From: Euglena gracilis
Lineage: Eukaryota
DNA: 64,000 nt
Direction of reading: 5' to 3'
Assembly (NCBI GenBank): GCA_039621445.1
Contig: CP154954.1
Coordinates: 45,611,847-45,675,846, forward strand
Shown: positions 1 through 64,000 of the stretch, one piece after another
Numbering within the stretch: the first letter of the stretch is position 1
How the letters are laid out: the number at the start of each line of letters is the position of its first letter
Position numbers and translations under genes: made by a program
The notes under the pieces: model-generated
Seen by the model: the letters and a program-made list of their open reading frames with translations, nothing else
What the model was told of the DNA's origin: nothing
The model's database searches: none

Positions 1-2318
1 CAGCATCCTTTTCCCGCCAGCAGCCTTCTTCCAGCAGCCAAAGGGCGGCTGGACGGCAACAATTTTTCCGCTTTTGGAGGTGCAAAAAAATATGGGGCAA
101 AAATGGGCAAAAAATGGGAAAAGGGCTGTCCCGCTCAAATTTTGGGTCAAAGAATCAATGTGTTGCCCAATTTGCAGCTTTTTTTTGAAATCATTTCTGC
201 AGTTTCAAGTTTCTGTTACCCGGTTCGACTCTGTGTCGAGCTAACTTCAGCTGGTGGAGTGGGGTGGTCAGCCAGCAACCATTTTTCCAGCCGACACTCC
301 AACTCTGAGGTGCCCCCTTGTCAGCTCTGCCAGAGGGTGATATCAGGGGTTGGAGGAAAATGCAAGTTGCATAATTTGCATTTTTTGTGCAATCCTAACT
401 CTTGAAAACTTGATTTTTTTGCATAATTTGCTTTTTTGTGTATAATGAAAAAATTTGTGAAAAGTCGCATTTTTTGCATTTTTTGCATATTTTGCCTTTG
501 CGTTTTTTTGGGGGCATTTGTGCAGCACCTCAAGTTGCATGTAAATTTCTTTAGGAGCTCCCAGGGCTGTACGCTTTTCTGCTGGAGAGGACTTAGAAGA
601 AATTCAACTGCCCCAAAATGCAACACCAAAGGAAAATGTGGTGCAAACTTGCAAAATGATGTGCTTGGTTCACCAAGTTGCATCCACTTATATTTAATTG
701 AACAATTACTGCTGGAAATGTGAAATTGGTCCAAAAACATTTTTTTTTGCATTTTTTTGCATTGCATTTTTTGAGGAGCCTTGTGTCATATTCCCCCCTT
801 GTGATGTACAAACATATGGGCATGAAAAATTAAAAAAAATCACGTGGAGAATGTGGAATATGCAGTTTTGGTTATTTTACATCTTCAAGTATTGTGTGTA
901 TGTTATTTTCCACCGTGTTCTATATTTCTATCGTCTTTTTTAATTTTTTTTTGGATTTTGCATATTATTTTCTCAAATTGCAGCCCCCAAATGGACTCTT
1001 TTGTTTGAGTCCTCCAGATCTCGGTGCTCATTCGGCCCTTGCTCCAGGTTTCCCATCATTGTTACCTTCCATCCTGCTGGACCCTTGGAATCGCTTTGGG
1101 CAGTGACAATGGGTTTGATGGAATTGTGGTTGCGCATGTGGATGTTTTTTTTGTTTCCTCCCCCCCTCCCTCCCCGATATGGAGTAAGTTCAATACTTTG
1201 GGCTCAGGGCTGCATGGAAATCCCCAAATTGGGATTTCTGGGATTTTTGGGGGGGGTCGCCTCCCCCCCCTACTCCTGGTGGGTGGGGTCTGCCCCCCTC
1301 CCCCCCCCCCACCAGGCTTTCTTGTGTTTTCTGGGGCACTGCTTTTTAGGCAGGAAATTGGACCTTGCTTGGGGACACAACAATAATCCAGAACAGGATG
1401 TCCCAGAACAGGTCCCCCAGCTGGAACTTGGCCCGACCTGGGGTTGATCTGGGTACCAAAAAATCGAAACTCCAAAAATGCCCAAAAACTGCCAATTATG
1501 CAAAACATTTTTTGACCCAAAATTTGAGCTGGCCCAAATCTGACCCTTTTTTTGGCCATTTTTGGCCCATTTTTGCACCTCCAAAAGTGAAATATCTGTC
1601 ACTGTCCAGGTGCCCTTCGGGCGGCTGCAAAGTAATTAAAACTTGTCTATGGGGGAGGAGGGGGGGTCCGAGGCTGGAAAAGGCTGCTGGCTGGAAAAAC
1701 GGCTGTTGGCTGCCCCCCCCCCCGGTGTTTCATTTTTTCTTAAGCGGCGACCTGACACAGACCCCCAAAGCCCAGGCAGGGCTGCACGGGAAGGCCTGTA
1801 CGGCATGTGCGGGAAGGCAGGGGTGGGGTCGACCCCCACCCAGGGCAGAACGGGAATGCCAAACAGCCAGGGTGGTGGGTGGGGGCTGGACCCCCCCCCC
1901 CCCCCCACCTCTTCCCGTTGTTCTGGTGGCACCAATTTTTTTGGACCCCAAATTTTTTTCCCGCCTTCGGCACCGGGTGTTTTGACGCATATAGGAGGAC
2001 CCCCCCAAAACCCCCCACAGCCCCCTTTCCAACCCCCCTTTTTTTTCACACACCCTCCAAAAATTCAACATTTCCCCAAGATTTTGATTTTGAGGTTTTT
2101 GAAGCAAAAAATGCTATTGAAAATCCAAAAAAAGCCACCAACATGGTGCGGCTTGGAGTGTACCGTCCTGGCACTGTTTGGGGGCGTACCACCCGCCATG
2201 GGGATCCAGAAACGTTGGCCAAGGATCGTCTCCGCCCCCGCCCTGGTCACCGGTCCGAGGACAAACCACCCCGCAGTGCTTTTCCCGGCCATCAGCGGAG
2301 GAAACGTTCGTTGGGCGG

Positions 2319-5300
2319 GACTGTTGGGGGCGACCCCGCTGGAGCGAGCGGAGGTGGCGCTCTTGACGCGGTACCACGCCCGGAGGTTTTTTTGATGGTT
2401 GTTGGTGGCATGTCTTTTTTGTGCTGATTATCCTCACCAATGATATTTTGACCGAACCTTAAATTTCACCCTAGGGTGTGGGTCAGGGCCATACCATAAG
2501 GCTAAGGTTAAGTATATATAAGTATATATGTATATAAACCCCCCCAAATAATTATTTTTTCGCCCGAAGTCCCGGCCCGAGGGGGGGGGGGTATTATTTT
2601 CCCAAAATTTTCGAAATTTTTCAAAGTCCCGTAAACCCCAAAAAAAGCACCCAAAAACCCCCTTTGGGGTCACTTTTTGCATTGTGAAATTTACCATTTT
2701 TTGGAGGTCGGATGAGCCATAAAAATTGATTTTTTTTCGTAATTTGTTGTCAGAGATTGTGATTTTTACCTACATTTTCAGGTAAAAATCCGGGCCTTCG
2801 GCCCGAAATTGCGGGGGGGGGGGGGGGATTATTTCGGTGGCCGAAGTCGGACCCCAAGGGGGGGGGGGTCCGAAGTCGGACCCCAAGGGGGGGGGGGTAT
2901 TATTTCGGTGGCCGAAGTCGGACCCCAAGGGGGGGGGGGTATTATTTCGGTGGCCGAAGTCGGACCCCAAGGGGGGGGGTATTATTTGGGGGGAGGGTTA
3001 TATGTAAGTTTAAGGTATGTCCGACCCCACCTCCCCCCCCCCCGGGGGGGAGTGACTGACTGGTTCCAGACCCCTCCCCCCAGGGTGGGGTTGGCCAGAA
3101 ATGGCCGAAAGTGACCACCCGGCGCCGAAGGTTGATGGTTGTTGGTGGCATGTCTTTTTTGTGCTGATTATCCTCACCAATGATATTTTGACCGAACCTT
3201 AAATTTCACCCTAGGGTGTGGGTCAGGGCCATACCATAAGGCTAAGGTTAAGTATATATAAGTATATATGTATATAAACCCCCCCAAATAATTATTTTTT
3301 CGCCCGAAGTCCCGGCCCGAGGGGGGGGGGTATTATTTTCCCAAAATTTTCGAAATTTTTCAAAGCCCCGTAAACCCCAAAAAAGCACCCAAAAACCCCC
3401 TTTGGGGTCACTTTTTGCACTTTCTTGTGAAATTTACCATTTTTTGGAGGTCGGATGAGCCAGAAAAATTGATTTTTTTTCGTAATTTGTTGTCAGAGAT
3501 TGTGATTTTTACCTACATTTTCAGGTAAAAATCCGGGCCTTCGGCCCGAAATTGGGGGGGGGGGTATTATTTTGGTGGCCGAAGTCGGACCCCAAGGAGG
3601 GGGGGTCCGAAGTCGGACCCCAAGGGGGGGGGGGGGCCCATTCCGGCGGCGCAAGTCGGACCCCAAGGGGGGGGGGGGGGGGGGGGTATTATTTCGGTGG
3701 CCGAAGTCGGACCCCAAGGGGGGGGGGGGGTATTATTTGGGGGGAGGGTTATATGTAAGTTTAAGGTATGTCCGACCCCACCTCCCCCCCCCCCGGGGGG
3801 GAGTGACTGACTGGTTCCAGACCCCTCCCCCCAGGGTGGGGTTGGCCAGAAATGGCCGAAAGTGACCACCCGGCGCCGAAGGCGCTGGAAAATAGTTTGG
3901 ATTTTTGACCAAAATCGGTTGATTTTTTTGACATTTTTGGCCAAGTGGCCAAAGCGATTGACCCCCCCCCCGAGCGTCGGTAAGCAATGGTTTGGTCATG
4001 GCGCCTTTTTCCAGCGTCAGATTCCCTTTCCTCCCCCCCCATCGACGAGTTTTATTTATTATTTTGCAACCACCCGAAAGAAGGCTGGGCGGTGGCATGT
4101 TTTGGTGCAAAAGTGGGCCAAAAATGGATCATAAAAGGGCTGGCCAGCTCAAATTTAGGGTCAAAAGTTCAAAATTTTTCCATAATTGGCATATTTTTTC
4201 CCACCTTTTTTGCATACGTATGCATATTTTGTCAAATCTTTTTTGTGTTAACCAAAATTTTATTGTATTCATCGGTGTCCACCAACTTTTTTATGTTCGC
4301 CTGTGCTCACCAAAAAAAAATGTGTTCGCCAGCTTCTTTGTGAACACACTAAGTGCATGTCTGGTTGGCGCCCCGCGGGACTGACCCGGGGGTCCCAAAG
4401 ACGAGGCCTCTGCCCCCGACCTGTACCTGGCGCCGGTGCAGGGCGCGATGTACCGCGCGATGGGGGCGGAGGAGCGGCGTGCGGGGCTGCAGCAGATCCA
4501 CCGGCCGGGCCCTTGGGGGCAGCCCCATCCCCAAGCCCGGCCGGAACCGCATCGGCTGGAGCACTGCCGTTCTCCAGGTCGGAGTCCCCCCCCCTTTGGG
4601 GGTTGCCATGCTCCCCACAGGCGGCGGTCCGTCACACACGTCACGCGTGCATCACGCTGTCGCAACCCACACCGATCCCCATTCTGTCTGGGATGGCCAA
4701 CGCCCCCCCCCCTCCGCCGGCGGGGGGGCAGCAGCTGCGCGTCATCGAGGGCCGGGCCAGGGTGGCCCCGTACCTGGCCGGCTCCGAGCCCACCGCCGCG
4801 GACGCCGCCCTCTTCCCCACGGCGGTGTTCCTGAACTTCATCCTGCCGCGCCATTTCGGCTGGGCCTCGGCCTTCGACGGTGTGCGCGGTGCTGAGCCGC
4901 CCATCAAAAGGGAGGGGGTGTCTTGTGAGGAAGGCCTTCCTTGCCACCACCTCAGTGCAGCGGCAACCTTGACCCTGCAACGGCATGCGAACCAGCGTCT
5001 CAGGATGATTGTGATCAAGGCGTTTTCCTGAAATGAAAGAATTTGGCCAGGTGTTCATTAGAAAGCCTTCGGAGTATGCAAAGCTTTTAAAATTTCAGGG
5101 ATGGCGTGCCAGATGTCTTATTTAGGATCTGCCTGACAGTGAAGAGATCTTTTATCAAGTGTCTTAAATCACGGAAGGGAGGTTACCGCATTGAGCATCT
5201 CACCTCCAACCAGATTAAGAGTGCATGGAATGCGAGGAAGGCAAAGGAAAGCAGAAATTGTTATGAGGCAGCCCCTTGCAAGACAACCTGAAGTATGTTC

Positions 5301-6100
5301 GGTGGACAAAGTTTAAGGCACTCCTCTGATAAAAAGAGGAATGCAGGACAGCAGGTCGCAGGTTTCACTTGTCACTGGCGTGGACATCCCAGCCCGCCAA
5401 GCTCTGAACCCCCTCCGCTGCAGGATGCCCGAAGTTGGCCCAGTGGTTCGACTTCCTGTCCAGAGACCCACACACAGGCTCCGGCACTGGAAGTTGGCCC
5501 CGTGCGCCAGGGGGGGATCCTCCCCCGTCGCTGGCGCAGAGTGCCGGGCCCAATTTGGCCCCATTTCCCAATTCAAGCCTCACAGTTCCTTCTTTCCTGT
5601 TTGGCCTCACCTCCATGGTAATGCATATGGATTGGCTCTCCATTTCGCCCTCCATTCCAGAGGTTTTTTCAAGTTTGGTGACTCCGTTGGAGCAAAGTGG
5701 GTCTCCCTGGTGTTCCCCAGGGAGTGGGTGGGTGGGGAACCCCTCCTCCCTCCCCCTGTTTTAAAACAGCCACATCTGCCCCATTCCTCCCTCATCATCA
5801 TCCTCACCACTCATCACCACCCAAAACCCAACGCCCCACCCAATCCGATGGCGGACCGTCAGCGGCTCAGCACTCAGCGCCCAAGTTCAATGCGGCCCCG
5901 CGCCGGGGAGGGAAGGGGGGAAGGGGGGGCGGCGGCCCGCCGGGACGGGCTCCGCCGGGGCCTGCCCTCAGGGGGCCCGGGTTCGGGCGGAGGTGGAGGG
6001 GGGGCTCGGCGGGTGGGAGGCCAACCGGCGGTGGGACACGCTGGGCATCACGGAGCAGGTGCGGACCTCCGGCCTGAAGTTTGCTCCGCCGTTTGTGTAG
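2319..6100 (+). CDS. Glutathione S-transferase-like gene, 3' part (spliced; 5' exons not resolved)
   Basis: Exons ~2319-2377, 4418-~4500, ~4726-4879, 5424-5471 and 5970-6100 join to ...LLGATPLERAEVALLTRYH|DLYLAPVQGAMYRAMGAEERRAGLQQI..QQLRVIEGRARVAPYLAGSEPTAADAALFPTAVFLNFILPRHFGWASAFDG|CPKLAQWFDFLSRDP|QGARVRAEVEGGLGGWEANRRWDTLGITEQVRTSGLKFAPPFV*. This includes the GST C-terminal hallmarks PYLAG..T.AD and PKL..W. The family call is from motif recognition. The ~4500/4726 junction lies in a G-run and is approximate. Confidence 0.75.
2393..3882. repeat. Tandem duplication of a ~740-bp composite repeat unit inside the intron
   Basis: tgatggttgttggtggcatgtc begins at 2393 and again at 3133; the downstream sequence of the two units is near-identical. 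Confidence 0.9.
2536..3000. mobile_element. MITE-like element (TIR aacc(c/t)ccccccaaataat); further copies at ~3276-3751 and a short one at ~6481-6572
   Basis: Inverted termini aacccccccaaataat / attatttggggggagggtt, internal ccgaagtcggaccccaaggg repeats, TA-rich flanks. Confidence 0.6.
5472..5969 (+). other. Non-conventional intron
   Basis: acaCAGGCTCCGGC pairs with GCCGGGGCCTGccctc (11 bp, one G-U); splicing restores RDP|QGARV. Confidence 0.85.
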
Positions 6101-9100
6101 TAGAGACGGCCATTCAGGGTCCCCAGCAGGATTTCCAGGCTGCAGGGCTGCGGTGTGTGCAACGCTTTTGACTGGATCGTGGCATTTTAGTGCGGAGAGT
6201 GTATGTCCCCTGTCTTCAGTCCGGAGGAGCACGCTGAAAAATGATTTCATCCGAAGGTAGTGCCAATTTTTTCCAGAAAGAGTTAACGTCAAATTTGTCT
6301 TGTTTGTTTGTTTGTGGCTCACTTTCATCAAAGTCATGAATTTTGGTTTTCATAAATTTTTACGCTTAACTGTGTACGAAGAAAAAATATTCCTTTGTTT
6401 GTGAATATTGTTTTTGCTGGGGGGAAATTGAACATCTGTAAATTTCCTATTCTGACCCTTGCAGTGCGTTGCACATCAGCTAACCACCCCCAAATAATAC
6501 CCCCGGGGTATTATTTTTTCGTCCGAAGTCCCGGCCCAGGGGGGGGGGGGGTATTATTTGGGGGGAGGGTTTAGTTACAGCTTCAGCACACACCACTGAA
6601 GACATTGGAAAACTCATTTTGGCTCCATGCTTCGCAATTGAAGTTTGGTGGCCGTCGTTCCATCATTTGTCCTCTCGCCGCAATCCCACGTACAATCCAT
6701 CGACCAGATGGCCAGTTTTTGGATCCCTCCGCTTGCCACCTCCAGGGAGCCTCCGGCCCCTGTGCTTGCCAGGTGCCAAGAAGAACCTTTTTTGCTCTCG
6801 CCGAAGAGGGGGACGGATGCCTGTGACCCTCGAGCCTGCAGTTTATGAGACGTGTGGCCCCACACATCTGCATTCTGGGTCGGGTCCTTTCAAGGGTTGC
6901 AGACCCTCCTGGGTTCCTTTTGTGTTGAATTACACTGGGGATAAAGATAGTTTGCATTTTGTGAACGCCCGGGAATCACATCGGAACCTCTGGTGCGTGT
7001 TTTGTGGTGTTCCCCGACAAACTTTTGGGAAAGATCACACCATTGGTACAGCCACAATTGCAGTCTTTCACCAATCCCACCCCACCCCACTCGCATGAGC
7101 TGAGGTGCTGTTGACGTTCCAACAATGGCTGGCTTTTGCACCGAACCTAATCTGCCCATCAATTAGGCGCCTGGGGTGTCTCTGGGGGTCTCTCAAAATG
7201 GGGCAGGGCACAAAGGTGTGTGGATGTGAGCCCAACCCATGCTGGTGCTGGTGGTGCCCCCCTCCTGGATGGCGCAAATTTTTGGGCCCCATATTCATTT
7301 TTGTGGCTTTCACTGAAGAAGATTCTTTTTGTGAATTGTCATGGTTGGTTGGGACACTGACCTCCCCCACCTCCCAGTTTTGGGGGGAGCACCAACCGTT
7401 TTTCCATACAGTTGTGCCCAGGGGAGGGTCGCCTCCATTTGGTATTGCTGCTCTGGTCCACCCCTGCAGCGGAACACAAAGGAATCCATCATTTATCTCT
7501 CCCCACCCAGTCCACCGTCATGCGTCTGTCTGTGTCAGCCCGTTTGTGTGTTGGGCCTCCTGCAATGAGATAACCTCCCCGTGTGGGTGACAGAGGTTGT
7601 GTTTTGTGGTCCACCCCTTCGGGGGGTCCTGGTGCCTTCATCACTACAGGGGCAGCTCTCTCCACACGCCCGTATGTCAGCCACTGCCTCCATCTATGCC
7701 ACTGTGACCGCAGCGGTGGTGGTCATTCGGTTGCTTGACCCAGGTTTCGACCAGTTTGTTGGTGGTGTTGGGGGGGGGGGTGATTAACGTGTTGTGGTGT
7801 GGGATGAGTTCTTGGTTAACCTTGTTTTGGACACCCGCAGTGCTTTTGCCCCCTGTGGCTTGTGCGACAGTCGTGCTCATCCCCCCCCCCCACTAACCCA
7901 CGGGGCAACCACAAAATTAGGGGACCGTTGGCACTGATTCCCGATTCATGCAGCCAGTCAGCATCGTTTTCCCGGACCGGCTGGGTGGCTGCCTGATTGG
8001 ATCTGTTTGGAAGACGCAGGCCCAGCCCCCCGCCTTGTCCCCACACACTGTGCCAGGCAGCAACGGGATGCCGGGGATCGCTGTCAGGGCCCTCTGCCTC
8101 CTCCTGCCGGCCATCCCGTCCACCGGCCATTTCCTCCGGCCCAAGGGCCAGCCCATTTTCTATTTCTGGGCCGACTGGGACCAGGCCGTATTTTAGTCGG
8201 GTGCCGACTCCACCCCGGGGGGGGGGGGGGTGCCTGCCTGGGCAGTCACTCCAAGGCACTCCCGATCTGACCCCGGGGGGGGGGGGGGAGGCACACGGCC
8301 AAAAGTGCCCTGGCACAGACCCCGGCGCCTGGTGCTGGGGAGCCAAAAATGGCCTTTTTTCAAAGGATTGTGCCTGGGCGCAGGCCGAAATCCGACCCCC
8401 CCCCCGGGGGGGGGGGTAGTGCCTGCCTGGGCAGGCACTCATAGACACCCCGGACCCCCCTCCCCCCGGGGTTGGGAAAAAAAACAGCCTGATTGGGACT
8501 CTTTGGGGCTACATGCAAGCGGGCATGAGAGAGGCCAACCGAAGTCCCCCCCCCCAGACACTCGTTTTTCCCCCTTGTCCCCCCAAGGTGCTTGAAGGAG
8601 GCACCAAGTTAGGAACCTTCCTTTCCTGCCTGTGTGTGTGTGTGTGTGTGCTTTGCCGTTTTTGGTGCTTTTTGCATCCTCTTCGACATTTAAGCACCGG
8701 CATTTACCTTTGAACAAACATGCCCAAATTAATTACGCTATCCCTTGCCAGCGCCGTCCCACGTTGCCTCCCGCCCCGCCACTCCCGCCATTCCCGCCCC
8801 GTTTGTCGGGATCCTTGCTGCCGGCAGGGGAGGGCGTCTTTCCCATGCCGGTCGCCGGGGCACTGCGTTGCATTCGGCCCCCGCCAAGGTCCCCCCCAAA
8901 AAAATTCTCCTCCCTGCCGACTATCAGCGAAATTGCAAATAAAAGGGACCAGGCAAGACTCCCCCAGAGGAAAGGCCACAAACAACCCGACCCCCGGAAC
9001 AAATATGGCCCCCTCCAATGGATTGGGAGCCACCGATTCAAAGGGTTGACCGGGGTCTTACACAGGGAGATGGCAGGGTGGGGCGTTACCCGGTCCACCT

Positions 9101-9289
9101 ATGTTTGGGCCCGGCACTGGGGCCCCCATCCCCCGCCCCTGCTCCGGGCAAAGGAGGGTCATTATTGACTGACGGACCAAGATTGGAGGTGATGGATCGA
9201 CTTTTGTCCCACCGGAGGGCGCTGAAGGGCAGCACGGGGCCCATGGGGAAGTCCGGAGGGCGGGGGCCCCGGCCGCGGTCCGGACAGGC

Positions 9290-12200
9290 CCTACCTCGAC
9301 GCAACAGGCGGTCTCAACGAGCGAGGGCCCTCTGGAGTCGTACCGCCGTGGCCGGACCGGCGGCGTTTCCGGCTGCTCGAGGCATGGTCTGGGCCCAGCC
9401 CCCTCCGGCGGCCTCCTCCACGCCCGCCCTTGCCGAACACCCGGCGGCCGCACCGCCCGCCTCCCGAACGCCGGCGGTCTCCCTGGCGGCGTTCCTGCTG
9501 ACAGCGCTCACCACCGCCTTTCTCTGCCGCCGGCGACGAACCCGTCAGCCGGACCCAGTGGTGTGCCTCTCCCTGGCCGGCGACGCATCCCGGGCAGGAG
9601 AGGCTTTGGAGGTCCGATGCCCGTTCCCTCGCACTTTGCAGCGCCGCCTCTTTCCCATTTGTGGGCGTAGTATGCAGTAGTTGTATGTAGTGTGCCGCTC
9701 GGTGGTTGATGGTGGCTTGGTGTGGGTCGCCACCGCGCGCATTACCGTGAGCTGCTGGGGAAGTCGTGAAGACGTTCGCACGCAACGGCACCGGCAGAGC
9801 GCGCAACAGTTTTTTGTTTGGGTGCTTGCACCGTCCAACGAGGTTGCTTTTCCGCCATTTAGCCCCCTGCCCCCAGACAGTCAGCATAGCCGCGCGCCTA
9901 TTGGATTGCACCTCCACCTCCTGCAGCTTCAGAATCGGCGAGGAGATGGGTAGGGGGGTGACTCTGCTGCCCAGGCCCTGAGTTCCCACCGCTCCCGCGT
10001 CGCGCCGCTGCGGGCGAGCCTCTTCGACCTCTTCAAGCCGCCACGGTACGAGGAGGAGCCGGAGGGCGGGGGGTGGCGGTGGCAGTGCCGGAGGACGACG
10101 CGGAGACAGCGGCGCTGCGGCGCACGGTGCTGCCCAGACTTGCATTTAATGCGCCGCTGGAAATTTTTTCTGCGCCGCGTGCGCCATGGAAAAGATTTTT
10201 GTGCGGCGGCAAACTTCGCCGCGGCACACTAAATGAAAGTCTGGTGATGCCCGGCACGCGGCTCGAGTCCCTGCCCCTCGCCCTCGCGTACGACGCGACC
10301 CGTGATGGCTGGTCCGCCGCCGCCTTCCGCCCAGACCTCCCCGCAGTTTGCCAGCCCTCTCATCTGTGTGGCTTTCATTACTGTGGCCCCAGCCTCCCAC
10401 AAGGTCAGGTGGCATGGGATGCGGCCATTCCTAACCCCCACCGGCACCTGACGGCGGCGGGGGGCTCTGATGCCACCGGTTGGTCGACAACCGCGGCCCC
10501 GCTATCCTTGTGGGGAAGACCACCACCGGAGTGCTGTGCGGCGGCCTTAGCCCCAATCAGACAATTTTTTAAGCACTGTCCCACCCCCTGGGGGGGTGAC
10601 TGACTGGTTTTTTCAGAGTGACTGACTGGTTTTGGGCCCGGACCAAAACCAGGTCCGGCCCGGACCCCCTCCCCCCCTGGGGGGGGGGGGGGTCGGCCAG
10701 GGGTGGGCAAAAGTGGCTTGAGTGACCCCGGCGCCGAAGGCGCCGGGAAAAATTTTTTTGGCCTAAAATGGCCTAAAGTGAATGGAAAGTGGCTGGTTTT
10801 CCTGAGTGGCCGACCCCCCCCAGGGGGGGTAGTGACTGACTGGCTTCCCAAAGAAAAGTGACTGACTGGTTTTTCAAAAAGTGGAGTGACCCCCCCCTCC
10901 CTCCCCCCCCCCGGGGGTCGGTAAAAAATTGTATGGCCCCAATACCCCCCTTGGGCGGGGGGGGGGGGGGGGGTCGGGGGAGGGGGGGGCACCACCCAAC
11001 CACCAGAGGGGGACAGCCGCCGGGGCCGTTCGGGGCATACAACGGCATCGGGTGGGCGTCGACGGGCGACCTGCTGGAGACGCGCAACGCGTTCCTCTTC
11101 CACAGCCCCACCTGCGCCCTCGACGACAGCGTGGAGGTGTTGGCCCGCATCCCGGGCCTGCCCTCCGTGTACGACCTCGGCGGGCAGGGCCCCCCCCAGG
11201 GGACGGCGATCGGTGATGTGCAACGACATATTTCTCTCGGTGAAGATAATCCAGCCTCGGGAAAATTATTTTTTTCCAGGCCGAAAAGATGTTCAGGTGG
11301 GTGTGGGCAGAGAAACTTCATTTTGTCCATCAGACCTCCCCCTCTCTTGACCGCTGGGGAGGTGCGTGGTGGGGGGAGTCCAACGCCCCCTGTGCCCGGC
11401 TTTTGGGGCGGATGGGCTGCGGATCCCCCTCGTCAAGCAGGTGTACACACAGCCACGCCTCAGCATTGTCGCCGGCAGATCTCGAGGACTCCGAAACAGT
11501 TTCAAGGTTGAGAAACACAAAGGGACCATCCATTTCTCAAGTGGAACCCAATTTCCAAAGGATTTAGAACCAAATTTGGTTGGGGATGGGTTGTCGTTTC
11601 CATTGATGGCAGACGATCACCCGCCCTGAAATCTTCGTTTGGTTGAGCTTCAGCTCTTCCCATATTGAGAAGCTGTCATCAGATTTGATGTGCTGCTCAA
11701 GCTTCGACACGTTGGAGGTTGCTTTGTCCAGGTGTGGCTCACCGCACCTTCCAAGTCAGCCGCCGCCAACCAGAAGAAGGGCAACCAACAATCCCATTCC
11801 TCTGGGCCTCCCCGGGGGGGGGGGGGCAGCAACCTCCCGGCACATTGCGGAACGGTGTCCTGAACCGTGTTTCGAACCATGTCCTGAACGGTGTCCCGAA
11901 CTGTGTGTGGAACGGTGTCTGGAACGGTGTCCACGTCGCCCCGTCGCCTCTCCCCCACCCCCCGTTCCGCAGAGGTGGCCGGGGGTGTGCCGGGAGGTTG
12001 CTGCCCCCCGGCGGCCCGCGCTGGGGCGTGGGGCCGGTCCAAGCTGCGGGCCCGCGAAATGGGTCTCCTGGACGACGACGGGGACTTCGCCCTCGACCGC
12101 AGCCACCGCAGGTCCTCCGCCCTCGGCACGTACTACGAGGCCCGCGCCGACGGGCTGCCGTCCCTCTTCGGCCCCACCACCGGGCAGGGGCCGGCCGCCG

Positions 12201-12713
12201 GGGTCGTCCGTCGTCGGACGGATGGAGCTGTGGAGTTGGTCGGGGTGGCCAAGCGGGGAACAGAACAAACTTTCGTGGGGGGGGGGGTCTGGGTTGCCTA
12301 TTTGTTGTAGGGGGTGTGCATGTGTTTTTTCTACCACCTTTGTGCGTCCGTCAGCCTTGCTGTGTGACGCCACAGCTTGAAGGCAAATAATTCAGCCTCT
12401 CGTCTGGTGGCAAACCCCAAATGGAAGCCAACAAGGCTGAGCCCTGCAAGACCAGAGTTTGGTTTGACATCCCACGACGAAACCTAGCAAAAGAAGAAGT
12501 AGAAAAGCCCACGGAAAACAAGCCAACGGGGTATTTTCATTTGCCGGCCTGTTTTGGAGTTTTCTTCCGCCTTGAAGGCCGCTGAGCAATGTGGCTTGGC
12601 CGGATGGAACTTTGCAAACAATACAGTCACCCAGATCGCCCATTTGCCCACCGGCACCTGCCTCTGTGGCCAGGGCTGACCTGGAGGAGCTGCGGGTGTA
12701 CGTGGCCAAGTGA
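9290..12713 (+). CDS. TLDc-domain protein gene with probable plastid-targeting presequence (spliced)
   Basis: Exons ~9290-9590, ~9980-10131, 10249-10328, 10475-10535, 11028-~11192, 11398-~11440, (an unresolved piece ending ~11823), ~12010-12181 and 12672-12713 give LAYDATRDGWSAAAF|HRLVDNRGPAILVGKTTTGVL|FGAYNGIGW...NAFLF...GP|AFGADGLRIPL...SALGTYY...SLFG..|RADLEELRVYVAK*, the recognisable TLDc motif series. Possible upstream signal-peptide exons at ~7674-8885 are uncertain. Confidence 0.8.
10132..10248 (+). other. Non-conventional intron (117 nt, in frame, no stop)
   Basis: gccCAGACTTGCATTTA pairs with TAAATGAAAGTCTGgtgat (13 of 14 bp). Confidence 0.8.
10329..10474 (+). other. Non-conventional intron
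   Basis: gccCAGACCTCCCCGC pairs with GCGGGGGGCTCTGatgcc; splicing restores AAF|HRLVDNRGP. Confidence 0.85.
10536..11027 (+). other. Intermediate-type intron (GT start, non-AG end) containing a gtgactgactggtt repeat element
   Basis: gtgCGGCGGC pairs with GCCGCCGgggcc; splicing restores GVL|FGAYNG. Confidence 0.75.
11824..12009 (+). other. Non-conventional intron with a perfect 18-bp terminal stem and an internal ~12-bp minisatellite
   Basis: CAGCAACCTCCCGGCACA (11827-11844) is the exact reverse complement of TGTGCCGGGAGGTTGCTG (11986-12003); gaac(g/c)gtgtcc-type units occur at ~11850-11931. Confidence 0.7.
12182..12671 (+). other. Non-conventional intron
   Basis: gggCAGGGG at the 5' end and CCTCTGtggcc at the 3' end; splicing joins SLFGPTT|RADLEELRVYVAK*. 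Confidence 0.75.
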
Positions 12714-12809
12714 TCCCCCTCCCCCACTCCACCACCCCCGCTTTGATGTCCTGAGTCTGTATCTCCGAGGTTTGCAGGTGGCCAGGTTTCCTTTTTTTTT
12801 TGCACACTG

Positions 12810-12810
<1 letters not shown>

Positions 12811-12849
<39 letters not shown>

Positions 12850-12860
12850 CATACACACAT
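12811..12860. repeat. (CA)n microsatellite
   Basis: Directly visible. Confidence 0.95.
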
Positions 12861-13965
12861 GCGCACTGCCCCCTCCAAGGCAAGGGCATCGGCAGGTGCC
12901 GGCTATTCCCTGAGGAACACTGCCTACACCTCGGGAGAATTTGCATTTTTTTCATGTGATCCAAAACCTTGGAAAATTTCTTCTGATTTTTCTCGGGGAA
13001 TAACAGTAGTTGTAATGAAACATAAGTGAATGCAACTGGGCAAACCAAGCATGCCATTTGGAAGTGGTTGGTGTGGCTTTTTTCGTTGTTTTTTTATTAT
13101 TATTATTTTGGCCTTTTTTCATATATTATCCAAGACACAATTCTGTTTATGCTTTTATGTGTCCTGTTAGAAAAAAAAATGCAAATATTTGTCCAAAACA
13201 TGCGCCACCCTGCATAGGAAACCTTGCAAAGTGGGGAAAAAATCCGGAGGAGGTAAATATTTATCTAAGTCCTCTCCAGCAGAAAAAAATAATCCTGAAG
13301 GAAGTTACATGCAATTTTGCATTTTTGACATTCTTTGCATTTTTTTGTGTTGCATATTTTGGCGTGCTTTGTTGGATGCCCCCCCCACATAGCATAAATC
13401 AGCGCAGCTGAATAGGGGTGTAAATAGGGGGGGAGAATAGGGTGTGTTTTGGGCCGAGGAAGGAGGCCTGCCAATGGGTCGCCTGTCCTCCCGTCTTTGC
13501 CGAGGGGGTCATACCGTCCGGTGGTTGCCTGTCCCCAGGGAGCGTCCTGCCCCTGGGGCTTATGCTACAACGCAGCCCGAAGCCATCCTGCCCCAAAGCG
13601 TTCCCCGTAGGGTTCAAGCCCTGCTCAACAAGCAAATGAAGTAATGACGTTTCACTCGGTGGGCCGAAACCTGCAGGGGGGGCATCCATTTATTTCTTCT
13701 ATTTTCCCTTTATTTTCCTGTACGACGGAAGCGATGCTTTCGTGGTGGCAAGCGAGCGTTTTCTATGCACTTGGGCAGGTTAGCTGCCACAGGCGGATGA
13801 ACATGGGAGACCTTGGGGATCCCATCGGGATGGTCTCGCCGCCTACCGCATCGTCGTCCCCCCCCCCCGGCCGGGCACATCCGCCCACCCTCACACCCCC
13901 GGCCAAGCACCTAGCAAAAATGGCCTAAAATGGCCAAAATGGCCCAAAATGACTTTTTGACCCTC

Positions 13966-15544
13966 TATAGGTGGGGGTCCCTAAAATGGCCTAAAATGGC
14001 CTAAAATGGCCTAAAATGGCCTAAAATGGCCTAAAATGGGAGAAATTCAGTTGCATGATTCTGTTTCAATTTTTTTTGTGAACAGTTGAAGCCACTCAGG
14101 TTATGACTTTCGGTGTCTTTTGTTAATGAGGACGGTGAACAGTGGATTTGGTGGAGGAGGAACGGGTGGATTTTGTGCAAAAAGACAAGGATGGCAACAA
14201 AAAAAACATAACTAAAGTTCTTTTTGTTGGTTTTTTTTGAGAGTTTCCGATGTTTTGAAGGCAATTAAACGTTTTAAACAACATCCTTGGATTTCCAAAT
14301 TATGATGAACAAAAAAGTGTTATCGACTCGCCGCACTTGATTTCTAACAGGGTTTCCCACAAATTCGTGCCACAAATCATCACGAATAATCACGAACCAG
14401 CACGAATTTGGGGATTTTCCAAAATCACGAATAATCACGAATAATCATGAATAAGCACAAATTTCCACAAACGACCTGGAACAGTTTTTGTTCTCACTGC
14501 AGAATGTCTTCCTCTGAGAATGACGCCTCAATCAAGGAGCAATTCTCTTTAAAAGGGAAACGAACACGGAAATGGGGTGGAAATATGCCGACGGCCCAGA
14601 AGCGTGCTGCTCAGTGCCATCCCCAACTCTATTGTTTCATCTCTTTGCTTCATTTCACCTCATAGTTCCGCGACGTTATGGAAACCAGAGGCATGGAGAT
14701 GTGGTGCATTTTGTTTCATTTTTGACTTTTGTGATTGTGTTAGTGGGTTGGGCAATGTTCCAAGCTTTCAAACCGAAGTGGGTGGAAGACATTGCATCAA
14801 GCCGCTGTCATGATGCTCTGCAATGGTGATGTTGAGCAGCACTTCTTTGTTCGACATGTCATCTGACCCTTTCTGCCCATGGACAGCACACCGTGCAACA
14901 AAACACTGCACAATGCAACACCACACGCGTCAGCAACAACGTCATTTTTCAATATTGTTGATTTCGGTGGTTATAGAGTTTTGTTTTTGATATTTCTGCC
15001 GTTGGAGGTGATACACAATTGGATGAGGAGTGTGCATTGGTTTTCTGGGCAGGTTAAGTTAAAAAAAAAACGGGCGATTTTTGGGTAGCACGAATAATCA
15101 CGAATCAGAATTGAGGGTCCCTAGCACGAATTTGTGGGAAACCCTGCTTCTAAACAAATCAAATATCATTGAAGAAGGAATGGTGTGATTGTCATTACGC
15201 TGAAATTAGACGGTGTGAGTTGTTTCTTCTGATAAACCAAACTGAACAAGGTTGTTTCCACGTTACTTTGCTTTTGCAAACAAAGTGAAAGCGTCCAAAT
15301 TAGTGAAGCGTGGGATTACACTTTGAACACAATACAAGGTTGAGGATTTCCTCAGTTTCCATGTGCTTATTTCTTTCTGAGTTTCAATAATTTTGTCCAA
15401 AAGTTTCAGCAATTTTGTCCAAATGGTGTCAATAACCCTGTCCGCTCACTGTATTACTGAACCAGAGAAGGTTTGCGCACGTTATGATGCAGTTTTCGGG
15501 ACAAAAATGACGCAAATTTATTATTTTCAGAACCCCCACCTATA
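13966..15544. mobile_element. Non-autonomous TIR element associated with (aaaatggcct)n 10-bp repeats
   Basis: tataggtgggggtccctaaaat at the left end and attttcagaacccccacctata at the right end are imperfect inverted repeats. Confidence 0.5.
14348..15146. mobile_element. Non-autonomous hAT-like/MITE element nested in the previous element
   Basis: Perfect 23-bp TIR cagggtttcccacaaattcgtgc / gcacgaatttgtgggaaaccctg, subterminal aatcacgaat repeats, imperfect flanking duplication tttctaa/cttctaa. The superfamily is inferred only from the CAGGG ends. Confidence 0.7.
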
Positions 15545-16429
15545 CTTTAAAATGGCCTAAAATGGCCCAGAATGGCCATAAATGGCCTAAAATGGCCTAA
15601 AATGGGGAAATTTTTGGGCTGAATTATAGGTGCTTGCCCCCGGCCACCCCTCTCCTTTCCCCGTGGCTGTCTGCAGGCTGGGCACTCAGCCCCGCACGAC
15701 GCCCCCCTCTCCCCTCTGTTGTGCGGGTCACCTTGGGTGGCCCCGGGGCCCGACGGCCGTCGGCCCCGCCTCGCGACGTCCTCGCCAGCGCCTTCGTCTT
15801 CGAGCTCTTGCCTGCGTCCACCAGTGATGAGATGGGGCAGGGAAGCCTCCGTTGGGCAGGCTGGCAGACATCAACAGGCGGCAGCACGCCCAAGGAGCCC
15901 TCCAGGTGACACCATGAGCATTTTGAAGCGCAAGTCCAAATAGAACCAACAGTGCAGACTACCCGGGTTTAGTATATGTATTTGGGCGTGATTTCAAGAC
16001 CCTCAGGGTGGTTTTAGAGGGCAACGTTGTTTTTGAGAAGCACATTTTGTTTTAGGTCCCAGAAGTTTCATTTGCCCACCCGAAGTCAATCCCCCAAAAT
16101 TCCCACATTTTGAAGCGATAATTCCAGCATGTTTTACAGCATTTATCCTTTTGTAATGCCCAACAAAAACAAAGTCTAGGGCCGAGCAAATAAGTGCAGA
16201 TCGTGGCGTTAAAGTGCAGTGCCTAGCGATGAAGGACAGGGCCTGGCGTCCAGGCACCCAGCGTCCAGGCACCAACGGCAGACCAGAGCTGACCAGGGCC
16301 GACCGGGAGCGACCAAGGCCGATTATGGATTATGGTTTTCAGGACCCTCATAGGTGGGTGGGGGTTCCACCAGGGCCGACCAGGGCCGACCAGGGCTGAC
16401 TTTGCTTTTGTCAGCCGATAATGCTCATG

Positions 16430-17210
16430 GCAAATGATGGACAAGGTTTTCCCTGGCCGGCAGTTTTTGGCCATTTTTGCCACCATTGCCCATTCCCCCT
16501 CTTTTGACCACTTTTGCCCACTTTTGACTACTTTTTGGCAATTTTTGCCCATTTTTGTCCACTTCCACAGGCTGAGGAGAAAGAAGTAACCAAAAATGAC
16601 CAAAAAAAGCAGTCAAAGGTGACAAAAAGCAGTCGAAAGTTACCAAAGGTTAGCAACAGTCGTCAGACCAGCCTCGAGTGGTCAATAGTGACCAAAAGGT
16701 GGCCATAAAGCAACAGAAGCAGCTTGAAGTGGGCAAAAGGTGGCCAGAGGTGGCCAAAAGCAGCAGAAGAAGCCTCAAGTGGGCAAAAAGCAGCAGAAGT
16801 ATCCTCAAGTGGGCAAAAGTGGCCAAAGAGCAGCAGAAGCAGCCTCAAGTGGGTAAAAAGTGGGTAAAAGTGACCAAAAAGACAAAGCCAAAAGTGGCCA
16901 AAAGCAATCAACGGTGACCAAAAGTGACCATGAAGCAGTAGAAGCAACCTAAAATGGCCAAAAGTGGGCAAAGAAAGCCAAATTTTACTAAAAGTGGCCA
17001 AAGGCAATCAAGAGAAGTCAGAAGCCGACAAACAAAACCAGGAGCACTCAAAGGTATTTCAAAGCAACCAAACACGGCTTATGGCAGCCTAAAGTGGGGA
17101 AAATGCCAAAAGCGGCCAAAAGCAGGCAAAAGTGACCAGAAGCCGCCCAAATGTGTCCAAGTGTGACCAAAGTTGGCAAAAATGGCCAAAACTGGGTGAA
17201 AGTTCATAAA
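16430..17210. repeat. Degenerate ggccaaaag(t)-type satellite with ~30-bp higher-order units
   Basis: Recurrent gtggccaaaag and gcagcagaagcagcctcaagtgggc motifs. Confidence 0.6.
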
Positions 17211-18720
17211 AGAGCATTGCATGGTTGTGTGTTGTGTATGTGCCTATTTTTTTTGATTGGCATAACCCCCCTCCTATGGCCGACTATTTGCCAACCGGAG
17301 CCGACCAGGGCCAGAGAACCCAAATGGGAAGTGACTATGGGTGCCTGAGCGTCTTGAACAGCCGCAAATTACTGGAGGGTCGATTCAGGCGAATGCGCGC
17401 AAATTTGCAACATTCAGTTTGCCAGGTTTGAAACTCCGACCATCCGCAACCTACGGACGTGCAACCCAAGCATGGCTTGAATGTCTCCGGGTTTGAACCT
17501 CGAGAAGTGGGGTCCGAACACATTGTTTTGACACGTTGAAAAGGTTTTCATGGCTCGTCTTTGAAACGTCGGCCAGCGAAAATGGAATTGGAAAATCATT
17601 TGTGGCTCAGCTTTGAAACCCCGGTGGCTGAGGGCCATGCATTGACCACAGAAGAGGGGTCTTCAGCAGCCGGGGTCGTGCGCATGTGCGCCTGATTGGG
17701 GGTCTCTGAGGGAAAGCTTTCGTTTCCAAAAACGGGCCGGTTTTTGTGTCGCTGCACCAGTGCAAGACGTGGGGTGTGCTGTGCAAGGTCCCGTTGGGTT
17801 GGAGCATGGGAGCCTTGGGGCCTCAGAGGAGAGGGTATGCAGATGGCTGGGAAGGGCTATTTTGGACATGCGTGCGGTAGTGGGGCTGGTGGTGTGCTAC
17901 AGCGCTGGGAGATGCCGTGTGCACCTGATTGCGGGAGGAGATGCGTGATCCCTAATGTGGTACAGGCGCTGGCACGTGCTGACAGGTGTATCTGCGCATG
18001 GTTGCGAAGACAGATGAGGAAACCCCCAGCCGCTGGTTTGAAGTGGGATATGCCGAGTGTGCCCCTCCAGCCAATCCCTCGATCCAATCCAGAATCCACA
18101 CGCGCACATTTTCCTGTTTGAACACAACGAGCATGCGGATTTGCACCCGATCTGGGGCTGTTGCCAGAGAGGATTGCAACCTCCGGCCCTGTGGGCATGA
18201 CCAGGGTGAGGAGATGGTTGCGGTGCTTTGTGCAAGCCGTCCCGTGGTGTCTCCAGCCCCCGATGTTGAACGTCAGTGCAAAACGCTGGGACATGAGGCG
18301 CGCGCATGTGCGCCCGTGGACCAGGGGGTGTTGGATTTAGAAAGTGATGGGTGAGGCCCCCATTTAGCTTGCCGGTGTGATTGGCCAGGGCGGTTCTCGC
18401 ATGTGTGCACCTCCACTGTGACCCACATCTGTATGCAAATGCGCATATCTACATTTCAGGTGAAAAGGGTGATCATCACACGTGTGCAAAAAAAAAAATG
18501 GAAAAGCTCAAAAATTTTCTCGAATGGCCGGAAAACACATGTTTTGGGTGGGTGGGCGATGGTCAAGGATGCCAGATACAATTTTTTTCCCGAAGTCCAC
18601 CTGCTTTCGGCAAATATTTCGAGTTTTCTCTCAATTTTTGGCTTATTTGAATTTTGGTGGGATACCCGATGGGGGGGAGGGGGGCTTCTATTTGGGGGAT
18701 GCTTGTTACGTTACATTTAT

Positions 18721-18956
18721 ATGGCGGGGGTGAACTTGTGGGCCCCCCCCCTACACCCCCCTTATTTGAAGGAGTAGGGTTAGGTGCGCACATGCTAATT
18801 TGCGCTACCTGGCTACGTTGCGCAACGTAGCCATGTTGCGCAACATAGCCAATTAGCGCAACATAGCCAATTAGCGCAAATTAGCATGTGCGCACCTAAC
18901 CCTACTCCTTCAAATAAGGGGGGTGTAGGGGGGGGCCACAAGTTCACCCCCGCCAT
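18721..18956. mobile_element. Foldback (near-perfect palindromic) element with TAGGGTTAGG motifs
   Basis: Inverted arms of ~85 bp, atggcgggggtgaacttgtgg... / ...ccacaagttcacccccgccat, with TA-rich flanks. Confidence 0.85.
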
Positions 18957-19275
18957 TTATATATTTATATTATTCATATATTTGTACATATATTGTATTT
19001 TTGGTGTTATATTTCATTGATTGCCCTCCGTGGCTCAACGTGGCAGATAAAGGCAGATGAAGCAGAACCATAATTGTAAACCTCCCCAAAATGGAAAGAC
19101 CCAGGCTTTTTTTTGGGTCTGTTCTGGTCACCTTACTCGGGATTCTCGTTCTCAAACTTGAACTCAATCTCGAACTTGCGCAACGAAAAGAAGCATCGTT
19201 TGAGGGGTGCACATGCAGAGATTTGCACTTTGCCCATGGCCTGCCCCTTGGTCTGGTTGACCACAGCCCACAGAC

Positions 19276-22200
19276 ATGTCTGACCCGAAGCGGCAGAAGA
19301 CGGACCACTGCCCATACGATGCCAAGGTGTGTGCGTGTGTGGGTGGGTTGGTGGGTGGGTGGGTGGCTGGGTAGGTGGGTGGTAGCTGGGGGGGGGGGGG
19401 GACTGAGTGGGTGGATGGGTTTGGGTGGTTGTGGGTGGTTGGGTATCCCGACACTGCCCTTCGTCCACAACCCCCCCCCCTGAGCCACCCTGTGGCCAAG
19501 CACTGCTCCATGACCTCCAACCGATTTGCCACCTGGCTCCCCCAGGAGGAGACAAAGTTCACGCCCACCATCAAGGCGTACAAGAACCTCGACTTCCTCA
19601 GCAGCCGGCATGCCCGGTCCATCCGCATCATGTGCGAGTTCGAGGAGCCCCGCCGCCGCCTCCGGGAGCACTGCATCCAAGTGTGGCCACGTTGTTGTGT
19701 GCCTCCGTGCGAAGTGTAAGTGGGAAGTGCCGCACGTTTGGATGATTTTGTGCCCGCACTGATTTTGGCTCTGCATGACGAGTCTACGTGGCGCTTGGAC
19801 GCGCCCTGCCTGCGCTTTACAGTTCACCTGTTTTGTTGATTTGAAATCTTCCCCTACATATGTGTTTTAATTTTTGAACCATCTGCACATCCCCCCCCTG
19901 AAATCCTCCTCCTGATTTACAACGAACCTTGGTCTGGATAAGGGATTTTGGTGAGAAATAATGAGAGCAAGGTGGCTTGGTTTCTTGCCAATCGTCTAGG
20001 CGTGCATTCCCACCGGCTCCTTCTTAATTTGCCCATACATATATCACCCATGTAGCTAGTGCAGCAGATTTGCAGATACAAAGCCAATCTGGGCTTCAAT
20101 TCTGTTACCATTGTGTTCCCCTTCATTTTTGGGCGCAATGTTTCGCCCATATCCCTATTATTAATGAGTATGAGCTTTTGCTCGCTGTTGCGGGCCTTGT
20201 AGGTTTGCGTTGGTGATCCTGGATTGGCGGAAAGACAGAAACGTTGCCCCCCCCCACACCAACAACCCAGACGCCACCCAAGAACTCCTCCGTGTGCTTG
20301 TTGGCGTTGGAGTTGCGCCTGGGGTTTGCAGGGAACCCTGCTCATCTTTGGCTCCGCCCGATCGCTCTCCCATGAGGACCATGCGAAGGCGGTGAAGAAC
20401 TGTGAGGAGGTCAATCCCTCCGTTGCCACTGCCTTGCATTGCCTCCGGCCACCCAGCGCTGTGTTCATGAAAATCAAGAAAAATGCCAACACCAAAAAAG
20501 GCATCTCTGCCACCGATATCAGATCAGGAACTACTAAGATCACAAGGCCACCATCACATGGTGTTTGTAAACCTTGTACCTGGGAGGGAGGAATTGAAGA
20601 ATTTATCCGTTGGCATGCACAACAAGGGACCTTTTTTAACAAAATAAACGCATTTATTTTTCGTTCACATTAGGTTTAATTGTTATTCATTTATGTGTTG
20701 ATCCTTGTGCATTATCTAATACAGTTATGCATCACATCATACAGTTGATTGCTGACCTCCCGCTCATCCCATTGATCCCGTTGCGTTGGCGGCCATGCAT
20801 GTTATTTTTTTTGGCTATTAATGTCCCACAAGGACAGAAGTTTCATGATTTACATTTCTGAAGTTGGCAAATTTTCAGGAAAACTTTTCACCGTTTTTTT
20901 TGAACCGAATTCACCTGAAGGTGATGTGTTCGGGAGCATTTGTCATTTTCAGAGACAGCCAACAGCTTCACATCAAATGATATGGTCAATGACGGCACAC
21001 AATCAATAATTTTCAAATCGCAAACGACAAAAGCCAATCGCCCTCCTCCCATGGGCGGCTCGCAGGAGATTGCAGCAACTGCAGACCAGGCACAATTGGC
21101 GCGGCTGCAGGCAAAGCTGAGCCGCCTGCGGCGGTCGGTCTGGATGTGCGACTACTGCACCAAGGCAAGGGAGCTTGCGAAGCGGCTGACGGAGTGGACC
21201 ATGTCAGAGGTGTGTGGAATCACCGCCATGAGCCCAAGCCCATCAAAGCCACGCCACACGTTTGTTTGTGAGGGTGTTCATTGCCTTTGAAGTTGACTGG
21301 TTATATGGGGTAAGCCGCCCAGAAAGTGAGCACTTGGGTGACGAGATTTGATTCATAAATATAGCAATCTGTTCCCCTCTCGTAGGATGTCCGGAAGGGG
21401 CTGTGCGTTCAGGGGCTGAACCATGACAGCGGCTCGATGCAGCACTACACGCGGTACCTCACCGAGGACCTTCCCAGGGGGAACGGGAAAGGTATATCCC
21501 CCCGTCTGCCTCCACCAGCGATCATCAGGCAGGAATCATCTTCGTATTTGAGCGTTGGGTGGAAAAAGTCTTGTGTCGTGTGTACTCCTGCAATTCAACA
21601 CACACACCACATCGCGTCACATTGCATTGCATCGCATCGCATCGTATCGCATCGCACATGTATCCCCCAGCCCACACCGCAGATGCCACGGCAGAGCCGG
21701 CGTACCCACAGCACATCGTGGTGTGTACAGGAGGCGGCCCAGGCGTCATGGAGGCGGCCAACCAAGGAGCGGCGTCGGTATGGGATTCGATGACGATCTT
21801 GCACACAGCGGGGGATATGCAACTTGCATAATTTGCATTTTTTGCATAATCAGGGTTTCCGAATTTTTTTTGCTTTTTTTTTTGCATTTTTTGCATAAAA
21901 TATTTTGCCCTGAAAATTTTTTTTGTAGTTGGTCGCCATATGTTTGCATTTTTTTGCATTTTTTTGCATAAAATGTTTTGCCCTGGAAAAAAATTTTGTA
22001 GTTGGTCGCCATATGTCATGTTTTGTCTCTGGTCTCTCTGCAGTTGCCTGGGGTCTTTTGGGTCTCAGTGCTTGCCATTGCTTTCCAGGAGGTCTTCCTT
22101 GTGAATCATTGAGAGGTACACCAGCATTGTGTCATGTTTACTGATTTTAGGCAGCAAAACTCTGGTATATTCCAGCCTTTTCTTAGGGGTTTTATGCAAA

Positions 22201-24878
22201 TTGCATTTTTTTCGCATTTTTTGCATTTTTTTGCATTTTTTTGCATTTTTTTTGACTTGCATAATTTGAAGGGCCAAGTTGCATTTCCCCCCCCACCTGC
22301 ACACAGGCAGAATAAAGGGCCCTCTTTTTAAAATACCATTCTTTGACATTGATCCCAAACTTCCTGAATGGACGAGGCTCACTGTCCCCCAGACATTTCC
22401 TCAGGCATCCACCAGGCACCATTTTCAGGTAATTTTAAAAACTTTTCAAAGAATTTGGCCAAAGTGCTTTAAAGCCTTAAAGAACTTTAAAAAAAACTGT
22501 GAACATCAGTTTGGCAAGTTTTCTCGAGTAAAAATGAAGCTGCAAAATATCGAAGAAAATGGGTTTTGATTTTGGACCCATTCGATGCCCAAGCAGGCCC
22601 TTAGTGCGACCTTAGAAAACAGGACTTTAAAGAAATTTAAAAGGTTTTAAAGAATTTAAAAGGAAAAAAAAGTATTTTAAACATCTTTTAAAGAGTTTGA
22701 CATTTTTCTCCTTGAAATAATATTCCTTGGCTTCCACCCCTGGCCTCTGATTATCATTTACTGAACCCCCGGAGGCCGGGTTGGACTGCAGCAAGTTCGA
22801 AACAAAATTATAAAAATAATGTTTGATAAAGCTCCCTTTTTTGACTTGCATCAGAACAAATTTTCCACTCCCCCCCATGAGAGGGTGTCTTTCCAGAGGA
22901 TTTTGGTCCCAGTTCCTGGCCAGCAGACCCCTCCCCGGGTCCTCGAGCAACGGCCTGGTCCACCCCCCCCCCCCCCGGCATGGCTTCCTCTCCCGCCACC
23001 ATCTCGGGGCACAGGTGCCCGGGGCCAAGACGATGGGGATGGGCATCTCGCTGCCCTTCGAGAAGGGCTCCCCCCAGGGCCAGCCTGGGCAGCCCCACCA
23101 CTGTCCTGCTGGGCCCCAACGTATCTAGTCGCTGAAGCCAAACATCAGTTGAGGGCCAGGCGGGACGCAGTCAAACCATACGTCCGCGTTGTAAAGGTTG
23201 GGACAACGACTCAAAGGGAAGCACAGGTAGTATCAAGTATTGGAAGTGTTTTATTGACAAGAGGCAGGTTTTTTGGAAGTCATAAAATCAGAAACCCTGG
23301 CATTCATCAAACATATTCACCGGACATGTTTCTGTCAGTCAGTCATGATTTTGGATTGATCGATGAGGAAATTTGTGGGAAAATGAGTTTTCATATCTGC
23401 AATTTTGGGCAGGAACCCTCCCATCAGTTGAACCCTGCCAACGGTCGCCCCACCTCCCGTGAATGACCACCCGCTGTAACAGACCAGGAATTTGTGCTTA
23501 TCTTGAAATGGATAAGTACAGATAGCTTAAGAATGAGTTTGGACCCCAAGACAAGACATGGACAACCAAGGGGAACCATGGTTACCGGATTACCAGGTCA
23601 CCAGGTTACCAGGTGGCTGGTGAGGATTTTGACTCGGGGGAGGGTAGGGGGTCAACGTACACCAGCAAGCATTCGAAGCACGTCTATGAGAATTTGGTGA
23701 GTTTCTGGCAATCTATTTTCCCTAATTGTACCACCACATTTTTGGATGGTTGCCCAGTTGACCCAGTTCCCCTGTCCGCCAAGCCCCCCCACCCCCCCCC
23801 CCCCGGCAGTGGACAGGGCGGACGAACCCTGGCCGCCCCTGCCCCCAACCAGTACGTCACCCCCGAGCTGGCCTTCGAGTTCCACTACTTCTTCACGCGC
23901 AAGTTCTGGATGGTGTACCAGGCCCACTGTATCGTGGTCTTCCCAGGCGGCTTCGGCACCTTCGACGAGCTCTTCGAGGTGTGCAGGGGTGGCCGGCAAT
24001 GCAAAGCTACCCTGCCGGGGGTGCCTGTGACATTTCGACGAACGCATCTGATCGACAACGCTACCATAGTTGGACTGAACAGTGCATTTCTGCTCTGCGG
24101 GTGCTTTTTCTGTTCATTTGAATGCAGTTTTTTTTTTGAGGAAGAAGAAGAAAAGAAGAAAATTATGGCAATTCGGGGGGGGGGGGCAATCAGGATAGTG
24201 GTGGTTGTTAAGTATTGGAAGCGGGGCCCGCTCACCGCGTCGTTGTTATGCCAAAAGGCAATCGCAAGCGCGAACCCGTTGTGCATCAAGTCGGTCTAAA
24301 GGCCTTCCAGATGCCGTTCTCGTCCCCCCCCCCCGGCCTGTCTATGGCCGTCGCGATTCCAATCCGGAAGACAGGAATCGCAGTTCTGCCAAAAGGCAGC
24401 GGGTTGGGTTCAAGGTTTCCTGGGCGGATATTCCCCTCGGTGTGGTTGCACTTGGGCGGGCCTTGGGCTGCAGGCCGTCACCCTGAAGCAGACCGGCAAG
24501 CTGCGGCCGGACCTCCCCATCGTCCTGTTCGGCCGACAGTACTGGGAGAAGGTGGGCCGCATGCACGCATGAGACGGCGTTTTGGCTGGACCAGCCTCCT
24601 CCCCCCCCCCCGGTTCGGGTCAGGCGGCGTATGGAAGTCGTGGCCTGGCGGGGGGAGCGGGGTGGCGAATCCTCTTCCTGGCGCAGGTCATCAACTGGCA
24701 GGCGATGGTGGACCTTGGCACCATCTCCCAGAAGGACGTGGACGACCTGCTCTTCACGGACGACGTGGCCGAGGCGTACGACTTCATCACGTCGTCCCTC
24801 GCCCCCAACAAGCTCGCCATGTCGCCGCTCTTCTTGCCCGCCAAGGCCTCCCCTGCGGCCAGCAAGTTCCAGCTGTAA
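19276..24878 (+). CDS. LOG-family (Lonely Guy / 'lysine decarboxylase'-annotated) nucleotide monophosphate phosphoribohydrolase, ~370 aa, 10 exons
   Basis: Exons 19276-19326, 19501-19680, 20332-20409, 21066-21209, 21386-21491, 21683-21777, 23015-23071, 23847-23978, 24474-24551 and 24687-24878. Motifs are IFGSAR, TGGGPGVMEAANQG, ISLPFE, HYFFTRKFWMV, PGGFGTFDELFE and PIVLFG..YW. Eight introns are GT-AG and one is non-conventional. Confidence 0.9.
21810..22292. mobile_element. MITE-like element (TIR ggggatatgcaacttg / caagttgcatttcccc) with tttttgca repeats; relative at ~354-798
   Basis: Inverted termini visible; the same atgcaagttgcataatttgcatt motif occurs at ~360. Confidence 0.6.
23072..23846 (+). 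other. Non-conventional intron in the LOG gene
   Basis: cccCAGGGC at the 5' end and GCCCCTGccccc at the 3' end; splicing joins LPFEKGS|NQYVTPELAF. Confidence 0.75.
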
Positions 24879-25257
24879 GCCGGCGCCGCCGCCGTTGGCG
24901 GAATATTTTTTATGGGATGCGCCGCATGGGCTTCGAGGGCTCAAAAGGGTGGGGGGGGGGAACTTCGCGCAGCGATCAGCGTTTTTATTCTTTTTGTTCT
25001 GCAAGTTTTTCTGGGTTATTTTGCATTCGCTTTGCCCCTGGTTTTTTTTGGAAATGTTTGTTCTCTGTTCAATTTTGAACATCCGGAACGCCTTGAGCGA
25101 AGCACCAAAAAAAGTTTGGATTTTTTGTTGAAATCTCAGAAATTTCCAAAGTCTGGAGGTTAGGGAGCAGATAAATGATTTTTCAGTTGTTGAATGAAAG
25201 TGAATCCCACCAGTGGCACGAAAGGTGCATTCCCCGGACCTCAGACGAAAGAGGAGT

Positions 25258-25388
<131 letters not shown>

Positions 25389-25389
<1 letters not shown>

Positions 25390-25618
25390 TGGCAGCTCCC
25401 AACTATAGGGCCCCCCCCCAAAATCGTTTTTTTGCGTTAATGATGGAATAGGGTTAGGTGCGCGATTTAGGCTTAGGGTTAGGCCTAACTTGTACACCTA
25501 ACACCCGCCTATAAGTTAGGCCTAACCCTAAGCCTAAGTCGCGCACCTAAACCTATTCCATCAGTAACGCAAAAAAATAATAGGTGGGGGGGGGCTCCTC
25601 GATAGTGGGAGCGCCAGA
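25389..25618. mobile_element. Foldback element with TTAGGG-like motifs, related to 18721-18956, lying in a TA tract
   Basis: atagggttaggtgcgcgatttaggcttagggttaggcctaactt is inverted to aagttaggcctaaccctaagcctaagtcgcgcacctaaacctat. Confidence 0.8.
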
Positions 25619-25624
25619 TATATA

Positions 25625-25702
25625 TAGAGAGAGACGAGAGAGAGCGAGAGAGAGTTGCATTCCCGGCCTCAGACGAAAGAGGAAGGAGGGGCGGAGAGTA
25701 GA

Positions 25703-25744
<42 letters not shown>

Positions 25745-25822
25745 GAGAGAGGAGAGAGATGAAAAGAAGAGATATAGAAGAGAGATAGAGATAGAGAGAG
25801 AGGAGAGAGAGAGAAGAGAGAG

Positions 25823-25854
<32 letters not shown>

Positions 25855-25870
25855 TCGAGAGAGAGAGAGG
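25625..25870. repeat. Degenerate (GA)n tract
   Basis: Directly visible. Confidence 0.9.
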
Positions 25871-26459
25871 ATATATATATATACATAGTATATGTATTAT
25901 ATCATATATCTATATATCCATAGTATACATATATATATATTAATATACGAATGATCAGCATGGACTTTTTGGGGTGCGCCGTGTTGTGATCCACATCGCA
26001 CCTCACAATCGTTGCCCATGCCACGCATCGATTTCGTTTTTATCAGCACTGACCCATGGACCCATGGAATATGTTGACGCTTGCGACGGTCATTTTCTCT
26101 CTCCTCTGCCTGATTTGTGGTATAGTTCACAACATTGCATGTCACCCCCCCACATACCATTCAAATGCTTTATCTGGCCATGTACCCATTCCCACCAAAC
26201 CCACACGCTGCAAACAGAGAAATACCCCCCCTGCCCAAAATGTGTAGGAAATACGTGGGGGAAAATCAAATTGCACGGCTTTCTTGGGCCTCGAAAGATT
26301 TTGAGTTGGGTTGGGTGTCATTTTTTTCCGCAGTCTCCTGACTCCCAAGTCAAAGCAATGAGTGGCGAGCAGCTTCGTGATTAATTTTTGAATTTGCAAC
26401 ATTTGCGAAACTATCCATTTTCTGCGCCACGAAGTGCATGCCCACTCCTTGGGGGGAAA

Positions 26460-27600
26460 AACCGGCCAGGGAGTCGGACTCCCCCGAGGGGTGGACGAGA
26501 CACCGAGGGGCAAATGGGAAAAGAATTTTTTTTTAAAAAAAACATTACGGTTGGTGAGGACCACCTCTGACCTTTTCTGCTTCTCGGTCGGCTAACGAGG
26601 TAAGGAGGTTTTTCTCATCTTCGAAACCCGCCATCTTACTCCTGTGGCTTGAGGGCCCATTTAAACGCACAGCCCTGGCAGCCCTTCATCTTCTTCGCCG
26701 CCAGTTTTGTTGGGTCTTCCTGCTGCATTTTCTGGCCCAAGTAGTGACACGAAAGGCCCAACTGCCCTGATTGTCTTTGGGCCGCCAACCCCGCTCTCAG
26801 CTTGAGGGGTTCTTGGGCTCTGCCCTTGGCCCCTGAATGGTGGTTTGAACGGGAAAGAATGTGTGTGTTGGACCGTTTCTGCACCTGGCATGGCTTGTGG
26901 GGCCCTTTTGGCGCCGATGGTCCCCTTTGAAACTATTCCATCGACCTTTGTGAATGGAGGTGTCGTCGCGGTCGGCTGTGCAGTCATGGCCCGTTGTGCC
27001 GTCATGGCCTGCGCGGCTTTGGCTGCCATAGCCCCTCTTGAACATACTCTGTGTTGTGGAATGTTGGCCCCAAATGCCTTGGCTCCAATGGCCGTGGTGG
27101 CCAGCTGGCTGTTGCTTCTGCCCTCACGGGGACACCTCAGGCTACGCACTTTACCCTTGTGGGGCCATGCCTTTTTCCCTGGTCGGTTTTGCTCGAGGAA
27201 GTACGAGTCTTCTGGCCATTGTCCACAAGAGTTCGTGGCCGTCACTTTGGGGGTTTTTTTGGATTTTTGAAATCTTTTGGGGAAAGGAGAAGCCACGGTT
27301 CGCAACAGCGGGTCGGCTCCGTCAGGTCGTCCAGCTGCTTCGGCTGCTCCCTCTTGAAGGGCTCCAGCGCTGTTCTTTTTTCAAATTGCATTTTTCATTG
27401 AATTCGTTCAAAACTTCAACAATTTCTGCTGTATAGTTCTACGCCGGCGTCTCTTTCTGGACAATTTGAATTTGAATGATTGCCTTCTTCTTCTCCCAAT
27501 TGACAAGGTATTTGAAGTTGCTTTATTTTGGGTGTCGAAGGTCAAACTTAGGAATCAGCTCGGGTGAATTAAAAGCACCAAAGCCGGGACAGCCTTTGAA
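26460..27600 (-). mobile_element. Degenerate remnant of a DIRS-related element (terminal and ORF1-like sequence)
   Basis: Patches resemble the DIRS-B terminus (gacaccgaggg) and its 5' region (gtgtcgaagg...ttaggaatcagc at ~27533; gccacggtt at ~27292). Confidence 0.4.
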
Positions 27601-28611
27601 GGAAACGAAGCGCAAAGGTCTTTATAGACCATTCCTTGTTCACTGGCGGATTTTTTGGATGTATTCGGTGCTTTTGAGCTAAGAGTCCCTGCTGAGTGCC
27701 TTTTTTGCCGGAGTGGATGTGGTCATCATAGCCTCTCCACTAACGACAGTAACGACGCCTTAAAAGACACCCTTATGGTCTTTTCAAACATTCAGAAAAG
27801 AAATAAAAGCCACCCGTTCCTTAATTATCCTGATTAAAACGCCGACTTTTAGAGCGAGAAAGGGAGTTTCGGGGGCCCATCGAACAGGAGAGGGAGAGGG
27901 TTCGTCTTCTCTAATGTTTTGGCCTTTCTGAAAAAGACGCCGGCGACATTGGCCGGAGTCGGTTCATTTTTTGTGCGATAGCAGCCGAGCGGAGCGGCCG
28001 AGGGTTTTGCCACAGACAGAAGAAAGAGATCAGCTTATTGAACCGAGGGGCTGTGGACCACTCGGGCTTCTCACTTCGGTTGGGTGAGATCCTGCTTTTT
28101 GTGCCGGCTGTATGTTCATGGTGTGTTCTTTGGCGCGGTGCTTCTTGCTGCTTTTTGTTTCCGGAGTTGGCGGATCTTAAGCACCTTTTGGACTACAAGC
28201 AATCACGTCGACATTAATCACATCCGAGAGTGTGTCATCTACAGACGAGAGCTTCTACAACGAAGCCTGGGGACGTCTGTTCCTGGACCCGGTGAAGTAC
28301 GCGACTTGCTGAAGACAAAATCAACGGAGAAGCTTCAAGGCGTGCTGCAAGCCGGACAAGCGTGGAATGGTGGCGGATGGACTTCGACGAAATGCGCCAG
28401 AGCCATACGAAGACCGACGGGGATAGCATTGGTCAGCACAAACTTCGTGGACTACCTGAACAGCTTCTTGTACAGCCTCGTCTTGGTGGCCAACGTGGAC
28501 ATGGCCCTGGTGGATTTATCGGACAAATGTGCGGATGTACCGTTCCATCTCTCAAGACGTCCGGGCGTATGAATTCAACGTGGAAGCGGCGTAGGGAACG
28601 CGCCTCGCCAG

Positions 28612-31600
28612 TGTGCGCGGTCCGAAGGGGCCCGCCCCAAGGGGGGGGTCCCAAGGGGGCCCAAAGGGGCCACGAAAGGCCACGGGGGGCTCCAAGGCCC
28701 CCCAAGGGCCTTTTGAGGCCCCCCTGGCCCCCAAGGTGGTCCCACAGCCCATTTTAACCATGGAAAGGGAAGGTAAAGGAGGGGGAAGGTTGAGGGGGCC
28801 AACAGGCAACCCCCAAGGGGATGAGCAAGCCCTTCTGGACTTTGCGCAAGCATGCGCACCCCCTTGGTGGGCTCCCAGATGGCGCAATTCATTAAGAATT
28901 GCGCAAAGTATACCAATTAGCCCCCCCCCCCAGCTGTAGGCCCCCCAATTGTATTTTTACTCTGCACAGGGCTCTGTTCACACTCTGTTTTTATCTGTTT
29001 ATTTGGCGACAGTTGTGTTCCATTGCAAGTGCCAATTCAAAGAACAAATCAAGGAAACAACAAATTACATTTCAAGTTCAAGTCTCATTGATCAAGTATT
29101 CAAGTTCATTTGTTGAGGAAAAAGTATGTCATCTCCATCCGCACCAACACCAACCCCTACCCCACTTTTCCTCCAAGGGGAAAACCCCCACCAGGTGGGC
29201 CCGATGGGCTCAAACGAAAACGATCCTACGCAGGTTGCTCCGCCAGGGGTCCCTTCACAGGGACCTCAGGAGGGTAAACCCTTACATGGTAGCAGAGGAC
29301 GCCTGGCAGGGCGAGGAGGCCACACGAGTGCACAGGGGGGGGGGGGGCTCCCATCCCCAAGGGCCCCTGTGGGGGCCCACATTCTCCCCCCCCAGGGCTG
29401 GCCTCGCCTAACACCCGCGGCCACCTAGCGCCCCGAGTGGCAAGCGCCCCACGAGACGAGGCGCCCCACGCGCCGCACGTGCTCAACACCGCATGGTGCG
29501 GCAAGGGCGCCGAGGAGGCTTTCGATTTTTCGATTTCAGCTTTGAGCATTTCGGGGAGGGGGCGGTCCGCCCCTGCCCATGGGCCAAGAGGGCTCACAGG
29601 ATCGGAGGGGCAGCGGAGGGGCCCAGACGGTGCCTCCCCGGGTCGCGAGCCCGGAGGCGCCCGTTCCCACTTCTAGCCACTCCCGTGTACCCCCTCCCCA
29701 ACAGCACGCGCCATACACGGCGCGGAGCAGTGGCACCACCGCTCCGTGCGTTTCCAACAAAAAATTAAATTTTTTTCGGAGGCGGGAAAGCACAAGGGGG
29801 GGGCACCTCGGACCGGCAAAGGAGTCAATTTTAAATTGTGCAGCATTTTTTTGAGGAGGGGAGTCTGCGCGGTCCGAGGGTGCCCGCCCCAAGGGGGGGT
29901 CCCAAGGGGCCCAAAGGGGCCACGAAGGGCCACGGGGGGCTCTAAGGCCCCCAAAGGGGCTTTTGATGCCCCCTGGCCCCCAACGGGCCCCACAGTCCAT
30001 TTTAACCATGGCAAGGGAAGGTAAAGGAGGGGGAAGGTTGAGGGGGCCAACAGGCAACCCCCAAGGGGATGCGCAAGCCCTTCTGGGCTTTGCGCAACCA
30101 TGCGCACCCCCTTGGTGGGCTCCCAGATGGCGCAATTCATTAAGAATTGCGCAAAGTATACCAAGTAGCCCCCCCAGCTGCAGCCCCCCAATTGTATTTT
30201 TACTCTGCACAGGGCTATGTTCACACTCAGTTTTTATCTGTTTATTTGGCGACAGTTGTGTTCCATTGTAAGTGCCAATTCAAAGAACACATCAAGGAAA
30301 CAACAAATTACATTTCAAGTTCAAGTCTCATTGATCAATTTTAAACGTTCATTTGTTGAGGAAAAAGTATGTCATTTTCAACATCTCCATCCGCACCAAC
30401 ACCAACCCCTACCCCACTTTTCCTCCAAGGGGAAAACCCCCACCAGGTGGGCCCGATGGGCTCAAACGAAAACGATCCTACGCAGGTTGCTCCGCTAGGG
30501 GTCCCTTCACAGGGACCTCAGGAGGGTAAACCCTTACATGGTAGCAGAGGACGCCCGGGCAGGGCGAGGAGGCCACACGAGTGCACGGGGGGGGGGGGGC
30601 TCCCATCCCCAAGAGTCCCTGTGGGGGCCCACATTCTCCCCCCCCAGGGCTGGCCTCGCCAAACACCCGTGGCCACCTAGCGCCCCGAGTGGCAAGCGCC
30701 CCACGAGACGAGGCGCCCCACGCGCCGCACGTGCTCAACACCGCATGGTGCGGCAAGGGCGCCGAGGAGGCTTTCGATTTTTCGATTTCAGCTTTGAGCA
30801 ATTCGGGGGGGGGGGGGGCGGTCCGCCCCTGCCCATGGGCCAAGAGGGCTCACAGGATAGGAGGGGCAGCGGAGGGGCCCAGACGGTGCCTCCCCGGGCC
30901 GCGAGCCCGGAGGCGCCCGTTCCCACTTCTAGCCCCTCCCGTGTACCCCCTCCCCAACAGCACGCGCCATACACGGCGCGGAGCAGTGGCACCACCGCTC
31001 CGTGCGTTTCCAACAGAAAATTAAATTTTTTCGGAGGCGGGAAAGCACAAGGGGGGGGCACCTCGGACCGGCAAAGGAGTCAATTTTAAATTGTGCAGCA
31101 ATTTTCTTGAGGAGGGGAGTCTGCGCGGTCCGAGGGTGCCCGCCCCAAGGGGGGGGGGGTCCCAAGGGGCCCAAAGGGGCCACGAAGGGCCACGGGTGGC
31201 TCTAAGGCCCCCCAAGGGCCTGTTGAGGCCCCCCTGGCCCCCAACGGGCCCCACAGTCCATTTTAACCATGGCAAGAGAAGGTAAAGGAAGTAGAAGGCT
31301 GAGGGGGCCAACAGGCAACCCCCAAGGGGATGCGCAAGCCCTTCTGGGCTTTGCGCAAGCATGCACACCCCCTTGGTGGGCTCCCAGATGGCGCAATTCA
31401 TTAAATTACATTTCAAGTTCAAGTCTCATTGATCAAGTATTCAAGTTCATTTGTTGAGGAAAAAGTATGTCATTTTCAACATCTCCATCCGCACCAACAC
31501 CAACCCCTACCCCACTTTTCCTCCAAGGAGAAAACCCCCACCAGGTGGGCCCGACGGGCTCAAACGAAAAAGATCCTACGCAGGTTGCGCCGCCTGGGGT

Positions 31601-31636
31601 CCCTTCACGGGGACCTCAGGAGGGGCAACCCTTACA
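28612..31636 (+). mobile_element. Tandem three-LTR non-autonomous LTR retroelement (TRIM/LARD-like) inserted in DIRS-A
   Basis: LTRs at 28612-29286, 29864-30538 and 31120-31636 all end in TACA. PBS TGGTAGCAGAGGA follows at 29287 and 30539, PPT GAGGAGGGGAG precedes LTR2 and LTR3, and CCAG is duplicated at 28608-28611 and 31637-31640. Confidence 0.85.
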
Positions 31637-32622
31637 CCAGGAGGAGCGGCGGCGCAGGCGACGCCATGTGCACAGAGGAAGAAGTCGACGAGGCGGAGGA
31701 GGAAGAGCGGTTGCCTTGGGAGGCACCGTCTCTGCAGCTGCCAGGGGACCTGGCGCTCTGTGTCAAAACGGCACAGCAAGGAGAAAGACTAGGCATGAGG
31801 CATGTCTTGCAAGACGTACCAGTGTTTTCTGGAATGAAACAGAGGGCAGAAGATAACAATCACAAAGCCGATGGTCGTTCAATCGTTGACAAATTTATGA
31901 AGGGAGTGCAACAACGTATGCTGAACGCCATGAGGATGGTGGCCACATTGCATCCCATTGTGCTGCAGCAGGAGGACACGTCTTATCACCAGCTGTGTCA
32001 ACAACTGTTTTACTATTCCGCTAAAACAGAAGTACAACTCCTCCAGGAGAGAAAGCGCAGGAGAATTCCGGGAGCTGTGATGGATTCCAGCAACGTTTTC
32101 TTCACGTCAGCAGATTTGCAGGTGGACAGAAGGTCCATAACATCAATGGAGCAGGTAAAGCTCCCCTTACTCCCAAGCGCTCCAAATCGTAGTTGGAGAC
32201 ATTGGAGAAGAAAAGGAGGCAAGGGCAGTCTGCCCCTGAACAGGAGCTATGGTAGCTCATACCCATCCCCGTGGCAGGGGAAGAGCCTGGGCAAAGGCAG
32301 AATCTACGGAATCAAGCGTCGTGGACGTGGAGGAGCCTCTATCTGGCCAGCCAGTCTCAAGGCAATAGAAACGGCCCATGGTGGGTCCCAAAACTCAGCG
32401 GCTTTCTTATCAAGAATGCCCTCTACAACACATGATTCAGTGCAGGTGAAAACAGTGGGGGGACACCCCCATGCCCCAAAGAGTTGTGAAAAGTCTGTCC
32501 CGGTGGAGAAAACATGGAAATACTTTTCTGTGTCAAATTCTGCAAGAAGGCATTCTACCAGATTTCCAATAACCCCTAAACCTGTCAAAAACACAAGATC
32601 CTATGGGAGAGAATAAATTGAT

Positions 32623-34330
32623 TTGGCAAACAGGATTTTGAGGGATTACGAGTCCTCAGTTGCAGTCAGAAAGCTACCTCCAGCAGCTGTGTCCAAGCAC
32701 TTGGTGCCTTGGTTCATTATTTCAAAAATGGAAAATGGCACCATCAAACATCGTTTGATCACAAATTGCAAGGGATTGAACACATTTTTCACAACCCCCC
32801 TATTCAACTGACCACCCTGTCAGGGATCTTCACCTACCTGCAGCAGGGTTGGTGGGGGGGGGGGGGAAGTTGAATCTCAAGGATGCACACTTCCATCTCC
32901 CACTTCACCCATTTCTTCAGAAATATTTACATCTCCAGGTCGGGGAAACGGTGTTGGATTTCAATCAGCCAGTTTTGGAATGAGCAAATTACCGTTCATG
33001 TTCATGCAATTTGTGAAGCCTCTGGAAAAACTGTGGCACACAAGGGGGATCCTAGCCTTTGTATATCTCGACGATATAATCACCTTGGCAAATTCCCCCC
33101 CAGCTGGTACAAAAACACCTAAAGGCCATGATCCAGGACCTGCTGGCGGCAGGTTTCAAAATCAACATCCCCAAAAGTGTGTTACTCTCTAGGCAGGTGA
33201 TCACCCACTTAGGAGCGGTGATAAACCTGGCAGAAGGAGAACTTCAGGTCCCACTTCAAAAGCTAAAAACCCTGAGAAAGGAAAAAGGAAAAGTTTTGGT
33301 TGCAAGCCATCTAACTTGTCGAAAAATGGCTGCAATTCTGGGTCAAATTCGTTCCAATCTCACCCCTCTGCCCTTTTTAATGGCATTCGCCAATACTTTA
33401 AAGGAGTTTGTGGATCTGCATCAAACCCACAGCTGGGATCATCAGGTACCCATTCCTCAGTCAGTAAAAGATCAAATTCTGTCTCTAAAACCTCTTCTGG
33501 CAGTAACCCATGGAAGACCCTTTTTAGTGAACCCCAACAGGGTTTTGTGTTCAGACAGTTCCACACAGGGGTGGGGGGGTCTGGATCTAAACTCTTGGCA
33601 AAAACTGCACAGCTTTTGGAGAAGCAATCAAGGATGGAACATAAAATTAAAGGAGCTCTCAGCTGCCAAGGACACCATTTTGTCCTTAACAAAACCAGGG
33701 GGATCAGTAGTCATTCAGGTAGACAATCAGGTAGCTGCAAGCTACCTCAGGAAGCAAGGTGGGAGGGTTCAAGCCCTGAACGAAATTATTCGCCCCCTTT
33801 TACTTTGGGCAGTGAAGCATCGAGTTCAAATTCGGGTTGTGCCAAGCCAGCAAATGCAGGCAGACAGCTTATCCAGGTGGGTCCAGGACCCTGGGGATTA
33901 CACCCAAAATCATCACCTTTTCCAAAAAAAAAAATCATCTGCCACTTCAAAAACGACGTTCAGCCAGCTGTGGACGGCTTTGCCAGTCCAGGGAATTCCA
34001 AATGCCCAAAATTCATTTGTCGATGGCCCCACCATCAAGCCTTCAGGGTGGATGCCATGAATTGCCCCGTGCAAGACCTTTCTCATGTCTGGGCAAACCC
34101 CCCCCGGAAGATTATTCCAAACTGGTTACACAGACTGAGAGAAAATCCTCAGATCGTTTGCCTTTTCATTTGCACCCTTTTGGGAGTCAGCACCACGGTG
34201 GCCCCTGTTAATCAAAATGAGGGTAAAACACACCAAATGCCTGGTCACACCCCCCAGGAGGGAATGTTCTTCAACTGTTTGCAACACTGCATGCCCAGGC
34301 CAAGATGGCCCCTGGTGTTATCAGGGGGAA
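32623..34330 (+). pseudogene. DIRS-A RT / RNase H / adenine-MTase region (multiple frameshifts)
   Basis: ORF pieces at 32623, 32980, 33128 and 33316 carry PWFIISK..KHRLITNC, VYLDD, SDSS and ANPP. Confidence 0.85.
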
Positions 34331-34434
34331 GTAGGAACAACAACAGGTCAACCCTTCCAACATTACACTTTATTTCCAACAACTGAAATGTTTGGATCGT
34401 TACAACTCCTCCTTTCAGCTTTTTATATGCTGTC

Positions 34435-35220
34435 ATGAAAGACATGGGTTTGCACCCCTCTCAGCCACCCCACTGGACATTGCACAGGGCATCCAAAGAT
34501 AATTTCAATTTTCAGTGTCACAAGCCAAAAACGCCGTTAATCCCAGGATGCTCGAGTCTGAGGTTTGAGCAAATTGTGCAACCTCTGAGGAAAAAATCGT
34601 CATCATCTGTGCAAAAGTATGCAGATTTTTGGGATGCCACCCCAATTGTGCAAAGACTGGCGGCTGATGACGCCCCCCTGCCTGCTTTGCCCTTACCTGA
34701 ACTGCGGTTACATCTCATTGTGATTGTGTGTTTATTCTCCTTATTTCGAGGTGGGGGTTTGGCTTCTCTCCTTAGAACTTGTTCCAGACTTCATGACAAA
34801 TTTTTCATACAAGTCAGGAGAAAGGGTTGGAAACTCCATCAGAGGGAGCAATTGTCTTCTCTGACTTCACAAGTGCTCATCAGTCCAGTACATTTATTGT
34901 TGGAGTATGTTAGACGTACAGCTCACATGGGCAAAAACGGGGTGCCGGTTTTCCTTTCACTTCCACCCCCCTTTAACGCTTTGAAGCCAAATTCCATCAA
35001 TGGCCTCACAAAACGTTTTTTGTTGCAGCAGGGGGTCCCTTCCCTGTATGGGGCACCCAGCAGAAGAGGTGCAGGTGTCTCTTTCTTCAAGTCTTTGCGC
35101 TTGGATTCAGAAGAAGTGTGCCAAATAGGCAAGTGGAAAGATTTCAAAAGTTGTGCATCCCATTATTTGCGCATCAACGCCCCAAAAAGGCCGGCAGAAA
35201 ACAACGAGCATCTGGTACAC
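34435..35220 (+). pseudogene. DIRS-A tyrosine recombinase (catalytic residues partly decayed)
   Basis: LFRGGGL, APSRRGAG (expected HSTRG), IGKW and SHYLR are alignable to the intact family-B YR. Confidence 0.8.
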
Positions 35221-35989
35221 AAAAATACACCCAACCGAAGTGCGACGCCCGAGCGGTCATGCACTACGGGAGCCTTTAGGGAGCCAGGGGGAAATGACCA
35301 GGAGGGCGACGCACAATGGCAGGGTGAGACCGCCCGCCCGCTGGAGGGGAAAAAACCATTCGAGTTCAAAAAGCCGCACCAGACGCCGGGAGGGGAGCAC
35401 GACCGCCATCTCCGGCAACAAACGCGCAGTAAGAAGCACCGCGCCAAAGAACACACCATGAACAAACAGCCGGCACAAATAAGCAGGATCTCACCCTGCC
35501 CTTGTGCTTCGTCCTCCTGGTCATTTCCTCCTGGTTCCCTAAAGGTCCTCGGAGTGCACGAGTTTTCCGCTCATTGGTCGCAAATCGTACTCCCTCGAGG
35601 CAAGCCGAAAAGGGAGGAAGGGACACCGAGGGCGAAGCACAAAGACATTGTGAGGCCATGCCTTGCTCGCCGGCGGTTTGTTGTGTGATTGTTTGATGTG
35701 CTGGGTTAGGAGGCCCCGCTTAGTGCCGCCTCGCCGGAGTTGGCTGCATTGTCTCCGACGTGGCGACCATGGCGCTGCTTCTTTGCTTTGGGGGGCCCCC
35801 CAACCTCCCCCCCCCTGGCCCCCATCTTCTGATCGAGGGCGTTTGAAGACAAATTTTCTTACATGGGTGGGGGGGTCGGGCTCACAATGTCTTTGTGCTT
35901 CGCCCTCGGTGTCCCTTCCTCCCTTTTCGGCTTGCCTCGAGAGAGTACGAGACACCTCGGGCTCTGCACTTTGCCATTGTGAGGCCAGA

Positions 35990-38321
35990 TTGTGCACTGA
36001 AAAAAGGGGGGCCAGGGCATTCTGCAAAGAACCTTGGGCACCAAGTCTTTGATAGTGGGCTGTGAAAGCCTCCACCCCCTTCCATTGACCAATTTCACAA
36101 ACTTCTTGGGCAGAAAGGCCCAATTTTTTGAGTAAACTAACTCCTGCTCCTCTGGTGGAGTGGGTCCCCAAACCTGGGGGGGTACCCCATGCTGGGCCAA
36201 AAAGTTTTTGGTTATAGAAGCAATGGTATCTGCCTTTATGGCTTTATAGGGGGGTTTTAACGTAATTAAAACGGGGCCCCCAGGTTTCACAAAGAAACGT
36301 GTTGCTGCCACATAAGACATCATCAACTGAAAGGGACTGATTTGGGGGCATTGGGGAATGGAGACAACTCTCTCCCACTTATGGAATTTTTGCCCTTTAC
36401 GCTTAATTTTGATGTAGGGTGCCCCCCCCCAACACACTGGTGGTTCTTTGGACCTGTGCCAAATCAGAACTTCTGTATAAACAGAGGATACGTGAACAGA
36501 AAATGAGTTGTGTACGTAATGTACACATATCAGAGGGCAGGGGGGACTGTGCCAGCCCCAGGAGGATTGGGAGGGGTTCCCAGAATGCACCATATTTTTC
36601 CAGGTTTTGGTTCCAAAGCCTTTTATAAGGTGCCAACATGGCATGGAACTTCAGGCCTCCAAAGCCAGGGATCAAAAGCACAGCACTGTATGCATTGCGT
36701 GCCTGGGCCTTTGAAAATTGAAACAGTTGAACTAAAGCGTCAACCACTTGGTCAGTGGTGGCTTCAGGGGGGGGGGGGTACCCCCATTTTGTCCAAAATT
36801 ACCCATAAAAGCGTAAAAGCGCTTTGATAGCGCTTTAAACTGTTTCTTCCCAAGAAATCGTTAATGGTCGAATTTTGTACTTGCTTCCCCTCCACAAGTT
36901 GCCTGAGCAAATCATGCAAAGGAGGGGGCACCTGGGGGGTGGCATTTTTCCCCCTGCAGTTGGTGAACATACCCTTGTAGGGGGTGAGTTTGGGGCAGGG
37001 TGTCCCTGTAACTTTCATTTTTATTAACTGGGGCCACCATGTGGCTGAATCCCAGTAGGAGGTGACCATCAAAACTTTGGCCTGTGGAAACATTTTTAAT
37101 CTGGGGAGAAATTTTTGAATTACAGACCAGGGGGGTTTGCATAAAGTCCCCCCATGTTGTCCAGTGGGCATTGCAATGCGTCCACTGCTGTGGCATCCCA
37201 GTGGGGCCACCTGGCCACAAATTGTGGTAGTTTTTTGTTGCCTGGTGAGGGAATAAAGGTCTGTTTTTAGGCTGATGTAATTTTAGAACTGCTGCCTCAG
37301 CCATTGAAAAAGTTGGGGGTCCAGGGAGTAATCCCCCCTGTCCATTTCCCTCCTGCTTATGGGGTCCGCCAGGCATTCCTTTGAAGGGACCAACTTTACT
37401 TGCAGGTTTATGTTGTGCTCCATGCACCATTTGAAAAAGGGTCTTAGCATGGAATTGAAGGGGTCCTTTCTGCCCCCCCCCTTTTGTTAAGTAATAGTAA
37501 ATTACTTGATTGTCCACTGACAGGGACACAGTTTCTCCTGGTTTGCTTAGGCTTTGTACTGTGCTTATTGCTGCACTTAGTCCTTTGACATTTATGTGCA
37601 AAATGGAGTTTTCCCTCCAAAATTCTTGCACAATTTCGCCTGTTCGAATGTCCAGCCCCCCCCCATGCATGGGTACTGCTGTCTGAGTGCAACTCCCTGG
37701 TTGCAATTTGGGGGAAGGGTCTGCCCCCCCAGGAGTCCAGTAGATTTTTTTTCTCTTAATTGGTCTTTTATTCTTTGGGAAATGGGGTGTTTTGAGTCCC
37801 AGGGGGCTGTGAAATTTTCCACCAAAAAAATTGCGAGGGAATCCGTAAAGGCCCTTAGAAAGGGCAGTGCCATTAGATTGCATCTGATTTGGCCCAAAAT
37901 GGAAGCCAACTGCCTTTTTGACATGTAATCTTTTTTCACCATTTTTCCCAGCTCCTTTTTTACTGTTTTTATTTTCTGCGGGGCACCTGCAATTTTCCCT
38001 CTTGGAAGTTTAATTGAAACCCAAGAAGATTTACGATTTGGGTTGGCTGCAGGGTGGACTTTTTTACATTGATTTTGAATCCTGATTTGATTAAATCCCT
38101 GACCACTGTGTTCAGGTGATTTTGTAACATATTGTGTGTTGTGGCTACCAGTAAAATGTCGTCCAGGTAAATAAATACCTGGATGCCCCTTTTTCTCCAC
38201 AGCTTTTCGAATGTCTTCATTATTGACATAAAAATTTGGGGCATTACGTTCAGGCCAAAACAGCCTGCCTGCAATTCCCAGGTCTGCCCCCCCCCACCTG
38301 ATGTCTTAGAAATGGCCTTAG
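35990..38321 (-). pseudogene. DIRS-B1 RT C-part / RNase H / MTase / tyrosine recombinase (frameshifted)
   Basis: IYLDD, SDSSTHAWGG, LYRSSDL, HSTRG and AHYQR are spread over several frames. Confidence 0.9.
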
Positions 38322-38750
38322 TGTGTACCAGGCACGTCCCAGCTCTGTAGGATATCTGCAGAGTGGGTTCTGTGACGGTCGCACCACTGTGGAAACCCAC
38401 AGCTGGTAAGATCGTGGCAGACCCTTCTGGGATCTGCCCCTGGACACGTCAGCACTTTTCTCTCCTTCCCCCACAGGTGGTATTCTTTACTCTCACAATC
38501 TCCAAGTTTCACCTTTGGATTTGTCAGAGGGAAAAACCCTCAGAACAATCAACTTTGATCTCAGAAGAAAACTTCTGAATCTTTGCTTTGTGCTTTGCCT
38601 CTTGGGGAATTGGGAAGAAAAGGGGAAAACCACTTTTCGTTACTCCAAAGACTTTTCCCTACCATAAGTAGGCTGCGCACCAAGGCGAAAGCGAAAGGCT
38701 TTTACAGAAAGTCCCAAAAAGGGAAAAAGGGAAAGCTTTGGACGTACACT
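38322..38750 (+). repeat. 5' LTR
   Basis: TGTGTACC...GGACGTACACT; no differences from 54850-55278 seen by eye. Confidence 0.97.
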
Positions 38751-38950
38751 TGGTAGCAGAATAGGTCAAAGATCCTACAGAAAGAAAGGCTACCAGGTAA
38801 TACACTTGGTAGCAGAATAGGTCAAAGATCCTACAGAAAGAAAGGCTACCAGGTAATACACTTGGTAGCAGAATAGGTCAAAGATCCTACAGAAAGAAAG
38901 GCTACCAGGTAATACACTTGGTAGCAGATTTAGGCAACGATCCTATACAG
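38745..38950 (+). repeat. 56-bp tandem array, each unit containing a primer-binding site (tRNA-iMet type)
   Basis: TGGTAGCAGA occurs at 38751, 38807, 38863 and 38919 (three identical units plus a diverged fourth). It is complementary to the ...TCTGCTACCA 3' end known for many eukaryotic initiator tRNAs. Confidence 0.9.
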
Positions 38951-39172
38951 ACGTTCCACACAGAGAACCTCTGTGGTTGACTGGTGGTGAGGATCGTACT
39001 GAGCCGTGAAACACGGTGAAAGTACTGTTCCTGGCCCCTAGCCAACCTTTAAGCAAGGATACAGGTCTCAGAAGGCTCTGTTCGGTAATCGCCGATACAA
39101 CCTTTCTGGTCCCTGTTTCTCTGCTTATTTGTGTGAATTTTTGGGTTTTTGCCTTTTTACCCATCTCAAAAG

Positions 39173-42100
39173 ATGCAGAGCACAAGCCCCAACCCCAAAT
39201 TTGATTATGACTTGTTGATGAGTTCATTGAGCAATTGTGATGAAGATTGCGGGGATTGGAACGGTTTGAATGAAACAAGTTCCAATTCCCGACCCCCCAA
39301 GCAAGAAGAAGGCAATTTGACTCATTTGTCATTGTCAAAAGGCGAAACGCCTTTATCATTGCATGGGGGTAATGAACCCTCTTCATCATCTTTGTCATTG
39401 ATTGTCCGGGATGTAGGTGGCAAAATGCCTTCCTCCATCCCGATTCACCCATCATTGATGCGGCGAGGGGATGAACCCCTTGCTACCCCACACTTGGTTA
39501 CTCATGTTACCCATGAACAAAGTGAGGGGTATTTGCCCTTTGCTCTGTTCACACCCAAAAGATCCCCGGTGGAAGCACCGGTGGGCCTTTTGGAGTGCAA
39601 CTCGGTGGAAACACCGTGTTTTTTCCAACCCCCCCCTCAATTACCACCCCCCACACCATTTCACGCTTTGCCGGGATTACCCGCGGAAGCTGCGGTTTTC
39701 CCTGCATTGCCATGGAACCCAGATATGCGTCTGGTGGTGCCGGAAATCTCTGGTGCCGTTTCTATTGTGGAGGACTATGAGGAAGATTTGAGGGATAACC
39801 TCACCCCCGGTGATGTTTTCCGAATTCTCGGTCAACTTCCAGCGGATCACCCGCTTAGCAAGCAAATTTTGCATGTCCACCAATGCGTTGCGGAATGCGC
39901 AACCATGCTCAACAAAGTTTTGCAGTTCGATGAGGACAATCAAAGGGTTGTCAACACCAAACTGGAATGTTGCTGGAATTATTTGCAGGAAATCGGCAAA
40001 TATTGCCAACACAATTTTGAAAATGCGGGGAAAGACCTTCAGCATTTTCGAGAAAGTGTTGACAGTATTTTGCGCATCCAACTTCCACAAAATTTCCAAC
40101 AAATCAGCGAAATGCTGCATGAAGCGGAAACGCGGAATGATTCCAAGTTTCTGCATGTGCAGGATGGTATGAGCCATCTTTTTGCCCAATTGGAGTCCTG
40201 TTCAACCATGTTACTGCAATTGCAGCAGCAGTTACAAGCGCAAAATGCCACCCCCAAAATGCCGGAAATCGGTAACTTTGTCGCGGTTGAGCATTTTGCC
40301 ACACTTACCACTTCTTTCCAAGAAGCGCAACAACGGATTTTGCATCTTGGCTCGGAAATCGAGCACTTGAAGCAATTTCAAGCGAAAGTGCAAGAAAATT
40401 TTGTTCCCCGTTCGCAAATCCAACTTTTGGAGGAACGAATTTTACACTTGGAGCAAAAATCCTGCCATTGTGCCGCAAATCAGGATGGATTAACCACCTT
40501 GAACGCGAAAATCGCAGATTGCGCACAACGGTTGGATTTTACGCAACAACAAATGCAAACGGACATTGGCGGTATTAATGCCACCGTTGTCGGTTTGCAG
40601 GAGCATGTTTTCGCACTTTCCAAGCGAATTCCCGACATTAGTGGTATTCAAGCCGCTATTGGGGAATTGCAAACCCGTTGCACCTTGTTGTCTACCACAG
40701 TGACGGAAATCCGCTCACTACCCCCCATTTCGCGTGCTCGGATATCCGAGTCACCGGAATTTCGCTCATTTTATGACAAAGTGCTTGGTGACAACAAGGA
40801 AACCTTGCAAGCATTTTGTACAAGTTTGCTCCAAATCGAGGAAAGCGTGAATCGGAATGCCCGATCCATGCAAGATGAGGTTTCTCGGTTGGATGGACGA
40901 ATTTCTGCGTTGTTGGAAAAGCCAACCGCGGAAAATTCGCGCACCACCGTGGAAACCCCCACAAAGTCACTCCACCAATTGCAAACCGTCTCAAATGCGG
41001 TAAAAAGCGCTTGCGGGTCAACTCCGGAATGTGGAGGAGTCCCAAGGAAATCTTGCCCAAGAATTACAATTGGTTTCTGAAAAGATGCCACACTTGGAAG
41101 ATTTTTCCCGTTACCGCAAACGCGTTAGGCATTTGGAGACTGAGGTTGACCGTATTTGCGGCCAACTCCAGTTGGTGGAACATTTGGAAGAAACGGTGCA
41201 TGACTTGTCCGCGAGTCTGGATAAAATGTCCACTCCGGTACCGGTTGTGCCACCATCCACCGCGGTAAGCGCTGCGGTTGGTATTCCAAATGTCCCGGAA
41301 TCGCGTTCTCAAATTACCATTTCTGGAGTAGGAATCCCTACATCCACTGCGAATTTGGTACAACCACCCGCGAAAACGCGAATTGTACCACCTTTGCATT
41401 TGCCAACACCACAAACACACTCTTCGCACGACATTTCCGATGAGGAAATTGGCCCCCCACTCGAAAATTCGAGTCTCCACCAAGAAATTCAACATTCCAA
41501 CCTTGTACGAGGTATGTGCCAACACCCCACACCTGGTATTGGTCATGTGTCGCATTCGCGATCATACCAACAACCGACGGGTTCTGGAATGCCAGACCAC
41601 CCATCGGATTTTCGGCGGGAAACCCGCCCCACTGGGGGAATTTCACCACATTTTCCGCGTTTCCCGCAGGAAAATCCTGCCAACCTTACACTTGGTGCGG
41701 GAAATCCTGCACGGGTTACACATGGAGCGGAAAATCCGCGAAACGCGTTTGGTGTTAAGAATTACCCTGACCCAAACCCCTGGAATACCACCGAGGGTCA
41801 GCGGGTTACTCAGAGAGACTTCAAGGGCACCATCGCAATCGCGAACAAGGTGAAACCCCAATGGGACGGGGATCCAACCACATGGAGACAATTTTTTCGG
41901 GATTGGGAGTACTATTGGGCACTAAAAGGACCCACCCAAGACCCGAATCCCGAGGTAGTCAAGATGGAATTCATCGATTGCCTACCGAGGGAGGAGCGAG
42001 AACGCGCACGCAATTTGGTGATACGTAATGGCGTATCATTCGATGACCTGGTTGAGCAATACGCTTCAACCAATTCAAGTCTGGTCACCAGGATTACCCT

Positions 42101-43250
42101 GGAGAAGAAGTGGCGACAAAGCGCGCCATCGGATCGCAAATGGAAATCCATTGACCTTTGGTATGCCAAATGGTTAGCACTTGCTTCCGAAGTTGATGAA
42201 CTTAGCGAGAAGCAAATGCGTGAACAATTCGATGCGGTTTTGTTGCATTTCACACCATCCCTCGTGAAGGATATCCATCGCGAGGAGTTGGCAGGGCATG
42301 AGATGACTCTTGCCCAACGTTGGAATTATGTGTCAAAGCAACTCAAGCTCACACAAGTTTTGGGACAAATACAGTCCGCTTTCCAAATGCATCCCACCGC
42401 GGGAATCCCTGCGGGTGCGGTTAATGCACTACAAAAATCACCCATGTCACCAAGATCACCCACCACGGGACCGAAAACGCGGAATCAGCGTTCTTCGGAC
42501 CAGGGCACGGATAAACTGTGCTTTTTGTGCAACAAATCTGGTCACATGTCTCGGGAATGCCCGAATCCCGATGCGCGAAAGCGTATTGGAAGCCCAAGGG
42601 GCTCGACCTCCTCACGGGGATCGGGTTCCTCGGCGTTTTCACGTCAATCGGCAGTTTCACGGTCTTCGGAGAACCGCTTTAGCGGTAGTAGGCCCAAGTC
42701 ACCATCGCGTGATGGTCGGGAAACCCGTCCTTCTCGCGGTCGGTCACCTGGCCCCCCTGCCCGAAAACGGGATTTCAACCGCGATTCTTCACGATCTCGT
42801 TCGCGAAGTGGATCATCCTCTTCACGCGAGTCAACGGGGAAGTCCCGATACACCGGTCATGGTCGACGGGAAACCCGTTCACCACGACGGTTTGACGGAA
42901 AAACGGAATACCGTTCCCCCCGTTATGCGGAATCCCGCCACAAATCCCGTTGTTCACTTTGCGGTTCCAAAGATCACCACGCATCCAAATGTCCCAGATC
43001 TCGTTCCCCCCGGCCCGGCTACGGAAATCGCGGTAAGCGCCGCGATGACCGTGGTTACTCCTCCAACCGGCAAAAGGTCGGTTTCAAGATATCTTGTTTG
43101 GAGGAGGACACCCCGGCTTCGGGCAGGGAGGGGGATGAGACCTCGGACGGGGAATTTAATGAGGCCCGAATGGCGGTGCGCTCATTGAATTCCATCTATT
43201 CCACCAAAAAGTCCGTTGCCGGCTATGCGGCCGGTTCGGACTTGGAGTAG
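39173..43250 (+). CDS. Gag-like polyprotein with long coiled-coil N-terminus (one +1 frame change at ~41002-41006)
   Basis: ORF 39149-41080 (ATG at 39173; heptad-rich) joins ORF 41031-43250 if one A of GTAAAAAGCG is skipped. It contains a capsid-like WDGDPTTWRQFFRDW segment, two CCHC knuckles (CFLCNKSGHMSREC, CSLCGSKDHHASKC) and an RS-rich linker. Confidence 0.85.
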
Positions 43251-43286
43251 GGGAGCCCGAGGTCCGAGGGCACGGACCTCTGGGCT
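43248..43286 (+). promoter_or_regulatory. Putative stop-codon readthrough signal (UAG-G plus 13-bp hairpin)
   Basis: The gag TAG is in frame with pol. AGCCCGAGGTCCG (43254-43266) pairs with CGGACCTC-T-GGGCT (43273-43286). Confidence 0.7.
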
Positions 43287-43295
43287 GATGAACAG

Positions 43296-46200
43296 ATGGA
43301 GGTAAGACCTGATCAACCTTACCCCCCCTGCCCATCCGCCTTCACGGTCAGTACCCGGAATTATTTCGGGTCCCCTACCCCCCACTCCACATTTCCGCTC
43401 GGAATGCTGAGCAAAGTGGGAAAGGGTTCATGGGAGAGCTGGCATGCAAACGTATTTCCGCCAGACCCTTCACTTTGCGTACCACCAATGGAATTACTCG
43501 TCCAAGCGGAAATCCGCATCCAAAATTTCTCCACTAAAGTTAAAATTCTCATTGACACTGGTTGTCGCATTGCACTGCTCTTTCGGTTGGGGTTGATACC
43601 GACCCCGCTCTTGGTAAGCGCCAAGAAACCGATCAAAATTACAACCGCGGATAACACCCCCATGTGTGGTGGTGATTTGGGATGTGTGCTCGAGATACTC
43701 TTGCCCATCATTCCGAAGCATCACTCACAACCCCCACAAGTACAACATTTCACCAATATTTGGGGTTACGAGTCCGGAATTCACGGGTCTGACGTAATTT
43801 TGGGATACCCATTTTTACGCCAGTACCGATTGGTTGTGGATTGCCACTCCCACGGTTTGCGCACAGCACCCACCACTTCATTGACACCCAAACCACCATC
43901 ACCGTTGTCATCCACTATGATGACCACCGCTTTGCCCACACCGTTACCCACAATGGCAACACCGTTACCCACCACACCAACAACCGTTTTCCACACCCGG
44001 GGTACGGAGAAAGCCTCCCCCCTGCCCAATGACACACCAACATGCGTTCCACATGAGGCAGGGCAAGCGAGTAGCGGTACCCCCACCGTTCCACTGGGTT
44101 ACAAGACGAAAGCCCAAAGGCCTGAAGTAATTACGGTGTCGAGTAGTCGCCCAGCTACACCACCACTCCGTTTCCCACCAGTTGTGCCGAATCCAGGCAC
44201 ACCTGTACAAGACTCACCGGCTAATGCCATCGACACCCACTTTCACGCACACCCGTCACACCATCACACTTCCTTCCAATGTGTGCACTGCAGGAGAATT
44301 TCCACCCAATCGGATTTCGATTGTGGATGTTTAGTTCAAAATCCGACACTAATCGCAATTCCGAAAACGGAATCCACCACCCATGATACACTTGGTTGTA
44401 GCCCGCAATGCGCGGAGATACACCGAGTACTCCAACAACGCGGATTAGCCTCGTTGTTCGGAACCGCGAAAAGCGCGATTCCTAATTACAATCGCGATCA
44501 CCCTTGGTACGGATTTGATGCGGAATGGGGAAACCCCCAACCTGTCCAAACTCCCTTGGGATCAACCCTTGTGGTAGTGGAAGACAGCCCGCATGTTTGT
44601 GGATCCATTCATTGTGTTTCTACCCTTCAACCCGAAAATCGGGTGCATGAATACGCGAAACGCGTATGGAATGCTTTCAATTTTGGTCAATATCGCATTT
44701 TGGAACGATGGTTTTCCAAAATCGCGACATTGGCAAATTCTTTTGATTTGGCATTGGAAATCGATGCCTTTTCATCCAATGCACATGCCCGTTTGCCACG
44801 TCATTGGTCACAACACTCCAACGCATTTGATAAATTTTGGGGTGATACGGTGTTATGGATGCACCCTCCCCCAAAACTTATCGAATGTGCGGTTGAGAAA
44901 ATTCTGCGGGATGAAGCCCGTGGAGTTATTCTCATACCCATCATTCCGGAAGCGGAATGGTTCACACAACTATCGTATGTATGTTTTCATTGGTGGGATT
45001 TACCCACTAATGTACCGATTTTTGAGGATTTTTGTGGTAAAATATTACCACCCTTGCAAGAAATCATTTTTCGCGTATGTTTCTTCGATGCATTCGGAAT
45101 GTCCGAATTCGCGGTGCCGAGGAAGCTCGGTAGCCCCAGGGATACCCTGGCGGTTTCCGCAGTCATCGAGAGTGCAGGTCAGCATCCTAAGTCAGCCGAA
45201 TTCTGTTCGCGGATTACCCGCGAATTCCACGGTGTGCTGGAAAATCCAGTATACGCGTGCGACATCGACCCCGCGATACGCGGTCCGTTCGGTGTTTGTA
45301 AGATCGAGCTTAAGGATGGAGCAAAGCCAATGCACCGGAAATTTTTTCGTTGTTCGGGAGAACGCGAACAAGCTCTCAATGAAATGATTGAGAAGCTTAT
45401 TCAGCGCAAGTGGATTGTACCCTCGAAAAGCGAGTGGACATCCCAGGCATTTGTTGTTCCTAAACCCCCAGACCCCTCAGGTCAGAAGAAATGGAGGCTG
45501 GTGCTGGATTACCGGTACCTGAACTCCCAAACAAGGGATGATCCCTTCCCGCTCCCCCTGATCGAGGATTTGATCACCAAACAATCGGAAAACCGGTTGT
45601 GGTCAATTTTCGATCTGGAGGACGGTTTTCACCAAATGCACTTACACCCTGACTCCCAACCATACACGGCATTCGTGACATCCAAGGGTGTGTACCAATG
45701 GACGGTACTCCCCATGGGTGTTAAGAATGGCCCAGCCATGTTTCAGCGCATGATACAATGGGTTCTACGCGATTTACCGTTTGCCATTGTGTACATTGAT
45801 GATGTGCTGGTGGGAACACCACCACCATCCGCACAATCGAGCGAGGATATCCTCGTCACACACTTCCACCATGTTTGCGCGGTATTAACCGCTTTTCAAA
45901 AACATGTGCTTTTCGCGAAAGGCGCGAAAATGCATTTGTTTCGGATTATTATAAAATTTTGCGGCGACATCCTCAGCAATGGACAGCGGAAAGCCGCTCC
46001 GAGTAAACTCGAAGCCATTAAGAAATGGACCCCTGAGGTAATCAAAACGATTACTCACCTCAAAGGATTTTTGGGATTAGCCCAATACTACGCGATTTAT
46101 ATGAAGGACTTCGCGAAAATCGCGGTGCCCCTCACCAAGCAGCTCAAAAACCGGGCTGTTGACAACACCAAAGTCATTTGGGATGACCAAATGCGCGAGG

Positions 46201-48350
46201 CCCTTGAGAAAATCAAGGTTTTGCTTTTGGAGAATGTTGTCCTCGAAATCGCGGACCCGTACAAACCATACGTGTTGGAAGTCGACAGCAGCGATTACGC
46301 TGTTGGCGGAGTTCTTAGCCAGCATAATGCGGCGAATGAGCTCCGACCTGTGGCTTTCTTCAGCAGAAAGTTACAGGGCGACGATGGAAAAGGTCAAGTC
46401 AAATGGAGTATACGCGAGAAGGAAACCTACGCAATCGTGCTTATACTCCAGAAATTCCGAAGCTGGGTAGCCAGCAGCCTCGTCCAGATCCTCGTCAAGA
46501 CCGACCATGAGAGTCTCCAACACTGGTACACCGAGGATTTGAACAAGGCCATGTCATCGGTCGGAAGGCGATGCAGATGGCATGAGTTCTTGAGTCAATT
46601 CAACCTTGTGGTTATCTATACCCCTGGTCACACACAAAAAGTAGCGGATCCGCTCAGTCGGGCCCCTTGGTATTACCCTGGGAACCCGGATGAGGGAGAC
46701 GCGACTTTTCATGGAAGTCAGGAAGCTGACGACTACGCACGTCGAAACGACGCTGCGGATAATCTTTTGGATTCTTTTCCCGTTTCACAACTATTCCTGG
46801 TCGCACCAGTGCGAGGAAGGCGCCGACGTGGAAGCACGTCCGGGCCCCGGCGTATTACGCGCACGGAGTCCCCTTCTCCACTGTTCTTTCGCGAATGGGA
46901 TTATAGTCGTGACCCGGTGTATGACACCATTGTCACCAGACTTCGTAATGGCGAAGTGCTGGACAATTACACTCTTTCACCTTTACGGTTGGTTTTTCGC
47001 AATGAATCGGGTTACAAATATTGTATCCCCCAGGACCTGGTTGATGATGTGATTTTGTGTTATCACAACCATGGTCACCCTGGGGCCCCCAAACTTCTTT
47101 CGTTGGTGGGCCGCAGGTACTGTACAACCCTGAGCGAGAAAGAGCTTTACTCACGCTGTTTGCGAATAGCGCAACGGTGTCAAATTTGTCAAGCGGTAAA
47201 ACCCCGCAGAGGTACCCCCCCTGGTACGATGGACTTTTTCCCCGTACCCCCTGACATTTTTACATCCCTCTGCATGGATTTTCTGGAATTAGAACCGTGC
47301 AAAGGAACAGACGACAAAATTTACGATTACGTTTTTGTTGTCGTCTGCAGGCTGAGTGGGTACATTGTAGCCATTCCATGCCAGAAGTCAGGGTTGACTG
47401 CCCAAAGTTTGGCAACTATATTTTTGGAGAAATGTATTTGCTTGATGGGTTTACCGAATGAAATCGTGAGTGATCAAGACCATTTGATTTCTTCAAGGTT
47501 TTTCACCACTTTGTGCGGTTTACTCGGAATCGAGCAACATTTTTCCATTATATACCGACCCAAAGGCAATGGTAGAGCCGAGGCAGCCGTGAAATCCGTC
47601 GTGAATATGCTTCGCCTTTCACTGGCTGACTCGCGCAGCAACTGGATATCAGTTCTACCATGGTCTTTGTTTTATATCAATACCCTACCAGGGTTGGTTT
47701 TACCTCACTCCCCCTATAAATTAGTTTTCGGACGGGACCCTCCGGCCATAGGGGATGTCCCTTCGGAGAGACCCGCCCGAACGAGTGTCAGTTGCGAGAC
47801 CTGGTTTGCGGAAGTAGAAAATCTACGTTCTGCAGTCCAGAAGCGCGTCACTGATATTCATGCAGCAAAACGGAAATCGTTTTTGCAGAATTTCAAGTCA
47901 CCTGTTTACAGTCCCGGTGACCGCGTGTGGGTACGGAATAGCCGTACTCGCATGCAGTCTTCCAAGCTGGACCCCCTCTGGCTCGGCCCCTGTGAAATCC
48001 TAGAAAGACTAGGTACCAGCGGGCGTTACAAGGTTGCATTACCGAATGGTGTTGAGGACGTTCATATGGACGACTTCAAACCATACCTGTCGCCACCGGA
48101 TGGGAAACCCATCCCGTGTTTGCACTTCAAACCCCGTTCCAGATTACCTGAGACGGACGACTTTGTAGTCGATAAAATTATCGATCACAAAATCGACAAA
48201 GGTATGCACCTTTGGAAGGTCCGCTGGAAAGGGTATGGGCCCGAGGAGGACACTTGGGAGCCAGCAACCAGTTTTGTTGGGTATGTCCAGCAAGATTGGA
48301 AGCTGTGGAACAAGAAACATAACATTGATGTTTCCATGACAAGTTTTTGA
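43296..48350 (+). CDS. pol: Pol polyprotein: protease - Dam-like adenine MTase - RT - RNase H - integrase - chromodomain
   Basis: ILIDTGC/VILGYPFL; IDAFSS...WMHPPP; LVLDYRYLN, PMGVKNGP, YIDD; VDSSDYAVG, EKE, TDH, ADPLSR; HNHGH..CQIC, MDF, SDQD, NGRAE; WLGPCEI; FVVDKIIDHK...WKVRWKGYGPEEDTWEP. The ORF is uninterrupted for 1,684 aa. Confidence 0.97.
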   Translation: MEVRPDQPYPPCPSAFTVSTRNYFGSPTPHSTFPLGMLSKVGKGSWESWHANVFPPDPSLCVPPMELLVQAEIRIQNFSTKVKILIDTGCRIALLFRLGLIPTPLLVSAKKPIKITTADNTPMCGGDLGCVLEILLPIIPKHHSQPPQVQHFTNIWGYESGIHGSDVILGYPFLRQYRLVVDCHSHGLRTAPTTSLTPKPPSPLSSTMMTTALPTPLPTMATPLPTTPTTVFHTRGTEKASPLPNDTPTCVPHEAGQASSGTPTVPLGYKTKAQRPEVITVSSSRPATPPLRFPPVVPNPGTPVQDSPANAIDTHFHAHPSHHHTSFQCVHCRRISTQSDFDCGCLVQNPTLIAIPKTESTTHDTLGCSPQCAEIHRVLQQRGLASLFGTAKSAIPNYNRDHPWYGFDAEWGNPQPVQTPLGSTLVVVEDSPHVCGSIHCVSTLQPENRVHEYAKRVWNAFNFGQYRILERWFSKIATLANSFDLALEIDAFSSNAHARLPRHWSQHSNAFDKFWGDTVLWMHPPPKLIECAVEKILRDEARGVILIPIIPEAEWFTQLSYVCFHWWDLPTNVPIFEDFCGKILPPLQEIIFRVCFFDAFGMSEFAVPRKLGSPRDTLAVSAVIESAGQHPKSAEFCSRITREFHGVLENPVYACDIDPAIRGPFGVCKIELKDGAKPMHRKFFRCSGEREQALNEMIEKLIQRKWIVPSKSEWTSQAFVVPKPPDPSGQKKWRLVLDYRYLNSQTRDDPFPLPLIEDLITKQSENRLWSIFDLEDGFHQMHLHPDSQPYTAFVTSKGVYQWTVLPMGVKNGPAMFQRMIQWVLRDLPFAIVYIDDVLVGTPPPSAQSSEDILVTHFHHVCAVLTAFQKHVLFAKGAKMHLFRIIIKFCGDILSNGQRKAAPSKLEAIKKWTPEVIKTITHLKGFLGLAQYYAIYMKDFAKIAVPLTKQLKNRAVDNTKVIWDDQMREALEKIKVLLLENVVLEIADPYKPYVLEVDSSDYAVGGVLSQHNAANELRPVAFFSRKLQGDDGKGQVKWSIREKETYAIVLILQKFRSWVASSLVQILVKTDHESLQHWYTEDLNKAMSSVGRRCRWHEFLSQFNLVVIYTPGHTQKVADPLSRAPWYYPGNPDEGDATFHGSQEADDYARRNDAADNLLDSFPVSQLFLVAPVRGRRRRGSTSGPRRITRTESPSPLFFREWDYSRDPVYDTIVTRLRNGEVLDNYTLSPLRLVFRNESGYKYCIPQDLVDDVILCYHNHGHPGAPKLLSLVGRRYCTTLSEKELYSRCLRIAQRCQICQAVKPRRGTPPGTMDFFPVPPDIFTSLCMDFLELEPCKGTDDKIYDYVFVVVCRLSGYIVAIPCQKSGLTAQSLATIFLEKCICLMGLPNEIVSDQDHLISSRFFTTLCGLLGIEQHFSIIYRPKGNGRAEAAVKSVVNMLRLSLADSRSNWISVLPWSLFYINTLPGLVLPHSPYKLVFGRDPPAIGDVPSERPARTSVSCETWFAEVENLRSAVQKRVTDIHAAKRKSFLQNFKSPVYSPGDRVWVRNSRTRMQSSKLDPLWLGPCEILERLGTSGRYKVALPNGVEDVHMDDFKPYLSPPDGKPIPCLHFKPRSRLPETDDFVVDKIIDHKIDKGMHLWKVRWKGYGPEEDTWEPATSFVGYVQQDWKLWNKKHNIDVSMTSF

Positions 48351-48512
48351 GAACGCATGGGAAACCCATGTTGTTTTCTCTTCTTTTTATCATTGATTCT
48401 TATCATTCTTTCTTTCCGCAGACTTTTTACCAAATAATACTCAAGCGGTTACCCTCACACACCTTACAACCAACAACCCAAACATCCCACCGTACCGACC
48501 CCGGGCTGTATC

Positions 48513-51500
48513 ATGCTGCCCGGCGGAAGGGAGCCAGGCGGAGGACCGCCTTACCACCCCACCACTCACCCTCAACCTGACCAGTATGCGTACCGATACG
48601 GTACGCAGCCACCTGCACGGACTGCGGCTCAGGGAAACCCTGAAGCCAGCAGCAGTAGCAGGATGACCCAGATGCCCGCGGAAGCGCGGCCATCTCAGCC
48701 ATCAGGCTCTCGTCGCCTCCCACCGTATGCGGGTGTGATGATCCACCGCACGGCGGAGACGATGAACCGGGTTATGCGTATGAGCGCAAACCCGGCACCA
48801 GACCAACTCACACAGGCATTGTGGGATGACCACTGCCGTAAAGTTTTGACCATCGCGAATACCCCTCCAGCCCTGTGGTGTATGTGCGCCCAGGCGACGA
48901 TGACCGGTCTGGTGTATTACACCGACCCGGACGCGTCGGGTTTCGCGGCAGACATTACCATGCGTGACCTGGGCGTGGAAGTCCCGCCACAGGTCGCCAG
49001 GCAGGTACCACCTGTTGGCACTTACACTGCACATTTTCGTGCTCACTCCCCCGGATTACCCGAGGAAGAGACGGTGGAAGCACCTGTCCGGAGTGAACAC
49101 CCACGTGTAAAAGAAAGTATTTTTCGATCCCCTGAGCGCGTGCCCCGGCGGGATTATCCTGCGCAGGAGCCTGTGTCTCAGTATACCGTCTCTGGGGATT
49201 ACCCCCAGCAGGCGCCAATGCCACGGGATCAGTACGTATATCCACCTCAACCCCACCCAACCATACCTGACCCTATCCCACGACGTCCTGCGGAGGGAAA
49301 TCCTCCCCCGACGTCTGACTCTGCCCGAAGCGCTCGTCCGCGGGAAGCCGCGACAGCGCCTCGTGCGGCACCAGTTCCCCCGGCACGGGATGAACCCGTT
49401 AACCCGTGGACTGGTCGGCCGTTCGAGACTGAGGAGGACCGTCAACAGTATGAATATGCTGTGACGATCCAACGACAAATCGCACGTCGCCCCCCTGTTT
49501 CCGCTGGCCAGGGATACCCTGCCCGGGCGGAAATGACACGGGAAGAGCGCCAGCAGTATGATGCTGCTGTGTCGGCTCTCACAGGAGTCCCAGCTCCATC
49601 ACGGTCAAGTCAACCAGCGCAACAGCGGGACGTGGCTGTGGCGGAAGCGCCACCAGCACGACCCACAAGCTCTGCCGCCGGCAAACGTGACCGCGGCCCG
49701 GAAAATCTGACGCCGCAGCCACAACGCCGCTCGCCGAGGTCGGAAAATCCGCCCGCGGCGATGCGCGTCGACGCTGAGGAGGAAGCTCCGCCAGCGCCCG
49801 ACGTGACGGCAGAACGGGCACGTCGGGAAACCCGACCATCCCCAGTCGCACCGGTTTACTCGAATCGTGGTGATGCTGAGCAGGAATTTGCTCGAACACC
49901 AAGCACGGAATCCGTGACTTATCCTGTGTATACAGAAGAAGACCCAGAATACTGGGAATATTGGGACCCATATCGGGCGACGATAGAATGGCTGTCCAAC
50001 ACGAAGGGCAAGGGTAAAGGAAAAGGCAAGGGTAAGGGTAAAGGTAAAGGCCAGGAGAAAGGTGGGAAAGCCCCATCTGGGAAAGGCGGAAAACCCGCTG
50101 GACCACCTCCAGGCAAAGGCGGAAAATCTGCCGGACCCCCAGCAGGAAAAGGCGGAAAAGCCGCCGAACCTTCGAAAACGAAGGATTACGACGCTGACCA
50201 GCTGTTCGATTACTTGGATGAAATCTGGCCGAAAATCGACCAGGATCTCGAAAAGTACACGCGTGCTGGCAACGTGATCCACCGACCACCGGAAGCGGTG
50301 CTCGCAGTGGTGCAGGATCGTATGCACGATCACTGCAAACGATTCATCTACAGTACCGAACTTCATCCGTTTGAGGGATACCCTCATTCGGATGAAATGG
50401 TCCTGGACCAGATGTCTGGTTTCTGGGAACTCTGGTTCTGGTTGGGATATCCCTGCCAGAACTTTGGCATTTTCACCGACCGAAACGGTCTGACATACAT
50501 CGATTGTTTGAACACATGTGAAGACGATGAAACATTCGTAGCACAGTTGAAGGAAATCTTCAACCACATGTATTCCGTCAGCGCACTGGGAATCCAGTGG
50601 AAATATTACCCCCTGCCGGAGAAACTCCAGGCGCAGGCTGCGGTAATGTTCACAAACAACCTCCAAGTATTCTTGGACAGCATGTATGGCATGCTGTTCA
50701 AGGTACTGGACGTGGACCTCGCCTACCCTCAACGATACAAACTGGAATGCCGGTTTTGCAAGGAAGTCCACATTGTTGACTTCTGGGGTTTCGGGGAGCG
50801 CGGAAAACCGCCTCCGACTGCCGAGAATGCCGGCAGCCCACCGACCAGGAGATTCCTCCTGCACCAGTGCCGGAAACCCCAGATCGGAACGCAAGACCGG
50901 AAGGTGCTGAAACAGCACCGGCAGAAAATATTTCTGCTCCAACAATACTGGCACAGGGCGTGGATTACCTACGTCCTGGAAGTATATATATATTTCCTGG
51001 AACAGATGACCACCGATGTGGATATCCACAGGAAGTGGATACCTCGGGGATACACCGAGGTAGATGCCAGACCGTATGATCCAGACCGACGCAGGATAAA
51101 CCTGCGGCCGGACTGGACGGGGGCAGAAATCGGCCTCCGGGAACACCTGCAGAGCCAGTTCGGGGAAATCCTGGACTGGCAGGAGTTCGAAGTGTTCTTC
51201 GCTCCCCGCGAGCTAACCCAACCTCGCTACGCAGTACCACTGCCAGCTTTCCTGGAAGAAACGGGGGAGAGTACGGTATGGGTGAGACTCGTCGATCGCA
51301 GTGGGAAGACCTCTGCCTGATCAACGAGGATGAGCCTCAACCTCCACCCGGAAGCTGGGTGCGAGCGTCGTGGCCACCTCCATACCCCAACTCTGACAGG
51401 AGTGAAAGTATTAGCTTTTTCCGCCTGTCAAATGCCCAAGGGTGCTACAGAAGCAGGGAAGACCCGCGTTCTGCAGCCCAACTACACACAGAGGAGTCCC

Positions 51501-53956
51501 CTCTGGAAGCGGAGGAGACAGGAGAAGCGGTCCCAATGGCCGAGGATGAACCTCAGCCTGCGGAACCCCCGGCACGGGAAACCCGTAGCCCGTCGGTCGT
51601 GATGCTGGACACTGTGGCGGAAACCGCCCAGCGCCCAGGATCACCGAGAGGTGAACTGACGCCTGTCCCACTGTCACCATCCTCGCTGGGTACGCCTGGC
51701 GGACCGACCCCTCCGCGGGAAAACCCGCCGGAGACGGTAACCCCTACGCCTGAGGTATTACGCCTCAAGCTTCCTGTCCCCGGGGAAATCCCGACGACAG
51801 AGGAGCCAGTGGAGGAGCCCACTTCAGGGGAAGGACCTGAACGGCGCCCCTCACTGGGCGGACGTGTACTCGGCGGTTTGCGATCACTGATCGCAGTTGT
51901 CACCCCACGTGGCACTGCGGCTAGTTCTTCCACTGCTGTGGCGGAAACGGCCCAGCCAGCGGACGAAACAACTGAAGCTGCAGCCATGGAGGAGGATGAA
52001 CCTCCCCCAATGGCCGCGCCACCGCCGGTGTCGGAAACGACACGGACGGAGGGCGAACCAACGGCAATGTCAGTGGTGACAACGCTACCCGTGCCAGTGC
52101 AGGATGAACCTGCATCAGCACCGGTAGCGACATCAGAGGCACGGGATGAGCCCGTAGCTCCACACACATCGGCCACTGCACCGAAGCGTGCGGACACACG
52201 GACACCGGCACCTGAAAAACAGGCTGCACGGACATCCATGCCCCCACCACAGACTCAGCCAACGCGGTGCAGCGGCGACGCCCACAAACACACCGTACCC
52301 CAAGCCTGCTCCTGGGAAACCCACGAGCGCAGCGAAAGAACGCGTAGGGCGACCCTCAGCTCGGGAAACCCCTGCTGAAGGTCAACGACGCTCGGTGTCG
52401 GGGAAAAGACCCCCGGCCCAGCCGTCACCACGCACCTGGTCAAGCAAGCGTGACGCCGAACGGCGACCCTCGGATGCTCCGGAAAGCGGAAGTCCGAAGG
52501 CCCCGGCCAAATCAAAGCCCGGTGCCGCGCCTTGCAAACCCTCACCTAAGACAGGTGATCAGCCCCCACCGAAAGGCGGTGGTGGTGCTGGAGGCCAGGG
52601 TGCATCTTCTTCTCGAGGATCAGCCTCGGGAGGAGGATTCACACAGGTCACATCATCCGGCTATGGAAAACCTCACAGCCGAAACCACCTACGAAGGGGC
52701 AGGGAAAATCCCGCGCCTCTACGACTACGACACCTTCGGAAGGCGAAGTTGTCATCGACTGGAATGCGATGACTCAGGATGATCCTGAGACTCATGACCT
52801 GAAAAACAGGTACATGATGATCGAACACAAGCTGCGAACAGACCAATGCCTCAATCGGTGGATTGAACCACTGTTCTGTCAAGGACGGAAATGGTCCTTT
52901 GACCAGAATGTCACCTGGAATTATTACAATTCCAGATCACCACGTGTTTTGGCCCAATACTTTGGCGAGGAATTCCTCGTCGACAGAACATCGGAAAACC
53001 GATTTGTGTGGCTTTGCACTGTTTGCCACAGGATGTACAACAGTGCCCCTGACTTGGGATTACCCCTCGTCCATGTGTGCAACCCTGTGGAGCGGAAATC
53101 GTTCCACAAGGATATGTACATACCCAACTGTGCCGCCTTGGTATGCGCCAAGTGCGTGGACAGTTGGACCCACAAGCACAATTTTAGCTACACGGACCGA
53201 GATGGTACGAATGTACCAGTACTCTGCGTCAACTGCCTGCGAGGTACCTTCTGGCACACTGCGGAAGGCGCAGTTCGCACAATCGTGCCGAGTGCCGAGA
53301 AGCCACTGGAGGAATACTCCACCTTGAACAAAAAGTTCAAGGACTTCTTCAAGTATGCCAACCTCAAGCTGGACGACTACCGCCACACGGGAATGGCCCG
53401 TGGGTGGCAGATCGACAGTGGGGCGATACGCCTCGCTGCTGAGGAGGCAGGGGTAAGATTACCTTACCTCTGGGAGACAGCAGACAGGGAAAAGATACTT
53501 TTCCGCCTGTTCACAACCCAGGACCGAAACGGTCGCTGGTGCCTACCACAATGGCCGCCCGAAAAACACGGGATGACCTGGAAGGACTGGCTAGGGGCCG
53601 TATTGCGACCCCATACCGTCCGGGCGGAATGCGCCTATCACGTTCCCATTGACTTCCACCCGGGGAATGCCCCGCAGGTGTCAGCCAACCACCCTCGGAG
53701 AAACTACTTCATCTGGCCAGCGACTTTGCCCAGGAAATTCTGGGAGAAGCTGCAGTGGTTTCTCGCGGAAAGAGCGAGTGCCACCAAGCAGACAGTACCC
53801 GAAGGATGGGTTCGGGACTGGATCGCACCTGATTTCGACTATGACTCGCCAGAAACCTGGCTTGTCGACAGGCCACAGCCACCACAATTCCAGATGGTCC
53901 TTGTGGAAGATCCCTTGGACTCCCGCCATGACTATTGGCGGCTGGAGCGGATGTAA
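48513..53956 (+). CDS. Additional ORF3 region of the LTR element (935-aa ORF plus downstream frames; possibly one ~1,800-aa protein), function unknown
   Basis: ORFs 48513-51320, 51278-52378, 52188-52772, ~52670-52740 and 52742/52769-53956 overlap end to end. They contain Pro/Glu-rich linkers, a (KG)n/GKGGK tract, two globular regions and a Cys-rich CxxC cluster. No signal peptide or TM helix was seen. Confidence 0.75.
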
Positions 53957-54839
53957 TGCCGAAACGGCATTACCAAGCCCATGTAAGGTAAGCGCCTTCA
54001 TGGAGCTCATACACTATATATATATATACACTGGAAGCGGAAATCGCTAAACAGCCCTGGGATGAACCTGGGTCTGTGTCCCTCAGCGCTATGGATGGAA
54101 GCATCCAAGAGCCCCCCCCCCCCCCAACCCATTATACCAGTGACCATGCGGACGGAAACCGTCTGCGGGAGGTAATCGCCTCTTATTGCGTCGTGAAGGA
54201 GCTACTGCTGTGAAGACCTTGGCAGCCGGGAAACCTGGCAAGCCGCTAAGTGACGCACAGCACACAGCGCGCACGCCGTAATAATAGGCCAACTTGTCAC
54301 TTTTCGGCCCTAAGGCCCTTAAGGCTGCCAGACAGCAAAAATTCTGTTCTGGCCTAAGCCAGCCCCCCTCTCCTCCCTACTTTCCCCCCACCCCCGCAAA
54401 GCTGTCGCCGGCAGTCGGTTTTGTAAGTAGGCTTTTGTTTCCTAGTGCGGATATGACCGCCTAGGAGTCTTAACCCGGTATGACCAGGATAAGAGCCTGC
54501 CCCCCCCTTCCACACCTCTCCCTTGGGTTTTCAGCGAATCGCTTGACCAACCCCGCGTGCCTTTGGCACACCCAAAGTGGGTGGATGGGACACTTTGTCA
54601 GGAAACCTGCCAAGCCCCGTTTCCCACAGTGGGCTTTTTCACACCCCACCTAAGCCGAAACGGCTAATAGGTAACCGCGAAACGCGGCTAACCTTTTGCG
54701 CGTTTTTGGGCTTTGGGTGGATGCCACTGTGCGGAAAGGAGAGACACCGAATGGAGAAGTGAACCCCACCTGGGGCAGCGTCAGATATCCTGACTGGACT
54801 GGGAAACCCTGGTCCATGAAGGAAATCGGGCGTAGCCCT

Positions 54840-54849
54840 GGGAGGGGGA
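54840..54849 (+). promoter_or_regulatory. Polypurine tract
   Basis: GGGAGGGGGA lies immediately before the 3' LTR. Confidence 0.9.
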
Positions 54850-55278
54850 TGTGTACCAGGCACGTCCCAGCTCTGTAGGATATCTGCAGAGTGGGTTCTG
54901 TGACGGTCGCACCACTGTGGAAACCCACAGCTGGTAAGATCGTGGCAGACCCTTCTGGGATCTGCCCCTGGACACGTCAGCACTTTTCTCTCCTTCCCCC
55001 ACAGGTGGTATTCTTTACTCTCACAATCTCCAAGTTTCACCTTTGGATTTGTCAGAGGGAAAAACCCTCAGAACAATCAACTTTGATCTCAGAAGAAAAC
55101 TTCTGAATCTTTGCTTTGTGCTTTGCCTCTTGGGGAATTGGGAAGAAAAGGGGAAAACCACTTTTCGTTACTCCAAAGACTTTTCCCTACCATAAGTAGG
55201 CTGCGCACCAAGGCGAAAGCGAAAGGCTTTTACAGAAAGTCCCAAAAAGGGAAAAAGGGAAAGCTTTGGACGTACACT
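54850..55278 (+). repeat. 3' LTR
   Basis: Direct repeat of 38322-38750, followed by TSD CTTAG. Confidence 0.97.
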
Positions 55279-55503
55279 CTTAGGGCCTGGCTCACTGGTA
55301 TGTGGAAGTAGGCATCCTTTAGGTCTATTGTTGCTGCCCAGTGGCCTTTTTCCAACACAGGGAAAATGTGCTGGATGTGATCCAGCTTGAAAACTTTCAC
55401 TTGGAACAGTTGATTTAGCTCCCTGCAATCGCTTATTAACCTCCATTTTGTCTGGCCCCCCTCTGGTTTTGCAATCAAAAACCAGGGGATGAGGTGCTGG
55501 GTG

Positions 55504-57089
55504 TGAGTTTTCTGAGATGTCTCTTTTCTGGGAATTCACTTGGCTTTTCTGGCTTCAGCCCTTCAAAATAACACTTCTTTTGTAACCTTCCGGCGGAACT
55601 TCCACCAGTAAAACCCAAAGCAAGGCATCAAAACAAAGTCTTCCAAGACGCTTTGAACAAGGTATTCAGCTTTTTGCCACCTACAAAGTGAAATGGCAAT
55701 TTTTTCTGTGAATTAGGCTTTGCTCTTCCTAATTTTTGCTGTTGCCAGCCGCCCTCCCACACACCCCTCCCAGGCCCATGCCGACAACCTACGAAGTTAG
55801 GCGGCTGGCATTGATCTGGGGTTTTTGGTCTGGGGGTGGTTTTTTTTTGGGGGGGGGGGCGCTGTCGAGGAGATAATGTACAACAAAACCGATTAAAGCG
55901 TAAAGCAGCTGCTGCCAGCAATCCCAGCCAATACAACACAATCCTCCATGACCCCCCCTTTCCCACTCCTGGGCCCATTTGGGACGCCATCTGAGGAACC
56001 TGTGGTTTCCCCCCAGAAACCACAAGTTATCCCAGAAGGCCCCCCAGAAGCCCAGGCCGGCTCGGGTTTCCAAATGTGAATGCCAGGGCTGGGCCCCCTT
56101 GAAGCGGCACCCACAAATTGGAAGGGCCAGGAACCAACAATTTTCAAAAATCCAAAATTGACATTGAAATTCTGACAATTGATTCTGCAAATCTTTTTTT
56201 GACATTGACATGTTGAACTTTCTTCTGCCCAAAACTGTGTGCATTGATCCGAGCCGAATCAGGTACCATTGACTGCCCAAAGGATTTACAACACAAATGG
56301 ACAATTGAAACTGAGTTGCACAGTGTGTGGTGTGGCATAAGGGGCTGCTGGGCCCAAAAAATGCTAAAGCATTTGCCTCCCAACCCATCACAGCAGTACA
56401 GAACTTTGGGACTGGAAATGACATGTGCATTTTGCTTGGTGTGTCCTGGAGCTGCTGGGCACAAATTTGCCTTTGGAAAGTGCCTCCCAACCCATAAATG
56501 GTGTGGCAAAAGGGGCTACGTGGCCCGAACTTTCCAGCAACGGACGCCCAACCCAAACAAAAGCACAAACTGCAGAAAACTGTCACAGAATCTGTTCCAA
56601 ATGTTTTTCAACCCTCCAACACCCAGCTGCAAATTACATCACCAATCTGCAGCATGAGCAGGGTGCCCATCAGCAGTACATACCACAGCTTACTGCAGGT
56701 TCTGGAGGTTGTTTGATATTCCTCCTCCTCCTTCTGTTGCTGGCTCCAGCTGCATTTCACTTCTGATTGTCCTTCTTCGATGGTACATTCACTGATACTT
56801 GAACAACATGCCTTGGCAAACCAGAATACCTTGAGTTTTCTGAGATGTCTTTTTTCTGGGGATTCTCTTGGATTTTCTGGCTTCAGCCCTTCAAAATACC
56901 ACTTCTTTTGTAACCTTCCGCCGGAACTTCCACCAGTAAAACCCAAAGCAAGGCATCAAAACAAAGTCTTCTAAGACGCTTTGAACAAGGTATTCAGCTT
57001 ATTGCCACCTACAAAGTGAAATGGCAATTTTTGCTTCAATTAAGCTTTGCTCTTCCTAATTTTTTGCTGTAGCCAGCCGCCCTCCCACA
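55504..57089 (-). mobile_element. Second non-autonomous LTR element (258-bp LTRs, 4-bp TSD GGTG) inserted in DIRS-B1 RT
   Basis: LTRs at 55504-55761 and 56832-57089 read TGTGGG...CTCA on the minus strand, with PPT GGGAGGGGTG. TSD is at 55500-55503 and 57090-57093; the empty site gctgggtggttg is visible in DIRS-B2 at ~61554. Confidence 0.85.
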
Positions 57090-58999
57090 GGTGGTTGAAT
57101 CCCTCACCCTCTTTACGGATCCAGATTTTTCGTAATCCAGCAGTATTTTTTCTGCTTGGGGTAGGTTCAATTTTGCTCTTGGTTTTGGGTGGGTGGCTAA
57201 TTTTGGTGGGTTTACCCAGGGGGTTGAATGCCATCCCTGATGAGTTGACATGTTGTTGGGGGGGCATTTTTTGTCCACCATTTCAGGCTTTTTTGCAACC
57301 TTTGATGGAGGGGGGTGTCTCCCCATTTCTCCTCCATGGAATTTATTTCCTGGATAAGATGATTTTGGGGGGGCTGGGCTGGGGGTGTTGGACATTGCAC
57401 CCTTAGGTCCCCTAGGGCTTGGGCCCTTGGAAAAGGAATTTTTTTCTCGGGGGATGTGCATGCATTCTCTCCCTCTCTGATCACCAGTCTGGAGGATCTT
57501 GTTTTTGGATGACATACCATAGGGCTTAATGCCCCTGTTTTGCCTATCTAATCTTCTCCATGATGATCTGGTTGGTTGACATACCATAGGGGGGCCTCTG
57601 TGGGTCCCCCCCTTGACTGAACAATCGGGACTTGAGAAATAAATGTTGGAGGGGTTCCTGCCCCTCCCTCCAAAAGGGCCGCTGTGGGTCCCTTTTCCTG
57701 CTGAGGCTGAGTCATTAAAAGGGCCACTGTGGGTCCCTTTTTCCCCCCTTTTTGGCAGAGGGCCTCTGTGGGTCCCTCGGGGGAGTTCTCCAGCAGCTTT
57801 CTTAGCTTCTTGGCGGCCACTGTGGGTCCACCCTGCTGGCCTCCAAGGCCTCCATGTATGAATATGTTTCCATAATCCATGTGTTGGTCTTCCAGGCCTT
57901 GATTGCTTCTTGGCCTCCAACCCCACTGGAAATCTGGGGCTGCTGTGGCCCCCCCTTTTCCCCTGGAGAGGGGCTGTTGTGTAAGATGAATTGGGGGGGT
58001 TTGACAGACCTTTTCTGCCCCTTCCTGAGGGGATTTGCTTGTAAAATTGGCCCCCATGGCCCCTGTAATGGTGACCTCCTTGGCCTTGATTCCATCTCCC
58101 CAGCCTTTGGCCAAATTGTGTACAGGCTTGGGGGGAAAGCCCCTGATTCGTGGGCTTTGGATGTCCAATGCTGAAGTATTTTGGGCCTCCATGGCCCATC
58201 CTTTGCCCACTGAGGGCTTGGGCTGACTTCTGTTTTCTGGGTCTTATGGCCACAGTGGTCCAAGGACCGTGGCCGTCACTGGGGGGGTTTTTGTGGGAAA
58301 TTTCTGGGGTGGGGGTCTGGGTGGGAAGAACGGCCACGGTTTGCCACGTGTCGACCGCATCTCCAAGTTCTACAGCTGCTGCTGCGGCCTCTGCTCCAAG
58401 ACGTCCGCGGCCATGAAATTCCAATTTCTTCTCAACTGCATTGCTCATTGAAGTCAAATTTGAAATTTGATAGTTGACTTTTGAGTTGATATTCGTCTGG
58501 TTCGTGTCCTTCTGGATATTGAATTGATATTTACTTCTTTTGTTGGTTCTTCTTCGCTCGTTGACTCTGCTCCTTTCTTCTGGGTGTCGAAGGGCAATCG
58601 TACTCCCTCGAGGCAGACCGAGAAGGGAGGAAGGGACACCGAGGGCGAAGCACAAAGACATTGTGAGGCCATGCCTTGCTCGCCGGCGGTTTGTTGTGTG
58701 ATTGTTTGCTGCGCTGGGTTAGGAGGTCCCGCTTAGTGCCGCCTCGCCGGAGTTGGCTGCATCGTCTCCGACGTGGCGACCATGGCGCTGTTTCTTTGAC
58801 TGGGGGGTCCCCCCCCCCACCTTCCCCCCCCCCCTGGCCCCCATCTTCTGACCGAGGGCGTTTGAAGACAAATTTTCGTATATGGGTGGGGGGGTCGGGC
58901 TCACAATGTCTTTGTGCTTCGCCCTCGGTGTCCCTTCCTCCCTTCTCGGTCTGCCTCGAGGGAGTACGAGACACCTCGGGCTCTGCACTTTGCAATTGT

Positions 59000-59949
59000 G
59001 AGGCCAGATTGTGCACTGAAAAAAGGGGGGCCAGGGCATTCTCCAAGGAACCTTGGGCACCAAGTCTTTGATAGTGGGCTGTGAAAGCCTCCACCCCCTT
59101 CCATTGACCAATTTCACAAACTTCTTGGGCAGAAAGGCCCAATTTTTTTAGCAAACCAACCCCTGCCCCTCTGGTGGAGTGGGGTCCCCAAACCTGGGGG
59201 GGCACCCCCTGTTTGGTCCAAAAGTCTTTGGTGATAGAAGCAATGGTATCTGCCTTAATGGCTTTGTAGGGGGGTTTTAACGTAATTAAAACGGGGCCCC
59301 CAGGTTTCATAAAGAAACGTGTTGCTGCCACATAAGACATCATCAAATGAAAGGGACTGATTTGGGGGCATTGGGGAAGAGAGACAACTCTCTCCCACTT
59401 ATGGAGTTTTTGCCCTTTACGTTTAATTTTGATGTAGGGTGCCCCCCCGAACACACTGGTGGTTCTTTGGACCTGTGCCAAATCAGAACTTCTGTATAAA
59501 CAGAGGATTCGGGAACAGAAAATGAGTTGCGTACGCAATGTACATATATCAGAGGGCAGGGGGGACTGTGCCAGCCCCAGGAGGATTGGGAGGGGATCCC
59601 AGAATGCACCATATTTCTCCAGGTTTTGGTTCCAAAGCCTTTTGTAAGGTGCCAACATGGCATGGAACCTCACGCCCCCAAAGCCAGGGATCAATAGCAT
59701 AGCACTGTTTGCATTGCGTGCTTGGGCCTTTGAAATTTGAAACAGTTGAATTAAAGCGTCAACCACTTGGTCAGTGGTGGCTTCAGGGGGGGGTACCCCC
59801 ATTTTTTCCAGAATAACCCATAAAAGCGTAAAGGCACTTTGGTACCTTTTCAAACAGGGGTTTCTGCCCAGGAAATCGTTAATGGTCGAATTTTGTACTT
59901 GTTTCCCTTCCAAAATTTTCCTGAGCAAATCATGCAAAGCAGGGGCCAC
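59000..59949 (-). CDS. DIRS-B2 tyrosine recombinase
   Basis: R (LYRSSDL), HxxR (HSTRG), W (IGQW) and Y (AHYQR) catalytic pattern. Confidence 0.9.
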
Positions 59950-62898
59950 CTGGGGGGTGGCATTTTTCCCCCCTGCAGTTGGTGAACATACCCATGTAGG
60001 GGGTGATTTTCAGGCAGGGGGTCCCTGGTACTTTCGTTTTTATTAACTGGGGCCACCATGTGGCTGAATCCCAGTAGGGGGTGACCATCAAAACTTTGGC
60101 TTGTGGAAACATTCTTAATCTGGGGAGAAATTTTTGAATTACAGACCAGGGGGGGTTTGCATAAAGTCCCCCCATGTTGTCCAGTGGGCATTGCAATGCA
60201 TCCACTGCTGTGGCATCCCAGTGGGGCCACCTGGCCACAAATTGTGGCAGTTTTTTGTTGCCTGGTGAGGCAAAAAGGTCTGTTTTCAGGTTTATGTAAT
60301 TTTTGAACTGCTGCCTCAGCCATTGAAAAAGTTGGGGGTCCAGGGAATAATCCCCCCTGTCCATTTCCCTCCTGCTTATGGGGTCCGCCAGGCATTCCTT
60401 TGAAGGGACCCACTTTACTTGCAGGTTTATGTTGTGCTCCATGCACCATTTGAAAAAGGGTCTTAGCATGGAATTGAAGGGGTCCTTTCTGCCCCCCCCC
60501 TTTTGTTAAGTAATAGTAAATTACTTGATTGTCCACTGACAGGGACACAGTTTCTCCTGGTTTGCTTAGGCTTTGTACTGTGCTTATTGCTGCACTTAAT
60601 TCTTTGACGTTTATGTGCAAAATGGAGTTTTCCCTCCAAAATTCCTGCACAATTTCGCCTGCGCGAATGTCCAGCCCCCCCCAGGCATGGGTGCTGCTGT
60701 CTGAGTGCAACTCTCTGGTTGCACTTTGGGGGAAGGGTCTGCCCCCCCAGGTGTCCAGCAGAATTTTTATTTCCCTTAATTGGTCCTTTATCCTTTGGGA
60801 AATGGGGTGTTTTGAGTCCCAGGGGGCTGTGGAATTTTCCACCAAAAAATTTGCCAGGGCATCCGTAAAGGCCCTTAGAAAGGGCAGGGCCATTAGATTG
60901 CATCTGATTTGGCCCAAAATGGCAGCCAGTTGCCTTTTTGACATGTAATCTTTTTTCACCATTTTTCCCAGCTCCTTTTTTTACTGTTTTTATTTTCTGG
61001 GGTGGCACCCGTAATTTTCCCTCTTGGAAGTTTAGTTGAAATCCAAGATGATTTACGATTTGGCTGGGCTGGAGGGTGGACTTTTTCACATTGATTTTGA
61101 ACCCTGATTTGATTAAATCCCTGACGACTGTGTTCAGGTGATTTTGTAAGATGTTTTGTGTTGGGGCCACCAGTAAAATGTCGTCCAGGTAAATAAATAC
61201 CTGGATGCCCCTTTTCCTCCACAGCTTTTCGAATGTCTTCATTACTGACATAAAAATTTGGGGCATTATGTTTAGGCCAAAACAGCCTGCCTGGAATTCC
61301 CAGGTCTGCCCCCCCACCTGATGTCTTAGAAATGGCCTTAGGGCCTGGCTCACTGGGATGTGGAAGTAAGCATCCTTTACGTCTATTTTGGATGCCCAGT
61401 GGCCTTTTTCCAACACTGGAAAAATGTGCTGGATGTGATCCAGCTTGAAAGGTTTCACCTGGAACCTTTGATTTATATCCCTGCAATCGCTTATTAATCT
61501 CCATTTTGTCTGGCCCCCCTCTGGTTTTGAAATCAGAAACCAGGGGATCAGGTGCTGGGTGGTTGAATCCCTCACCCTCTTTAAGGATCCAGATTTTTCG
61601 TAATCCAGCAGTATTTTTTCTGCTTGGGGTAGGTTCAAATTTGCTCTGATTTTTGGGTGGTTGGACAATTTTGGTGGGTTTACCCAAGGGGGTTGAATGC
61701 CATCCCTGATGAGTTGACATGTTGTTGGGGGGGCATTTTTTGTCCACCATTTCAGGATTTTTTGCAACCTTTGATGGAGGGGGGTGTCTCCCCATTTCTC
61801 CTCCATGGAATTTATTTCCTGGATAAGATGATTTTGGGGGGGCTGGGCTGGGGGTGTTGGACATTGCACCCTTAGGGCCCCTAGGGCTTGAGCCCTTGGA
61901 AAGGGAAAGTTTTCCTGGGGGGGTGTGCATGCACTCTCCTCTCTTCTCACTCTCTCTCTGGAGGATCTTGTTGTTGGAGTGCATACCATAGGGCTTACTG
62001 CCCCTGTTTTGCCTATCAGGCCTCCTTGATGATGATGGTGTTGGTATCCATACCATAGGGGGGCCTCTGTGGGTCCCCCCCTTCTTGATTCCACTGGGGG
62101 ATTTGAAGAATGATGAATAAATATTTGTGGGGGTCCTTCCCCTTCCCCCTGTTCCTCCTGGGGCTGGGCATGTGTTAAATACAAAGCCCCTGTGGGGCTG
62201 CCCTTTAGCTTCTGGGGGGCCTCTGGAGGTCCACCCCTTGTATGGCTGCCATAGCCCTTGGATTGGCCTCCTGGGCCCAAGCCCCTTTTGCTCTGGCCTC
62301 CATGGCCGGGGCTGTAAGTTCTGGCTTCTTGCCATGCCCAATTGAAATCTGGGGGAGCCCTGTTGGTGGGCCTCCCCCCTCCCCCCTGGAATGGGGTTGT
62401 GGGCTGAATTTGAAAAGGATGGTTGGTACAGACCTCTTTTGCCCCTTCCTGTGGGCTGCCATAGCCCTTGGATTGGCCTTCTGCTCCAGACTGGGCCATC
62501 TGCTGGCTTCCCATTGTTGTACTGGCCCCCTTGTCCCTTATTCCATCTTGATGGGTTGGGGGCATTTGCTCTGTGGGCTGGGGCTTTTGCTCTCTGGGCT
62601 GGGTCTGCCAATTTTGAAGGTTTCCTGCACCCCAATTTGAAATGTAATGGGTCTTGACCCTGGGTACCCAATGTCTTCCGTCGTCGTCTGGGCTTTTTGC
62701 CCACTGTCTGCCAGGGTCCATGGCCATCACTGTGTGTGGCTGTCTGCTGCTGAAAATTTTCTGTTGAGATGTGTGGGGGGGAAGTGATGGCCACGGTTCG
62801 CCACGTTGAAACCGCATCTCCAAGTTTTCCAGCTGGCGTTTCTTGTTCTGCACTGTGTCCAGGTTGTCGACTTGATAATTCCAATTTGTTCTCCACAT
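59850..62898 (-). CDS. DIRS-B2 pol: RT - RNase H - Dam-like adenine MTase (three homopolymer-associated frame breaks)
   Basis: KWRLISDC, IDVKDAYFH, FGL, IYLDD; SDSSTHAWGG, ELSA, VDN, ADPISR; TDLFASPGN...LYANPPW. Confidence 0.9.
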
Positions 62899-64000
62899 GC
62901 TGCATTGACTTCAAATGTCAAAGTTGAAATATTTTCTTGAATTTGATATTCCTCAGGTTCTACAGGTTCTGAATATTGATATTGTATTGTCTTGGTCTCT
63001 TCCAACTCTGTTCTTCAAAACTTTCTGTCTTCTTCCGTGTCGAAGGGCAAGATTAGGAATCAGCCAACTCCGGCGAAGAAAGGCACTAAGCGGGACCTCC
63101 TAACCCAGCGCAGCAAACAATCACACAACAAACCGCCGGCGAGCAAGGCATGGCCTCACAATGGCAAAGTGCAGAGCCCGAGGTGTCGTTAAGAATCAGC
63201 CAACTTTGGCGAAAAAAGGCACTAAGCGGGGCCTCCTAATCCAGCGCATCAAACAATCACAGTAAACCGCCGCCGAGCAAGGCATGGCCTCACAATGGCA
63301 AAGTGCGGAGCCCGAGGTGTCAGAACTGCTCGATAAATCCTGTGCGACTCTAAAATTTTCTCGCCACCGCCATCCGCCAAATTTTGGCAGCCTCAATTTT
63401 TATCATTATCCTAAAGCATTTCATTTCGAAAGCATTTTCGAAAACTCCCATTGCCAGGCGGCGCAAGTTTAAATTTCCACCGGAGACCATACAAACAATA
63501 ACCCCCCAAAAAATAACGCCCATATTCACAAGGACACAGTAAGTGGATACCTTCATCTGGCGTAAATAACGAAAATATGCCGCACAGTGTCACCCTCATC
63601 AACCCCACCCTTGGGCAGCCAAAATACCTGAAATTTTGAGGGGGTAAGCTGTTTGGTGTTTTTTGGGGTTGACTGCGGATTTTAGCCTTGAAGATGATTG
63701 CCTTTGAAATCTTTGAAATTGTAAGCATAAGAAGAGCATGCAAAGTGCAAAAAATCCGTTTCTCAAGTGAGGGAAGTAGAGAATGGATGACACCCATAAC
63801 CATTTATGTTTCCTCTGCCATATTTGCAATTTGGCACTGAACTTGCAACTTTTTGGGGAAGAAAGATGGATTGACATCCACTTTTTGGGCTTGCACCCGT
63901 CATTCATGACCTTTGGGCTCTTTGGGCTCCCGAGTTGGGGAGGGAAATTATTCAGTGATTTCTGGACGGTGCCAGGATTCCAAAAAATGGGTGAAAATGG

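Follow-up and report, generated by a model that had tools for sequence, protein, structure and literature searches.

A tandem array of primer-binding sites behind the 5′ LTR of a Euglena gracilis chromovirus, best read as a lineage-specific amplification in a tRNA-primed leader

In the portions of the literature consulted here, tandem repeats in the untranslated parts of LTR retrotransposons are well known. The array that we describe is like those of plant Ogre/Retand-type elements in being made of short head-to-tail repeats, in lying in a non-coding internal part and in varying in copy number within the family. It is unlike them in that the unit includes the end of U5 and the primer-binding site (PBS), so that a cis-acting replication signal is multiplied, and in that the junction between units is palindromic with the PBS. 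In avian retrovirus leaders, U5-leader and U5-IR stems flank the PBS. The predicted fold at our locus likewise pairs the U5/PBS junction with a nearby leader segment, but the avian stems are conserved and assist a single PBS, whereas here the stem would have been created by duplication and is predicted to mask redundant sites. Engineered retroviral vectors with two PBSs are another point of comparison: Voronin and Pathak (J Virol 2004) reportedly saw initiation at either site, extension of the LTR from the downstream site and loss of the interval. The consequences of carrying several PBSs supply the logic by which we read the 3′ LTR below, but those vectors are artificial and unmasked, while this array is natural and its downstream sites are predicted to lie in hairpins. 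The Drosophila gypsy element has two tRNA-Lys sites, one 5′ and one 3′, the 5′ one alone being needed for cDNA synthesis according to Gabus et al. 2006 (PMC1635307). Gypsy and the present element are alike as natural LTR elements in which the complement of a single primer tRNA occurs more than once, and differ in that the second gypsy site is at the 3′ end of the genome and not in tandem, whereas four sites lie within 180 nt behind U5 here. Tf1 has a PBS that does not resemble a tRNA complement and pairs instead with the 5′ end of its own transcript (PMC6317226). The present element is like Tf1, Sushi and Tcn1 in belonging to the Ty3/gypsy elements with a chromodomain, in its SH3_Tf2-1 integrase domain and in having an intramolecular PBS complement, and unlike them in that its LTR holds no such complement and its PBS is tRNA-like. 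No description of a natural tandem PBS array was found in the literature searched, coverage of which was incomplete.

The array lies in a 64-kb stretch of Euglena gracilis DNA, which we call the window. Our best reading is that it is a lineage-specific tandem amplification in the 5′ leader of a tRNA-primed chromovirus and not a priming device of the family. The element that carries the array directly behind its 5′ LTR is 16.96 kb long (Table 1). It is a chromovirus (Ty3/gypsy, Metaviridae), because its pol frame joins reverse transcriptase (RT), RNase H and integrase to SH3_Tf2-1 and a chromodomain. Within the 1,699 aa of pol, RVT_1 is found at aa 737-905, RT_RNaseH at aa 977-1117, rve at aa 1340-1437 and the chromodomain PF00385 at aa 1638-1673 (E = 5.8e-10, 39.4 bits vs a cut-off of 25.1). 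It is also a true insertion, because its LTRs are identical, a 5-bp duplication flanks it and an empty paralogous site at ~61335-61345 has CTTAG once. The chromovirus sits inside another repeated element (35583-38321 plus 55279-55503), and an uninterrupted second copy of that host repeat, with 91-97% identity, lies 23 kb downstream at 58596-61561 and supplies the empty site.

Several other features of the element and the window were observed. The zinc-knuckle gag frame and pol share one reading frame (41004-48350) that is split by a single stop at 43248-43250, and the first gag frame (39137-41080) overlaps the second in another frame; this layout suggests either read-through and frameshift expression or recent damage. 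Upstream of RT, at pol aa 493-573, a stretch like the N6-adenine methyltransferase-like family Dam (PF05869) scores 19.8 bits, below the cut-off of 28.1; the same family is above the cut-off in the relatives P0009 and P0012 (33.5 and 40 bits) and is precomputed for 16 among the 120 relatives listed. The C-terminal half of the first post-pol frame is not low-complexity. Relatives of the pol protein occur at 45-86% identity in metagenome assemblies. In viral contigs, pol searches gave 11 pattern stretches with the single protein and 59 with a 12-sequence alignment, none of which was confirmed. Elsewhere in the window, 10-bp repeat arrays (TAAAATGGCC and variants) occupy three places ~1.5 kb apart between 13962 and 17203.

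Table 1. Positions, within the window, of the chromovirus, its leader array and the predicted junction hairpins
Feature	Start	End	Strand	Basis
Left target-site duplication CTTAG	38317	38321	+	
5′ LTR, 429 bp, TGTGTAC...GTACACT	38322	38750	+	identical to 54850-55278
Unit 1: TACACT (U5 end), PBS1 (38751-38760), leader head, tail AAGAAAGGCTACCAGGTAA	38745	38800	+	
Junction hairpin 1, predicted to mask PBS2	38789	38813	+	-13.9 kcal/mol; pairing probability 0.98; MFE fold
Unit 2, same letters as unit 1; PBS2 at 38807-38816	38801	38856	+	
Junction hairpin 2, predicted to mask PBS3	38845	38869	+	pairing probability 0.97; MFE fold
Unit 3, same letters as unit 1; PBS3 at 38863-38872	38857	38912	+	
Junction hairpin 3, predicted to mask the ordinary PBS (PBS4)	38901	38925	+	pairing probability 0.98; MFE fold
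"Fourth unit": ordinary U5-end copy, PBS (PBS4, 38919-38928) and leader of the single-PBS form	38913	38945	+	X15 contig join
gag region: ORF 39137-41080 and overlapping ORF 41004-43250 with CCHC zinc knuckle	39137	43250	+	
pol: weak Dam-like stretch, RT, RNase H, integrase, SH3_Tf2-1, chromodomain	43251	48350	+	
Three open frames after pol (960, 432 and 465 aa), no Pfam family	48438	53956	+	
Polypurine tract GGGAGGGGGA, abutting the 3′ LTR	54840	54849	+	sequence context
3′ LTR, no units behind it	54850	55278	+	
Right target-site duplication CTTAG	55279	55283	+	

What is the array made of? Tandem Repeats Finder reports a repeat at 38745-38945 with a period of 56, 3.6 copies, 97% matches and a score of 372. 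A preliminary description, made from the letters of this DNA, had seen a 56-nt unit three times plus a diverged fourth, and this holds: the three units between 38745 and 38912 are 56 bp each and letter-identical, and a fourth copy starts at 38913. Each unit starts with the final 6 nt of U5, continues with the 10-nt PBS beginning with TGG (TGGTAGCAGA) and goes on into proximal leader; the fourth copy has the same first 16 nt (TACACT plus TGGTAGCAGA), agrees at 12 of the next 17 and then diverges, with 84.8% identity over 33 nt. The array is non-coding and lies between U5 and the first gag-frame ATG near 39173. All four of its PBS sites are exact over their 10 nt, and TGGTAGCAGA occurs six times in the window against 0.08 expected, a count that none of 100 shuffles reached. 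The repetition of TACACT and PBS in the units was described correctly, as was the presence in them of GCTACCA, which is exactly complementary to the first 7 nt of the PBS in the same RNA: inside the element this motif is found three times, solely in units 1-3, and TGGTAGC four times. The 19-nt tail of the unit does not recur in the window outside the three units, even at up to 3 mismatches. By eye, the loose ends of host contigs suggest that the start of the tail, ACAGAAAG, corresponds to ACAGAGAA of the ordinary leader and that the unit of the present copy lost ~11 nt. Two derivations of the tail were tried by alignment and rejected, one from the last 42 nt of U5, with TACAGAAAG in common (307 of 5,000 shuffles were as good), and the other from the ordinary leader (matched by 3,068 of 5,000 shuffles). 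The string CAG/GTAAT in each unit was considered as a splice-donor candidate and then dropped.

Parts of the stretch were found in 20 of the 24 public runs listed (17 studies), and four runs were compared, all as short-word contigs: X1 and X6 (DNA of the host, organism A), X15 (organism B) and X19 (a leaf-litter metatranscriptome). Copies of the family are extremely numerous, 9,755 contigs in X1 and 10,497 in X6 matching the stretch. In X15, a contig of 2,447 nt (record 15) joins 38322-38744 straight to 38913-39500, with 423 letters on one side of the joint and 588 on the other, and skips exactly 168 nt, or 3 x 56. X1 and X6 each have a single contig with a join of this kind, from 38750 to 38918. 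These contigs, which leave out the units and run directly into the ordinary PBS, indicate that what was counted as a "fourth unit" is simply the PBS and leader usual in the family, and that the three identical units are a 168-bp insertion relative to a single-PBS form. That form has no GCTACCA. The preliminary description had made its functional readings depend on other copies having the array and the GCTACCA complement; the X15 contig, with neither, largely undoes them, but other copies do share the unit tail before a second PBS. The presence of the repeats differs among copies of the family, as the same X15 contig and the variant two-PBS contigs show.

How common is the unit in the host? In the array-interior bin 38816-38859 the summed contig word depth is 5,233 in X1 and 3,936 in X6, against ~0.75-1.05 million in the flanking bins, so that the depth inside the unit is about half a percent of that of its flanks, a ratio of depths and not of copy numbers. 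Unit-type words are present in two independent runs, from different studies, as a small minority. Contigs end loosely at 38889 and 38895 (13 and 4 in X1, 11 and 2 in X6), and X6 also has joints from 38760 to 38891 and from 38780 to 38904. In other host copies the tail of the unit precedes a second PBS, and the first leader upstream of it is a different one. Because of this shared tail, the contigs argue that the duplicated-PBS architecture is inherited, that it forms a minor subfamily with several sequence variants and that it is not unique to the locus; the increase to three identical units may be confined to the lineage or the locus. Bins 38772-38903 are uncovered in X15 and X19, whose depths of 9 and ~26 would let a half-percent variant escape detection; the X19 contigs end at 38760 and resume at 38913, without a bridging contig. 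Among host copies the leader just behind the PBS (38929-38960) is highly variable, with several 14-39-nt replacements in X1 and X6 contigs, and the LTR part has mostly single-base differences. A degenerate PBS-plus-leader pattern gave 0 matches in metagenome contigs, and two metagenome loci picked up by a 22-nt LTR word (L001 and L002) were rejected as chance matches, lying in GC-rich coding sequence of bacterial type and lacking a surrounding LTR.

The same data bear on whether the unit count, or the array as a whole, could be an assembly artefact or a product of replication slippage after integration that was never reverse-transcribed. The three units are letter-identical and show no sign of age, their number is taken from the assembly, since short-word contigs collapse a 56-bp repeat and cannot give a unit number, and the window holds no further copy of the family with which to compare them. 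The occurrence of unit-type words in the two runs from different studies speaks against this explanation, as do the 151 contigs of X1 and 114 of X6 that match the stretch at two positions. The same tail recurs in variant two-PBS copies, which points to inheritance of the basic duplication; only the increase to three units, from one or two, could be local. We regard an artefact or slippage as quite unlikely.

The folding of the region was predicted in silico for the RNA alone, without protein, tRNA or a dimer partner. The region folds better than each of 200 dinucleotide shuffles (z = -4.4), and its MFE fold contains three identical hairpins, in which GCUACCAGGU at the end of one unit pairs with ACUUGGUAGC through 10 bp around a 5-nt loop, AAUAC. 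The second arm is made of the last three U5-type bases and the first seven PBS bases of the following unit. The palindrome is not a chance product, because just 111 of 200,000 random 18-nt tails (about 6 in 10,000) gave 10 of 10 pairs. The preliminary description had proposed that each unit folds to hide its own PBS, with an inner TAGG/CCTA stem. The inner stem is present in the predicted fold, and a lone unit can indeed close on itself at -10.9 kcal/mol vs -13.9 for the junction hairpin; in a 600-nt context, however, GCUACCA is predicted to pair with its own PBS at a probability of only 0.003-0.013, vs 0.97-0.98 with the next PBS. The mean paired probability is 0.60 for PBS1, 0.78 for PBS2, 0.78 for PBS3 and 0.84 for PBS4. 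For the PBS of the single form, folded with the 168 nt left out, it is 0.69, and PBS1 is thus predicted to be about as open as the PBS of that form. Matches to the junction palindrome among viral contigs numbered 0.

The GCUACCA arm had been interpreted as a mimic of a tRNA 3′ end. To us it rather resembles the U5/PBS junction copied in inverted orientation, because the stem runs three bases past CCA into U5, whereas a tRNA 3′ end stops at CCA. ARAGORN found no tRNA genes in the window and Rfam gave no matches in 38200-39300 at E up to 1; a tRNA-derived insert would be expected to show more, and here there is neither tRNA similarity beyond CCA nor a tRNA-like fold. The motif was also the basis for proposing priming in cis, in which GCUACCA would fold onto the PBS, the RNA would be cut after CCA and the new 3′ end would prime the minus strand in the manner of Tf1. 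An exact 7-nt complement of the PBS start does lie in the same RNA, and the lone unit can form the stem, but in the array the pairing of a unit with its own PBS nearly vanishes, and in the favoured hairpin, whose loop is 5 nt, the complementary arm lies upstream of the PBS; a cut there would leave hardly any template to copy. The signature of Tf1-type priming is missing as well: the LTR holds no complement of the PBS of at least 7 nt, the longest complement to the PBS plus 6 nt being the 6-nt CTACCA at 38659. The PBS is tRNA-like, starts with TGG directly after the last base of U5 and is used by an unrelated element too; in the consulted part of PMC6317226, tRNA-complementary PBSs are absent from the self-priming clades. 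The single-PBS form entirely lacks GCTACCA, and we consider self-priming extremely improbable.

Which primer is used, and at which site? The PBS is putatively that of initiator tRNA-Met, judged by the 3′ end of this tRNA. The unrelated element in question is a small LTR element at 28610-31636, in which TGGTAGCAGAGGA directly follows the ...CA end (CCCTTACA) of each of the first two LTRs; it shares the 10-nt PBS of the chromovirus, extended to 13. The occurrence of the same motif directly after the LTR of an unrelated element supports a host tRNA as the primer. The small element has the order LTR-internal-LTR-internal-LTR with a 1,252-bp unit, and its LTR is 677 bp long (TGCGCGG...CCCTTACA), the third LTR having a 161-bp deletion.

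In the standard retroviral scheme, priming at the k-th PBS would put units 1 to k-1 into both progeny LTRs. The 3′ LTR of the present copy was said to be free of units, and this is borne out: it ends in ...GTACACT, is followed directly by the CTTAG duplication and carries zero units. Because this LTR is unit-free, the standard scheme does imply that the present copy was primed at the first site, as the preliminary description had argued, provided that the array was already in the template RNA. First-site priming agrees with the predicted masking of sites 2-4.

Could the array nonetheless serve the element? A functional leader with several PBSs might improve capture or packaging of the primer tRNA, or sequester inhibitory 3′ tRNA fragments that target the PBS, with the hairpins switching the site in use. 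Repression of LTR elements by 3′ tRNA fragments through the PBS is described (PMC12853362), which counts in favour of this idea. The four exact sites in tandem speak in its favour, as do the U5 terminal hexamer before each extra site, which would yield a native-like DNA end if priming took place there, the non-random palindrome and the recurrence of a two-PBS architecture in several variants among host reads. Against these points, the half-percent depth of the unit interior, a ratio that is not one of copy number, belongs to a hugely abundant family, a contig bridges a single-PBS copy, and the present copy was not primed downstream, as its unit-free 3′ LTR implies. The predicted masking of PBS2-4, moreover, fits poorly with a sponge or with extra loading sites. 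Unit-type words are a small minority in the runs compared, where the family is extremely abundant. A functional role is unsupported beyond the palindrome and the recurring architecture, and we judge it unlikely. The readings of the array as a decoy, a priming switch or a cis self-priming device of the family, as first put forward, also find no support, since the family has a form with one PBS and without GCTACCA. A bolder version is a heritable multi-PBS leader with built-in site choice, in which each extra PBS is preceded by the hexamer, so that DNA primed there would keep an integrase-type terminus, and is locked by a hairpin; we hold it to be very doubtful. If it were true, opening of the hairpins by a chaperone, by the tRNA level or by temperature would move the priming site, progeny LTRs would be longer by whole units, which would be a natural route to the growth of U5, and the element would be a natural counterpart of the engineered two-PBS vectors.

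What the data show is how the array is built, that it is an insertion, how it is predicted to fold and that unit-type sequence occurs in independent runs; the mutational mechanism, the site actually used and the neutrality of the array are inferred. We think it rather probable that the array arose as a template-switch duplication, was then amplified and has been tolerated since the extra sites are folded away. One segment, running from the U5 end (6 nt) through the 10-nt PBS into the proximal leader, would have been duplicated, leaving at the junction a short inverted copy of the U5/PBS junction (GCTACCAGGT vs ACTTGGTAGC), as would be expected from a template switch by reverse transcriptase or a DNA polymerase. 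The unit would then have been amplified to three identical copies, which make up the 168 bp now separating U5 from the ordinary PBS. By the fold predictions, every junction palindrome closes into the 10-bp hairpin that locks PBS2, PBS3 and the ordinary PBS4, while PBS1, which abuts the true U5, would stay about as open as the PBS of the single form, and the host tRNA would still prime there. Continued priming next to the LTR fits the unit-free 3′ LTR. The array would thus be a tolerated passenger, probably neutral or mildly costly. 

Three considerations weigh against this account of duplication, amplification and tolerance. Units 1-3 and both LTRs are without differences and the reading frames are long, so an array-bearing RNA probably transposed recently and the array is at least not disabling. 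The direction of change is set by parsimony, and loss from an array-bearing ancestor would be an alternative; reverse transcriptase deletes direct repeats easily. In addition, selection for masking could explain the palindrome as well as a mutational by-product does.

What are the implications for the family? For now the array amounts to a minor structural variant within a family of very many copies, and a function is without support so far. If the array passes through reverse transcription, it would be a natural test of how an element copes with redundant primer sites. Such a test would show which site is used, how often units are lost or move into the LTR and whether RNA structure alone can silence a PBS. 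The duplication and remodelling of the U5 end together with the PBS bears on the evolution of LTR ends and leaders.

What the first reader, a model, noticed from the sequence alone, without database searches (positions are those of the whole stretch)
43248..43298. Gag-pol joined by an in-frame UAG followed by a strong hairpin: gammaretrovirus-like readthrough
Seen: the gag stop TAG (43248-43250) is followed by 15 sense codons in frame with the pol ATG, in a UAG-G context, with a 13-bp GC-rich stem starting 3 nt downstream. Established: UAG-G plus a 3' structure drives gag-pol readthrough in MuLV, whereas most Ty3/Gypsy elements use frameshifting or a single ORF. Inference: programmed readthrough giving a ~3,000-aa Gag-Pol.
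Basis: partly seen in the sequence, partly recalled or inferred. Interest (0 to 1): 0.75.

Follow-up and report, generated by a model that had tools for sequence, protein, structure and literature searches.

The report
In-frame gag-UAG-pol junction with hairpin
A giant, recently inserted jumping gene of a Euglena-type alga separates its coat gene from its enzyme gene by one conserved stop codon followed by the strongest RNA hairpin of the element, a layout that most likely lets a few ribosomes read on, a known retrovirus trick not yet tested here.

Summary
TAG 43248-50 ends gag. Fifteen sense codons follow in frame up to ATG 43296, the context is UAG-G, and a 13-bp bulged hairpin lies at 43254-86. 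The hairpin beat all 200 shuffles (z -3.82). It ties for the most stable 40-nt fold on the element's + strand.

Relatives could be obtained only as proteins.
- 10 of 12 gag C-termini stop at the homologous position.
- One decayed copy has W at the stop, then the same 6-codon linker in frame.
- The conserved motif GTDLWAD lies upstream of ATG 43296, so that ATG is not the family's native pol start.

Readthrough is the best reading (about 0.55). One result weakens it: 17 relatives' pol ORFs are called from a start-like codon just before GTDLWAD. It is V (read as GTG) in both literal records, and GAG here. Stop-restart therefore stays open (about 0.2).

No DNA of relatives could be fetched, so covariation of the stem is untested.

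The scan noted a similar layout earlier in another Euglena family (e1-7359746). It also flagged readthrough in a probable sister copy (e1-7362676).

Verdict: a new member of a known kind, of moderate interest.

The parts
38322..38750 (+). 5' LTR (429 bp)
   Evidence: It is 100% identical to 54850-55278. It is flanked by CTTAG at 38317-38321.
54850..55278 (+). 3' LTR (429 bp). It is followed by the second copy of the 5-bp target duplication, CTTAG, at 55279-55283.
39173..41080 (+). ORF1, the N-terminal coiled-coil part of Gag. In this copy it is in another frame than the CCHC part.
   Evidence: The first ATG in the frame is at 39173.
41002..41006 (+). A5 run. Other copies have A4, which joins ORF1 and the CCHC part into one 1,358-aa Gag ORF.
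   Evidence: table 4: one letter is left out at 41002 in 178,746 of 344,868 depth units in X1 (27 contigs). It is also left out in all covering contigs of X16 (2 contigs) and X17 (1 contig). Sequence; lengths.
41004..43247 (+). C-terminal part of gag, with two CCHC zinc knuckles, an RS-rich tract, the conserved motif ASGREGD and the end ...SDLE.
   Evidence: Pfam zf-CCHC E 1.5e-6. Alignment of gag C-termini.
43248..43250 (+). gag stop codon TAG, in UAG-G context. It is the only TAG among the six long-ORF stops of the element.
43251..43295 (+). 15 sense codons between the TAG and the first ATG. The first 6 are the linker GSPRSE; the rest are GTDLWADEQ.
43254..43286 (+). Hairpin. Lower stem 43254-58 with 43282-86 (5 bp), bulged U at 43281, upper stem 43259-66 with 43273-80 (8 bp), loop 43267-72.
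43266..43268 (+). Codon 107 of the search query. It is GAG (Glu) here. In 17 relatives the pol ORF is called from a start-like codon at this position (written M or V).
43269..43289 (+). Codons for the conserved motif GTDLWAD. They overlap the hairpin loop and its 3' arm.
   Evidence: Conservation island. N-termini.
43296..43298 (+). First ATG of the pol frame in this copy. It lies downstream of the conserved motif and is T in the closest relative, P0008.
43251..48350 (+). pol frame (1,699 codons). It holds protease (LIDTGC), a Cys-rich plus Dam-like insert, RT, RNase H, integrase and a chromodomain.
   Evidence: Pfam hits. Translation.

Best explanation
The junction is a programmed stop-codon readthrough site of a giant Ty3/Gypsy chromovirus-type LTR retrotransposon (38322-55278) in a Euglena-type genome.

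Proposed mechanism:
- Most ribosomes terminate at UAG 43248 and make Gag.
- A minority insert an amino acid at UAG-G and continue in frame through the 6-codon linker and the conserved GTDLWAD motif into protease-RT-RNase H-integrase. This gives a Gag-Pol of about 3,058 aa in copies with the A4 run.
- The 3' hairpin is the stimulator. When the stop codon is in the A site, the 5-bp lower stem should already be inside the mRNA channel, and the 8-bp G+C-rich upper stem, 8 nt from the stop, should sit at the channel entrance.

Shown: the layout, the stability of the hairpin, conservation of the stop position, the in-frame linker in a second lineage, and a conserved coding or RNA island upstream of the only ATG.

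Inferred: that readthrough happens at all, its level, and the role of the hairpin.
For: 1. In-frame TAG-G, then 15 open codons, then a pol frame open for 1,699 codons.
2. The stop position is conserved. Of 12 relatives' gag C-termini, 10 end at the homologous [ST][DE]x[ED] position. These were all 11 hits with a query start below 101 among the 150 listed of 171, plus P0156. One (P0025, a copy with a broken protease) has W there. One (P0046) is another-frame reading of near-identical DNA.
3. P0025 shows the same architecture in frame: SDFE-W-GRPGSL-GTDLRAD against SDLE-*-GSPRSE-GTDLWAD here. It is about 45% identical overall.
4. The conserved motif lies between the TAG and ATG 43296. In this copy it can be translated only by ribosomes coming through the stop, because codon 107 is GAG.
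5. Residues 107-114 form a conservation island: mean pairwise identity is about 0.67, against 0.05-0.35 for most of the next 40 residues. The island coincides with the loop and 3' arm. W112 is replaced by R in 4 of 19 sequences, a radical change that by codon logic alters only the bulged U 43281.
6. The hairpin beat all 200 shuffles (z -3.82). It ties for the strongest 40-nt fold on the element's + strand, 2 clusters among 16,918 windows.
7. The 8-nt distance from the stop to the upper stem matches the 7-9-nt spacers reported for MuLV, alphaviruses and tobraviruses, and UAG-G is the type III context (Firth et al. 2011, PMC3159437, passages read).
8. No insertion or deletion at 5% share or more is listed between 42952 and 43342 in four runs (table 4, 9 rows).
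9. The LTRs are 100% identical, so the copy is young and the TAG is unlikely to be decay.
Against: - No nucleotide sequence of any other copy or relative was obtained. The identity of the stop, the frame in most lineages and covariation of the 13 pairs are therefore all untested.
- 17 relatives' pol ORFs are called from a start-like codon at position 107, and two more from M at 109. A plain readthrough model does not need a conserved NUG 7 codons after the stop. It fits stop-restart better.
- The three lineages without a start-like codon at 107 (this copy, P0017, P0074) each have an ATG-type start 2 to 9 codons further on.
- The stem base starts 3 nt after the stop, not 8, and no pseudoknot is supported.
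- The sequences used for the conservation island were picked because they contain the motif.
- This copy as assembled has a frameshift in gag (the A5 run), so ribosomes starting at ATG 39173 would not reach this stop in this copy.
- The table of other letters showed only 40 of 702 differences, so variants at the TAG are not excluded.
- There are no transcript-end, ribosome or peptide data.
Confidence: 0.55

Rival explanations
1. Termination-reinitiation (stop-restart). Ribosomes terminate at the gag UAG, and a fraction restart at a conserved NUG codon 18 nt downstream. That codon sits at the top of the hairpin. In this copy the restart would be at ATG 43296. Pol would be made unfused from Gag. 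The hairpin would hold or reposition the post-termination ribosome.
For: - 17 relatives' pol ORFs begin at exactly the codon before GTDLWAD. A given codon is ATG, GTG or TTG about 5% of the time by chance.
- The lineages lacking it have a start-type codon close by: M at 109 in P0017 and P0074, and ATG 43296, which is codon 116, here. The closest relative, P0008, has V at 107 and T at 116.
- Restart sites near a stop, helped by nearby structure, are known for some viruses and non-LTR retrotransposons. This point is recalled. TART-B1, with a start 37 nt after the gag stop, is mentioned in PMC5009743 (passage read).
Against: - Both records that translate start codons literally (JGI/IMG) show V, read here as GTG. 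All eight M records looked up come from ENA, where alternative starts may be written M. A conserved AUG is therefore not shown, and GUG is a poor initiator.
- Gene callers can only start an ORF at ATG, GTG or TTG, which biases what is seen.
- NUG at this position would also add a U-A pair to the stem (inference).
- In this young copy the codon is GAG, and ATG 43296 would skip the conserved motif.
- The in-frame, same-length linker in P0025 is not required by this model.
- No motif complementary to 18S rRNA was tested.
Confidence: 0.2
2. Pol is translated from its own mRNA, for example one made by spliced-leader trans-splicing or by an internal start just upstream of the conserved motif. The stop is then an ordinary gene end.
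For: - The genome is of a Euglena type (earlier notes), and such organisms trans-splice many mRNAs (abstract of PMC11170887 in the listing).
- Relatives have a start-like codon at the head of the pol ORF.
- A pyrimidine-rich stretch ending in AG lies near 43190-43213 (by eye).
Against: - No loose end resembling an added leader near 43200-43296 is among the 24 rows shown, table 7. This is weak, because 1,241 rows were not shown and all runs were contigs.
- After a junction near 43213, the first ATG (43225) is out of frame.
- This model explains neither the conserved frame nor the hairpin.
Confidence: 0.08
3. The hairpin serves another purpose, or none, and merely lies next to an ordinary gag stop. 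Possible purposes are an RNA packaging or dimerisation signal, or a protein-binding site. How Pol is made is then unrelated to the hairpin.
For: - All 13 pairs are Watson-Crick, so the fold does not tell RNA from DNA or one strand from the other.
- One other equally stable hairpin exists in the element, at 48961.
- No covariation data exist.
Against: - The strongest local fold of 17 kb falls within 10 nt of the one in-frame stop. By my estimate this is about a 1 in 1,000 coincidence.
- The coding island over its 3' arm is conserved in relatives.
Confidence: 0.1
4. Splicing removes the stop. This could be a Euglena nonconventional intron built on the hairpin, or a GT-AG intron from 43247 to 43351 (105 nt, in frame).
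For: - Artificial 50-bp nonconventional introns with paired ends are spliced in Euglena (PMC12501133, section 10, read).
- GA|GTAGGG at 43247 and a pyrimidine tract plus CAG| at 43349-43351 would keep the frame (by eye).
Against: - The code needs CAG 3 nt inside the 5' border, CTG 5 nt before the 3' border, and a following purine.
- The 3' arm has CTG at 43280-82, but the paired 5' position reads CCG with no A. The implied 34-nt excision would neither remove the TAG nor keep the frame.
- The GT-AG version would delete the conserved GTDLWAD motif, and its donor is poor.
- No such joint is listed for the three RNA-type runs (table 5; 109 joints were not shown).
Confidence: 0.03

Closest known systems
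Murine leukaemia virus (gammaretrovirus) gag-pol readthrough signal, type III (UAG-G plus 3' structure)
   Same: Gag and pol are in one frame, separated by a single UAG followed by G. A stable G+C-rich structure has its main helix 8 nt after the stop, and the product would be a Gag-Pol fusion. The MuLV features come from passages of PMC3159437 and PMC5009743.
   Different: This is a simple bulged hairpin whose base starts 3 nt after the stop, not a demonstrated compact H-type pseudoknot. The element is a Ty3/Gypsy chromovirus-type retrotransposon of a euglenid, not a retrovirus. Relatives carry a start-like codon 7 codons after the stop. Nothing has been measured.
Extended 3' stem-loop readthrough stimulators of alphaviruses, tobraviruses, furoviruses and others (Firth et al. 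2011, PMC3159437)
   Same: A stem of about 11-12 or more bp lies after a 7-9-nt spacer, in VEEV with a 1-nt bulge. Conservation is enhanced in the coding sequence just 3' of the stop. The protein-level island seen here is analogous.
   Different: Those cases mostly use UGA-C contexts and have long loops of about 100 nt. Here the stop is UAG-G and the hairpin is compact, with a 6-nt loop.
LTR retrotransposons with an in-frame stop between gag and pol: fission-yeast Tj1/Tcry1 and Candida Tca2 (named in earlier scan notes), and Dictyostelium Skipper (recalled)
   Same: These are LTR retrotransposons with gag and pol in one frame, separated by one stop, and readthrough is inferred.
   Different: Those cases were not checked here. 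As named in the notes they have TGA stops. The host lineage differs, and none is a 17-kb element with a methylase-like insert.
Euglena DAM-LTR / EpiLTR retrotransposons (Fernandez-Moreno et al., bioRxiv 10.64898/2026.05.21.726589)
   Same: They are Ty3-like elements of Euglena carrying a Dam-like domain and a chromodomain. This element has a weak Dam hit, and its relative P0003 carries PF05869.
   Different: The preprint's main text has 0 occurrences of readthrough, read-through, frameshift, stop codon or gag. How gag and pol are joined is not treated there. Its supplements were not seen.
Stop-restart (termination-reinitiation) systems. Calicivirus TURBS and SART1 UAAUG are recalled. TART-B1, with a pol start 37 nt after the gag stop, is from a passage of PMC5009743.
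   Same: A start-like codon lies close behind the upstream stop in 17 relatives, and there is structure nearby.
   Different: This copy has GAG at that codon. The literal records show V (read as GTG), not ATG. No rRNA-complementary motif was tested. Such a system is not known to me for the gag-pol junction of an LTR retrotransposon (recalled).

Membership tests
MuLV-type (type III) readthrough cassette | A single in-frame UAG between gag and pol, followed by G | tested here: met
MuLV-type (type III) readthrough cassette | A compact H-type pseudoknot 8 nt 3' of the stop | tested here: inconclusive
   A bulged hairpin is strongly predicted, and its upper stem starts 8 nt after the stop. The only second-helix candidate is loop GGGCA with UGCCC at 43329-33 (by eye). 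It has no support from relatives, whose protein sequence is not conserved there.
MuLV-type (type III) readthrough cassette | The stop and the structure are conserved, with covariation, in related elements | tested here: inconclusive
   The stop position is kept in 10 of 12 gag C-termini, and the frame is kept in P0025. Nucleotide covariation cannot be tested because no DNA of relatives was found.
MuLV-type (type III) readthrough cassette | Measured readthrough giving a Gag-Pol fusion | not testable with these tools
   This needs reporters, ribosome profiling or junction peptides.
Ty3/Gypsy chromovirus-type LTR retrotransposon | LTRs with a target-site duplication, and PR-RT-RNase H-IN order with a C-terminal chromodomain | tested here: met
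   Identical 429-bp LTRs and the 5-bp duplication CTTAG. Pfam hits RVT_1, RT_RNaseH, rve, Integrase_H2C2 and Chromo (E 5.8e-10) in that order.
DAM-LTR retrotransposons (bioRxiv 10.64898/2026.05.21.726589) | A Dam-type adenine methyltransferase domain in the polyprotein | tested here: inconclusive
   Pfam Dam E 0.0016 at 18.6 bits, below the 28.1-bit cut-off. Relative P0003 has a precomputed PF05869 hit.
Termination-reinitiation cassette | A restart codon close to the stop | tested here: inconclusive
   17 relatives have a start-like codon 7 codons after the stop, and it is V in both literal records. This copy has GAG there and an ATG 16 codons after the stop.
Termination-reinitiation cassette | An upstream motif pairing with 18S rRNA | not tested
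Euglena nonconventional intron (PMC12501133) | CAG 3 nt inside the 5' border, CTG 5 nt before the 3' border, paired flanks, and a purine after the intron | tested here: not met
   CTG is present at 43280-82, but there is no CAG or CDG at the paired 5' position (CCG at 43257-59). The implied 34-nt excision keeps the TAG and breaks the frame.

The most novel reading that the evidence does not exclude
The family may use a conserved stop-restart cassette rather than, or as well as, readthrough. After terminating at the gag stop, ribosomes would reinitiate at an NUG codon presented at the top of the hairpin 18 nt downstream and make Pol unfused from Gag. To my knowledge (recalled, not searched specifically) this would be the first termination-reinitiation gag-pol junction in an LTR retrotransposon. 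It would also mean that Pol reaches the particle without a Gag fusion.
Probability: 0.2. Interest if true: 0.7.

Novelty: new member of a known kind. Interest (0 to 1): 0.45.

Why it matters
Gag-pol readthrough is textbook for gammaretroviruses but rare and mostly only inferred in LTR retrotransposons. I found no paper treating it in euglenids. One search found 13 papers holding Euglena, retrotransposon and readthrough; 10 were listed and none is on this by title or abstract. The DAM-LTR preprint has 0 mentions.

If confirmed, the finding would show three things:
- how a very abundant, methylase-carrying retrotransposon family of Euglena sets its Gag:Pol ratio;
- that hairpin-stimulated UAG-G readthrough extends to Euglenozoa;
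- a compact natural recoding element usable as a tool in Euglena.

The start-like codon after the stop makes this a clean test case for telling readthrough from stop-restart.

Tried and rejected
Sources of other copies and relatives
- No whole genome is held for this window.
- tblastn of ORF1, gag, pol and ORF4 against the window found only the element itself.
- DNA of relatives was sought in metagenome contigs, viral contigs and genome contigs. Pattern matches were found, but no relative was confirmed in any scan.
- The word-indexed protein searches gave only 4, 3 and 3 hits. In one search only the 8,000 candidates sharing most words were scored, out of more; I suspect the RS-rich gag tract drew many unrelated candidates.

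Read laying
- Four runs were laid, all as contigs. The stretch is very abundant in run X1 (52,628 pieces on 5 kb).
- Only 40 of 702 base differences, 15 of 124 joints and 24 of 1,265 loose ends were shown. The absence of a listed TAG variant, splice joint or added leader is therefore not evidence.
- One X16 contig is unlike the window before 43243 and like it after. Its 30 shown letters read ...ADSDME before the stop position. This is a weak hint of a diverged copy with the same gag end.

Other checks
- Rfam gave only a chance sub-threshold miRNA hit (E 0.36, 20.8 against 137 bits).
- A loop-downstream pseudoknot (43268-72 with 43329-33) and a long-range helix (43245-53 with 43380-87) remain unsupported, because the downstream partners lie where relatives are not conserved.
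- The nonconventional-intron and GT-AG intron readings were rejected (see the rivals).
- N-myristoylation of an MG... start was rejected by eye, because W occupies the position that should be small. The consensus used is recalled.
- More distant PR-containing ORFs with long N-terminal extensions showed no CCHC in the same ORF, so no fused gag-pol form was seen among the 12 inspected.
Full report
**What is there**

The finding lies inside a complete LTR retrotransposon at 38322-55278 (16,957 bp).
- Its two 429-bp LTRs are 100% identical and are flanked by a 5-bp duplication, CTTAG. The insertion is therefore young.
- Earlier notes of this scan place the genome in a Euglena-type alga.
- The internal region has these ORFs:
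  - ORF1 (39173-41080), predicted coiled coil;
  - a second gag part with two CCHC knuckles (41004-43247);
  - TAG at 43248-50;
  - a pol frame open from 43251 to 48350, holding protease, a Cys-rich and Dam-like insert, RT, RNase H, integrase and a chromodomain;
  - three further long ORFs without Pfam hits.
- This is the kind of element described as DAM-LTR in bioRxiv 10.64898/2026.05.21.726589. I saw that preprint's outline and searched its main text. It contains no occurrence of readthrough, read-through, frameshift, stop codon or gag. Its supplements were not seen.

**The observation**

- TAG 43248-50 followed by G;
- 15 sense codons in frame up to ATG 43296;
- a 13-bp stem (10 G-C pairs, one bulged U) at 43254-86.

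The hairpin is not a chance feature.
- 0 of 200 dinucleotide shuffles fold as well (z -3.82).
- Only 2 clusters among 16,918 40-nt windows of the element's + strand reach its energy.
- It persists with pair probabilities of about 0.9 or more in a 201-nt fold.
- The stem base is 3 nt from the stop, but the 8-bp upper stem starts 8 nt from it. That is the spacing reported for MuLV, alphavirus and tobravirus readthrough stimulators (PMC3159437, passages read).
- The gag stop is the only TAG among the element's six long-ORF stops.

**Evidence from relatives**

No genome is held, and five scans of DNA collections found no relative. Relatives were therefore available only as predicted proteins.

An exhaustive HMMER search with the junction read through gave 171 hits at E 0.001 or less, of which 150 were listed. 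Three results stand out.

1. Gag C-termini.
   - The set was all 11 listed hits that match the gag side, plus P0156, making 12.
   - Ten end at exactly the homologous [ST][DE]x[ED] position, at 33-70% identity.
   - P0046 is an alternative-frame reading of nearly the same DNA.
   - P0025 runs through with W at the stop position and then GRPGSL-GTDLRAD. That is the same 6-codon linker in the same frame. P0025 has a broken protease motif and is a decayed copy.
   - So the stop is ancestral and conserved, and the in-frame layout exists in a second, distant lineage.
2. The head of pol.
   - The start of pol is conserved as G-T-D-(L/P)-W-A-(D/E).
   - In this copy the motif lies upstream of ATG 43296, so that ATG is not the family's native pol start.
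   - Residues 107-114 form a conservation island: mean pairwise identity is about 0.67, against 0.05-0.35 for most of the following 40 residues, in 19 sequences.
   - The island lies over the loop and 3' arm of the hairpin.
   - The radical W-to-R change, seen in 4 of 19, would by codon logic alter only the bulged base.
   - Caveat: these 19 sequences were chosen because they contain the motif.
3. A result that cuts against simple readthrough.
   - In 17 relatives the pol ORF is called from a start-like codon immediately before the motif. A pattern scan of all 155 stored proteins found 15, and two variants were seen.
   - In P0017 and P0074 the ORF is called from M two codons later.
   - This copy has GAG at that codon.
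   - The two records from a source that translates literally show V, which I read as GTG. The eight M records looked up are all from ENA, where alternative starts may be written as M. A conserved AUG is therefore not established.
   - A conserved NUG is established. NUG would also add a U-A pair under a four-base loop (inference).

**Read laying**

- Four runs, all kept as contigs, show that the family is very abundant (52,628 pieces laid on 5 kb in X1).
- No insertion or deletion at 5% share or more is listed between 42952 and 43342 (table 4, 9 rows).
- Only 40 of 702 base differences were shown, so the TAG's variability among copies remains open.
- The same table shows that the A5 run at 41002-41006 is A4 in about half of the DNA depth and in all covering contigs of two other runs (X16, an RNA run by guess, and X17). 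With A4, ORF1 and the CCHC part form one 1,358-aa Gag, and readthrough would give 3,058 aa. As assembled, this copy carries a frameshift in gag.

**Mechanism**

The best-supported reading is programmed readthrough of UAG-G stimulated by the 3' hairpin, giving a Gag-Pol fusion. My confidence is about 0.55.

Shown:
- the layout;
- the exceptional stability of the hairpin;
- conservation of the stop;
- conservation of the frame in one further lineage;
- a conserved island upstream of the only ATG.

Inferred:
- that ribosomes read through;
- at what rate;
- that the hairpin drives it.

Rivals, with my confidence in each:
- stop-restart at the NUG codon, about 0.2;
- a separate pol mRNA, about 0.08;
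- a hairpin with an unrelated role, about 0.1;
- splicing that removes the stop, about 0.03. The published code for Euglena nonconventional introns (PMC12501133, section 10) is not met, and the possible GT-AG intron would delete the conserved motif.

**Comparison and novelty**

- The junction works most like the type III MuLV signal and like the stem-loop stimulators of Firth et al. 2011.
- It is not shown to be a member of the MuLV pseudoknot class, because no pseudoknot is supported.
- In-frame stops between gag and pol are known in a few LTR retrotransposons (earlier notes; not checked here).
- Within this scan, a similar gag-TGA-plus-hairpin layout was already noted in another Euglena family (e1-7359746). 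Readthrough was also flagged in a 16,958-letter element 125 kb away that is probably a sister copy (e1-7362676). These notes are leads, not support.
- I rate the finding a new member of a known kind, with interest 0.45.
- The open and testable question is whether the conserved NUG after the stop marks a restart site.

Noticed in passing
window 41002-41006: This is an A5 run. About half of the DNA-run depth and all covering contigs of X16 (RNA by guess) and X17 have one A fewer (table 4). With A4, ORF1 and the CCHC gag part fuse into one 1,358-aa Gag. This copy is therefore frameshifted in gag, or the assembly has a homopolymer error.
   Followed up: partly
window 38745-38945: Directly after the 5' LTR there are three to four tandem 56-bp units. 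Each repeats the last bases of the LTR plus the primer-binding-site-like TTGGTAGCAGAATAGG. The element thus carries several copies of its putative PBS.
   Followed up: no
window 44700-45000 (pol residues about 493-573): There is a weak Dam-like adenine methyltransferase hit between protease and RT (E 0.0016, below the cut-off). It is preceded by a conserved Cys-rich motif (QC..C.RIS....FDCGC). This fits the DAM-LTR elements of the 2026 preprint.
   Followed up: partly
window 48438-53956: Three long ORFs lie downstream of pol (960, 432 and 465 codons stop to stop). None has a Pfam hit. The first is in the pol frame but is separated from it by two stops.
   Followed up: no
window 43107-43127 (gag residues ASGREGD): A strongly conserved motif, (A/S)SGREGD(E/V), lies about 45 codons before the gag stop in an otherwise variable RS-rich tail. 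It is exact in 10 of the 13 aligned sequences, the window included, and degenerate in three (P0089, P0007, P0086). It could be a protease site, a peptide signal or a purine-rich RNA element tied to the junction.
   Followed up: no
window 35583-36954 and 58596-59972: Direct repeats of about 1.4 kb, 86-95% identical and 23.0 kb apart, bracket the element. It appears to be nested in an older repeat or element.
   Followed up: no
window 60466-62910 (- strand): A second, unrelated reverse-transcriptase ORF lies here (RVT_1 E 8.4e-23). It has no similarity to this element's pol in tblastn.
   Followed up: no
window 48961 (+ strand): This is the only other 40-nt window of the element that folds as stably as the junction hairpin. 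It lies inside the first post-pol ORF.
   Followed up: no
window 43245-43253 with 43380-43387: In a 201-nt fold, the stop codon and the GGG after it pair with CCCCACUC about 130 nt downstream. This encloses the hairpin in a larger domain, with pair probabilities of 0.44-0.9. The downstream partner lies where relatives are not conserved.
   Followed up: partly

Follow-up and report, generated by a model that had tools for sequence, protein, structure and literature searches.

The window, that is, the whole 64-kb stretch of DNA analysed, harbors a Ty3/gypsy chromovirus-type LTR retrotransposon of 16,957 bp (38322-55278, on the forward strand as are all features below), and between the pol gene and the 3′ LTR this element encloses a further gene, here called cargo (48513-53956). 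The 429-bp 5′ LTR (38322-38750), which begins with TG, and the 3′ LTR (54850-55278) are in direct orientation and by self-BLAST are identical at 429 of 429 positions. Approximately 3.5 copies of a 56-bp unit (38745-38945) include the PBS-like TGGTAGCAG immediately 3′ of the 5′ LTR, and the polypurine tract GGGAGGGGGA (54840-54849) abuts the 3′ LTR. The 5 nt CTTAG at the left end (38317-38321) recur 3′ of the 3′ LTR (55279-55283) as a target-site duplication, and the repeat flanking the element resumes on either side of the insertion. An empty-site paralogue within the same window is uninterrupted, with one CTTAG only (61337-61341). Given the identity of the LTRs, the target-site duplication and this paralogue with its single CTTAG, the insertion is very recent. 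Copies of the element family are extremely numerous in the host, and the family is apparently still mobile.

At the 5′ side of the coding region ORF1 (39137-41080, 647 codons open, first ATG at 39173), which has a coiled coil, is probably the N-terminal part of Gag. The following frame, gag (41004-43250), has a CCHC zinc knuckle (Pfam zf-CCHC, E 1.5e-6) and terminates at a TAG. There is a frame break at the A5 run at 41002-41006, and ORF1 and gag look like a single coiled-coil protein split there. In gag's frame, past that one stop, pol (43251-48350) is open for 1,699 codons; as originally predicted it has no breaks, yet ORF1/gag also looks split. The Pfam matches in pol are, in order, RVT_1 (amino acids 737-905), RT_RNaseH (977-1117), Integrase_H2C2 (1259-1319), rve (1340-1437), SH3_Tf2-1 (1556-1607) and Chromo (1638-1673), and so it has the reverse transcriptase, RNase H, integrase order and C-terminal chromodomain of a chromovirus. 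With respect to protease, no Pfam family was matched at E ≤ 1 in pol amino acids 1-439; the translation shows a DTG motif. A weak Dam-like stretch is present at amino acids 493-573 (PF05869, E 1.5e-4, 22 bits, cut-off 28.1). Pfam scans covering ORF1, gag, pol and the cargo pieces showed no cytosine DNA methyltransferase (DNMT) family.

The cargo gene and its frame breaks

The expectation of some 5.4 kb of coding-like sequence in the env position was borne out, with an ATG at 48513, a TAA at 53954-53956 and 12 relatives of which the best has an E value of 5e-42. The open stretches are 48438-51320 (frame 0), 51080-52378 (frame 2), 52158-52772 (frame 0) and 52559-53956 (frame 2). Three small length changes cut the gene of the window copy into four pieces; in intact relatives, by the sequence comparisons below, its counterpart is one reading frame of ~1,815 codons. 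Piece A (48513-51271, frame 0, running on in the window copy to a stop at 51318-51320) begins with a disordered N-terminus rich in Pro; a tract rich in Lys and Gly (50007-50183) follows, and then globular domain 1 (~50190-51269). Piece B (51272-52266, frame 2) is an acidic linker, rich in Pro, in which a conserved island contains PPPY (51374-51385) and an ISFFR motif. Piece C (52267-52664, frame 0), which lacks an ATG of its own, is also a linker, but a basic one with much Lys, Pro, Ser and Gly. Piece D (52665-53956, frame 2) has a short basic linker followed by globular domain 2 (~52814-53953), which contains a Zn module (53015-53236) and a conserved C-terminal motif (53660-53743). Both globular regions, correctly anticipated in the original prediction, are blocks with many aromatic and aliphatic residues. 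Pfam and NCBIfam searches with cargo matched no family.

A candidate signal for separate expression of cargo precedes it. Six tracts in the element have at least 80% pyrimidine; the one richest in T (48376-48415) is followed by a CAG (48419-48421), and the whole (48376-48421) is a putative 3′ splice or trans-splice acceptor. No splice or spliced-leader junction appeared among the loose ends (24 of 1,266) and joints (15 of 151) listed, all of them from contigs, in which RNA ends do not show. It is located between the pol stop codon and the cargo ATG, with no ATG from the tract to 48513, and fits a spliced subgenomic mRNA. Either cis-splicing or spliced-leader trans-splicing at this CAG would yield a subgenomic mRNA from which cargo would be expressed, and on this predicted mRNA the ATG at 48513 would be the first AUG.

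Approximately four single-base shifts had been predicted to interrupt the frame; breaks there are, but three of them, of 2, 2 and 1 nt. Break i (51266-51278, frame 0 to 2) lies at an AG repeat and amounts to 2 nt in length, and tblastn of the metagenome protein P0017 changes frame there; among the loose ends listed (24 of 1,266), those of X1 at 51269, with 4 reads, are 2 nt shorter. Break ii (52266-52267, frame 2 to 0) is also a 2-nt difference, its position being less sure as 52158-52378 is open in both frames. A variant 2 nt longer at 52266 puts pieces B and C in one frame and has 4,228 of 34,472 depth in X1 (one contig) and 2.36 of 2.36 in X16; the window-like state is the majority of depth. 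Break iii (52664-52666, frame 0 to 2) is a 1-nt difference in a G run, and a form with one G more has 225,899 of 285,614 depth in X1, 6.7 of 6.7 in X15 and 12.3 of 16.9 in X16, so that about one-fifth of X1 depth at 52664 is without the extra base, as in the window. Decay or sequencing miscall had been offered as alternatives. Since the window state of each of the three breaks recurs in contigs from other sequencing runs, decay in the window copy is favored, with the proviso that there are thousands of copies and reads are not assignable to any one of them.

Contigs from four runs that are 90-99% like the window span both pol and cargo, and hence the association of the two has persisted through diversification of the family. 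RNA-library contigs (X17) cover 30 of 30 bins, for which carried-over DNA is a possible source. Among well-supported substitutions, 5 of 10 in cargo and 11 of 29 in pol are synonymous (40 of 821 rows, too few for dN/dS).

Relatives and the Cys/His module

A search of 1,835,955,588 representative proteins with globular domain 2 gave 12 relatives with E values from 5.2e-42 to 2.2e-4 and identities of 27-42%, eight of them at E ≤ 1e-10. The origin of ten was looked up: two are Euglena gracilis transcripts, and four ENA and four JGI entries are metagenome proteins. They are divergent and fragmentary, with a common low-complexity and basic lead-in, and share the Cys/His module and a C-terminal P-G-x-x-x-Q...N-H-P...I-W-P motif; in P0007 the C-terminus is conserved as far as the stop. 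On these alignments globular domain 2 belongs to an undescribed family, present in Euglena gracilis transcripts and environmental contigs. Globular domain 1 has one close relative, P0017, and no distant one. P0017 matches piece A with 84% identity (178/211) and then piece B with 76% (86/113) in a single frame, and the 27-residue island in which PPPY sits is identical in it. In the Euglena gracilis transcript P0005 a single frame matches both the last part of piece C and the first part of piece D, and in P0006 the D domain and the ISFFR motif known from piece B occur in one protein. As P0017, P0005, P0006 and the length variants in other runs bridge the pieces, A-D are one gene, in keeping with the prediction of a non-env cargo downstream of pol that is one broken protein.

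The predicted Cys motif of the last region is real and comprises CTVCH (53015-53029), HVC (53072-53080), NC-x4-C-x2-C (53126-53155) and CVNC (53225-53236). Ten Cys and His residues are invariant in all of the 6-8 sequences that cover them: C153, C156, H157, H172, C174, C191, C196, C199, C223 and C226. Eight of these form four pairs, C153/C156, H172/C174, C196/C199 and C223/C226, which is the number and pairing of ligands in a RING. In canonical RING spacing 2-3 residues separate the fourth and fifth ligands, and this spacing is rejected for the module, where there are 21 between C174 and C196. The best Pfam RING profiles were zf-C3HC4_4 (11.4 bits, cut-off 30, E 0.36) and zf-RING_5 (9.6 against 27.9), and RING profiles run against 12 family members gave one zf_RING-like match, at E 1.8. 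In a wide fold search the sub-domain model (pLDDT 52.3) gave Z scores of 2.6-3.7, with nearly all of the 50 rows listed being ZZ, RING, U-box or PHD-type fingers. The two models used are weak (mean pLDDT 60.4 and 52.3) and their best fold matches, 3.7 and 3.8, are below Z 5; according to the notes of the tool, Z below 8 may reflect a common arrangement. Foldseek E values were at least 0.27. The description of the Cys spacing as RING/PHD-like was therefore fair, but membership of such a family does not follow from 11.4 bits against 30 and Z 2.6-3.7. The resemblance to RING, ZZ and U-box fingers lies in the four Cys/His pairs (C-x2-C, H-x-C, C-x2-C, C-x2-C) and, in the predicted model of the module, a helix that begins at the third pair; the invariant H157 and C191 have no counterpart in them. 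Cross-brace zinc fingers include the baculovirus proteins IE2, PE38 and CG30. In BFVD nothing matched at E ≤ 0.001; IE2 and PE38 were among the weak rows.

A probable accessory protein and other readings

Cargo is the third gene of a very recent chromovirus-type element, and with a probability of roughly 0.6 it encodes a non-envelope accessory protein, inactivated in the window copy. The architecture is a long, disordered, Pro-rich N-terminus, then the Lys/Gly-rich tract, globular domain 1, a disordered linker, first acidic and then basic, and globular domain 2, which opens with the Cys/His module. Such a protein would be a nuclear adaptor associated with nucleic acid or chromatin, in which this module would adopt a RING/ZZ-type cross-brace fold with two zincs and would recruit a partner from the host, such as the ubiquitin machinery or a histone tail, to the benefit of the element. 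As an element with identical LTRs has a broken gene, the protein would either come from intact copies in trans or be dispensable in any one round of transposition. A bolder and rather unlikely form of this reading is a dedicated counter-defence or chromatin-handling protein of euglenid retrotransposons: a disordered scaffold of ~1,800 residues, translated from a subgenomic mRNA that is trans-spliced to a spliced leader, with both globular domains new folds, whose RING/ZZ-like module hijacks the ubiquitin(-like) system or reads histone tails and so protects new insertions under default CpG methylation. If that is true, the protein is to retrotransposons what accessory proteins are to retroviruses and IE2/PE38 to baculoviruses.

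The accessory reading has to be weighed against transduction, by the element family, of a euglenid cellular gene, with cargo or at least its C-terminal domain having no role in the life cycle and hence decaying. The occurrence of relatives as Euglena gracilis transcripts, the three breaks in cargo as against zero in pol of the window copy, and the lower X1 depth over cargo (~0.27-0.76 million) than over pol (0.83-1.73 million) would all suit this, as would GC3, which at 0.66 in both globular domains and 0.52 in pol hints at a different origin. We nevertheless consider it improbable, as the relatives are many, divergent and fragmentary with a common lead-in, as in transposon families, and match no Pfam or NCBIfam family, while the 90-99% contigs of four runs cover pol together with cargo, and cargo comes with an acceptor-like signal and a first ATG of its own. 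It is quite doubtful that cargo is instead a second structural or assembly protein (Gag-like, nucleocapsid-like or a late-domain adaptor) rather than a regulator, with basic tracts that bind RNA, zinc modules that are knuckles and a PPPY that recruits budding or trafficking factors. PPxY is a viral late-domain motif, its occurrence here is in the island that is identical in P0017, there are K/G-rich and K/P-rich tracts, and several retroviral capsid N-terminal domains match residues 250-360 of the D model; yet their Z scores, 2.3-2.8, are noise by the notes of the fold tool, and the long Gag of the element already supplies a CCHC knuckle.

That there is no gene at all, merely chance open frames in GC-rich, stop-poor sequence or a wholly dead remnant, is very improbable, and for pieces A and D it is already contradicted. 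The opposite strand is open for 535 codons (49605-51212) and pieces B and C are of low complexity. A codon model trained on gag-pol slightly favors a reverse frame in piece C (0.042 against 0.015 for the proposed frame), and in the D linker it gives the proposed frame 0.010 and other frames 0.056 and 0.086. The same model, however, places the proposed frame top of six in the N-terminal part of A, globular domain 1, B and globular domain 2, and relatives to E 5e-42 with invariant Cys/His, as well as the spanning of A and B by the 84% identical P0017, are not expected of chance frames. A divergent envelope or fusogen gene, errantivirus-like, is hardly credible, its sole support being the location between pol and the 3′ LTR. 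The original prediction had noted the lack of a signal peptide and of a transmembrane segment, and rightly so: the N-terminus, MLPGGREPGGG..., is Pro/Gly-rich with no signal peptide, the highest 19-residue Kyte-Doolittle mean in cargo is 1.16, so that there is no membrane segment, and neither a Pfam envelope family nor, at E ≤ 0.001, any BFVD entry was matched.

Extra genes in LTR retrotransposons

For LTR retrotransposons gag and pol suffice and extra genes are consequently rare, and such genes reveal how elements handle their hosts. Cargo exceeds pol in size; its protein family is named in no database, and its long-term conservation is clear. A conserved zinc-finger accessory protein is a concrete, clonable candidate for studying the persistence of elements, and the two orphan domains merit structures.

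The aORFs described from plant LTR retrotransposons, including the long region from pol to the 3′ LTR of Retand (PMC7264820, PMC11963269), are by those descriptions similar in being extra sense-strand frames between pol and the 3′ LTR of Ty3/gypsy elements with no clear envelope character. Cargo is much longer (~1,815 codons), its host is probably euglenid, and of its two orphan globular domains one has a conserved Cys/His module of ten residues. The LTR retrotransposons of bdelloid rotifers are described as having captured additional ORFs common to several types of retroelement, and there too a third ORF is 3′ of pol, is not always an envelope gene and is seemingly modular (PMC5408684). Those are animal ORFs, whereas the relatives of cargo were found only in Euglena transcripts and metagenome contigs (12 matches, 10 looked up).

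DAM-LTR and EpiLTR elements with Dam and a chromodomain have been described from Euglena, the genome of which is heavily CpG-methylated (bioRxiv 10.64898/2026.05.21.726589). Like the former, the window element is Ty3/gypsy-like and has a chromodomain; its pol also has the Dam-like stretch, a sub-threshold match (22 against 28.1 bits), and the element resembles these Dam-carrying elements. It differs from EpiLTR in having no cytosine methyltransferase domain in the ORFs scanned. In passages describing DAM-LTR/EpiLTR no large ORF 3′ of pol is mentioned (bioRxiv 10.64898/2026.05.21.726589). Euglena-type genomes are already known for retrotransposons with epigenetic enzymes, and cargo lies in an element of that kind. 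The old repeats flanking the window element have CpG o/e values of 0.27-0.45.

Layout and frame breaks of the cargo gene

The third gene of the Ty3/gypsy element, here called cargo (48513-53956), is a conserved, element-borne gene for a non-envelope protein, and it is inactivated in the window copy. It starts at 48513, the first ATG 3′ of the pol stop (TGA, 48348-48350), and its last piece is closed by TAA at 53954-53956, which bears out the original prediction of about 5.4 kb of coding-like sequence in the env position. The 5,444 nt are indivisible by three and correspond to ~1,815 codons once three length differences are allowed for. A signal peptide and a membrane anchor had been predicted to be absent, and are, since no 19-residue hydropathy exceeds 1.16 and the N-terminus is Pro/Gly-rich; the reading as an envelope gene is contradicted. 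The two globular regions were recovered by their fold-like composition at ~50190-51269 (domain A) and ~52814-53953 (domain D), as was the Cys motif at 53015-53236. Outside these two blocks the protein is rich in Pro, Ala, Ser, Glu or Lys/Gly. No second copy of cargo is present within the window.

Four pieces, A (48513-51271), B (51272-52266), C (52267-52664) and D (52665-53956), read in frames 0, 2, 0 and 2. That they form one gene agrees with the expectation of one protein broken by about four single-base shifts; the number and size of the shifts do not, as there are three breaks, of 2, 2 and 1 nt. The frame of pol is unbroken, as foreseen. The first break (51266-51278, frame 0 to 2) lies at an AG repeat, where tblastn with P0017, a JGI metagenome protein of 319 residues, switches frame; P0017 matches piece A at 84% (178/211) and extends without interruption into piece B, with 76% identity there (86/113). 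Relative to the window, four loose-end reads at 51269 in sequencing run X1 lack 2 nt. In the otherwise variable linker, a 27-residue island containing PPPY (51374-51385) is identical in P0017.

At the second break (~52266), frame 2 is joined to frame 0 by a variant 2 nt longer, which is rare in X1 (4,228/34,472 depth, one contig) and the sole form in run X16 (2.36/2.36); in X15 and X17 the form is that of the window. Depth here is about one tenth of that elsewhere, so that only close kin of the window copy are represented, and the position is less certain because frames 0 and 2 are both open over 52158-52378. The third break, at a G run (52664), is bridged from frame 0 to 2 in copies one base longer (X1, 225,899/285,614 depth; X15, 6.7/6.7; X16, 12.3/16.9), and the Euglena gracilis transcript product P0005 matches on both sides of it within one frame. 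Piece C lacks an ATG, and in another relative, P0006, one protein combines piece B's ISFFR motif with domain D.

As the window's state at all three places is also seen in other runs, the three break states are real variants of the family. Of the earlier alternatives, this favors decay of the window copy over miscalling; a polishing error in that copy is possible. The family is extremely abundant, with 77,987 contigs mapped from X1 (43000-54849), and with tens of thousands of contigs mapped the break states are not assignable to the window copy. Rare internally deleted forms are also seen in X1, with joints such as 48392 to 51110, where most of piece A is gone, and 51036 to 54086, where pieces B-D are gone.

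Domain D, its relatives and its putative zinc module

Piece D, used in a full HMMER scan against 1,835,955,588 representative proteins, gave 12 relatives with 27-42% identity, one with E <= 1e-30 and eight with E <= 1e-10. Ten were identified by source: two are Euglena gracilis transcripts (EukProt), and the other eight, each alone in its cluster, derive from metagenome contigs (ENA or JGI) 957-3,715 bp long. Ten Cys/His residues (C153, C156, H157, H172, C174, C191, C196, C199, C223 and C226) are invariant in 6/6 to 8/8 of the sequences covering them, conservation is strong again in a second block (~53660-53743), and a basic Lys/Gly/Pro lead-in like that of the window also occurs in several relatives. 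From this pattern, domain D appears to be under long-term purifying selection. For domain A there is one close relative, P0017, and distant ones were found neither in the ESM Atlas nor among longer proteins searched with piece A residues 585-960. Among the 40 best-supported of 821 substitutions, 5/10 in cargo are synonymous versus 11/29 in pol, counts that are compatible with similar constraint on both and too thin to count. With a codon model trained on gag-pol, the proposed frame is the best of six in the N-terminal part of piece A, both globular domains and piece B, and not the best in piece C or the short D linker; an origin of cargo as chance ORFs is contradicted.

Between domains A and D there is no similarity (best BLASTP E, 2.4), and a word-indexed protein search with piece D at near lengths gave no match. 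The best ESM Atlas values are 0.83 for D, whose rows include clusters named RING, and 0.75 for A, both within the range of shuffled proteins. A metagenome scan with A2, an alignment of domain-D relatives, gave 244 pattern matches with 0 confirmed, and scans of viral contigs for cargo relatives found nothing. The corresponding scan with domain A gave 27 pattern matches leading to one locus (26% identity, 91 residues), which was rejected as chance because the match was seeded by a single 8-residue pattern; the ORFs there look fungal (HET-like and indoleamine-dioxygenase-like).

Pfam, taken to E 10 on cargo sub-pieces and all 12 family members, gave nothing near cut-off, NCBIfam had no match for A or D, and the best PDB sequence matches, E 0.21 with a profile of domain-D relatives (A1) and 2.3 with domain A, are not near significance. 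Modeled with AlphaFold from 12 sequences, piece D reaches a mean pLDDT of 60.4, with 61-88 per ten-residue block over residues 131-250 (60s-80s over most of the Cys/His module) and likewise 60s-80s in parts of the helical region. Structure prediction with Foldseek, proposed originally as a check, gave no match for domain D in PDB or BFVD at E <= 0.001. In a VIA wide search with the whole model, the highest Z, 3.8, fell in the helical region. When the Cys/His part was modeled by itself, the result was poorer (pLDDT 52.3), and nearly all the best matches of this second model are fingers of the ZZ, RING, U-box or PHD type, at Z 2.6-3.7, values so low that by the VIA notes they prove nothing.

With four ligand pairs and a helix starting at the third, the modeled module would fit a cross-brace two-zinc finger. 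It differs from a canonical RING in the 21 residues that separate the second pair from the third and in two additional invariant ligands. The earlier label of RING/PHD-like is fair for the spacing and does not establish membership of RING; in view of the gap and the extra ligands, RING/ZZ-like is used as a working term, and the module is not classed as a RING.

Expression and possible roles

A polypyrimidine tract at 48376-48415 (85% pyrimidine, 65% T), the most T-rich of the whole element, ends in CGCAG (48417-48421), 71 nt past the pol stop and 92 nt before the ATG at 48513, with no ATG in between. It looks like a putative 3′ splice or spliced-leader acceptor, and extensive trans-splicing is reported in euglenids (bioRxiv 10.64898/2026.05.21.726589). 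No splice or spliced-leader junction is among the joints and loose ends listed for the contigs of four runs; one contig of the RNA library X17 spans pol into piece A (47911-48811), which fits genomic RNA or DNA carry-over.

Cargo may be expressed from a spliced subgenomic RNA, its protein perhaps acting as a nuclear adaptor via its basic tracts and zinc module. As the gene is broken in a copy whose LTRs are identical, the protein would be either trans-complemented or dispensable. Capture of a host gene is another origin to consider: GC3 is 0.66 in the globular domains versus 0.52 in pol, and depth is lower over cargo, in favor of capture; against it stands the diversity of the relatives, which is of a transposon-like kind. 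A structural role of the Gag type, for which the basic tracts and the conserved PPPY could be adduced, rests among others on capsid fold matches at noise level. Extra ORFs 3′ of pol are known from plant (PMC7264820, PMC11963269) and rotifer (PMC5408684) elements. No description of the cargo ORF or its protein family was found in the accessible texts of the literature, and the supplements of the Euglena preprint may map it.

The carrying element and its insertion

That the element, an LTR retrotransposon of 16,957 bp (38322-55278), was inserted is evident from an empty site elsewhere in the window. Its direct repeats (38322-38750 and 54850-55278), found by self-comparison of the window, are 429 bp each, 100% identical and begin with TG; a PBS-like sequence, TGGTAGCAG, lies directly 3′ of the 5′ LTR and a polypurine tract, GGGAGGGGGA, directly 5′ of the 3′ LTR. 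CTTAG flanks the element on both sides, within an older repeat (35583-38321 and 55279-55503) whose second copy (58596-61561) is unbroken and has a single CTTAG at 61337-61341. The insertion follows from the identical LTRs, the flanking CTTAG and this uninterrupted copy, and it is very young.

ORF1 (39137-41080) encodes a coiled coil, gag (41004-43250) a CCHC knuckle, and pol (43251-48350), in the same frame as gag behind a TAG, reverse transcriptase, RNase H, integrase and a C-terminal chromodomain, a gene and domain set by which the element classifies as Ty3/gypsy chromovirus-type. The end of ORF1 (frame 2) shares 77 nt with gag (frame 0), and the two read as an uninterrupted coiled-coil protein across the A5 run at 41002-41006; the junction is either a fourth frame break in the window copy or a programmed +1 shift. 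The shared frame of gag and pol, together with hairpin-capable GGTCCG...CGGACC beginning 8 nt 3′ of the gag TAG (43248-43290), suggests that gag-pol may be made by stop-codon read-through. Between the protease region and reverse transcriptase, pol aa 493-573 (44727-44969) match Dam, an adenine methyltransferase (E 1.5e-4; 22 bits, below the cut-off of 28.1). LTR elements combining Dam with a chromodomain are described from Euglena (bioRxiv 10.64898/2026.05.21.726589), and the stretch fits these DAM-LTR elements, though here it is sub-threshold.

CpG observed/expected, ~1.0 in gag-pol, drops to 0.81-0.94 over cargo, 0.66 over the 3′ untranslated region and 0.41 over the LTR. In the older flanking repeats it is 0.27-0.45, a depletion that agrees with the heavy methylation of CpG which the same preprint reports from Euglena. 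Together with the Euglena gracilis relatives of domain D, the match to the Dam-plus-chromodomain elements and the acceptor-like signal 5′ of cargo, this depletion suggests that the host is probably a euglenid. No Rfam families were found in the window. The PBS-like sequence sits within a 56-bp unit repeated in tandem ~3.5 times (38745-38945), giving several PBS copies in a row. The two copies of the older repeat have ~92-94% identity; among the ORFs of this repeat are one for an RVT_1 reverse transcriptase and several long ones lacking a Pfam match, with one ORF at 60466-62910 (−). Other direct repeats, of 0.2-1.5 kb and 92-95% identity, lie at 28610-31636 and 2392-3882.
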